From the NCBI GenBank assembly GCA_001724265.1, contig MEDY01000241.1, forward strand, positions 1 through 47,319: 47,319 nucleotides of DNA, written 5' to 3'. Positions 1 through 47,319 of this stretch are shown in pieces. The translations under genes and the position numbers were made by a program. The notes under the pieces are model-generated. The model was not told the DNA's origin. It saw nothing but the letters and a program-made list of their open reading frames with translations, and ran no database searches. How positions within the stretch are numbered: the first letter of the stretch is position 1; each line of letters starts with the position of its first letter. Origin of the DNA: Rhizaria sp. SCN 62-66. Lineage: Eukaryota.

Positions 1-1
1 G

Positions 2-3000
2 GTTTCGCCGGCCGTCGCCGCGCTGGGGTTGTCCCCGCAGGCCGTGCTCGCGGGCGGGACGCTCTTCGCGCGCCTCGCGGCCGCGCCCGCCGCTGCGGCC
101 GCCGCGGGCGCGCTGTAGGGCGAGGCGCTCTCTGCCGCGCATCTGCTGCCGCCGCAGGCGCTGCTGGCCGCGGCCGAGGCCTCGCGCCTCGCGCTCGCGC
201 TTGGCACGCCGCAGGGTCGCGAGGTCGCCGCCGTCGCCGCCGCCTGGGCCGCCGGCGCCGCGACCTACGCCACGGGCCGGTCCGCGGGCGCGCTGCCCGC
301 GCCGCTCGCGCTGGCCCTGGCGCGCGCCGCCGCGCTGGCGCAGCTTACGCGCGCATAGCTCGCGCTGGCCGCCGCGCTGGGGCCCGCGAGCGCCGCCGCA
401 CTGCTGTGCGGCCCGCTCGCCGTCGCCGCGCCCAGCGCGCTCGTCGCGCTGCCCGCGCTCGGGGCTGTCGGCACTGCTGCTGCCGGGGGCCTCACGGTCG
501 CGGTTCCCGCCGCCGCGCTCGCGCTGGCTGGAACGCCCTACGCGGTGCCGTCTTCGGTGTCCGCGGCTGCGCCCGGCAACGCGGCTGTCGGTGACAACGG
601 TTTGCGCCGCGAGAGACTGCCGACAAGCTTCTACGCGCGCTTTGGGCTGGACGCGGGGCAGAGTGACGCCGAGGCGGTAACGGCCGCGGCCACGGGCGGC
701 GCGGCGGGCGTGCTGGCGCTCGACGACGCCACGGCCGCGGCGCTGCACGACGGCGTGCGCGCGCTGCGGCGCTGCCTCGACTCGGCGCTCGCGCTCGCCA
801 CCAGCGCCGCGGGCGCCGCCGCCGCCGCCGTGACCGCGGCCGCCCCGCTCGCGTTCGACCGCGCCCCTGCTGCGACCACTGCATTGTCCTCGTGGTCTGA
901 GACCCGGGCCAGCGGCAGCGTGCCGCGTCTGCTGGGTCCCGACGTCGCCGCCGACACTGACGCCGAGGACACCACCGCCGCTGCCGGCGGCGGCGCGGAG
1001 GGCGTGCACCTGGGCGCCAACGCGCTCGCGTTTCTGCCCGACTGGGCATCGGCGCTCGTCCACGAGGCCGCGCTCGCGCTGTGGAACGCCGCGCGCCCGC
1101 TCGTCGCGGCCGCCGCGCCCGGGCGCTATGCACCGGGCACCGCCGCCGCATCGGCCGCGGCCGTGACGCCCGCGCTGCGCGCCGCGGGCGAGGCGCTGGC
1201 GGCCGTGCAGTCGCCGTTGTACGCGCTGCGCGCGCTGCTGCACGCGGCGACGGCGGCCGCTGACGCGCAGCAGGGGCTCTACGCGCACGCCGCGGCGCAA
1301 CTCCGCAGAGCGTGCGCACTTGACTGGGGCGCGCCCGCTCTCGTGCTGCCCGAGCCCGTGGCGCCGCGCGAGCCCGTCGCTGCGCCTACGCACGGCGCCT
1401 CCGCGCGCGGCGCGCAGAGCAGCCGCCGCCACACCAGCTCGTCCTCCGCGCCCGCCAAGGACGCCGCGGCGACGGCGGCCGCTGCGGCGGCTTCGGTCGG
1501 CGCCCCACCGCTCGACGGCGCCGCGGGCGCGGCCGCGTTGCACACGGGCCCGCGCGCGGCGCTGGCCGGTACGGTCCGCGTGTGGGACGCGCTGCTGCAA
1601 CCGCAGCTGCGTGCCGCGGCCCTGCGCCACGGGCTGGCCTCCGGCGAAGCCAGCACGCTGACGTGGCCGCACGAGCGTGCGCTGCTGCTGCTCGAGCAGG
1701 CCAAGGACGCACCCATCGCGGCCACGCGCTGGCAGCTCGTCGAGCGCGCCAGCGAGCTGCTTACGGCCGCCGTGCGCCGTGCCACGGACTTGCTCGCGCA
1801 GCAGTCTGCGGGCCGCCGCTCGCGCCGCGGCAGTCTCGCCTCGGGCGCCGCCGCCGCCGCGCTGACCGCCGCCGCGTCGGCCGCGGCCGCTGAGAGCGTC
1901 GAGGACGCGTCCGCGGGCGGCGAGCGCGAGACGGCGTGGCGCGCGCTGGCGCTGCGGCCGTGGACGGGCACCGCGGCGTCGCCGATCCCCGTCGCGCGCG
2001 CCTGGCTTGACATCGCGACCACGGCGCTCGCCGCGGCCACGGGCGCACCCACCGACGGCCGCGCAACCGGCGCCGCGCTGGCGCTGGCCCGCGCAGCGCT
2101 GGCGCACGTGCTGCCGCGCCCGCTGTCAGTGTCGCGCGCGGACGCGGCGCAGACGCTGCCGCAGCTTCTGGCGCCCGACGCGGACTTCGTGCCGCTGGGG
2201 ACTGCGCTCGATGGTGAGTCGAGCGGGTCCGATTCCGAGGCCGAGGCCGACACGGCCGCGGCTGCCGGCGGCGACTGGGGCGTCGCGGCCGCCACAGACG
2301 CACGTGTGCTTTCCGCGGGCACCGGCCGCGCCGCCGCGCTGCTGCGGCTACACGCGCTGCTGCTCGACGCCGAGCTCGCCACGGCCACCGAAAACGCCAA
2401 GACCTCCACGTCGACCTCCGCCACCAGCCGCGGCGGCGCCCCGCCGCGCCCGCTGGCGCTCACTGGCGGCGGCGCCCAGCCCGCCGCCGCCGCTGCCGCT
2501 GCCGCTGCGCCTGCGGCGACCGCGGCGACCGCGGCGAGCACCGTGAGCGCGTCGACGCACCTGTGGTCTGAGCCTGTCGCGGGCAGCCAGGACGCGCCCC
2601 GCGCGCTGTCGGGGCTCGCCGCCGGCACGCGGTTGTGGCGCTGGCTCGACCCCGTGTCGGGCGTGTTCCGCGCCCAGCCCCTGCTGCGTGCCGCCGCGCG
2701 CCGGCCCCCCGCGGTCGCAGTCGCGCTGCGCGACCTGGACGCCGCGGCCGCGGCCGCCGCCGTGCCCGCGCGCGCGGCGACCGCGTCGCAGGTGGGCGCG
2801 CTGGCGGCCGCCGTGGAGACGGCCGCGCTGGGCATCGTCAGCGGCCAGACGTGGGCGCCCGCCACCGCGCTTGCTGCTGTGCTCAACGCGCACGCGCCCG
2901 CGCTCACGTTCTTCCTCGCGGCGCACGAGCGCGCCATGCGTGCTGCGCATCGTGCTGACCCCGCGCCCGCGCCCGCGGTCGAATCCACGCCCGCGGCCGC

Positions 3001-6000
3001 GACCCCCGCGACCACGCACGCCCCCGTGGCCCGGCGCGCGCCCAACGCCGGCCTCGGCGGCCGCATGGGCGGGTCGAGCGCCGCGCACGCAGCCGCGCAG
3101 GCCGCTGCTGCTGCTGCTGCCGCTGCGGGCGCGAATGCTCCCTCCGCCGCCGCTCTGGCCGCGGCGTCGCTCCCGCTCTCCGCCGCTGAGTGCCCCGCGC
3201 CGTCAGTGGTCTGGACGCTGCGCGCGCTGCTCGCGGCGACGCTCTCGGTGCTGCCATCCGCCGCGGCCGGCGCGGGCGCCGTGAGCGAGGTGCGCGTGTG
3301 TCTGCGCGTACTGTGTCTCGCCGCGCGTGTACTCGCCGCCGCCGCAGAGGCCGCGGGCAAACACGCTGAGGCCGCAGCGGTGTGCGCCGCCGTCCTGGCG
3401 CTGCCACAGCTTGAGGCCGCGACCGCGCGCGAGAGCGGCGTCGCCGCGGCGGCGTCCGCGGGCGTGCTCGTCGGTGCCGGTGAAGACCTCGGCGGCGCAG
3501 TCAGCGTGCTTGAGCTGGCGCGCCTGCAAGCCGCGCTCGTGCCCGTGTGGACGCGCGCCGTCGTCGTGCTGCTTGCCGCCAGCATGGCGTCCACAGTCGT
3601 TGGCGGCGCGCTGCCCACCGGCGCGACGTTGCCCCCCGGCTCGCCGTCGGCGACGTCTGCCGCAGCGGCCGCGTCCACTGCCGCCGCCGCTGCCGCCGCG
3701 ACCGCGGCCGACGGCGCGGCGCTGCTGTTTCCCGCCGGCGCGCTGCTGCCACAGTTCCCGTTCCCGCCGCGCGCCGCGCTCGCCGGCGCCGCCATCGCGG
3801 AGCTGCTGCAGCTGCCCGCGGCGCTGCTCCCGGTGCCGCAGAAGGCCGTCCTGCTCCGCTCCGCGCTCGCCATCACGGCGGCCGCGGGCGCCGCGGCGGG
3901 CGAGCACGAGGCTGCCGCGCGGCGCGTGTGGGCCGTGCAGGCGCCGACGCTGCTGCAGCTGGGCGGCCAACCCGCCGAGCTCGCGCGCGTGGTCACCTCC
4001 GGCGCTACGCAATGGTTCGCCATCGCGTCCTCCGACGCGCTCAACGCGCTGCTTGCTACCGCGGCCGCTGGCGCTGGGTTCGGCGCTGCACCCGTGGCCG
4101 ACAAGGACCCCCGCGCGGCGGCCGCCGCCCGCGCCCGCGGCGTCAACCGCGGCAGCGTGCGCGGCGCCGTGCTGCCCGCTGCGGGCGAGGCGGTCGCCAC
4201 AGGCCGCGCCGCGTGGACGCCGCTGCTCTGTAACAGCGCCAACGACGGCCTCGCGGCCCCGTCCGCGCTGCCACTGTTCGAGAGCGTGGCTAGCAGCCAG
4301 ACCGCGCCGCTGCCGAGCTCCGTCGCCGCCGCGGCCATCGCCGAGGCCGAGGCCGCCGTGTGGGTGCCGGTGGCGCGTGCCGCCGCCGCCCTGGGGCTGC
4401 TTGACGTCGCGCAGGCCGCGGCCTACAAGGTCGCGTGCATCTGCTCCGTCGTCGTGGCTAGCGCCGCCGAGGACGCCACCAGGAGGGGCCCTGGCCCGCT
4501 CACGGCCGCGGTGCCCGAGGACCTGCGTCCCGCGGCGGTCACCGGGCCCGGCACCGCGCCGCCCGCCTTCGCCGCGTATTTTGGCGGCGCTGCGCAGTCC
4601 CCTGCTCCTGCTGCTGCCGCGGTCACCGCGCGCACGCTCGTGCTCGGCGCAGAGGCGCAGATCGTGCTCGCGCTCATGTCCGCCGCCGCCGCGGCCGCGG
4701 CCGAGAGCGCGTCCCCGCGGTCCGTTGCCGTGGCCCGCGCTGCCGCCTCGGATGCGCTCGCCACCGCCGCGGTATTGTCCATCCGGGTGCTCACGGCGAC
4801 GAGTCCGGCAACCGCGGCGTCGGCGGCCGCGTGCGTCACGTCGCCGTTGCTCTTCACACTCGACGTACAGCTTCCCGCGCTGCTCGCCAGCTCAGCCGCG
4901 CCCGCGACCGTGCGCGCTGCACAGGGCAAGGCCGCGCTCGCCGCCGCCGCGCTCGCGCTCGGCCTGAGCGCCAGCGCGCCCGCTGCCGTCGCGTCCGCAG
5001 TTGCCACCCGGCTCAGCGGCGCGGGCGCCGTGCGCGCCGCCGCCGCACGCGCGCTCGAGCGCATCGCTGCTGCGTGGGCTCGCGGCGTCGCGCGCACCGG
5101 TTCGGGCCCTGGCTGGGCCGCTCGCGCGCTGCGTACGCTCGACGGCCGCCCACGTATCGTGCCGTCGGCCGCGCTCGTCTCCGCGGCCGCGGACGCCGTG
5201 GGCGCCGCCGAGGCCGTCGAGCCGCGCGACGCCGTCACTTTCTCCAGCGCGGTGCAGCTGCTCAACGCGCTTGAACGCGCTGTGCCAGCCGCCGGCAGCG
5301 TTGCGGCCGCGGACACCGCCGCCAACGCCGCCGCGCGCGCCCTCGCGGAGCCGCTGATATGCGTCCTCGAAGGCCTGGGACTTCGCGGCTGCCACCGCGC
5401 CGGTCTGGAACTGACCGGACGCGCGCTCGCGTCGTCGGGCACGACGCCCGCGGCCGGCGGAGGCAACGGCAGCAGCGGCGGCGGCGGCGAGAGCGGCGTG
5501 CTGCCCGCGTCGGCGCTGCCGCGCGTGTGGGCGCACCGTGCGCTGTGCATGGCGCGCCTCGGTCACGACGTTGACGCGCTTGCGCCGCAGGTCGCGCGCG
5601 CCGCCGCCGCCGGCGAGGCCGCCGCGGCCGCGAACCCGAGCGGCGCCGGCGCCGACGCGTCGCTCTTCTCCGCGGCGGGCGCTGCCCTGTGCTCCACACA
5701 TACCGTCGCCGCGGCGCACGCTCTCCCGCCCGCCGCGCTTCAGGCCGCGCGCCTGTCACGGTTCTGGGCCGCGCTGGCGGACGCCGACTCCGCCGCCGAC
5801 GCCGAGGAGCCCCCTGTTGCAAGCGACGGCGACGGCACGGGGAGCTCGCGCGACCAGTTCCGCTTCTACTCCTCTGCGCTCGCGGCGCTGGTGCCTGAGG
5901 CCGCAGCGGGCGAGACGGACGCCGCGCTGGCCGCCGAGCTGCGCGACAACACCACCTTCTCGCTGCTGCGCATTCCCGTGCTCGTGGCGCTCGCGCGCTG

Positions 6001-9000
6001 GCTGCGCGACCGCGGCTTCGGCGCCGCGCACTGCTCGCGCCCGCTGGACGAGGCCCTCCGCGTCGTCGCGGCCGCAGAGTCGCTCAACGCGCAGTTTATC
6101 ATGCACTTTGGGTCCGCCCGCGCCGCCGCGATCGACGCCGCCGCGTCCGCTGCGAGCGCCGAGACGGCGCGCCGCCGCCGCGAAGCGCTGCTGCTGTTGA
6201 ACACGTCCTCCGCTCTCACGGCCGCGGCCGGCTCGCTCGACGCGCCCGTCGCGCACCCGCCGCAGTCGTTCGCGGTCGCCGCGCTGCGCGGCCAGCGCGC
6301 CGGCGTGACGGTGTCCGCGGCCCCGGGCGTGGGCCTCGCCGGCAGTCACCTGGCTGACGCGCTGCGCGCCGTCTGCACCCGTCGCGAGCTCGTTGCGCTG
6401 GGCGCGCCCGCCGCCGCCGAGGGCGCGGTCTCGGGGACCCTCGCCGGCGACGAGAGCGCGTTCGCGGTGCTCGGCGCCCGCTACGCTGAGGAGCTACTGC
6501 TCTGGCTCTTGGCCGAGTCCGCTGCGCTTGTCACCGCGCGCCACAACGTCCCCGTCGAGGTGCCCGTCCCGACCGGCGCGTCGTCCTGGCTCGGCTTCGA
6601 TGTGGCGCTGTTCGTCACGCCCTCGGAGACCGGCGCCGAGCCGTCCGCCGCGGCCGCCGCGATGCCCGCGCTGCTCGCGTCCGTGATTCGCCTGCACGTG
6701 CCCTCCGCGCCCACGCTTGTGGGCGAGATGTTCGCGCTCGCTGAGGCGCTCACGGCGTCGCCGCAGACTTCTGCCGCGGCCGCGGGCCCGCTCCAGCTCG
6801 CCGCACTCATCGCGCGCGTGTGCGGGACCGCGCCCGCCGTCGCGCTGGCGCACCTGCGTCTCTCCCAGCTCGCTGCGGAGGAGCTCATCGCCCCCGCTGC
6901 GGCGGCCGCCGCTGTAGCGCTTCACAACGCGCGCGCAGAGCCGCACCTCAGCTTCGTTCCCCCGGCTGTCGCCGCTGCCGCCCACGCTGTGTTCGCCTCC
7001 GAGGCGGACCCGACTGTTGCGACCGACGCTGCCGACAGCGACGCGTACGCGCGCGCCCTCTCTGGCGCCATGCGGCCCCTCGCGCTGCCGCAGCTGTGGG
7101 TCTCCGTAGCCGCTCACCTCGTCCGAGTGGGCCGCTTGGGCCCCGCGCGCGCGGTCCTGCTTGAGGCGCGCGCGCTCGCCGCGCCGCTCCTTGCTCGCGC
7201 CGCCGTGACTGGCAGCGCGGCCGAGTCATCTGAGGCCACCACAGCCGCGATGTCGCTATCGACCGCACGCCGCGCGCAGGTCGGCCCCGCGCTAGCGGCC
7301 GCGGTGTGGCACCTCGAGTCGCGCGTGGCCGCGCTCGAGGGCGCGCCGCTGCTCGCCGTGCGCCTCGACGCCGCCGCGCGCCGCGCCGCCGACTGCGCCG
7401 CCGTCGCCGTGCGGTTCACCGCCGCGGGCCGCGCCGGCACGCTCGTGTCCGCGGCCGCCGTCGACGCCGCGCTCCCCGGCGTGACGCTGCACGAGCTCTG
7501 GGCCTGGTCCATGGAGCTCCACGCGCGCGTCGGCACGCTCGCGCGCATGCCGCCTCAGCTCGCGCTGCGTCTGCGGCTCCCCGCCGGCGCTGACGCGGCG
7601 CCGATGCCGTCAGCCGACGCCTCCGACGCGTCGCGCGCGGCCGCCGTCGTGCCGCCTGTGATGGACTCCCTGTCGACCGCGCTCAGCCTGCTGCAGACGC
7701 GCGCTGCTGAGACTGGCTGCGCTCCCTCCGCAGCAGTCCCGACTGCTGCGGCGGTTGCGCGCCACGCGGCTTACCTGCAGCGTCTGCTCGCTACCGCGCG
7801 CGCCGCGTCGTTCGCGCTCGACGCGTCCGCGCGCTGTGCCGCCACCGCGCCTGGCGCCGACGTGCTTACGTCAGCCGCGCCAATGCTCGTGCGCGCCGCC
7901 GCCGCCAGCAGCCGCAGCGACGTGCTGCTCTCGACGCTCGCGCCGACCGATGTAGGCGCCGCCACCGCCGCCGGTGCCTCTGCGGGCGCGGCTGCCTTCA
8001 CGTGGGCGCTGTACCCGGGCGCCGACGCGGACGCGTCTTCCTCCTCCGACGAGGACGACGACGACGCCGATGACCAGTCCAGAGCCCGGAGCAAGGTTGT
8101 GGCGGGCCGCTCAGCCGCAGGCACCGGCAGCCCGGCCTCGCGTTCCCCGCGCCTCCCCGTCGCGGCGCCGCGCCCCCCGCGACCCCGCGGCGGCGTTTCC
8201 GCGCTGCTGTTCACGCAGACGCTGGCGCAGGCGCTCGGCGACATCTTGCCTTGTCTGCCCGCGCTGGCCGCCTCGGCCGAGGCGCTCGAGGCGTGCGGCG
8301 AGCTCTCTGAGGCCGCGCTTACGTTGCGGCTGCAGGGCTTCCTCGCCGCGCGTGTGTACGTGCTCGCGCGCGGCCGCGGCGCCGTCGTGCTCCCCCACTC
8401 CGCGTACGCGTCTGCTGCGACTGCGGCCACTGCCGTCGCCGCTGCGGGTGACGAGTCCGCAGTCACCAATGTGGCCGACGTCCCACCCACTGCGGCCGGC
8501 TACGCCGCGCTCTCGCGCGCCGTCGGCGGCCCCTAGGGCGTGCTCTACTCAGCTCTAGCGGCGCTGAAGCGCGCGGAGACGCTTGCTGAGCGCGCCCTCG
8601 CACCGACTGACCCCGCGAACGAAGGCTGCGGCGGCCGCGGGGTGCGCGCGCTGGCACTCGCCCGCATGGAGCTGGCGCAGACGCTCCGCCTCGGCGACGC
8701 GATGCTGTGCTCCGAGCAGCGCGCCTTCGCCGAGTCCGGGTTCCGCCGCGACGCGCGCGCGCTGCGCGAGCACCGCACCGGCGCGCCCAAGTCCGCGCGT
8801 GGCCACACCGTGGCGGCGCTGCGCTTCTTCGAGGAGCACCCCGAGGTCTTCGGCCGCGACCGCGCTAACAGGCCGTATGGACTCGCGGAGCAGGCGCTTG
8901 ACGCGGCTACCTCGGCGCTCGCCCTGCTCGGCGGCGCAGAGGCCGGCGCAAGCGCGTTGCCGCCGCTGCCGCTGGTCGCATGGGCTGAGCTCGAGGTCGG

Positions 9001-12000
9001 CGCCGCGCTCGCCGCGGTTGCCGCTGCCCGCGAGCTCGACGGCGCTCTCACCGTCGCCCGCTCCGCGCGCCGCGCTGCGTCTGCCTCGACGGCCTCTGCG
9101 GCCGCCACACTCGCCGCGTACGCCGATCTGGCGGCGACGATTGCCGAGTCCAACAACGCGTCTCTGTCGCCCACTGTGTCGGCGACGCTGCCGTCGTGGG
9201 CGCTCGAGCCCTCGCTCGGCCAGTCGTCGGGCCACTCGTCGACCTCGTCGCTGCTGGGTGCGCCCCGCGTGCACCCGCTGCTGGCCGCGTGCCCCGCGGC
9301 CGCGCTCCCGGGTTCGCTCGTGACCTGGCTGTCGTCCGCAGGCCCGCTTGCCGCACTCGCGCTCGCACCGCTGGGCGACTTTGACCCCGCGCTGCTCGTG
9401 CCGGACGCGGCCACGCAGGCACTCCTGCTCGCTGCCCCTGCCGCGGCGGCGATCACCGCCAGCGCCGCCGCCGCCGCCGCCGCGCGTGCCCCGTTCAGCG
9501 GTCTCTTCGGTGGCACGCCGACGCTCGCGCCACGCTCGCGATCGCCGTCGCCCGCGGCGCTCCCCCGCCTGACGCTCAACGCGCAGCCTGGCACCGGCGG
9601 CGCACGCCGTGGTGGGGCGCGCGGCGGCCGTCTCCGCGCTGCGACTGCGATCAGCGCCGGCGCTCTGACGCTCGCGCCGACGACCGCCGCCGCGTCGGTG
9701 CCGTCCGCGGGCGTCAGCGAGACCGCGACGTCCGAGGCGCTGTCGCTCGCCGCGCTGACGCAGAGCGCGCCGCTTGCGCTATGGGCGCCCGTGCACCTCG
9801 CACTCTGGACGCTCACGCTCTCCGTCGTCAACACGGCGGCGCCCATCGCGGCCACGAACGCCGCTGCGGCGTCCGCTGCCGCGTCGGCGGCGGCGCTCGC
9901 TGCCCAGGAAGGCGCCTCGCGCAAGCGCGCCGGCAACGCCGTCGCAGCCGCGAACGCGGGGACTGCTCGCGGCGCCGGTGGCCAATCGCGCGCTGTGGCG
10001 AGCGAGGCAGACTCGACCGGTAGTCTCAGCGAGCTCTGGAGCAGTGACGCCGCGGTTGTCTCGAACGTCTACGGCCCCGCGCTGATCTCTGCCGCGCACG
10101 CTAGCGACGAGGGCGCGCTGCTCGTCGCCGAGACGGCGTTGGCGCGCGCCCGCATGCACCTTGCGTCCCTCGGTCACGCCGAGGCTGGTGTTGGCGCCGC
10201 CGACCCCGTGGGCTCCGCGATTGACAACGCGTGGTCGCGCGCGGCCTTCGAGGCGGATATCGATGCAGTTGTCGCCGCGGCAGCGCGCCTGACTGCGGGC
10301 CCCGACGGCGATGAGGTCGACACGGGCGAGTCCAAAAGCACCGAGAGCGCCCCGCTTGCGCCGCTGGCCCGCGCCTACCTCGCGCGCGTGCGCGCTGCCG
10401 GCGCGTTGTCCCGCGCTCTCTCGCACGCTCTCGCCCTGGACATGGCTTCCGCCGCCGGCGCCGCCGCGCTCGCGCTCGCCCGCCTGGTCGGCACCGCGCA
10501 CCCGCTGCTCACGGCGCGCCTGCTCGCGCTCGCGCTCAACTGCGCGCACCGCGAGTCCGCGCTGCGTGCCGTGCGCGACCACCACGCGCCGCGCCCCGAG
10601 ACGCTGGTGGCCGCGGACGCGCAGCCCGCGCCCGAGGCTGTGGTGCTGGCGCGCCGCGAGTTCCTCTCCGCCGCTGCCCCTGGCGCGCTGGGCGCGATCT
10701 TCGCTCACGGCGGCTGCGGCGCGCCCGCCGCACTGGCGTCGACTGAGCAAGTCACGGCTGAAGCCTTCCTCGCGCACCACGCGCGCGCGGCCGCGGTCAC
10801 GGCGCTGCGCTTCCCGCCGCGCCCCGAGGGCCTTGCGGCCGCAGCGGCCGAGGAGGAGGCCGAGGCCGCCGCCGCCGAGCTGACTCGCCGCGGTCTTACT
10901 TTCCTGGCGGCCGACGCGACGGCACTGTGTGCGGCCGCGCTGCCCGCGCTGCCCAGCCACGACGCGCTGCTGCAGGCGGGCGAGCTGCTGGGCGGCGCGA
11001 GCGGGCTGCCGTCGCTGCGCGCCGCCGCACAGGGCTCCGACGCTGCGGGCGGACTGGGCGTGTTCCAGCTCGACTTCGCCTCGATGCTCTCGCTGCTACC
11101 CGCGACCATGCGCGCAGTGCAGGTCACATACGATGCCGCCACGGGCACGCTCTACGGCGCAGTCTTTGCCGCGCCCGAGTCCTACGCCAGCATCGCGCCC
11201 TCTGCGCCTGCGGCCGCCGCGTCTGCTGGTGCTGATGCGGCCGGCGGCGCCGCGGCCCCTGCTGCCGGGGCGCCCGCTACCGGCGCGACGACTGCGCGCC
11301 GCGACAAGAACAGCGAGGCCGCGGCTGCTGCTGCCGCCGCGGCTGCCGCTGCTGCTGCAGTCAACGCAGCTGCCGCCGCCGCCGAGCAGGCGATTGCCTC
11401 CGCCGGGCTCGCTGGCCTGCCCGCCGCCGTGTCCCCGTCTGCGCTCGGCAGCCGCTACGCGCCCTCGCGCGCGGTCCGCGTCGCTGCGGTGACGCTCTCC
11501 GTGGCCGCACGTGCCCGGCTCGCGCGCCTGGCGGGCGACTGGGCCGCGATCGAGCAGGCTGTGGCCGCGGGCGTCGCGCGCCACGACGCGCAGCGCTTCG
11601 CGGGCCCACTCGAGGACGTCGAGCGCCGCTTTGGCGCGCTCACGGCCGCGCTAGACGCCGTCACGCTCCCGCTGTGGGCGCAGCTTGGCGTCACCCCGCA
11701 GAAGCACTATGACGCACGCTTCGCCACCGCCAAGGCCGCCGCTGCCTCCGCGGCTGCCGCCGGTGACGCTGCCGCCATTGCTGCCGCAGAGGCTGCCGCG
11801 GCGCTTGCGTCGACGGAGAACGCCCGCGTGGGCAGCCGGGGCCGCGCGACTGGTGCCGCGGCCGCGCCGCAGACCCAGCAGCGCGCGGGCTCGCGCTCCA
11901 AGACGCGCGCGTCTGCGAACGGCGCCGGCGGCCGCGGGCGGCGCGGCGGCGACGGGGCCGCCGCGGCCGACGCGGGCGCCGCGCCCGGCAGTGTTGACGC

Positions 12001-13933
12001 GAGCGCCCCGGCGCAGGGCATACTGACCGACCGCGACGTGGTGCTGCTGACCGACGGCTTCCTCTTCCCGCTGCCCTGGGAGGCGCTGGCACCCTTCGCG
12101 GGCGCGCGTTCAGTCACGCGCGATTTCTCGCTCGCCTCACTGTGCCGCCGCCTGACCACACACGCGCCCCGTGCAGTCGCCGCGGGCGTGCCCGTGCCCG
12201 TGACGGTGACTGGCGGCCAGGCGCTCGCGCCGCCCGCGCTGCCAGCGTCGCAGTCGGGTGAGCTGCCCCCCGCAACGTCCGCGCAGGCGTCGCCGCCAGC
12301 GTCGCCCACCCGCTCGGCCGGATCGTCACAGGTGCTTTCCACCAGTACAGGCGGCGCTGCGACAGGGGGCTCGGCGGACGCGCTCTCGCTGCAGGTGCCC
12401 GCCGCGCCCGCCGCGCCCACGCCCGCGCCGCCGTCGTCCGATGCCGCGGCGCTGCCCGGCGCGCGGCTTGACTTCATCGTGCTGGCGCCCAAGTCCGACC
12501 CGGGCTCGACGCGCCTCGCACTTGCGACTGAGTACGCGCAGCGCTGCCAGATCTCTGCCGTGCTCGCCACTGCGGGCGCGTTGCAGCAGTCCGCTGCGGC
12601 AGCCACGGCCGGCGCGGGCGGCGGCAAGGGCGGCCGCGCCGCTGCGAGCGCTGCCGCCGCGGCTGCCGCAGCCGCAAGCGCGGGCGGTGGCGGCGCGTGG
12701 CCCGCGCAGGGCCCGCGGCTCGGCAACGGGCTCGCGCTGCCGCTGCCGTGGGCGGGAGGCGTGTGGCGCCAGGGCCCGCCATCGGAGCAGGAGTGGGCGC
12801 GCGCCTTCTCCGCAGCCGCGGGCACCGCGCCAGTGGGCGCCGGCACGGGGCTGGGTGTGATTGCCCCGCGTGGGGCGCTCAGCGACGACGCCGTGGGCAC
12901 GCAGACGGTTCTCAACGCGCCGCTGTTCCCGGCCGTCGCAGCGGCGGCCGCGACCACGGCGCCCGCACCGCTGCCGCCCGCGGGCGCGTCTGCGCTCGTG
13001 TACGCGGGCGCCGACGCCCTGAGCGCGGCCGCGGGCCCCCTGCTGGCGGCGTGCGACGCGCGCCGCGTGCAGGCCGTGCTCGCGTTCGACCGCGCTACGT
13101 CGTCCGTGGCCGCGGCCAGCGTCGCCGCCGCGCTGGGCTCCGCCGCCTCCGCATCCTCCGCGTTCGCTGCCACAAGCGCGGGTGCGCAGTCAGAGGGCGC
13201 GGGCGGCATCACGTCCGCCGCTGGCCCGGCGCGCGCGCGAAGTGCGTACGAGTCTGCGCTGCTGCTGTCGCTGCAGGGCGTGGGGTCAGTGTTGCTGCAC
13301 CGCTTCCCGATCGCCAACGCGGCCGTCGCGGCTGAGGTGTGTGTGGTGCTGGGACACTTTGTTATGGGCCGCCGCGCGACGCTGGGCGCAGCAATGCAGG
13401 CGTGGCGCCGCGCGCCCGCGCCCGCGCTGTGCCAGCGCCCGCACTCGGACGACGAGACGGGCATGTTCCTGGCCATGGGACTCGACGCCAGCGCCGGGCC
13501 TGACGCCGGCGCCACAGGCACGCCCACGCTCGCGACCATTACCGCAACTGGGACGACCGGCGGCGTGCCGTCTGCTGCGGCGAGCGCGCGCGGCATCGGC
13601 AGCGTCGTCGGCGGCGGCGGCGCGCGGCGCCCCGGCGGTGCGGCTGGGTCCGCGGCGGCTGCGTCGGCGAGCGCGGCGGCCCAGGAGCAGGCAGAGCAGC
13701 ACGCGGCGTCGGTTGCGGCGCTGCGGCGCTTCGCGGCGGCGGGCCGCGTGGAGTTGCTGCCCGCAACGCTCTCGCAGGCCGCCAGCACGGGCGAGGCCGT
13801 CGCGCAGGGCATGCTCACGCCCATCCTCGGCAACGCCGGCTACGACGCAGGCGCCTCGTGGGCGCTGCGGCTCTACGACCGCTACAACGCGCTCATTGTT
13901 GGGCTGCCTGATCCCGACATTCTGCGCGCGTAA
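2..13933 (+). CDS. CFAP46: CFAP46/TTC40-like cilia- and flagella-associated protein, 5'-truncated by the window edge, Ala-expanded, with three in-frame TAG codons
   Basis: One frame (position mod 3 = 2) from base 2 to TAA 13931-13933, interrupted only by TAG at 116, 356 and 8534; ORFs 545..8536 and 8540..13933 share this frame. Blocks recalling CFAP46 occur in the expected order: HERALLLLEQAK (~1670), VWVPVARAAAALGLLDVAQ (~4358), RALCMARLG (~5536), LVALARWLRDRGF (~5981), WVSVAAHLVRVGRLGPARAVLLEA (~7097), then the C-terminal CHAT-like region VVLLTDGFLFPLPWEAL..SVTRDFSL (~12038), PSEQEW, ALLLSLQGVGSVLLHRF, YNALIVGLP. Recognised by eye. Confidence 0.7.
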
Positions 13934-14135
13934 GCAGGACCTCTCGTTGTATTTGCGAATTTTGTGAGCTATGCAACGCAGTACGTATTCCTAATTCAGA
14001 CACAAGTTGACTTAGACATGGTCACGTCTATCGATATTCATTTGCTATCATACTATTATTAAGACAAGATACAACTAACTACATACAATACATAAGCTTA
14101 TTTGATTACACACGTTTTTTCTTTATTACGTCTGG

Positions 14136-14750
14136 TTATTCGGCAACTTCAAACACGAACATTTTGTTTCCGATACGACACACAACTTGATTGAGGGAGA
14201 ACGGTGCCACGGCTGCTGCAGCCGCTAACAAAGCATCGTTCGGGCGTTCAAGCTCCTCTTTTGGCAGCGTGCGTGATGCAGAAGCAAATGACGCATGCGG
14301 AATCGGGTCTTTGTAAAACTTCGGCAGTCCGAACACAGAGAACACACCTACGGAACGATAAACAAGCAAACGAATAAAGGGGGACCACAGGAGTGCGGTG
14401 AATTTAGAATTCAATACACACCGTTAGATCAAACCAAGTGTAATATCTCCATATATACGTACCGTCGACAGCGCTCGTGAGCTTTGCGAAGTCGCCCCCC
14501 AGTCCTTCCAGCGGCGCGGCAACAAACCAGCGCGAGCGCGAGTCATTCTCTAGCACTTGCAGCGCGCCGCCCACGACCACGGCGGGCAGGAACGCAGGGG
14601 GAACACGTGGCTGTCCCGCAGTCGTCGCCGTGGCTGCTGTGGTTGGGGCTGTGCGCGTGAACGTGACGTGCACGACGTGGGAGTCGGCGCCGAGTCCGCT
14701 GGCGGCCGCGGGCAGTGGATACACCGCAGTGCGCTCAGTGAGAGTGAGGC

Positions 14751-14791
<41 letters not shown>

Positions 14792-15657
14792 AGACGTGCG
14801 CGGAGGGCGGTGCCGAGCGCGGCGGCCAGTGCGGGGATCTGCGTGTAGCCCACGGTGGTTGTGCGTGACAGAGACAGGTGCACGTGCTGCAACTGCAGCT
14901 GCGGCTGGCGCGAAACTGGACGTTGGCCTGAGACCGGAGTGTCTTTGCTGACTGTTGATGTTGCTGAGTCTGAAGTAGCAAGCGGGCCGACGGGCTCGAG
15001 TCCAAAGCTGGGACCTGAGCTTCGAGTCTCAGCCGCGGTCGCCGTGGCCGTGAAAGTTGATGCAAGTACTGTTTCTGTCGCAGCATACGCAATGCGGAAG
15101 TATGCTTCAAGCTCGATCAGCGAGTCCCCTAGCGATTTGCTCACACCCACATTATATAGGTCAGTTTTTGCGTCTGCTGCGGCGTCTGCGAGTGCTGAGG
15201 CGGGTCGCACTGGGCGCAGAGGCATGTAGACGTGGACGGGCCAATTGCCCTCTTCGTGGGCAAACACGCGCACGCGCGACGACACGGGGGTCTCAGCGAC
15301 ACGGCCGCCGGCGGTAAAAGCAAACGGGGGCGGCGGCGCGGGGCCCAGGTAGCATTCGGCTGCAGAGCCGCTTGAGGACGCAATCTCGGCGGGGGCGAAG
15401 GGCGACGGAAGCAGCTTTGCGCGCTTGTCTTTGCGTTCGCCCTTCTTGTCCTTCTTATCCTTCTTACCATTATTAACTGTGGCGTCAGCAACTGGTGTCG
15501 GAGCCTCCGTAGCAGTCACAGCCGCACTGATCACGTTCACAGTCACCTTGTGTTGCTCTTCAGCAGGACTGGCATCGGTCGTGGGAAGCACGATGGCCGG
15601 TGATGACTCTGTTTCTGACTCTGATGAGGAGTCGTAATATGCTGCAAATGCGTTCAT
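14136..15657 (-). CDS. USB1: U6 snRNA phosphodiesterase USB1/Mpn1 (2H family), 2 exons, ~468 aa
   Basis: RVRVFAHEEGNWPVHVY motif and two HxS catalytic motifs (HLSLSRT; FYKDPIPHASFA). Exons 15657-14463 and 14347-14136; intron 14462-14348 (GTACGT...TAG, 115 nt) joins them in frame; stop TAA. Confidence 0.9.
14752..14790. repeat. (GCT)13 microsatellite encoding poly-Ser inside USB1
   Basis: Perfect 39-nt trinucleotide run; reads (AGC)n on the minus strand in the USB1 frame. Confidence 0.95.
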
Positions 15658-15974
15658 TCTAGGTTCAACCAAATTGAATAAAGCAAGTGCGCACCAATGT
15701 AAGCGTGAAATGAAGACAGGAGCAAGTGACCGTTTACACCTCCAGAGATATCACATTGTATTTGAACTCTAGCCGTTTGCGAGAAGCCACTGGCCGCTGT
15801 GCCCTTCGGTCGTGTGTTTGAATTATTTTTGTCGTACCAGTCTACTGTGTCCGTCAACATAGCCATGATTCAAATATATATAATTAATTGTAATTTTGCA
15901 TATGATTTCTTAATTATATACTCTAAATCCTTATAATTGTTTTCCAAACCCTTCGTTTCATAGACTACCCCGCG

Positions 15975-16573
15975 ATGAGTGGTCTTCGCAGGGGCTACGT
16001 GTGCAAGTCGGCCACAATCTTCATAATGCTCTTCATCGACATCGTTATCAACGGCCTCATGGACATGATTAACCACCGGTACGTCTATGTATTGCTCGAT
16101 GAACAACCTCGGCTTTAACAGTCCCCACCATCATCAGCTCAAATGGAAGCCTTCGCTCGGTCCTCACAGGTTTCCTTTCCTTGTCTCTCTCGCGCAGCCA
16201 AAACTCGACTATTGTGTACGCGCTGTTCGGCGTGCAGTTTGCGCTGCGCATTAGCCTTATTTTTATGCTCCTCGTCCTGCTCTGGGGCACCTACCTGTTC
16301 AAGTACGGGTTGTTTGGCCTGCTGTGCTCCGAGTTCCGCGGCGTCCTCATCGCCACGCCGCTGTCGTTCGCCTTCATGGCCGCGCTGCGCGTGCTGAAGC
16401 TCGTCGCGACCATCGGCTCGACCACGCTGCTTGCGCTCTGGGACTCGCGGGTGTACCAGGCGCTCTTCGTGCTCAATGCGCTGGCGTCGCTCGCGCTCTA
16501 CGCAGGGTTGCTGCATGCCATCTTCACCGTCGGGCGGCCGCGAATGTATAAGCCCGTCGAGTGGACGCGCTGA
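15975..16573 (+). CDS. TMEM138: TMEM138-like ciliary transmembrane protein, 2 exons, ~159 aa
   Basis: Exon 15975-16078 (MSGLRRGY...FIDIVING), intron 16079-16197 (GTACGT...CAG), exon 16198-16573. Four hydrophobic segments; TYLFKYGLFGLLCSEFR and C-terminal VGRPRMY resemble TMEM138 TFVFQAGLVNLLFHKFK and LGDPHFY; stop TGA. Confidence 0.8.
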
Positions 16574-17325
16574 TGAGGCGCAGAGAAAGAGAAAGACGCG
16601 GGCGTTGTATTGGGGGAGCGAACTACTGCTGCACTGCGTTGCTGCGATGCTTTGCTGCGACGGTGTGATGACAGCTCATTGCGATGATGAGGGTCGGACA
16701 TGTACAACTTCAGAGTCTGACACTTCTGTACGTCCGTATACAGGGCTGATGTGGGCCACTAAGCCGCTCTTACACGGCCAATTCACACATTTGTGTTATG
16801 CTCAGGTTTGTTATTCTTTATCTAGTTCTTACTTTCGCACTTGCATTGTGCAATCGCGCCAATGTTACTTAGACTTCTTACCAAATGGCCGCATGCGCCA
16901 CTCGAGTGCGTATCGATGCAATGGCCGTGCAGATCGATGTGCAATACAAATCAATTCATTTCCATTGGGATCAAACATCACGATAATCAGTGGTTAGAGT
17001 GTGTATTCAAATCTGAACAGGCATCAATCGATGCGATTTATGACATGTATGATCCGGTAATGGGCCAAACCACACACATGGCCATGTCTCATATTGAGCA
17101 CATGCCAAAACTGGCCGGGTCATGGCAAATCACAATAGCACACACGCATCACTTCACTCGTCAGCAGTCAACTGTCAGCAGCCAGCGGTCCGTAGTCAGC
17201 AAAGATGTGGGTAGCGTCGCGTCACAGCGCTTTTAGAGCACCACGTCACAGCGCACTTAAAACTCGAGGTGCATGCGCGCGCGCACTGTCAGTACGTCAT
17301 GGCAGCGTCGCTCGCGTCAAAAGAG

Positions 17326-18435
17326 TCAAAATTCGAGGTGCCTGCGCGCACCGACAGCACCTACACTGGCTCTCACCCCGTTTGCCGCTGCAGCAACACC
17401 AGCAGGACCATCCGAGTCCGCCACTGCCGCATCAGAGGCAGTCGCAGCGGCGGCGGCAGCGGCGGCGGAGGCGCGGGTGGCGGCCTTAGTCTTGCTCTGC
17501 AACGGCGTCCCGTCGGCCGACAGCATCAGCGTCGCCGTCGCCGCCTGAGTGCCAGCGCCAGCGCGCGCGCTCTTTACACAAATCGGGTTTGCAGCGGGGC
17601 GGGCAGGAGACGGCGAGGCCAACGGCGACACCGCAGCAGCAGCAGCAGCAGCAGCGGCGGCGGCGGCAGCGGCGGCGGCCGAGGGACGGCCGCGCTTGAT
17701 GGCGACCGAGTCTGTCGGAAAGGCTCTCGAGGCCAAGGCCGAGGCAGTGGCAGTGGCGGTGGCGGGCGTAGCGGGGTGACTGTAGTGGGGGCACGAGGCC
17801 AGGATCATGCTGAACCGCACTGGCGAGGGCTGAGCGGGCTGCTGCAAAGGTGCGGCGCGTCGGCCCACGCCAGCGCCAGTGTCAGTGCCAGTGTCAACCC
17901 CAGAGCCAGCGCCAGCGCCAGCGCCTCCAGCTCCAGCACCAGCACCAGCGCCAGGGGGCGAGGGCCCGGCGCAGCGCGTGCGCGCAGAGGAAGCCGGCAC
18001 GGTCGGCGTCAGAAACACCGCCGCAGTCGGCGGCACAGCGGCGCCAGCTGCGACGGCGGCGGCGGCAGAGGAGCGGGACAGGGACTGACGCGGGGTGTGC
18101 ACGGCTGCTGCGGCTGTGGTGGAGTCGCCGGCGAGCGAGATGACGCGCGTGGGCGTCAAGAGCAAGGGGGCACCGTCGTCGTCGGAGAAGATCTCGGCGA
18201 GGATCTCGGCGGCGAGCGCGGTGTTGTCCGAGGCAGTGTGCGGCTCGGTGGCGGCGGCGGAGCAAAAGGCGGCCCCGGCGAGCACGTTCGCGGAGGTTTC
18301 GTTCGAGACGGCGACGGTCTCGGAGTGGGAGAGCTTGGGGACGGATGCTGAGGTGATAAAAGAGGCCTCAACCGCGCAGATAAGCTCGTCGAGGACATCC
18401 GCCACAATGGGCGCGATGTGGCCGTCGTGGGACAT
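17326..18435 (-). CDS. Hypothetical disordered Ala/Pro/Ser/Thr-rich protein, 369 aa
   Basis: ATG-initiated ORF filling a GC-rich island between AT-rich spacers, with the same Ala-rich style as neighbouring genes and a pyrimidine tract plus CAG 12 nt upstream; stop TGA. No domain recognised. Confidence 0.65.
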   Translation of the reverse strand: MSHDGHIAPIVADVLDELICAVEASFITSASVPKLSHSETVAVSNETSANVLAGAAFCSAAATEPHTASDNTALAAEILAEIFSDDDGAPLLLTPTRVISLAGDSTTAAAAVHTPRQSLSRSSAAAAVAAGAAVPPTAAVFLTPTVPASSARTRCAGPSPPGAGAGAGAGGAGAGAGSGVDTGTDTGAGVGRRAAPLQQPAQPSPVRFSMILASCPHYSHPATPATATATASALASRAFPTDSVAIKRGRPSAAAAAAAAAAAAAAAAVSPLASPSPARPAANPICVKSARAGAGTQAATATLMLSADGTPLQSKTKAATRASAAAAAAAATASDAAVADSDGPAGVAAAANGVRASVGAVGARRHLEF

Positions 18436-18939
18436 GGAGCGGCGACGCTGGTTGAAAGAGCTTGAAAGTGGAACTGTTCAAGGAAGAATACAACAGACAG
18501 AAGCACAGATAAGCAAGGTGAAAATTGAATCACAAGTAGGAAAACAAAAGTTCTATTCAATATAAACAAGGAATATACTAATGGCGGAGAGACATGCGAG
18601 GTAGAGCGTTGTAGTGTTGGCGCCAAAAATCTCTCCTTGGCTGCCTTGGCCGAGACCCGAGTCAACCCGGAACGACGTAGCGTAACTGGAAACGAAGATA
18701 TGCACACCAAGAGATCGCAGGTTTTAAGTGTTAGCGTCTTCTTGTCGGTGCACCGTGTTCAACATATATAAACCATATTTGTTTCTTCATAAGTCCTCAC
18801 CCATCCTCTCGATCTATTCAACTCTTTGCAGTCAGTTTGACCGTTCACCACAAACCTGCTACGGTATCTCCGCTGACCTCCGCAGCCCCTCAATTCGTAA
18901 GCCCGAGTTTGCACACGTGTGCCTCAGGTTGAGCGCACA

Positions 18940-21900
18940 ATGAGCCATCACTTTGTGCCGCAGAACACGCTGATGACGGCCGAGCTGGCCGTGTTGGACA
19001 TGGTCGAGGCGCGCTCGTGCAAAGAGAAGCTCTACTTGCAGTACTGCGAGGAGCTCGAGGCCGCGCTGGCCGAGTTCGAGAAGGCCCAGGATTGGGCCGA
19101 CCTGCTCACCTCGCTCCAGAAGCTACAGCGCGTGCTTGACAGCCGCAAGTTCGCCGCATACCGCTTCCTGCCGCGCTCCAAGGTCGTGCCGGCGGCCAAG
19201 GCCCTGGCCCAATGTCTCAACAAGGGCCTCCCGTCCGGAGTGCACACGCGCACGCTCGCCATATACGCCTCGCTCTTCACCAAGCTACACCCCGATTTCT
19301 TCCTCCGCGACCTCTCGCTGTACCTCGCCGGCCCGCTCCCGCTGCTCCCCGCGGGCTCCGAGGCCGTCCGTCTCGCAGTCCTGGACCTCGTCTCTGCGCA
19401 CGTGCAGCCGCTGGCGCGCCGCCTCACGCCCGCGCTCCCGGGGCTCGTCGCGGCCGTGCTGCCGGGACTGGAGGAGCACAACACTGAGCTCTACGCGCGC
19501 ACTGTTGTTGTGCTTGCCGCTCTGCGCCGCGCCGCCGGCGACGACGCGTATTTCGCTGCGGTCTGGCGCGCCGGACTCGCTGGACACGCGCTCCGCCTCC
19601 CCGCGCTCATGGGACTCGCCCTCGCGCTGCCGAAGCCCTCCACGCTGCCACCGCCGCCGTTCTCCCTTGCGGATGCCGTCGCCGAGGCGCAGGCTGCGCT
19701 GCCTGCGCCCGCGCCCGCACCGGCGCCCGCCGCGGCCGCCGCGCTCGTGGCCGCGGCCGCCGGTGCGTGCGAGATGTCCCCCCCCATGCAATCGCTCGTG
19801 GTCGGCGCGCTCGCGGGTGCCGTCGCCGAGCGCGGCAACGTGCTGTCCCGCCGCCAAGCGCTCGATGTGGTCACGACGTACTACCCTTTGCGGGCCTCGC
19901 GCGCGCCGGCGCCCGCGCTCGCTGCCGGTCTGACCGCGCTCGCCGCCGCGCCTGCGAATGTTGAGGCCGCTGCGGCGGCCGCCGCGATTGCCGCCGCCGC
20001 GACGGCGCCCAGCGACGCGCTGCGGCCGCTGTCGCCCATGGCGCAGGCCGCACTGGCCGCCGCGGTGCTGCCGCTTCTGGTCGAAGGCGACGCGTCCCTG
20101 TCTCGCCGTGTTTTTTACTGGCTCACTGCCTCCGCTGTCCCGCTGCCCGACGCCGCCGTCGGGTCTGCTCCTGGCGCCGCCGCCGCCGCCGCCGCCGCTG
20201 CGGTGGGCTCGCCGGTAGACGGCAGCGGTGCCCCGGGCGTCATCTGCCCGTTCGTCCAGGACATCGTCATCAACGCCCTCGCCAGTGCCTTCGCCCCCGC
20301 CGCCGCGGCCGTTACACGGCTACCCGGCCTCGCGCCCAGCGCAGTCTCCGCCGTCGATTCCATTACCGGCGCCGGCGCTCTTCCTGCCACTGGGGCTGGT
20401 GGCGCGGGTGGCGCGGCGTTCGCGGACCTGCCTCTGTTCCTGGCCGCGGCAGGCGAGCTCGCACCCGCGCTATCGCGGCCCGCGCTCATGGTTTCGGCGC
20501 TGCTGTCCCGCGCTGAAGTCGCCGCCGCGGTGTCCGCGCCGGACTCGCGCTTCGCCGCGCGTTTGACCGAGCTGCTCTTCACCCACGCGCTCGCAATGAA
20601 CAGGTTCGTGCGACTCTGCGCCCGTGCGCGCGCCGCCGCCGAGGAGGGCGGCGCGCCCGCGCAGGCGTTGCAGGGCGGTGCTTCCGCGCTGGCGTCCTCG
20701 GCGTCGGCGGCGGGGAACGCTGCGCTCGCGCTGACGCTGGCGCCCGCCGCGGCCGCCGACGCCGCAGTGATGACACTGTCGGACCTGTGCACCGGCGTCG
20801 ATGCAGCATTCGCGCTCACACTGCCGCCGCTCGCCGCCGCCGCGGGCGCGGGCGCGGACAACCTCGCGCCCGGCGCCGCCGCGTGGGTTGCGCTCCACAC
20901 CGCCGCCGCCGCGAATAGCGCCGGGAGCAACAGCCACACCGGCGCTGCGCGTCGCGGCAACAACAGAAGCCGCGCCGGCTCGCTCACCGCCGCCACGCCT
21001 GCCGCGGCCACCGCTGCGTTCGCTGCGGCGGACGCTCTGGAGGAGGAGAACGCCGCCGCACTGGCGCCGCACGCAGCGGGCGTGGCCGCGCTGGCCTCCG
21101 CCGGCGGCGCCGTGGTGCTGCCGCCGGCGCCTGTGGCCACCCGCGCCGCCGCGGTCGAGATGGCCGCGCTCGGCGCGCTCAAGGCGCTGCACCGTGTGCT
21201 GGCCCACCCGGCCTGCGGCGCCGCGCCGCTCTGGGCGCTCGCGGCCAAGAGACTCGCAAGCGCAAACGCCGCGCTCGCCGCCGCTGCCGCCGCGGCGGCC
21301 GCGGGTGCTGGATCGGGCGCGGCCGAGCTGGCTGCGGCCGTGGCTGCGGCGGTATCCGCCGCCAGTGACGCTGAGTTCGCGAGCGATTTCTTCCCCGTCA
21401 AGCCCGAGGAAGCCCCCCATCGCATTTACCTCGCGATCACCCACGGCACTGGCGCTGAAGTTGGCGCAGACGCTGACGCTGACGGGAAAACCCACAGTGA
21501 GGACGCGGCGACGCTGGAGGTTGACCCCGCGCGGCCGCACTTGGCGCTGCTGGCGCTGTTGGCGGACCAGATCCCTTTGCTCGCGCGCGCGCACGCCTTC
21601 TCCGCCGCGGCCGCCGCACTCGGCGCGATGCGCGCTGCTCTCACTCGCCTCCGCACTGCCCGCCCCACCGCGGCACACGCGCACGCAGGCGGCGCCGCTG
21701 CCGCGAGTAACACCGAGGCGGGCGCGGGGTCGCCCGTGCCGTCCCTGATGGGCACTGGCGCCACGAACGCGGCGGGCTCTGCTGCGGCTGCGGCGGCGCT
21801 GTCGTCGATGGCGGGCGACGACCTGCCGTTGCGCGCGCTGACCATGCTCCGCGCGCTCCTGCGGCCCTGCTACGACGCCCTCACCGTCGGCGCCCTCACC

Positions 21901-24900
21901 CACCACCACGCTGGCGTTCACAACCTCCGCAGCCAGACGACTAGTCTCGCCGCGGAGCCCCCCGTGGCGGGCGCGCCGTCGGCTCTGATCTCCGACGCGC
22001 TTCGACTCGCTGCCGCGCTGCTCGATCTGGCGCCGCTGGACGCGTTCGCGGCGTGGACGCCGTCCGCCGCGGTGGAGACGCCCGCGCTGGCGCCCGCGCG
22101 CGCGCAGCTGCTGGCCGTCGTCTCCGCGTGCGTGCGCTCGCCGCTGCCCGCGCTCGCCGCCGTGGGCGCGGACGCCTGGCTGGGGCTGCTCGCGTTCGAG
22201 CGCGCGCTCACGCCCGCGGACGCGCATAAGGCGCTTGTGCTGGGCGCGGAGACGCCGCTGCCGTCGCCCTCGGTCGCCATCAACGCGAGCGCCGAGTCGG
22301 ACGCCGAGGACGGCGACGACGGCGCCGTCACCGCGACGCTGCCCAGCGCCGCGGCCACGGAGGTTGCGCTCGCTCTCTGGCGCCTGCTACCGTCCGCGGC
22401 GCCCGCGGCGCTGACGCCCGTGGCCGCCGCCGCCGCCGCCGCCGCGCCGACGGCCCGCTCGCAGATCCCCGTCGTGTCGTCGCTGCTGGCCGCGGGCGAC
22501 GCCGCCTCCGTGGCGACGGCCGCGCTGCCCGCCGCCGACGACGCGGCGGCCGAGCCCCTCGCGCGTCTGCTCGCCGCCGTGGTGGCGGCGTGCCCCGCCG
22601 CGATCACCGCGTGCGTGGCGGCGACTGAGGCCGTGGTGACCGTCGCGCTCGCCAAGAAGGGCGCGCGCCCCACCGCGGACTCGGGCTCCGAGATCGACGA
22701 AGACGACGCGCACACCGTCGCCGACGCCACCGAGAGCGAGAGCGCCGCGCTCGCGGCCGCGAACCCGTCCGTCGTGGCCGCCATTGCCGCCGCGGGCTCG
22801 GCTACCGCAGCGGCGCGCGCGTGCACGCGTCTCTCGGCCTTCTGGTTCGCGCTCTGCTCGCAGGCGCCGCTGCTATCGCTCGCTCTCGACTCCAACGCCA
22901 AAGCCAGCGACGCCAGCTGTGGTATCAGCAGTCCCGCAACGGCTGCGCGCGCGCTGCTGGCCCGCGCCGCGGCGGCGCTGATCGCGCTGCTGGGTTCTCC
23001 GCGCCACGGCCACTGGGTTGGCAGACAGGCCAAGGAGGTCGCGCTGCTCTGGGCGCGTACGGCCGCCGCCGCGCCGGGGCAGCTTCCGCTGCTCGTCGAC
23101 ACGCTGCTAGCGCCGCTTGCCGCCGCCGTTGCAGAGCGCTCCGTGCTGACGGCCGCGCCCGCGCCCGGAGTAGCGAGCTCGCCGCCGATGTCGCCCATCG
23201 CGGCCGCAGTCGCCGCCGCGGCCGCCGTCGCGTCCCCGCGCGGCCGGCTCTCATCCACCGAGCGCGCTGCTACGGCGGCGGCGACGGCTTGGGATGACAG
23301 CAGCAAGGCCGCCAGCGAGCTGGAGCCCGAGCTCGCGGCCGACGCCGTGGCCGTCGAAGACGACTACTACAGCGGGGGTGCGAGACTGCACCAGGAAGAG
23401 GACGACACGGACGACGAGCACCACGACGAGGACAATGACGACGGCGACGACGACAGCAGCGCAGTCGTCGCACCCGAGCCACGGTCGACGAACGTCTCCG
23501 GTGCTGCCGCCGCCGCCGCCGCCGCGCTCGCGAGCGCGGGCGCGTCCGGCTTCGAGGCCGAGCTTCTGGACTCAGCCTCCGCAATGGGCTCGCCCGCAGT
23601 GCCCTCGCCCGCCGCCGCACTCACGCTCACCGCGAACCGCGCGCAGCGCAGCGGCTCTGTGGCGTCGCTGGCGTCGCAAACCCCCCGCTCCCGCGCCGCC
23701 AGCGCCGCGGCCGCGCCCGGTGCCGAAGACGAGGACGAGGTCGGAGCCAGTTTCTGCCTCATCTCTTTCTCGCCCTGCGCCACGCGCCTCGCCGCCCCCG
23801 GCGCCGCTGCGGCCGCCACGTCGCTGCGCGCGCTGTCGGCCATCGCGTACGCGGACTCGGAATTCTTCATCCGGCTCTCCACGGCCGCGCTGTCGTCCCC
23901 GGCCGCCACGCTTGCCGCCGCGTCCGCCGCCTCGGCCTCGGCCGCAAGCACTGCGGCCGCGATCGCCGGCGCGACGTCGTCTGCGGCCGCCGCCGTGGCC
24001 GCACTGTCGGCCGCGCGCCTGCTGCCTTCGTCGCTCGCGCTGCCGGACCCCGTGAACGCGGCGGCCTCCGCGGGCGCCGCCAACAGCACGGCGCGCTTCC
24101 TCCCGCTCGCGGTCGCCGGCGTGGCCCCGGGCTGCGGGCGCGCCGCCGCCGCGCGCGCCGAGTCGCTGTCCGGCGTGCTGACCACGCTGCTCACGCCGCA
24201 CTTCGCGCGCGTAGAGCCAGACTCGCAGCTCGACGCGCTGCTGCTGATTCTGCTCGCGCTCGTGCAAACCTTCCCGCTGCCGCCGCCGCCCGCGCCCGCT
24301 GCGTCGCCGGCCTCCGCTGCGACCGCCGCCGCCGCCGCGGACGCCGCGCTGGCTGCGGGCACGCTCCAGGTCTCTGCCGCGGCCGCGCTGCGCGCCGCGG
24401 TCGCCGCGCTGGCCGCCGCGCCGACCCACCCCGTGATGCGTCTGTTGCGCGTGTCGCCCCCCGCGGCGGCGGCCGCGCTGGACCGACACTTGCTCACGCA
24501 CTCGGCCTTCGCGGCGGCCGCGCGGCGCAACCTCGTGCACGAGCCCTCGTTGGTGCCTTTCCCGACCTTCACGGACGCGGCCGCGGGCGTCGGCGCCGCG
24601 CAGGGCGTGGGCATGACCGCGGCGATGCGTCCCGTGCGCGCGCTCGACGTGCTCGCCCCGCCCGCCGTCGCCGCGCTGCACCTCGCGCTCGTCTTCGCAG
24701 ATTGCGAGCCCGCTCCCGCGAGCTCCACGCTGACTGGCGCCAGAGGCGGCGCGAGCCTGCGCGGCGGTGGGCGCGCGGCGGCGGCGGGGACGACGACGGC
24801 GGGCGCGGACGGCGCCGGCGTGGGCGCTTGGTGGGCGCACGTGACGGCGCTGCAGAACGAACTGCGGCCGCTGGTGCGAATGCTGTGGTCAGTGGGCCAG

Positions 24901-27900
24901 GCCGACGCGTCGCCGCTGTACCACGCGACCATCAGCACCACGGTCGCCGCGGCCAACGCCGCCGCTGCGGCCGCCACGCAACCGCTGCTGCGCGCGATGC
25001 CGTCGACCACGGTCGCTTCGGTTTCACCCAGCACCAGCCCCTCGCTGGGCCCCGCCCCGTCGCCGGCCGCCGCTCCTGGCGCGTTCTCCGCCGCGAATGC
25101 TGCGAACGCTGCGCCGGCCCCAGTGCCTGCCTCGGTGACTGAGTCTCCGCTGGTCTGGGACCTCATTGTGGACGCCGTTACGCGCCCCGCCGCCATGCTC
25201 GCGACTTCCCTGACGCTGGCGGCGGCCGACCCCGCCGCCGCGGCCGCCGCCGAGGCCGCCGCGACCGCGGATGACGCGAGCGCGGGCGCCGAGGCCGGGT
25301 TCCTCGTCCTGCGGCCGCGGCCCAGTCCGGCGACCCCGGCCTCCGGCCCCGCCGCCGCCGCGATGCTCGCCTTCATCTCGGACTGGGCGGGCTTCGCGCT
25401 CTCGGCGCTGCCGCCCGCGCGCCGCGCGCTGCCCTATCTGGCGGCGTCGCTGTCGCTCGCGGCCGCCGGCGTCGTGCAGCACTGGGCACTCGCCGCCGCC
25501 GCGGCCGCGCTGCCGCCGGTCACTGTCGCGGGCCGCCCCGCGGTGACGGCGCTCTTCGCGGGCGGTCTGGAGCGCCTCTGCGCGGGCTCCGCGCGCGGCC
25601 CCGTGCCGGCGCACTCGCCATCGTTCTTCCCGTCGTTTGTCGCCGCGCTCGAGCTGCTCGCCACGACCGCGGGCCCCTCGGCCGCCGCGACGGCCGCGCC
25701 CGCGCTGCCACTGGCCGTGGCGCCCGTGTGCCGCCGCGCCGCGGCCCCGCTGCTCGAGCTGCTGTGCACGGTGTACCGCGCGCTCGCCGTCCCCTGCGGC
25801 GCCGCCGCGCTCGCCGCCGTCCCACGCTCTTTCACCGCCGCGGCGGCCGCGGCAGAGCCCGCGGGCGCGGTGCCCGGCGTGCCCCCGAGCATCCTCTCCG
25901 CCGCCGCCGCCGCTGCGGCCGCGACGGCGCCGCCTGCGGGACTGCATCTCGGTCTCCCGCAGTCTGCGCCGCCGCCCGCGGCGCTGCTCGAGGCCGGGCT
26001 CTGGCCGCAGCTGCCGTCGGCGCTACCCATCGCGCCTGCGACGTACGCCGCGCTCGAGAGCGCCGCCGTCTGCGCGCGCGACCGCGCCGAGCGGCTGTCG
26101 CTGGCCACGCTCGCGGCCTCGGCGGCGGCGAGCATGTTCCCCGAGGCCGCCGCGGCGACCACACAGACGCTGCTGCCCGCGCCGCGCGGGGCGCCCATCT
26201 GGCGCGCGCGCGGAGCACACCGCCGCGAAGAGCCCTTCTCGCTCGCGTCCGCGTCCTTCACCGGCGGCAGCGGCGCGCGGCGCGACTCGATTGCCGCGGG
26301 CTCGGGCGACCTGGCGCTGCCGCTGACGGCCGCGGCGGCGAGCCAGGCGTCCGCGACCCCCGCCAAGGCCGGCAAGGGCGGATTGCTGGGGTGGATGTTC
26401 GGCGGCGCCGCCAAGCCCGCGCCGTCTCGTGCGACGCCCGACCCTGCGCGCGGGCACACCGTGTTTGACCAAACGCGCTACCTGCTCCTCGCCGCGCTGC
26501 CCGCGCTCGTGGACGCCGTCGCCGCGCACCTGGCCGTGCCTGCGCTCGCCGCCGCCGCCGCGCCCGCCGCGGGCTCCCGCGCCGCCGCCACGGCCCCGCG
26601 TGTGCTGCCCACTGGCGCGCTCGCCGAGACAGGCGCAGGCCCGGCGCACGCGCTCTGGCTGCCTGCCGCGCCTGCGGCGGCGGCCGCCGCCGCCGCGCGT
26701 GACGCCGCCGCCGCGCGGCTCGTGCAGCAGATGGGTTTCTCGCTGCTGGTGCCGATCGCGCGCGCGTTCCCGCACCGCTTCGTCGCCGCAGTGCTCGCGG
26801 GCTGGCAGAAGAACCTGCTGCGCCCCCGTCTCGCCACGGTTATCTCACACGCCGACCCAGCCGCGATCCCCGCGTCCGCGTCCGGCTCGGCCTCGCCCTC
26901 CGCGCTCGCGTTCGTTGCGCCCAACGCGCCCGTCGCGGCCGCCGCTGTGGCGCACGGCGCGTCGGGACTGCCGTCGCTGGGCGCGTGCGTGCTGCTTGAC
27001 TTGCTGGCGCCCGCGCTACCGCCCGCGGCCGTGCTGATCTCGGCCGTGCAGCACGCCATGCACACGCTCACTGACGCTGCGTACGTCCGCAGAGTGCTCG
27101 CCGTCTCCGCCGCGGCCGCCGCGGCCGCCGCCAGCAAGGAGGCCGTGAACGCCGGTGCCGCGATTGCGCCTGCCGTGCTGTCTGCCGCCGCGGCCGCTTC
27201 CTCGGCCGCCGCGACCGTGCCGGCGCCCTCGCTCTCCGGCGGCGCGGCCCTGCTGGCGCTGCCCGTCGTGCTTCCGCGGTCGGACGAAGTCGCTGTGATG
27301 GACTTCCTGGGCACGTTCTTGCGCACTGCGCGCGAGCCCGCGGGCGGCGAGACGGCCCCGCATAAGTACACCGTGTTCCGCTGCCTCGAAGACCTGGCCG
27401 CGGCCGCCGCGCCCGCGCCTGCGCCGGCCTTTGCGCCGCTGCAGGTCGCCGCGCTCGTGCCGCAGGGTGACGCGTCCGCGGGCCACGGCTTTGGCACGCG
27501 TCTGCTGCCGCTGTCAGCGTCAGCCGCCGCGCCGCTGCTGTCGCTCGAGCCGCCCAGCTCGGCACGCGGCCCGCTCGCCGCCGCCGCCGCGCTCGCCGCC
27601 GCGGGCTCCACCTCGGCGGGCATGACCACGAGTCTCGCCTTTGCCGCACGCGGGCTCTCCGGCGCCGCGACGTCCGCCGCCGTCGCGACCACGGCCACTG
27701 CGCTGGCCACCGCGGCGGCCGACACGATCGCCGTTGCCACCGCGGCCGCCGGTCTGGGCACGCGCGCGCCGTTCCTGTGCCCCGACCGCAGCGTGCTCGT
27801 CGAGACGTGGTTCGACACCGCCGCCGCGGCCGCTGCGGGCGCGTGCGCGCTGCTGCCGCCCTTTGTGGTCGACGTTGACGCGGCCTCGATGCCCGGCGCG

Positions 27901-30900
27901 GGCCCAGTCGTTGCGCGCGCCGTGCCCGCGCTGCCCACCGCCCCCGCGCCGACCCCGCTCGCGCCCGCGGCCGCCGCCGCTAACGCCGGCTCCTCACCCG
28001 CCGCGCCCGCGGCCGGTGGCGCGCTATCGGTGCTCGCCAACGCCGGCTTCACGTCTCCGCGCGCACGCAGGCAGTTGTTCCTCGCGCTGCCCGCGCTGCT
28101 CGCGTGCGCGCGCCAGGCGGCCACGACGGCCCCCGTCGGCGCCGCGGCCGCCTCGAGCGCGGGCTCCGGCGGCGGCTCGCACCCGCTGGCCGCCGTGTGG
28201 GCGCTGAGCATTGTCGACACGGTCGTGCTCAAGCTCACGCGTACTGTCGCCGCCACCGCCGCCACGGCCACGCCCCGCGTCGGCGCGGCCCGCCGCAGCA
28301 GCAACAACGCCAGCGGGCGCGCCCTGGTTCGCGCACCGAGCCGGTTCCTGCATGCTCTGCACCCGCGTTTGGCGTCGATCCTGCCTCACGCGCCGTCGCA
28401 CGCGTCTGCGCTGGCCGCGGCCGCGACGCCGCTGACGGAGGGCGCCGCAGGCGAGGTCTTCGTGCTGCCAGTGCCCGACCAGGCCGCGCTGTACACCACC
28501 GCGCAGCTCGTCATTGCTTCAGTAGCGACGCTCGTGACGGACGCTGCGGACTCGTGCTTCCCCGTCTTCTTCCGCTCGCACTTTGCGTACTCGCTTGCCA
28601 CCACCAGCACCGACACAGCCGCCGCCGCGATCATCCTGCCCTGCGCCGCGCCGCTCGCCGTGTCAGCCGCCGCGCTCGCATCGCAGACGTGGGTGCTGGT
28701 GCCCGCCGCGCCCGCCGTGCCGCTGCCCGCCGCCGCCACAGCCGCCGCGCACGGCCCCGCGTGCACGGCCGACGGCGCGCCACCGACGCTCGACGTCATC
28801 GCGCCCGCTGCACCCTGGGCGCTCGCGCGCGGAGACCCGTACAACGACGACCGCAACGCGTTCCTCGCCGCGACCGCGCTGCCGCCGCTGCCCGCCGCGG
28901 GCGCCGCGGGGGGCGCACTCTCGCTGTCCACGCCTGCGGCCGTCAGCGGCTCCGGGCCTCTGGTGCGCGTGTCGGTGCTGGCGCTGCGTGCGCTTGCGGC
29001 GACGCTGCCCGGTCTGGCTGAGCGCGCGTCGCTGCCGCAGGCCAACGCCGCGGCGATGGCCGCCGCTGTCGCGCGCGCGCCCGCGATGCTCGCACACTCC
29101 CCAACCGCGCGCGCCCCCGCTGGCGCGCACGTGAACGCGGCGCAGCACAACATCAGCGTGTTTGCGCTCACGTGGCGGCTCTCCGCGGCCACCGCGGCCG
29201 CGGCCGCCGTTGCCGCGGCGACGGGCGCGACGGGCGTCGTCAGCGGCAGCTCGCTCGTGGTGGGCCCGCCGCCCGCGACACCCGGCAGCGTGACTGAGCT
29301 CGACCGCACGCGCACGGCGACGCTGCTGCAGCCGGGTCTGACGGCCGCGCTCACGGTCGCTGCGGCAGCGGCGCACGCGGCCTCGGTCGCCGCCGACGCC
29401 GCGGCCGCCGCTAACACGGCCGCCGTGCTGAGCGGTAGCGCGCAGGTCATCGCCCCCAGCACCGCGTCGCGCGCGGCCGGCGGCGCGGTGACTGCGTTTG
29501 AGGGCGCACCGCTGCTGAGCGCGACGCTTGACGACCACAGCGCTGCGGCCGCGGCGCTGCTGTCGGCGATGACGGCCGCGCCGCTGCGCTACGCCGCGAA
29601 GCTGTGGCGGCGCGAAGCATGGGAGCACTTCACCTCGCCGGCTTTCTTCGCGTCCCCAGTGGCTGCGCTGGTACAGTGGCGGCCCGTCATCGCGCGGCTC
29701 ATTGACCGCGACTTGGACCGCGACAAGCGTCTCTTCTTCGAGGTGCTCGACCGCTGCTCGTCGCGCGCCACGTGGGGCTTTGTCTCGCGCGATGCCGAGC
29801 TGCTCTCCCGCGCGCGCAACCTGCGCCGCGTGGCGTTCATTGTGCTTTCTGGCCGCTTCAACGAGCACGTGCGCCGTCTGCCCGCCATCGCCGACAAGGT
29901 CATGGAGGCGCTGCGTGTCCCGCGCGAGTCCGCGCCCGCCGTCACGCAGCTGCACACGGCGGCGCTGCTGCTCACGCGTGCGGCCATGTGTTCCGTCGCG
30001 CCCTCGCACCTCGCCTCGTGGTGGCCCGCCGTGATCACCGAGATTGTTGGCGTGTTGCAGGCCGCCACGCCGCGTGCGTTTGACTACGCCGCCGCCGCGG
30101 CCACGGGCTCGGCCGCGCACGCTGCCGCTTCGAGTGGTGCGGCGGGCGCGGCCCCCGCGGGTGACGCCGCCGCCGCTGCCGCCGCCGCGGGCGCTGTCGG
30201 CGGCAACGGCACCGCGGGCGGTAGTTTCCGCGTTGCGCACCACCCGCACTTCCTTGCGCTGCTGCTTGAGGCGTGCAAGGTCGTCGACTTTGCGCAGCTG
30301 CTCGTGCCTTCGGTGTTCCACGCCTACTCCTGGGCCTTCGCGCACGACACGTTCGCCACGCTCGCCGAGGACGCCGTCGCGCGCGCCGGCCCAGCACGCC
30401 GCGGCTCCAGCACCGCCGTTGTCGCCGCCAACGAGAACGCCGCGGCTGAGAGCGCGACGACGTCGTTCCACTCTCACTTGAGTGTGCTCGACGTCGTGCG
30501 CGCGCAGCCGGGCGCGGGCCCCGCCGCCAACGCCGCCGCGGCCGCCGCGGCCGCCGTGCGCGGCGCGCGCGCCGTGGCTGCGGCCGCTGGCGAGAGCGCT
30601 CCACACGCGCGCGGATTGCGCCGCCCGTTGATCCAGGCCAGCCGCATCGACTCGATCGCTGACCTGGCGTATTTCTACCACGCCGCGCACTTCATGGCGT
30701 CCGGCGCGGCGCCCGCGGCGGCCCCCGGTGCGCCCATCTGCGTCGGCTTTGCGCCGGCCTTTGAGTCGCTGCCAGGCTTCGACGCCGCGGCCGCCGCAGT
30801 GCTCTCGGGCCGGAGCGCCGCGTCTGCGGGCCGCAGCCGCGCCGAGGCCGCCGCGGGTGCGCTCTGGCAGCACCTGTTCTCCGCGCAGCAGCGCGTGTAC

Positions 30901-31272
30901 TCGGCCGAACGCGTGCGGCGCGCGTGGGACGGCGGCGCGCGCGGCGGCGAGGAGGGGGGCGACGACGACCTCACGGCATCGCTATCTTCCGCCGTCGCGC
31001 CCTCAGCCGCGCTGACCCCCGCGGGCGCGGTTGACTCGCCGAAGAGCGGCGGCGCGCGCGGCGGGGCGGGCGCGGGCGCCCGCGGTGGCGCTGGCGGCCA
31101 CCACCACCACGCCAGCGCCGCAGAGCGCGGCGCCGGCGCAGGCTCCAGCGCGGGCTCCGGTGCAGGTGCGGCTGCGGATGAGGAGAAGGAGGAGTTTATG
31201 GGCATGAATGCTGATCTGGATTACACCCAGTGGCTCTTGCTTCACGACTTCTCTGAGCTTGCGCGCGACTAA
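18940..31272 (+). CDS. DOP1: Dopey/DOP1 family Golgi-endosome trafficking protein, single exon, ~4110 aa
   Basis: Dopey_N motif (LEAALAEFEKAQDWADLLTSLQKL..LAQCLNKGLPSGVHTRTLAIY) and Dopey C-terminal blocks (WRREAWEHF..FF, ELLSRARNLRRVAFIVLSG, LPAIADKVMEAL, HLASWWPAVITEI, LLEACKVVD). First ATG at 18940; stop TAA. Confidence 0.92.
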   Translation: MSHHFVPQNTLMTAELAVLDMVEARSCKEKLYLQYCEELEAALAEFEKAQDWADLLTSLQKLQRVLDSRKFAAYRFLPRSKVVPAAKALAQCLNKGLPSGVHTRTLAIYASLFTKLHPDFFLRDLSLYLAGPLPLLPAGSEAVRLAVLDLVSAHVQPLARRLTPALPGLVAAVLPGLEEHNTELYARTVVVLAALRRAAGDDAYFAAVWRAGLAGHALRLPALMGLALALPKPSTLPPPPFSLADAVAEAQAALPAPAPAPAPAAAAALVAAAAGACEMSPPMQSLVVGALAGAVAERGNVLSRRQALDVVTTYYPLRASRAPAPALAAGLTALAAAPANVEAAAAAAAIAAAATAPSDALRPLSPMAQAALAAAVLPLLVEGDASLSRRVFYWLTASAVPLPDAAVGSAPGAAAAAAAAAVGSPVDGSGAPGVICPFVQDIVINALASAFAPAAAAVTRLPGLAPSAVSAVDSITGAGALPATGAGGAGGAAFADLPLFLAAAGELAPALSRPALMVSALLSRAEVAAAVSAPDSRFAARLTELLFTHALAMNRFVRLCARARAAAEEGGAPAQALQGGASALASSASAAGNAALALTLAPAAAADAAVMTLSDLCTGVDAAFALTLPPLAAAAGAGADNLAPGAAAWVALHTAAAANSAGSNSHTGAARRGNNRSRAGSLTAATPAAATAAFAAADALEEENAAALAPHAAGVAALASAGGAVVLPPAPVATRAAAVEMAALGALKALHRVLAHPACGAAPLWALAAKRLASANAALAAAAAAAAAGAGSGAAELAAAVAAAVSAASDAEFASDFFPVKPEEAPHRIYLAITHGTGAEVGADADADGKTHSEDAATLEVDPARPHLALLALLADQIPLLARAHAFSAAAAALGAMRAALTRLRTARPTAAHAHAGGAAAASNTEAGAGSPVPSLMGTGATNAAGSAAAAAALSSMAGDDLPLRALTMLRALLRPCYDALTVGALTHHHAGVHNLRSQTTSLAAEPPVAGAPSALISDALRLAAALLDLAPLDAFAAWTPSAAVETPALAPARAQLLAVVSACVRSPLPALAAVGADAWLGLLAFERALTPADAHKALVLGAETPLPSPSVAINASAESDAEDGDDGAVTATLPSAAATEVALALWRLLPSAAPAALTPVAAAAAAAAPTARSQIPVVSSLLAAGDAASVATAALPAADDAAAEPLARLLAAVVAACPAAITACVAATEAVVTVALAKKGARPTADSGSEIDEDDAHTVADATESESAALAAANPSVVAAIAAAGSATAAARACTRLSAFWFALCSQAPLLSLALDSNAKASDASCGISSPATAARALLARAAAALIALLGSPRHGHWVGRQAKEVALLWARTAAAAPGQLPLLVDTLLAPLAAAVAERSVLTAAPAPGVASSPPMSPIAAAVAAAAAVASPRGRLSSTERAATAAATAWDDSSKAASELEPELAADAVAVEDDYYSGGARLHQEEDDTDDEHHDEDNDDGDDDSSAVVAPEPRSTNVSGAAAAAAAALASAGASGFEAELLDSASAMGSPAVPSPAAALTLTANRAQRSGSVASLASQTPRSRAASAAAAPGAEDEDEVGASFCLISFSPCATRLAAPGAAAAATSLRALSAIAYADSEFFIRLSTAALSSPAATLAAASAASASAASTAAAIAGATSSAAAAVAALSAARLLPSSLALPDPVNAAASAGAANSTARFLPLAVAGVAPGCGRAAAARAESLSGVLTTLLTPHFARVEPDSQLDALLLILLALVQTFPLPPPPAPAASPASAATAAAAADAALAAGTLQVSAAAALRAAVAALAAAPTHPVMRLLRVSPPAAAAALDRHLLTHSAFAAAARRNLVHEPSLVPFPTFTDAAAGVGAAQGVGMTAAMRPVRALDVLAPPAVAALHLALVFADCEPAPASSTLTGARGGASLRGGGRAAAAGTTTAGADGAGVGAWWAHVTALQNELRPLVRMLWSVGQADASPLYHATISTTVAAANAAAAAATQPLLRAMPSTTVASVSPSTSPSLGPAPSPAAAPGAFSAANAANAAPAPVPASVTESPLVWDLIVDAVTRPAAMLATSLTLAAADPAAAAAAEAAATADDASAGAEAGFLVLRPRPSPATPASGPAAAAMLAFISDWAGFALSALPPARRALPYLAASLSLAAAGVVQHWALAAAAAALPPVTVAGRPAVTALFAGGLERLCAGSARGPVPAHSPSFFPSFVAALELLATTAGPSAAATAAPALPLAVAPVCRRAAAPLLELLCTVYRALAVPCGAAALAAVPRSFTAAAAAAEPAGAVPGVPPSILSAAAAAAAATAPPAGLHLGLPQSAPPPAALLEAGLWPQLPSALPIAPATYAALESAAVCARDRAERLSLATLAASAAASMFPEAAAATTQTLLPAPRGAPIWRARGAHRREEPFSLASASFTGGSGARRDSIAAGSGDLALPLTAAAASQASATPAKAGKGGLLGWMFGGAAKPAPSRATPDPARGHTVFDQTRYLLLAALPALVDAVAAHLAVPALAAAAAPAAGSRAAATAPRVLPTGALAETGAGPAHALWLPAAPAAAAAAAARDAAAARLVQQMGFSLLVPIARAFPHRFVAAVLAGWQKNLLRPRLATVISHADPAAIPASASGSASPSALAFVAPNAPVAAAAVAHGASGLPSLGACVLLDLLAPALPPAAVLISAVQHAMHTLTDAAYVRRVLAVSAAAAAAAASKEAVNAGAAIAPAVLSAAAAASSAAATVPAPSLSGGAALLALPVVLPRSDEVAVMDFLGTFLRTAREPAGGETAPHKYTVFRCLEDLAAAAAPAPAPAFAPLQVAALVPQGDASAGHGFGTRLLPLSASAAAPLLSLEPPSSARGPLAAAAALAAAGSTSAGMTTSLAFAARGLSGAATSAAVATTATALATAAADTIAVATAAAGLGTRAPFLCPDRSVLVETWFDTAAAAAAGACALLPPFVVDVDAASMPGAGPVVARAVPALPTAPAPTPLAPAAAAANAGSSPAAPAAGGALSVLANAGFTSPRARRQLFLALPALLACARQAATTAPVGAAAASSAGSGGGSHPLAAVWALSIVDTVVLKLTRTVAATAATATPRVGAARRSSNNASGRALVRAPSRFLHALHPRLASILPHAPSHASALAAAATPLTEGAAGEVFVLPVPDQAALYTTAQLVIASVATLVTDAADSCFPVFFRSHFAYSLATTSTDTAAAAIILPCAAPLAVSAAALASQTWVLVPAAPAVPLPAAATAAAHGPACTADGAPPTLDVIAPAAPWALARGDPYNDDRNAFLAATALPPLPAAGAAGGALSLSTPAAVSGSGPLVRVSVLALRALAATLPGLAERASLPQANAAAMAAAVARAPAMLAHSPTARAPAGAHVNAAQHNISVFALTWRLSAATAAAAAVAAATGATGVVSGSSLVVGPPPATPGSVTELDRTRTATLLQPGLTAALTVAAAAAHAASVAADAAAAANTAAVLSGSAQVIAPSTASRAAGGAVTAFEGAPLLSATLDDHSAAAAALLSAMTAAPLRYAAKLWRREAWEHFTSPAFFASPVAALVQWRPVIARLIDRDLDRDKRLFFEVLDRCSSRATWGFVSRDAELLSRARNLRRVAFIVLSGRFNEHVRRLPAIADKVMEALRVPRESAPAVTQLHTAALLLTRAAMCSVAPSHLASWWPAVITEIVGVLQAATPRAFDYAAAAATGSAAHAAASSGAAGAAPAGDAAAAAAAAGAVGGNGTAGGSFRVAHHPHFLALLLEACKVVDFAQLLVPSVFHAYSWAFAHDTFATLAEDAVARAGPARRGSSTAVVAANENAAAESATTSFHSHLSVLDVVRAQPGAGPAANAAAAAAAAVRGARAVAAAAGESAPHARGLRRPLIQASRIDSIADLAYFYHAAHFMASGAAPAAAPGAPICVGFAPAFESLPGFDAAAAAVLSGRSAASAGRSRAEAAAGALWQHLFSAQQRVYSAERVRRAWDGGARGGEEGGDDDLTASLSSAVAPSAALTPAGAVDSPKSGGARGGAGAGARGGAGGHHHHASAAERGAGAGSSAGSGAGAAADEEKEEFMGMNADLDYTQWLLLHDFSELARD

Positions 31273-31472
31273 GCTTCATGACCACAATTAGGTTTTGGCT
31301 TTCGCGAGCGAGCAAAGGAGGAGATGAAATCGAACTGTTTTCAATGATAATAGGCGTAAGTGAATAATTTAAAGTGTTTAATAATAATAAATACAGACGG
31401 TGATTATACTTCAAATTTTATCATTGAGGAACGCCTGATCTTTAAGTTGTATTTCCCTCTTGATAGGTCCGA

Positions 31473-33575
31473 ATGAGTCTGGTCAGATCTCAAACAGGTC
31501 TCAAGACTGTTTCTCGACTTGTATCAACGCCGCAGTCGTTAAAATGGGGTGCTCTGACTAAAAGCACACATGTCCATCCTTTACCCACACAGATGCGCTT
31601 GCTCTATAACGGCCCACTGTGGCAACCTGCTCAGCAAGCGGCCGCTCTAGTCCAATCATCGTCCAGCTTCAAGTTGGGCCGCGCCCCTTCTTTCATCGCA
31701 GCCGACGTCCTGCCCGCGCCAGCGCCCGCTCGTCACGACGACCCACTGTTCCCGCATATTGACCACACCACTGCCCCGGCGCTGACCCCAGTTCCCGTGC
31801 CCCTCCCCGCGGACGGTCGTTTGACGCTGCACGCATTGAGAGCGCTCGTGTCCGCAGGCCTCATCGACTCCGTTGTCCTGGCCTTCCCCGACATCCACGG
31901 CCGACCTATGGGCAAAACGCTCGACGCGCGGTACTTTCTGGCGCACGGCCTGCGCGGCTCGCACGCGTGCGCGTACCTTCTGGGCTGCGACGTGGCCATG
32001 ACGCCGCTGCCGGATGCTGCAGTGCTGCCGGGCACGGACGGGCGCTACGGTGACGTCGAGCTTGTCCCGGACATGAGCTCTCTCTGCGTTATGGCGTGGC
32101 GCGAGAAAACTGCAATGGTCGTATGCGACGTCTATCTGCAGCAACAGCCACAGCCGCGGGAGCTGGGGGGCTCCCACGCAGTTGCGGCCGATGAGACAAC
32201 TGTGCTAAGCGGCAGTGTAGTTGCATCCAACTCGTTGCTCTCACAGACCGCGTTACAGCAGCAGGCTAAGACATGTCAAGCGAGCCTGATCAACAAAGAG
32301 GCAACAGAGCAGCACCTAGAGGTTGATTCAGCGCCGCGCACGATGCTGCGGCGCCAACTGGCCCGCGCCCGCGCACTGGGGTTCACGGTGACCGCGGCCA
32401 CAGAGCTTGAGTACTACCTCCTCCAGCTGCCCGTGCTAAGCCCCACATTGCGCGCGGACAGCGGGCACAGCGGCGGCAGCGACGGCGCGCTGCCTGGCTT
32501 TGGCGAGTCCGCTCTACTGGCGCTGTTGCCGCGGTTGCCGTCGCAGGACTATCACCTGTTGCAAGCTGGCCGCGACGAACCGCTCTCGCGCGCGCTACGA
32601 AGTGCGCTCACACGGTCAGCTGTGCCAGTTGAAGGCTCCAAGGGCGAGGCTGGACCCGGACAACAGGAGCTCAACACACGCCCTGCAAATGCGCTGGCGG
32701 CGGCTGATGCAACGGTGCGGTATAAGCTCTGCGTCAAAGATGTTGCGCGCGCGTGGGGCCGCGCTGCAACGTTTATGGCCAAGCCGTTCGCATCTCTCGC
32801 TGGATCGGGCTGTCACTTGCATGTGAACCTTGCCTGGGCTGACAGCAACGCAGATAGTCATATCAGCACAAAGGTGGCGACGTCTGCAAGTGAGAACGAG
32901 ACCAACACGGCGTGGCAGCAGGAGTACACGGCAGATGGCGATCCTGTACTTGGCGAGAATGCGTTCGCAGGCCGTGGAGGCGAAGAGTTACTGCGCGCCT
33001 TTGTGGGCGGCGTCGCCGCGCACACGCCCGCGATACTGCCGTTATTTGCGCCCAACCCGAACGCGTTCGCGCGGCTCCGCGCCGCGGTATGGGCCCCTGC
33101 GCGTGTAGGCGCGGGCGAGGACTCGCGCGCCGCGGCACTGCGCACAGTTGGCGCTCCCGGTGCGCGAGGGCGCAGGCTCGAGGTGCGCGTGGCGGGCGCG
33201 GACGCGAACCCGTACTTGGCTCTCGCAGCGGTGGTAGCGGCAGGACTAGACGGGGTCGAGCGGGCGCGGGACGCAGTGCGCGAGAGCGTGAGGTCACCGG
33301 GTGCCGCAACAATGACGACCACAATGACTGCGATGACCCGTGACGAGGTCGCGCGAATGGGAGCAAAGGCTGCGGTGGGCGCTGTCCCGGAGCAGGCGAT
33401 GCCGCGGTCGCTGCGAGAGGCGCTGGCGCTGTGGAGCGCGCCGGACTCGTTTGCACGGCGCGCATTCGGCGATGCAACGGTGGAGCATTTGGGGGCCGTG
33501 CTGGTGGCGGAGCAGGACGCGTTTGAGCTTACGGTCGGCGACTGGGAGCGCGAGCGCTATTTCGAGCAAGTATGA
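31473..33575 (+). CDS. Glutamine synthetase-superfamily gamma-glutamyl ligase, bacterial GlnA4/PuuA-like, with N-terminal extension, 700 aa
   Basis: IDSVVLAFPDIHGRPMGK, YGDVELVPD, ATELEYY, GEAGPGQQELN, ATFMAKP, GSGCHLHVNL, RLEVRVAGADANPYLALAA, DWERERYFE. No intron needed; stop TGA. Alternative ATG at 31593. Confidence 0.9.
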   Translation: MSLVRSQTGLKTVSRLVSTPQSLKWGALTKSTHVHPLPTQMRLLYNGPLWQPAQQAAALVQSSSSFKLGRAPSFIAADVLPAPAPARHDDPLFPHIDHTTAPALTPVPVPLPADGRLTLHALRALVSAGLIDSVVLAFPDIHGRPMGKTLDARYFLAHGLRGSHACAYLLGCDVAMTPLPDAAVLPGTDGRYGDVELVPDMSSLCVMAWREKTAMVVCDVYLQQQPQPRELGGSHAVAADETTVLSGSVVASNSLLSQTALQQQAKTCQASLINKEATEQHLEVDSAPRTMLRRQLARARALGFTVTAATELEYYLLQLPVLSPTLRADSGHSGGSDGALPGFGESALLALLPRLPSQDYHLLQAGRDEPLSRALRSALTRSAVPVEGSKGEAGPGQQELNTRPANALAAADATVRYKLCVKDVARAWGRAATFMAKPFASLAGSGCHLHVNLAWADSNADSHISTKVATSASENETNTAWQQEYTADGDPVLGENAFAGRGGEELLRAFVGGVAAHTPAILPLFAPNPNAFARLRAAVWAPARVGAGEDSRAAALRTVGAPGARGRRLEVRVAGADANPYLALAAVVAAGLDGVERARDAVRESVRSPGAATMTTTMTAMTRDEVARMGAKAAVGAVPEQAMPRSLREALALWSAPDSFARRAFGDATVEHLGAVLVAEQDAFELTVGDWERERYFEQV

Positions 33576-33768
33576 GAGTATCTCATTATAGTTTGTTTCA
33601 GTAAATCATGAGTTTGTGATGATGGCGTGAAATACAAAGATAATGTATTCAGCTATTCGTATCTTATTTCGTTCACATTATCACAATTACGATGACAAAT
33701 CTGGCCCAAGTGAGTCACTGGCCACGGGTGCGCTTTCATTCATTCCTTTAACACTGCACTCCACAGTT

Positions 33769-34777
33769 TCACATGACCACCGCCTTGCGCTCCTTGGCCT
33801 TCTGCACCGCCGCAGCCGCCTTCTCCTTCTCCGCCTCCGCGGCCGCCGCAGCCTCTCCCTCTGCGTTCTTGTCGCGCAGAGGATGCGAGGGCGCAGACAT
33901 GGCCTCGAGCTCGGCCATCAAAGCGTCGTCGCCCGCCGCGGCCAGCGCGTCCACCGCCGCCGCAGTCGACTGCACAGGGGTCTTAGCAACCAAAGCGGCA
34001 GCGGGCTCTGTAGCCGTCGTGGTGGCGGCGGTGGCCTTGGCGGGCTCGATCGTCGTTTTTGCGGTTGTCTTTGCGGTGGTTTTGGTGTCCACTTCCATCT
34101 GAGCGAGCATGCGTGCGTACTCGGCCTCGACGTCTTCCTCTTCTTCGGAGGTCAGCGACGTCGCCAGCGCGGAAGACATCTCCTGTTGTGATGCAGCAAT
34201 TGCAGCAAAGCAAAATGAATAAGCAAAGCAACGTTGAGTCAAATCCAAAAGTGACAGAGAGCGTTGATGTGCAGAGGCGAAAACTCGAGAAAGAAAATGA
34301 CATGTGTGAGATGAAGCTTGCGCTGATGAATATACGCACCTCCTGAATACGGAGCGACTCCGCAGTGTCATCCATGAGTGCCTCAACGTCCTCGACGGAC
34401 ATCTCACGCTGTAACGCCTTGAGCGCCTCGTTACCCAGATGCAGCACATCAAACACCTGCTTGGCCACCGCGGCGGACTCGATGTCGTTGATGAGCTGCT
34501 CCACGTTCAACTGCTGATTCTGCGCGCGGTCCAGCAAAGACTCCTGGTACTTTTTCTTCTTGAGAACCATGACGGCGCGCTTCTTGTTGCCGTCTGCGAG
34601 CAGCGCGCGCGCCACGGCGGCCTCGCGACTGACGATCGACTCGAGGCCTTGGCGGTATTGCCGCAGCTTGTCGCGCTGCCGCTTCAGCTCAAGCACCGCG
34701 CGGTCTTTGTCGGTGACTTTGTTGCTGTTGCTGCCCGCGGGGGCCGCCTTGGAGGCCTTGGAGCTGCTGCCGCCCAT
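33769..34777 (-). CDS. VPS20: ESCRT-III subunit VPS20/CHMP6 (Snf7 family), 2 exons, ~283 aa
   Basis: Myristoylation-type start MGGSSSK; VTDKDRAVLELKRQRDKLRQY, LKKKKYQESLL, GNEALKALQREMSVEDVEALMDDTAE. Exons 34777-34340 and 34182-33769; intron 34339-34183 (GTGCGT...CAG); stop TGA. Confidence 0.95.
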
Positions 34778-35242
34778 GCCTGCGAGGCGCTGTACAACGA
34801 AGGTAATGCAATCAGCCACAAGCAGGAGCGAGGGTGAAACGGAGGTGAAATTGGAGGCACTAATGAGCTCATATAGAGATATAATTAACCTATAACATAT
34901 GTACAATGTGTCTAATCAAGGAAATCATAGACACTCGCCAGGTTGACGATCAATAGTGCCACATCGCTTGGTGATTAACATGAGATCAAGTGACTGTGGG
35001 CCGAGCCGAGTAGTTGAACAGCGGTGAGGGAAACGGTCAGTAAGTTCACTTTGACCGCGATAATCTCACCAATTCCTTCGTTGTTCAAACTTTCACCAAC
35101 ATTTTTGATGTGTAAAATGTTTTATTTTGTGTTATTCTATTTGTCACAGTCTGAAAATGTGTGTATATCTTAGAACTAACCTCAGCTTTACTCTCTCATT
35201 GTTCGAATTTCCCGCATGTTTCCGCTGGCACTAGCAGCCACG

Positions 35243-36136
35243 ATGAGTGATGAAGATGGTCCCGATATGGCCCTACGCAAGCTCAACCAGCAGCCTGGCG
35301 TTGCTGGATACGTTGTCCTTTCCAAGACTGGTCCGTTCTTGCTTCTCTATCCCTTTCAGTCACATGTCATGGAGCCGCATCGTTTGCTTTGCGTTGCTTA
35401 CTCCCCATTGAATGCTCACCTGTGTTTGTCTCCTCATGTCTTCTCAAACTGTTTTTGTAGGTGTGCCCGTCAAGTTTCACAACATGGACAATGCTAAGGC
35501 GCTCCAGTATGCTGCGCTCGTCTCCGAGATGACCATCAGGTACGCATTTTCTTTCACGAAGTTGTTGTCCAGTTTTGTCTCCATCACCTTGCACTAACAT
35601 GCCATGATCTGTCCTCTTTCCATGCTCCACCTCTCATAGCACGCGCGAGTTCCTGCAGAAGCGCCTTTTCAAGCCCGAGGAGGACGACACAGAGCTGCGC
35701 ACGCTCCGTATTCGCACTCGCAAGCACGAAATCGTCGTTTGCCCCGGTACGTCTCAAACACTAATTCATTTCTTGTTGTCTTATCACACAGCGCAACATT
35801 CTTGCCCTCACTTGTTATGTACTGAGTAGGTGCAGCGTCTGGGCGCTACACAGATGCGCCTCCACCTTGAGCCATTATTGGCTACTGTCTTGTTGACTTG
35901 CTGCGGTGTGAGATGTAACCTTGCTTTCTAACTCTGCCTTCGACACTTGCTCCTGGCTTCCTTGATTCCTTTCTCGCCCCATCGTTGCGCCCCCTGCAGA
36001 CGAGAACTTCACCCTGGTCGTGCTGCACCACGCCGGCGCCCAGGGCGCGCGCCTCGAGGAGGAGAACGCCGCGGCCGCCGCCGCTGCCGCGGCCGCCGCC
36101 GCTGCCAAGGATGAGGGCGGCGAGAGCACCGCGTAA
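35243..36136 (+). CDS. DYNLRB: Dynein light chain roadblock/LC7 family protein, 4 exons, ~136 aa (not recovered as one ORF by the track)
   Basis: Exons 35243-35330, 35461-35539, 35640-35746 and 36000-36136 splice in frame (411 nt) to ...QPGVAGYVVLSKTGVPVK..ALQYAALVSEM..ELRTLRIRTRKHEIVVCPDENFTLVVLH, the roadblock signature, followed by a poly-Ala tail; stop TAA. Confidence 0.92.
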
Positions 36137-36917
36137 ATGTCGCAATCAGGCTGCCAGTGCGATGTAAGTACTACTTAGATGCGAGGCAAGAACGCCTCAT
36201 GGGATAACCTGAACAAAATGACCATAAAATCGGTCGCATCGATTTCGTCGAGCGTGCGCACCGACACGTGCAGAACATGAATATTGTCGAAGCTGTTGCA
36301 CATTGCCCGTAAGACCGACATTTTCGGGCTGCAGATGCGGCCGGTGGTACATGCGGTTGCATTATAAAGACGTAGCGTGTACATAACGCGAGCTTAGAGA
36401 CCGCTAGACTGTCTCTGCTCGCTGTTAGGGGAGTGTTACGCATTTGTTGCCCTGGGAGGAGACATTGGGAAGGGTAAATTCGACTGATAGGGGGGAGTAA
36501 TATTAAGAGAGCGGGTAAGTAATAGGCCCGCAACGATACAAAGCTTTCTTTTTTTGACATCGTTCAAAATTTGTCCGATCGGAAGTGATCTATCCCTGTA
36601 GATAACTTCAAAACAGTGCGTGCACACGGTCACTTGCGACACGATCGTCGTCCTAGTTCGAGATCATCCTCGAAACGGACCTGGTATTTGTGGCTCAATA
36701 TGATCACGCATTGGGAATTTTAGAATACCATTTGGTTTAACGCGTTGCATTTAATGAATATATAATTTAACAGCGCATGATCTGTGCGAAACCACTCTTT
36801 ATTTGGACGAGATCTATCGTCGCAACGATTTCCATGGCGCACTCTAGAGTTTGCTGAATCAGCACTCGGTTCCCACGTCTCACCGCTTCTGTCGCTCTCT
36901 GCTTTGCTTGCCAACAG

Positions 36918-38435
36918 ATGCGCTCTACGCTCATCTTCTTTACGCTCGCGTTTCTCGGGCTGTTTTGCTCCGCCTTCGCGGCCGCGCCCGCTCCCGGCGA
37001 GGGCCTGACTTTCGGCGCCGACGTTGTCACTCTCACCTCGGACAACTTCGAGGACTTCATCAACCAGGAGACCGTTCTCGTCGCCTTCACCGCGCCCTGG
37101 TGCGGCCACTGCAAGAACCTCAAGGGTCCCCTCTCTGCCGCTGCCACCACGCTCAAGGCCGAGGGCATCGCTGTCGGCAACGTCGACGCGACTGTCTACG
37201 GCGACATCGCCCAGCGCTTCGGCGTTCGTGGCTACCCCACGCTCAAGATCTTCAAGTCCGGCAAGGACTTCGAGTACGCCGGCACCCGCACCCCCGAGGG
37301 CCTTGTCAAGGGCGTCCGCGCCAAGGCTGGCGCCGGTTACGCGACTGTGGCCACCGCCGACGCCGCCAAGGCGTTCGTCGCCGCGCGCCCCGCCAACTAC
37401 GGTTTCGCCTTCGTCGGCGTTTTCCCTTCCGGCCTGAACTCCAAGCTCGCCAAGTCTTTCCTCGGCGCCGCTGACTCCCTCCGCGAGCTCCGCTCCGCCG
37501 CCGTCGCCTCCACGGCCGACGCCGCCGCCGGCTTCGGCGTTTCTGGCGCTTCCGAGGGCGTTTTCGTTGTCCGTCCCTGGGGCACCCCCGTCGCGGTCGA
37601 GTACACTGGCGACGAGTCCAGCTCCAACGACATCACGGCCTGGGTCTACGCCAGCGCGCGCCCCGTTGTCGGCTGGTACGATGACGCGTACGCGCCGATC
37701 TACACCGCCGCCAAGAAGCACGTCGCCAAGGTGTTCGTCCCCGTTTCGGGCTCGGACGCCTCGCAGGTGCGCTACTTCGCCAACCGTGTGCGCAAGGCCG
37801 CCGAGAAGCACGCCGACACCCTCGTCGCCGTTGTCGCCGGCACCGGTGACGGCATCGCGCGCCAGGAGGTTTCCGCTTTCGGCTTCGGCAAGAACCCCAT
37901 CGTCGTGGTCCACGAGGACGGCGATGCCAGTCAAGTGTACCGCATGGAGACTGATTTTTCCCCCGCCAACGTCGCCGCATTCTTCGATGCCTTCGCCGCC
38001 GGCTCGCTGGAGAAGTTCGTCAAGTCCGAGCCCGTTCCCGCGACCCAGGGCCCCGTCACTGTGGTCGTCGGCAAGACTTTCGACGCGCTCGTGGCCAAGA
38101 ACGACGAGCAGGACGTGATGATCGAGTTCTACGCCCCCTGGTGCGGCCACTGCAAGTCGCTTGAGCCCAAGTACACGGCGCTCGGTGAGAAGGTTAAGGC
38201 TGAGCTCACGGACCGTCAGGTCGTCGTCGGTAAGCTTGATGCCACCGCCAACGACTGGGCTAAGGGCCAGTTCGAGGTCTCGGGTTACCCCACCATCTTC
38301 TTCAAGCCCGCCGGTGGCAAGCCCGTCGTGTACAACGGCGCGCGCGAGACCGAGGCGCTTTTCAAGTACATCTCCGAGAACGCCAAGTCTAAGCCCGCTG
38401 CCGCCGGCAGCGACGACGGCAAGGACGAGCTCTAA
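36918..38435 (+). CDS. PDI: Protein disulfide isomerase (a-b-b'-a'), ER lumen, 505 aa
   Basis: Hydrophobic signal peptide, two APWCGHCK active sites (37098-37112, 38139-38153), GYPT loops, C-terminal KDEL; strong C-ending codon bias; stop TAA. Confidence 0.98.
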   Translation: MRSTLIFFTLAFLGLFCSAFAAAPAPGEGLTFGADVVTLTSDNFEDFINQETVLVAFTAPWCGHCKNLKGPLSAAATTLKAEGIAVGNVDATVYGDIAQRFGVRGYPTLKIFKSGKDFEYAGTRTPEGLVKGVRAKAGAGYATVATADAAKAFVAARPANYGFAFVGVFPSGLNSKLAKSFLGAADSLRELRSAAVASTADAAAGFGVSGASEGVFVVRPWGTPVAVEYTGDESSSNDITAWVYASARPVVGWYDDAYAPIYTAAKKHVAKVFVPVSGSDASQVRYFANRVRKAAEKHADTLVAVVAGTGDGIARQEVSAFGFGKNPIVVVHEDGDASQVYRMETDFSPANVAAFFDAFAAGSLEKFVKSEPVPATQGPVTVVVGKTFDALVAKNDEQDVMIEFYAPWCGHCKSLEPKYTALGEKVKAELTDRQVVVGKLDATANDWAKGQFEVSGYPTIFFKPAGGKPVVYNGARETEALFKYISENAKSKPAAAGSDDGKDEL

Positions 38436-38979
38436 GCCTCTTTAAGAGCCAAGCTGCTTAGGATTGTGTAACAGTATATTTTGATGGCAGATCGTATGTT
38501 GCACATGTAATTTTCTGATATAATATACTGAATACAATGATGTTCTCATTCTATCTGGTTTCGTTCATGCTTTTGCCGTATATCAACCTGTGTCCAACCC
38601 GAAAGACGTTTTCGTCTTTGGGGCTAGCCGTTTACTTAGTTATGGTGGCGGATCTTGGAGGACTCTCGACACAGAGCTTTGCCAATCTATAACTCGTATT
38701 ATTCCCGTCGTCAATATCGAGTTGGTTGTGTTTAATCACTTGAGCGCGCACCTTTCATAACTATACTAAATTTTTTAATCATGAAACGTGCGGCATTGGC
38801 CCAAATCTAACTTCTTGGAAGGGACAATGCAAGCTGCGTCATCGGTGCTCCATGCATGTCATAAACCACAACACTTCGCTATTAAGACGCTTTTACTCAC
38901 CGAAACCAACAATGCATCCGTATTTTATAGACTAAGGTTCCGCCTACTGGCTTGTTTCAGTGGCGTTGCTTCCTCCCCA

Positions 38980-41900
38980 ATGTCTTCCGCCACCGCTTCC
39001 TCGCCCGTGGCCCCCGAAGGCACGAGCGCTGTGCCTGCAACGCACCGTGCAAGCGACGTCGTCGTCGTCAAGTCCGAGCACGATCCCAACGAGTACCGCC
39101 ACTACACGCTCGCCAACGGGCTCGCCGTGCTGCTTGTCAAGACGCCATATGGAGCCGCCAACGCGGCGGATAATGACTCTGCTCCCGTGGCCGCCGAGGC
39201 CGACGCTGCGACTGAGGCCGCGATCACCACTCCCCCACTTCCAGCCGCGTCGCCCGCGACGGTGAGCGCGCCGGCCGGCGGCGCAGTGAGCAAGCCCGCC
39301 GCGGTTGCGATCAGCGTGCGCACGGGCTTCTTCAAGGACCCCGCCGCGTTCCCAGGTCTTGCGCACTTCCTGGAACACATGCTCTTCATGGGCTCCGGTA
39401 AGTACCCCGGTGAGAACCAGTGGGAAGAGTTCATCTCCGCGCACGGCGGGTACTCGAACGCGTCCACTGACGCCGAGCACACCGTCTACCAGTTCGAGAT
39501 CCATCCGCGCAAGCTCGTCCCCGCGCTCGACATGTTCGCGCACTTCTTCATCTCGCCGCGTTTCGCGCCGGATGCTGTGGGTCGCGAAGTCCGCGCCGTG
39601 CACTCGGAGTTCAAGGAGACGCTGCAGAGTGACTTCGCGCGCGGGCTGGATGTTGTGTCCGAAACGTGCGTCTCGGGGCACCCGCTGTCGATCTTCGGCT
39701 GGGGCAATATCGACTCGCTGGAGAAGGAGCCCGCGCGGAGGGGACTCGTCACACGTGATGCGCTCGTCAAGTTCCACGGCGAGAACTACTCCGCTGCGCA
39801 CATGACGCTCGTACGTTTTCGCATTCTATGCGTTTTTTATTATCAATCTATCTGAATTATGTATTGATACCGTCTTGCTTGCTTACTTGGCTCATATTTG
39901 TTTTAATATCATCGTGCTCTTTGCTCTCTCTGTAGTGCGTTGTCGTCGACTCCTCGCGTGAGGCGCAGTCCTTTGACGAGCTCATCGACGCGATCAACGA
40001 CACGTTTTCCGCCGTCCCCGTCATCTACGCCAACAACAACGACGATGGCAACGACAGGGGGAGTGCCGGCGCTGAGATGACTGGTGGCAATGCTCAGTCT
40101 GTGACAGCTCGCCGCCCTCGCGCGCGCAACGACTATGCAGACACGCCGCACCCGTTCCTCGGCGCGTGCGCAGGCCACCTGTGCCGCATTGCGCCCGTGC
40201 GCGACACCGCCACGCTCTCAGTCACCTGGGCCGTGCCCTGCCAGCACTCGGCCTACAACGCCAAGCCCGTGTCCGTGCTGGAGATGGTCATCGGCCACGA
40301 GGCCGAGGGCTCGCTGCTCGCGCTGCTTAAGACCCGCGGGCTCGCCACCGCGCTGACCGCGGGCGTCGACGGCGACGACGTGGCGTTCGGCTCGGGCCAC
40401 TGGATCTTCTCCGTAGCCGTCACGCTCACCGTCCGCGGCGCGGCGCAGTGGCGCGAGGTCGCCGCGCTTGTCGTCGCCGCGCCGCGCGCGCTGGCCGCCG
40501 CGAGCGACGCCGAGCTGGAGCGGCTGTGGGCCGAGCTGCGGGCGATCCGCGCCGCGTCGTTCCGGTACGCGCCGCAGCAAGACGCGCTGGACTTCGCGGA
40601 AACGACCGTGGGACTGATGCAAGTCTATCCGGCGCAGGACACGCTGTCGGGCAGTGTATTGGTGGCCGAGAGCGATGTCCCGCGGCTGCGGGCGCTGCTG
40701 GCGCTCATGACGGCGGCGCGTGCGCGCTACGACCTCTCGAGCAAGGCCGAGACGCGGCGGCTGCAGGCGCTGCCCAACTGGGGCAAGCCTGTCCAGGCGC
40801 GGCCGGTGCAGGCCGCCTACGCGCGCGCGCTCGCGAAAACGGCGGCGGCCGGCGGTGCTACTTCCGAGCGGAAGGACGCCTCCGCCGGCAACCACAGCGG
40901 CAGCGATGAGGACGAGGACGAGGACGAGGACGAGGGCAAGGACACTGCGGACTCTGATGAGGCCGCGATTGCCGCCGTGAGTGACAGCGACATGGCGTTT
41001 GACGGCAACACTGTCTACACCACCAAGTACTTCAAGGTCAAGTTCTCCCGCGAAGTTCTGCCGCCGGCGCTGCTGGCTGAGTGGGACACCGCCGCGCCGC
41101 CCGCTGAGCTGCAGGTGCCGGCGCCGAACGAGTTCATCGCGACCGACTTCACTCTGGAGCCCGTGCGGTCCCCGTGGGAGGTGGCGCCCGCGGTGTTGCG
41201 GGACATCGCCGCAGCCAACGCGCGCGCCAACGCGGCGGCGGGCCGGATCACTGCCGACGCCGCTGACGCCGCGGTGGCCGCGGTTGACTCGGCCGTGGCC
41301 GCCATCGTCGCTCGCCAGCGCGCCAATGCCGCCGCCGGCCGCCCCGCGTTTTCTGCTGGTGACGACGCTGCTAGTGTGCAGTATCCCGCGTTCCCGGTCA
41401 CGCGCGCGCTAGCGGAGGGCTACCCGGCGCTGTTGCGCGACTCGGGGCTGCCGTCTGCGGCCGCGGATGACAGCAGCAGCGCGACCCAGCTCGGCGACTC
41501 CGCCCGCGAGTGCGAGCGCGACTGCCACGACTGTGACAGTGGAGCAGAGAGCGGCGTCTGGCTCGAGCGCGCGGGCGGGTACCCGCGCCACTTGATGCGC
41601 CACCCCGCCCTCTGGCGCCCCGCCCCGCGCTCCCCCGCTAACGCCACTGCCGCTGCGACTGCAGCGAGCGCGGATGTGCATGTGCCCGGGAGCGAGCTGT
41701 GGTACCTGCCCGACCCCCGCTTTCGCGCCCCGCGCGGCAGCATCGTGCTCGTGCTGCAGTCCCCCGCCGCCTACGCGACGCCGCTGCACGTGGTGCACAC
41801 GCGTCTCCTCCTCGCGCTGCTGACCGACGCACTGGACGAAACCACCTACGCTGCCGAAGTCGCCGAGACGCGCGTCGAGACTGACTGCCTCCGCGCGGGG

Positions 41901-43853
41901 CTCGAGATCCGCGTCGCGGGGCTCTCGCACCGGCTGCCCGCGCTTGTTGCCACGTCCGTGCGCACGCTGCTCGCGGTCCGTGCCCGCCTCGCGGCCGCCG
42001 TGGAGCGTGGCGACGGGCCCCAGGGCGCGCCCGTGCCCGCGGGCGGCCGCGCGCGCGACTGGGACATCGTCCCGCGGCTACTCAACCTGCGCACCGACGT
42101 TGCGCGGTACTTTGCGCACATGCATTTTGACCCCGCGGACACGACGTCGTATATGCGGCTCCTTGTGCTGCAGCAAAACCGCTTCAGCGGGACGGACCTG
42201 GTGGCCGCCGCTCTCACGGCGAGCGGGCGTGCCGAGGACGTCCCCGCCGCCGTCGCTGCTGCCGCGGCGAACCCGGACGTGAAGCCCGCTACGCATATCA
42301 CGCCGGAGGGATTTTTGGCGTTCCTGGACGAGTTCATGGGCGCTGGGCTGTCGGCCGTGATGTTCGTGCACGGCAACTACGCCCCCGAACAGGCCACTGC
42401 ACTCTTCGGCGAAGTCACCGCGATGTTGGGGCTCGAGGAGGTCTCTGACACCGAGACCGCTGAGATTTCGAAGACCGCGTTCTCTGCTCCCGCTGCCGAT
42501 GAGACTGTTGTTGACGAGCACACGCTCTGCCGCGGCGAGGCCATGCTCCAACTTGTACGCCACTCGTCACTTTTCTGAAATTATTGTATTTTATTTTTTT
42601 TGTAATTTTTTTTGTAATGACATTTTCGAGTCAACACGTTTTTCACGTATCTTGTCCTGCATAAATTTTTTTTGTCGCTTTCTTTTCGTGTAGCCCCCCG
42701 GCGTCACGACGACCCTGTCTGCGCGCGTCCGCAACCCGACCGAGCCCGCATCGTGCGTCAACGTCTACCACAACGTTGGCTGCTTCTCCCCGCGCCTCGC
42801 CGCCGCACTGGCCGTGGTCGACGCCGCGGCGTCCGAGCCGGCCTTCAACCAGCTCCGCACCAAGGAGCAGCTCGGCTACTCCGTCTCCGTCAACAGTATC
42901 CCGTTGCAGTCGCAGTTGGGGCTGGCGGTCGAAGTCACCTCGTCCTCGCACTCGGTCGCGCACGTGTTGCGGTCTATCGACGCATTTTTGACCAGTTTCC
43001 GCCCCACGCTCGTGGCGACGTGGCGTGCACACACGGCCAGTCTGCTCAACTCGTTTGCCACGCCAGACGTGGCGCTCAGCGATGTCAACATGCGCGTCTG
43101 GGTACGGACATTTCACTCGCATATCATTGCACAATGACGTCTAATTAACGATATTTGGTTTTGTTCTTTGTATTTAGTATTTGAATATTGGTTTTTGCGC
43201 TCTTTTTATATCTGTTGACTTTTCGCTAATAATATCGCGCATTTGCATTATATCTCCCTTGTTTCGCGCTCAGTCCGAGATCTCGTCCCGTTCTTTCGTG
43301 TTCGACCGCGCTGTCCGCACGTGCCGCGCGCTGACCTCGCTGACTGTGCGCGACGTCGCCGCGCTCTTCGACGCCGTTGTACTGGGCGTCAACGCCGCCC
43401 CCGCGCTCACAGTGCCGCTCGACTCCACTGTGTCTGAGGGCGGCGAGAACGACGAAAACAAGACTGCTGCCGTGTGCGAGAGTGCGAGCGACGCCCCGGA
43501 GCGTCTGGCTGCGCTTATGGGTCCCGTCGACTGCACACGCTTCCGCTCCTACGCCGCGAACCCCCGCATCCGCAGCGCGCGCGTGCGCCACACGCTGGGC
43601 TCGTGCTGCATGCGCGCCGTCCCGGCCGCTGACCGCGCGGCTGTCGAGAGCTCCGCCGTGCCCGCGGTCGGCGCGTCCCCCGCCGAGGCCGCGGCCGTGG
43701 CGGCGGCGCGCGATGGCACGCTGGCGCTGGGCCGCGCGCGGCTCATCACGGTTGCGTACGGCGCCGGGGACGCGGAGGGCGCGCTCGCGAATGTGGGCCC
43801 GCTGCCCACAGTCGCTCACGGCCACAACAACCACGGCGACGCTGCCGGTGCTC

Positions 43854-43884
<31 letters not shown>

Positions 43885-44212
43885 AGATGCGCATCACCAC
43901 GACGAAGACGAAGACGAGGATGGGCACGGTGGTGAGGAGGATGAGGACCAGAGTCTCAGCTGCAGCCGCAGCCATAGCCGCGGCGACAGCGACGGGGACG
44001 GCGATTACAGCGAGGACGAGAGCGGCGCGTTGTCGCCCGGCGTGGACACCGAGGAGGACGCCGCCAAGGTGGCCGCGGACGCGGCTGCGTGCCCGCCGCT
44101 GGACATGACTGCGGTGGCGGCGCTGCAGGCGCGTGAAACGGCGCTGGCGCTGTCGGAGGCGCTGCCAGCGGCGATCTACGCGTTTAAGACTGGGCTCGAG
44201 CGCCGTAACTGA
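38980..44212 (+). CDS. M16A metallopeptidase, nardilysin/insulysin-like, 4 exons, ~1598 aa
   Basis: GLAHFLEHMLFMGSGKYP (inverted HxxEH at 39364-39378), HGGYSNASTD, WGNIDSL, IGHEAEGSLL, PAPNEFIATDF, EPAFNQLRTKEQLGY, WSEISSRSFVFDR. Exons 38980-39810, 39936-42554, 42694-43101 and 43274-44212; all three introns are phase 0, GTACG...AG; stop TGA. Confidence 0.93.
40905..40934 (+). repeat. (GAYGAG)5 repeat encoding DEDEDEDEDE in the M16A peptidase
   Basis: Visible hexanucleotide repeat; a similar, longer acidic tract lies at ~43856-43950. Confidence 0.9.
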
Positions 44213-44682
44213 TGACGATTGGGAGAATATGTGCGAGTCAGCTGGCGAGATGTGTGTGCTGAACCAGAGATGGGAGTCCAGGCTCGGTATGACGTGAAAG
44301 TGGAAGTTTGTGGCTGGAATGATGAGATGCGGTTTGGCACTCGTCAAATTCGTAATACAGATCTTCTTGGTCAATATATGAAGCTTTGCATGCATCGTTC
44401 AAAATAAGTTTGTATTAGAAGCAGTGAAGTACAGAATGAGATTAATTAACGATTAATTAACGACAATGATAAAGGTTAAACAGAGTGAGATGTGGCGATA
44501 GACCACAATCGTCGCAGCGTTAAGAACACATTTTTTTAAGAACACTGTTTGTTTTTTCTCGAATAAACGTATATGTGTACGCACATAACGTGTTTCAAAA
44601 AAGACATGGAAGAACTCCGGTCTAAATTTCAATGTGATAAGCTTGTGATGAGCTTACTATTTTACTCGTTACGGGTCTAAAG

Positions 44683-47319
44683 TTAGTCACAGTTTCCCTC
44701 GTCATCCTCGGCAGGATTGCCTGAGTCAGCCGCGGCAGCGGCGCTGGCGCCAGTGGGCGCGCGGCGCACGAGTACCCTGCGCACGACCTTGCGCTTCTTC
44801 TTCTTCTCCGGGTCTACGACTCCGGCTGCGTCGGCCGCGGCTGGCGCGGCAGCAGCATCAGCTGGAGCAGCAGCGGGCGCAGCGGCAATAGGGGCAGCAA
44901 CAGGAACAGGAGCGGCAGCAACAGAAGAATCAACAGCGACAGCGGGAGCAGCATTGGCAGCGACAGCGGGAGCAGCAGCAGCAACAGGGGCAGCTGCAAC
45001 AGGAACAGGGGTTGCCACGCCCTCCACAGCGGCACTAGAGGCCGTGCTGGCCGTCGGGCTACTGCTTTGCGCGGACGCCGCAGCACCGGGAGACGCCGCC
45101 GCGCTAGGAGCGTTAGTTCCACTGCCCCTGGCCGTGGACCGCTTGGTCACAGTGAGTTTCTTCTTTGCAGCCGTTGTTGCAACGGGAGAGCTGGCAGAGC
45201 CCTTATCGATGATATCGGTGCCGCGGTAGGCAATGTGCACGGCGTCATGACGGTCGTCATCGTCGTTGGTCTCCGCATTGGTCTCGCGCGCGGGGCCTGC
45301 AACAGGGGCTACGGCGCGCACCGCGACCGGGGCGACGATGGGCACGGCGACGGAGGTGGCGGGCGCCGCGGCGGGCTTAACAACCGGAGACGCCACAGAG
45401 GCAGCAACAGGGACAGCGGAGCGCGCGGCAACAGGCGTGGCAACACTGGCAGCAACAGGTGTTGCAGTGCGTGCAGCGACAGGCGTCGCAGCGGGGGTGA
45501 CGACAGGAAGGGCGATCGCAACTTGAGCGGGGTCGGCAGCGTGCCCGCCCGTCTCCACGTCGTCATCATCGTTGTCGTAGCCGTGGATGTTGATTGGGGA
45601 GGGAGCACAGGCAATGACAACGACCTCAACGGGAGCGGGAATGGGGGCGCTAGAGGGGGGGGCGATATCCTTCTTATCGCCCTTGTCGGCGTCGGCCTTG
45701 CGGCGGCAGCAGAGGCAGTACACGGCGATGATGATGATAACGATGAGCAAAATGCCACCAACAGCAGCGCCAATAACGACACCAATGTCAATGCCGCCAC
45801 CACTGCCGGACTTTGTGCCACTGGTGTTGCTGCCGCCGTTATTGGCTCCTCCGTCAACTGTGTCGTCGGTGTCGGCGCCACTGCCACTGCCGGTACCGGA
45901 GCCAGTACCACTGCCAGTGCCACTGCCAGTGCCACTGCCAGTGCCACTGCCGGTGTCAGTGCCGGTGTCAGTGCCACTGCCGGTGTCAGTGCCAGTACCG
46001 GGGCCAGCGGGAGCGCTACACATGGTGTTTGGCGTCAAAAATCCGGCACTGCATGTCCCGCTTTCGGCGCCCTTAACGTAGCAGCTCTTGGTGGCGGCGC
46101 AGTACGAGCAGCTGACCGAGGCCGTGCTGGCGGCCATGCACGAGGCGCAGAATCGGCGAGCGAGGTCGTGGTGGAGCTGCTGACCTGATTTGAAATAATG
46201 CTAACGTATTGCTGGTACAGCGCGCTGCTTGTCGCCGTGTCGGTAGTGCTGGCGCTCGAGTCAGCGCCAATGATGCGCATGTTAACCGTTACCACGGAGA
46301 AGTTGCGCGCCGTTGCGAGGGTTGAGAACGCGTACGGGCTCTCGTCTAAGCTGTGACCGGCAGCAACGCTGCTGTCTGTGAAGGATTTGGACGAAATGTA
46401 ACTCACCTGCACGCGCGTCGGACTGGTGTCGATTTTTGCGGCAATGTGGCTTGCTAGTAGCGTCTCAAATGCATTGACAATAGCGGTGTCGCTCTTGCTG
46501 GCCGGCGCAAGCTCGCCCTGGCCCGCCTTGCGCTCGATCAGCAGCTCGATGCGGTTGGTCTGCGTCGAGGCGTTGTTGGCGCCGCTGTCCGTTGACACGG
46601 GGTAGAAGCAGCCATCGAGGAAGTTGTACTTTGCCCCACTCCAGATATCGGCTTGATAGGACTTACTGTAGGAAAAGAGCGCAAAACCGGCATCAAAGTA
46701 GAGCTTAGACATGCCCATGTCGACGTCGAGGCGCACGTGGTGCGGCCGAGCGCAGCTACCGATTGTTGCCAGCGCGGGCGTGGCCGTCGTGTAGACGGGC
46801 AGGCCAGTGCTGTTGGCCTCGATGGAGGCGTTAACGTAGATGGACGAGTATAACCCGGCGTGCATGTAGTCTTGAGCGGAGAGCTTTAGACCGAGACCGA
46901 GATCAAACGTCACGTTGGCGCGCCCAGCCAGCTCGATGGTGCGCGTAAAGTCGGCGCTGATGGCGGGCTTCTTAACGTCGGGGCTGCCGTTGTTGATGAG
47001 GATGACCATCGGCTCTTGTGTCACATGGCCTATCAGGGCGAAGCGGCCCTGCATGTTTAGGTCGCCGCGCAGCGTGAGATTAAAAGTGGCGGCAAGTCCA
47101 ATCTGGAAGGTGACTCCGGCAAGCGAAAACGAGAAGCCGAGCAATGCCTGAGAGGCGCTGAAAATTTGCTTGTTGATTGTGGCAGTAATATCGGCTTTAG
47201 CTTCAAGGTTCATGCGGGCGACAATGGCACTGGTGGAAATGCGCGCCTGCAGCGTGTCATATGGAGACATGATCTCAAAAGCAACGGTCTCCGCGCGGGC
47301 GCCGCCATAAGCGTAGCAG
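44683..47319 (-). CDS. Type-I membrane/surface protein (beta-rich ectodomain, SEA-like segment, PSI-like Cys module, Gly/Thr/Ser stalk, TM helix, low-complexity tail); 5'-truncated, apparent frameshift near 46150
   Basis: Frame A is open from the window end to ~46150. Frame B continues CASCMAASTASVSCSYCAATKSCY..C..C, then GTGS repeats, the TM segment IGVVIGAAVGGILLIVIIIIAVYCLCC-RRK (~45700-45790) and a tail ending in TAA at 44685-44683. Confidence 0.7.
45878..46000 (-). repeat. Imperfect 6/12-nt tandem repeat encoding a GTGS/GTDT stalk
   Basis: Repeated CCACTGCCAGTG / CCGGTGTCAGTG units on the + strand, translating to GTGTDTGSGTDTGTDTGSGTGSGTGSGTGSGTGSGSG. Confidence 0.9.

Follow-up and report, generated by a model that had tools for sequence, protein, structure and literature searches.

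Three TAG codons lie within one coding frame that has otherwise stayed open, on the forward strand of a 47,319-nucleotide contig (hereafter the window, meaning the whole stretch analyzed). The frame runs continuously over 4,643 codons from nucleotide 2 to 13,933; it is open at the 5′ end of the window and terminates in a TAA (13,931–13,933), which is followed by a spacer of 44% GC. The TAGs are located at nucleotides 116–118 (context CTG TAG GGC), 356–358 (GCA TAG CTC, which a predicted small hairpin places in its loop) and 8,534–8,536 (CCC TAG GGC). We tentatively propose that UAG is decoded as an amino acid in this GC-rich eukaryote, the likeliest of the readings considered, although we give it somewhat less than even chances. 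A fuller version of the proposal, more tentative still, is that this organism of a wastewater bioreactor has dropped UAG as a terminator and decodes it, probably as Gln, and that the change is still in its early phase, with UAG back in fast-evolving genes alone. It would represent an independent UAG-only change of the nuclear code outside the ciliates.

Stops were counted in the six frames of nucleotides 1–13,933. The frame under study contains, as its only stops, the three TAGs and the final TAA, whereas the other five frames contain 56, 38, 22, 29 and 78. TGA, present 31 and 50 times in two of the off-frames, does not occur in it. GC content by codon position is about 0.80/0.67/0.88 all along the gene, which is rich in Ala (31%) and in GC (about 78%). 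When codon usage was scored as log-odds, with the remainder of the gene as training set, the same frame was preferred in all 120-base windows around the TAGs. The pieces delimited by TAGs scored +0.39 (2–115), +0.38 (119–355) and +0.14 (8,537–8,665); in-frame windows of 43 codons have a mean of +0.32 (sd 0.13), and off-frame windows all score −0.20 or less. A previous sequence-only reading of this DNA had claimed that the three TAGs share the frame opening at base 2, that neither TAA, TGA nor a frameshift interrupts it, and that codon style is alike on either side of each TAG. Stop counts and codon scores agree with these claims, the second holding until the TAA at 13,931–13,933.

That reading had also reported the TAGs to be free of any surrounding AT-rich spacer or intron, and base composition confirms it: GC content is 75% in nucleotides 8,537–8,665 and 35–56% in eight measured intergenic spacers, all of at least 200 bases. 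Two putative introns were considered and discarded. Removal of a GT..AG intron of 244 bases at 115–358 would shift translation into a frame that stops at 592, and the candidate GTCGGCGGCCCCTAG (8,522–8,536) is only 15 bases long, unlike the 125-base intron found elsewhere in the window. Frameshifting at 8,534 was rejected as well, the +1 frame stopping at 8,556 and the −1 frame at 8,587. The one clear intron in the window, AT-rich and located in the M16 peptidase gene, spans nucleotides 39,811–39,935 (GTACGT..TGTAG).

The 43 codons comprised between TAG 8,534 and the next in-frame ATG bear on a different explanation, according to which this TAG is a true terminator separating an upstream alpha-solenoid gene from a downstream gene of separase size that starts at ATG 8,666. 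Language-model features distinguish the two parts, as the upstream one resembles FAT/TPR clusters and the downstream 1,798 codons, taken alone, resemble separase/CHAT clusters (1,249–2,025 aa). Furthermore, all three forward frames stop within 8,534–8,608, and a stop-free stretch of 43 codons in the same frame would occur by chance with a probability of about 0.18. The downstream half does lack an ATG until 8,666, as had been pointed out, but the base at −3 of this ATG is C, and four confident starts carry A at that position. The sequence from 8,537 to 8,665 is moreover coding-like, in the same frame and unlike intergenic spacer: it scores +0.14 in frame vs. −0.63 and −0.97 off frame, and its GC content by codon position is 0.84/0.63/0.79. 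Two separate genes would also leave TAG 116 and TAG 356 unexplained; both are embedded in strongly coding sequence, and the first in-frame ATG comes no earlier than codon 979. Taken together, we consider a gene boundary at 8,534 improbable.

TAG 8,534 is real DNA that recurs across samples and assemblies, and no assembly error. Contigs of X1 (5,173–14,400, depth 22.7) and of X2/X3 (6,045–8,779, depth 6.5) cover it with no differences, and two ENA contigs carry ORFs, P0001 and P0122, that end at it, the assemblies differing by one residue. TAG 356 is bridged with no differences by a contig of the probable source run (92–1,919) and is seen in that run alone. The same contig agrees with TAG 116, again with no differences; as just 24 of its bases lie to the left of this TAG, and it is the sole re-assembled contig covering it, TAG 116 is not properly bridged. 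No alternative letter was reported at the nine TAG bases in four runs, the cover of these bases by the RNA run being uncertain. Amplification errors had been raised as a caveat for all three sites; a second sample and the two ENA assemblies exclude them for TAG 8,534, and the caveat stays for 116 and 356. That any of the three sites reflects a sequencing or assembly error, for which the contig end close to TAG 116 and the single run containing TAG 356 can be adduced, is nevertheless very improbable in view of the agreement at TAG 8,534 and of the uniform letters.

Contigs of the poly(A) RNA run (X4) match pieces on either side of 8,534 at about 99%, with no TAG crossed by the pieces listed, and the locus is therefore probably transcribed. 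Depth in X4 is uninformative, many short GC-rich matches coming from other organisms. Among 25 differences found with this run, some of which may be those of other organisms, 12 are synonymous and 13 non-synonymous (p = 0.04–0.13); they give no significant between-strain signal of purifying selection 3′ of the TAGs.

This last result fits an explanation that we rate as possible, if rather unlikely: the TAGs would be true nonsense mutations read as stops in a gene or allele that is dead, dying or dispensable in bioreactor populations, and the downstream frame would be an undecayed relic. Premature stops confined to one gene are what a young unitary pseudogene or null allele displays, and here all three fall in an orphan gene of high Ala content. 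A G following the stop codon favors termination, and such a G is present at two of the three TAGs. Since 474 of the 655 one-step paths from the codons of this gene to a stop (72%) lead to TAG, finding TAG three times out of three has a probability of 0.38; the TAG-only pattern is thus unremarkable under nonsense mutation and constitutes weak evidence for decoding.

Against nonsense mutation stand the 13.9 kb lacking a frameshift, a TGA or a premature TAA, a codon bias undiminished 3′ of each TAG, the recurrence of the same TAG across samples and assemblies, the RNA-run contigs that match both halves, and the absence of TAG terminators from the window. The mixture of frameshifts and stops together with loss of codon bias that characterizes a decaying pseudogene was not found in the gene. 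A stop arises from only 1.57% of the single-base changes in this gene, so that neutral decay would need about 190 substitutions to produce three nonsense hits. Frameshifting indels were taken to arise at 0.05–0.1 per substitution, a general range. At these rates, the gene would collect three nonsense hits ahead of its first frameshift with a probability of 0.0025–0.014 (0.0025–0.085 across all the indel rates tried), and two further hits after the first one, again ahead of a frameshift, with a probability of 0.018–0.057. Because one gene alone is concerned, reassignment and three unusual knock-out mutations are inseparable. If the TAGs are knock-out mutations, this is an ordinary dying gene, and its lack of frameshifts a minor curiosity.

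We then turn to the remaining genes of the 47-kb window. Eight other gene segments, among them those of Dopey (4,110 codons), GS III, PDI, M16, USB1/HVSL, Snf7 and one ORF, contain no in-frame TAG in 7,435 codons, conserved genes included. The sequence-only reading was correct in stating this, and also in identifying the 4,110-codon gene as Dopey, which matches Pfam Dopey_N and DOP1_C. This distribution favors nonsense mutation in a single gene: at the TAG rate of the gene under study, 4.8 TAGs would be expected in the other segments (probability of observing none, 0.008), and by codon share this gene would receive all three with a probability of 0.057. With respect to the earlier proposal of UAG as a sense codon in one continuous frame, the continuity is upheld by stop counts and codon scores, a sense reading has withstood the tests made, and the restriction of TAG to one orphan gene weighs against reassignment.

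None of the 11 gene-like ORFs, six of which have Pfam support, ends in TAG (TAA 5–6, TGA 5–6). Genes in the window end in UAA or UGA, as is the case where UAG is not a terminator. The GC pressure of the genome is not expected to remove TAG. If TAG made up 15–30% of terminators, a count of zero in this small sample would have a probability of 0.02–0.17. Eleven terminators are few, and protists with the standard code can come close to avoiding UAG, as Guttulinopsis does (PMC5304391). The search for tRNA genes within the window gave none, and Rfam yielded no match.

The same source describes two non-ciliate nuclear codes in which UAG alone is reassigned and UAA and UGA are kept as stops, that of Rhizaria sp. 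exLh (UAG = Leu) and that of Iotanema spirale (UAG = Gln). In exLh, 384 in-frame UAGs occur in 71 genes, with UAA (56) and UGA (15) as terminators, and in Iotanema UAG accounts for about 8% of Gln codons (PMC5304391). UAG reassignments are also described in phyllopharyngean ciliates (PMC11687900). The locus reported here resembles UAG-only codes in having UAG as the only in-frame stop, TAA and TGA as terminators and no local recoding signal. In contrast to exLh and Iotanema, where UAG occurs in many genes and at conserved Leu or Gln positions, it presents three UAGs in one orphan gene, and in-frame UAG at residues shared with relatives was not found in several or in conserved genes of this single 47-kb window, a sample in which a rare sense codon could be missed. 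It differs also in that the genome is extremely GC-rich and is known from one window, which includes neither tRNA nor eRF1.

If UAG is a sense codon, ribosomes would translate through the three UAGs by inserting an amino acid, either by means of a tRNA with a CUA anticodon or by efficient near-cognate decoding combined with a release factor that poorly recognizes UAG. TAA and TGA would be the codons that terminate genes, and UAG would serve only rarely as a sense codon, to date in this fast-evolving, low-complexity gene alone. No homologue aligned to any of the three TAG sites in the protein searches and JGI scans, so neither Gln nor Leu can be inferred from alignments; Gln would be the likeliest meaning on mutational grounds, and Trp may be considered as well.

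A mechanism that leaves the standard code intact is site-specific readthrough, by which ordinary UAG stops would yield some full-length protein. The frame is open 3′ of each TAG, as readthrough would predict, and the base after TAG 356 is C, a leaky context. No downstream motif is however common to the three sites, and 120-base segments starting at the TAGs fold no better than their shuffles (z = +1.23, +0.51 and −0.69). Furthermore, three leaky stops in series multiply the losses, so that only near-complete readthrough would work, which is in effect the decoding of UAG proposed above. We regard it as having little probability.

Trp would fit all three TAG contexts, and it is the residue that would result from repair at the RNA level, that is, from A-to-I editing of UAG to UGG in the mRNA. 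Restorative editing of premature UAG codons to UGG is described for filamentous ascomycetes (PMC11156358, PMC10776026, PMC4817773), with 71 such pseudogenes in Fusarium graminearum (PMC10776026). As portrayed there, editing produces what is observed here, namely isolated, gene-specific in-frame UAGs in an otherwise intact ORF; in that system TAG is still an ordinary stop elsewhere. Fungal editing prefers an A located in a hairpin loop and preceded by U. The U at −1 is given by definition, but the A is predicted to be unpaired at just one of the three TAGs (0.98; 0.0 at the other two); as controls, 32 in-frame TAY codons averaged 0.85 and 10 out-of-frame TAGs averaged 0.55. In addition, editing leaves the absence of TAG terminators unexplained, and the PDI gene, which yielded no taxonomic placement, gives no sign of a filamentous ascomycete. 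Among full-length relatives of this gene other than its own protein (100%), a JGI protein comes closest (63%); other near-full-length named matches reach at most about 41% (animals, Filamoeba), and Mortierella-like fungi 46–52%, along only roughly one fifth to one third of the query. RNA editing appears to us highly unlikely.

Whatever the meaning of UAG, the gene at 2–13,933 is an orphan, fast-evolving and of low complexity, which belongs to no recognized family. Neither half matched a Pfam family at E ≤ 0.01, and four sub-pieces gave none even at E ≤ 10. The PDB contains FAP46/CFAP46 chains, and phmmer retrieved no CFAP46/FAP46 or separase chain at E ≤ 1 or E ≤ 10; matches to Asx (E = 0.0015, on a low-complexity stretch) and to sperm flagellar protein 2 (E = 4.9) are at chance level. 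A word-indexed protein search with residues 2,500–3,500 recovered only the gene's own ORF, as did an exhaustive HMMER search with residues 2,267–3,466, in which TAG was translated by means of table 15 (one protein). The C-terminal 749 residues gave no match, a weak result, as the search missed the protein itself. Two scans of JGI metagenome contigs for related loci matched 597 and 595 pattern stretches, none of which was confirmed.

The sequence-only reading had placed CFAP46-like blocks on both sides of 8,534. Pfam, PDB and homology searches do not bear this out. The one likeness is a weak, rank-9 feature match of the upstream part (0.88) to a cluster in which 44% of the members contain TPR_CFAP46_N; the CFAP46 N-terminal TPR model (PF25439) gave no match to the part of the gene inside the window, its N-terminus lying outside. 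For the C-terminal region at 12,017–13,930 on the forward strand, ESM Atlas scores of 0.95 and 0.93 were obtained to clusters composed entirely of Separin_C proteins (195–202 shared features), which provides a lead, with no match in Pfam or PDB. Inspection by eye revealed no catalytic His/Cys pair at the positions expected from the separase motif. AlphaFold2 run without an alignment gave an unusable model (pLDDT 38, pTM 0.23), and therefore no fold search was performed. These language-model features suggest that the product may consist of an alpha-solenoid and a C-terminal half that is separase/CHAT-like. Like separases, it would combine a long alpha-helical N-terminal part with a C-terminal region of Separin_C/CHAT features; it differs from both separase/CHAT proteins and CFAP46 in that Pfam, PDB and HMMER searches matched it to neither.

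Nuclear reassignments of UAG alone belong to the rarest variants of the genetic code. If UAG is indeed read as sense here, the organism would provide an independent case in which this codon is still very rare, corresponding to an early stage of codon capture, and with it a test of whether a stop codon can be lost before it is widely reused. Every predicted protein of the organism would then need to be re-called. Metagenome gene callers split the present gene at the TAGs, P0001 and P0122 ending at 8,534 and the Atlas entry beginning directly after it.

The frame starting at base 2 of the forward strand, open at the 5′ end of the window, extends over 4,643 codons to a TAA at 13931-13933 (2..13933, here referred to as the giant gene). 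A stop scan confirmed that its internal stops are exactly three, every one of them TAG, at 116-118, 356-358 and 8534-8536, all on the forward strand; over these 13.9 kb, the remaining five frames have 56, 38, 22, 29 and 78 stops. In each kilobase, GC at the three codon positions is about 0.80/0.67/0.88, and TA dinucleotides are present at half the expected number (80 observed vs. 162 expected). A codon-usage log-odds score trained on the remainder of the giant gene preferred this frame in all 120-base windows around the TAGs, in agreement with the unchanged codon style described in the sequence-only reading. The forward-strand pieces 2-115, 119-355 and 8537-8665 scored +0.39, +0.38 and +0.14, respectively; 43-codon in-frame windows have a mean of +0.32 (sd 0.13), and off-frame scores are always ≤ -0.20. 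As the scores stay in-frame for all TAG-delimited pieces, the region is a single continuous coding frame interrupted by three TAGs. The first Met codon appears only after 978 codons (window 2-2935), and the true start of the gene lies upstream of the window. Each of the three forward frames meets a stop within the 75 bases 8534-8608 (TAG 8534, TAG 8556, TGA 8565, TGA 8587, TGA 8608); several reverse-strand stops also cluster there, and GC3 dips locally just after TAG 8534.

The TAGs lie outside introns and spacers. The absence of an AT-rich spacer or intron at these positions had been claimed previously and was borne out: the sequence after TAG 8534 is 75% GC, vs. 35-56% GC in all eight intergenic spacers measured (200-2,140 bases). 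A 125-base AT-rich spliceosomal intron (GTACGT...TGTAG) at 39811-39935 splits the M16 (insulinase-type) peptidase gene. Canonical introns are thus present in the organism and readily told apart from its GC-rich exons; this one is the sole clear example in the window, the two giant genes having none. Candidate GT..AG intervals that would place the TAGs inside introns were rejected, as they shift the frame or span only 15 bases, and so was frameshifting at TAG 8534, where the alternative frames meet stops at 8556 and 8587.

Positions 1-14400 were compared with Logan contigs from four runs, the sample being a bioreactor or wastewater community. Contigs of X1, the probable source DNA run, span 92-1919 and 5173-14400 with no differences, and X2, from another sample of the X1 study, spans 6045-8779, again with no differences, at a depth of 6.5. 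Coverage at the locus is about 13-23x in X1 and 5-6x in X2. Because contig sizes and depths of X3 are identical to those of X2, X3 probably represents the same data filed twice. Logan contigs of the four runs report no alternative letters at the nine TAG bases. The ORF upstream of TAG 8534 exists in the protein collection in two versions, P0001 and P0122, derived from ENA contigs of 49,702 and 47,303 bases, and both stop exactly at TAG 8534. They differ in one internal residue over 2,659 aligned (near window position 1900, EDAS[A/P]GGERE; Pro in P0001, Ala in P0122 and the window), and therefore two or more nearly identical variants or assemblies exist. Since the X1 and X2 contigs match without differences and both ENA ORFs end there, TAG 8534 is a stable feature of the population, neither an amplification nor an assembly error. 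The caveat of amplification error raised by the earlier reading thus falls for TAG 8534, seen in a second sample and in two ENA contigs, but not for the other two: TAG 356 is bridged in X1 only, and TAG 116, just 24 bases from the end of an X1 contig, lacks independent support. Sequence error, plausible for TAG 116 and TAG 356 only, is in our view very improbable as the explanation. Contigs of X4, a poly(A) metatranscriptome produced in a separate study, agree to about 99% with eight listed pieces located to the left and right of 8534; no listed piece extends across a TAG. Strain differences in X4 (n = 25) comprise 12 synonymous and 13 non-synonymous changes, a synonymous excess only weakly above chance (p = 0.04 vs. 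29.5%; p = 0.13 vs. 35%).

That UAG is decoded in this organism is a reading to which we give tentative credence, somewhat short of an even chance. Persistence of the TAG across samples counts in favour of translation through UAG. The frame shows no frameshift, TGA or TAA, though the off-frames hold 31 and 50 TGA. Of all single-base changes in the giant gene, 1.57% create a stop, and therefore three neutral nonsense hits imply about 190 substitutions. If 0.05-0.1 frameshifting indels per substitution are assumed, the probability of three nonsense hits before any frameshift is 0.0025-0.014, rising only to 0.085 for a rate of 0.02. Of 11 gene-like ORFs in the window, 0 terminate in TAG, 5-6 in TAA and 5-6 in TGA; this has a probability of 0.02-0.17 if TAG makes up 15-30% of terminators, eleven being a small sample. 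According to PMC5304391, nuclear codes are known in which only UAG is reassigned and UAA and UGA are the sole terminators. If decoding is true, the organism would be a new member of this small class.

The distribution of the TAGs points the other way. All are in one gene, as had been noted from the sequence, and the eight other gene segments contain none in 7,435 codons; the giant gene's rate predicts 4.8 there (P(0) = 0.008), and three randomly placed TAGs would all fall inside the giant gene with a probability of 0.057. The TAGs may instead be genuine nonsense alleles in a gene that is dying or dispensable, which we consider possible, if rather unlikely. TAG results from 474 of the 655 one-step paths to a stop, so TAG three times of three has a probability of 0.38; the lack of TGA and TAA, correct as a fact, is weak as an argument for decoding. 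UAG is, according to PMC5304391, almost avoided in some standard-code protists, such as Guttulinopsis. The window contains no tRNA genes, hence no tRNA(CUA), and no eRF1, and protein and metagenome searches yielded no homologue aligned at any TAG; aligned homologues, tRNA(CUA) and eRF1 would provide the defining evidence, and these negative results weigh against UAG decoding.

Site-specific readthrough of UAG is unlikely, considering that the three TAG contexts differ from one another and that the sequences downstream of them fold no more stably than shuffled ones (z +1.23, +0.51, -0.69). Slightly less probable still are two genes divided at TAG 8534: the sizes of both halves would fit, but the 43 codons after the TAG are coding-like and GC-rich, ATG 8666 has a poor start context, and TAG 116 and TAG 356 are left unexplained because ATG is absent from the first 978 codons of the frame. 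An identical genomic picture would be expected from restorative A-to-I editing (UAG to UGG), which occurs in filamentous ascomycetes according to PMC11156358, PMC10776026 and PMC4817773; with a hairpin loop at only one of the three TAG sites, we give RNA editing very little probability here.

The earlier observation is real except for its CFAP46 label, which is not supported. Neither half of the giant gene nor four sub-pieces match Pfam families, phmmer against all PDB chains gave chance-level matches only, and word-indexed protein searches and metagenome scans were both empty. A search of 1.84 billion representative proteins with residues 2267-3466, a segment that includes TAG 8534, found no relative but the window's own ORF. 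Language-model features provide the only leads. By these, the downstream 1,798 codons (8537-13930) show similarity to separase/CHAT clusters (0.95, with 195-202 features in common), and the upstream 2,044 codons resemble, with low recognition, FAT/TPR-type helical repeats; a cluster partly containing TPR_CFAP46_N does not come up for the upstream part until rank 9 (0.88). Ala makes up 31% of the protein and Met 0.6%; the AlphaFold2 model of its C-terminal 638 residues is unusable (pLDDT 38). The catalytic His/Cys of separase were not seen by eye in 8537-13930 at their expected positions. The product, for which no family is demonstrated, is described here as a giant Ala-rich alpha-solenoid whose C-terminal region is possibly separase/CHAT-like; the part downstream of TAG 8534 may represent a pseudoprotease of separase type, joined to an alpha-solenoid of great length.

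Neighbouring genes are ordinary eukaryotic ones: USB1/HVSL, Dopey, type III glutamine synthetase, Snf7, a KDEL-ended protein disulfide isomerase (nearest full-length relative at 63% identity) and the M16 peptidase. Type III glutamine synthetase (31473-33572), only 200 bases downstream of Dopey (spacer 35% GC), carries a long N-terminal extension, its Pfam match beginning at about residue 195. Base composition contrasts strongly across the window, long genes being 75-80% GC (GC3 0.86-0.88), against 60-70% for shorter conserved genes and 35-56% for spacers. Gene models are ambiguous for the ORF pair 17215-18351 (+)/17326-18477 (-) and likewise for 44683-47318, where the overlapping ORFs 44683-46200 (-), 44725-46188 (+) and 46035-47318 (-) have neither a family nor a clear GC3 signal.
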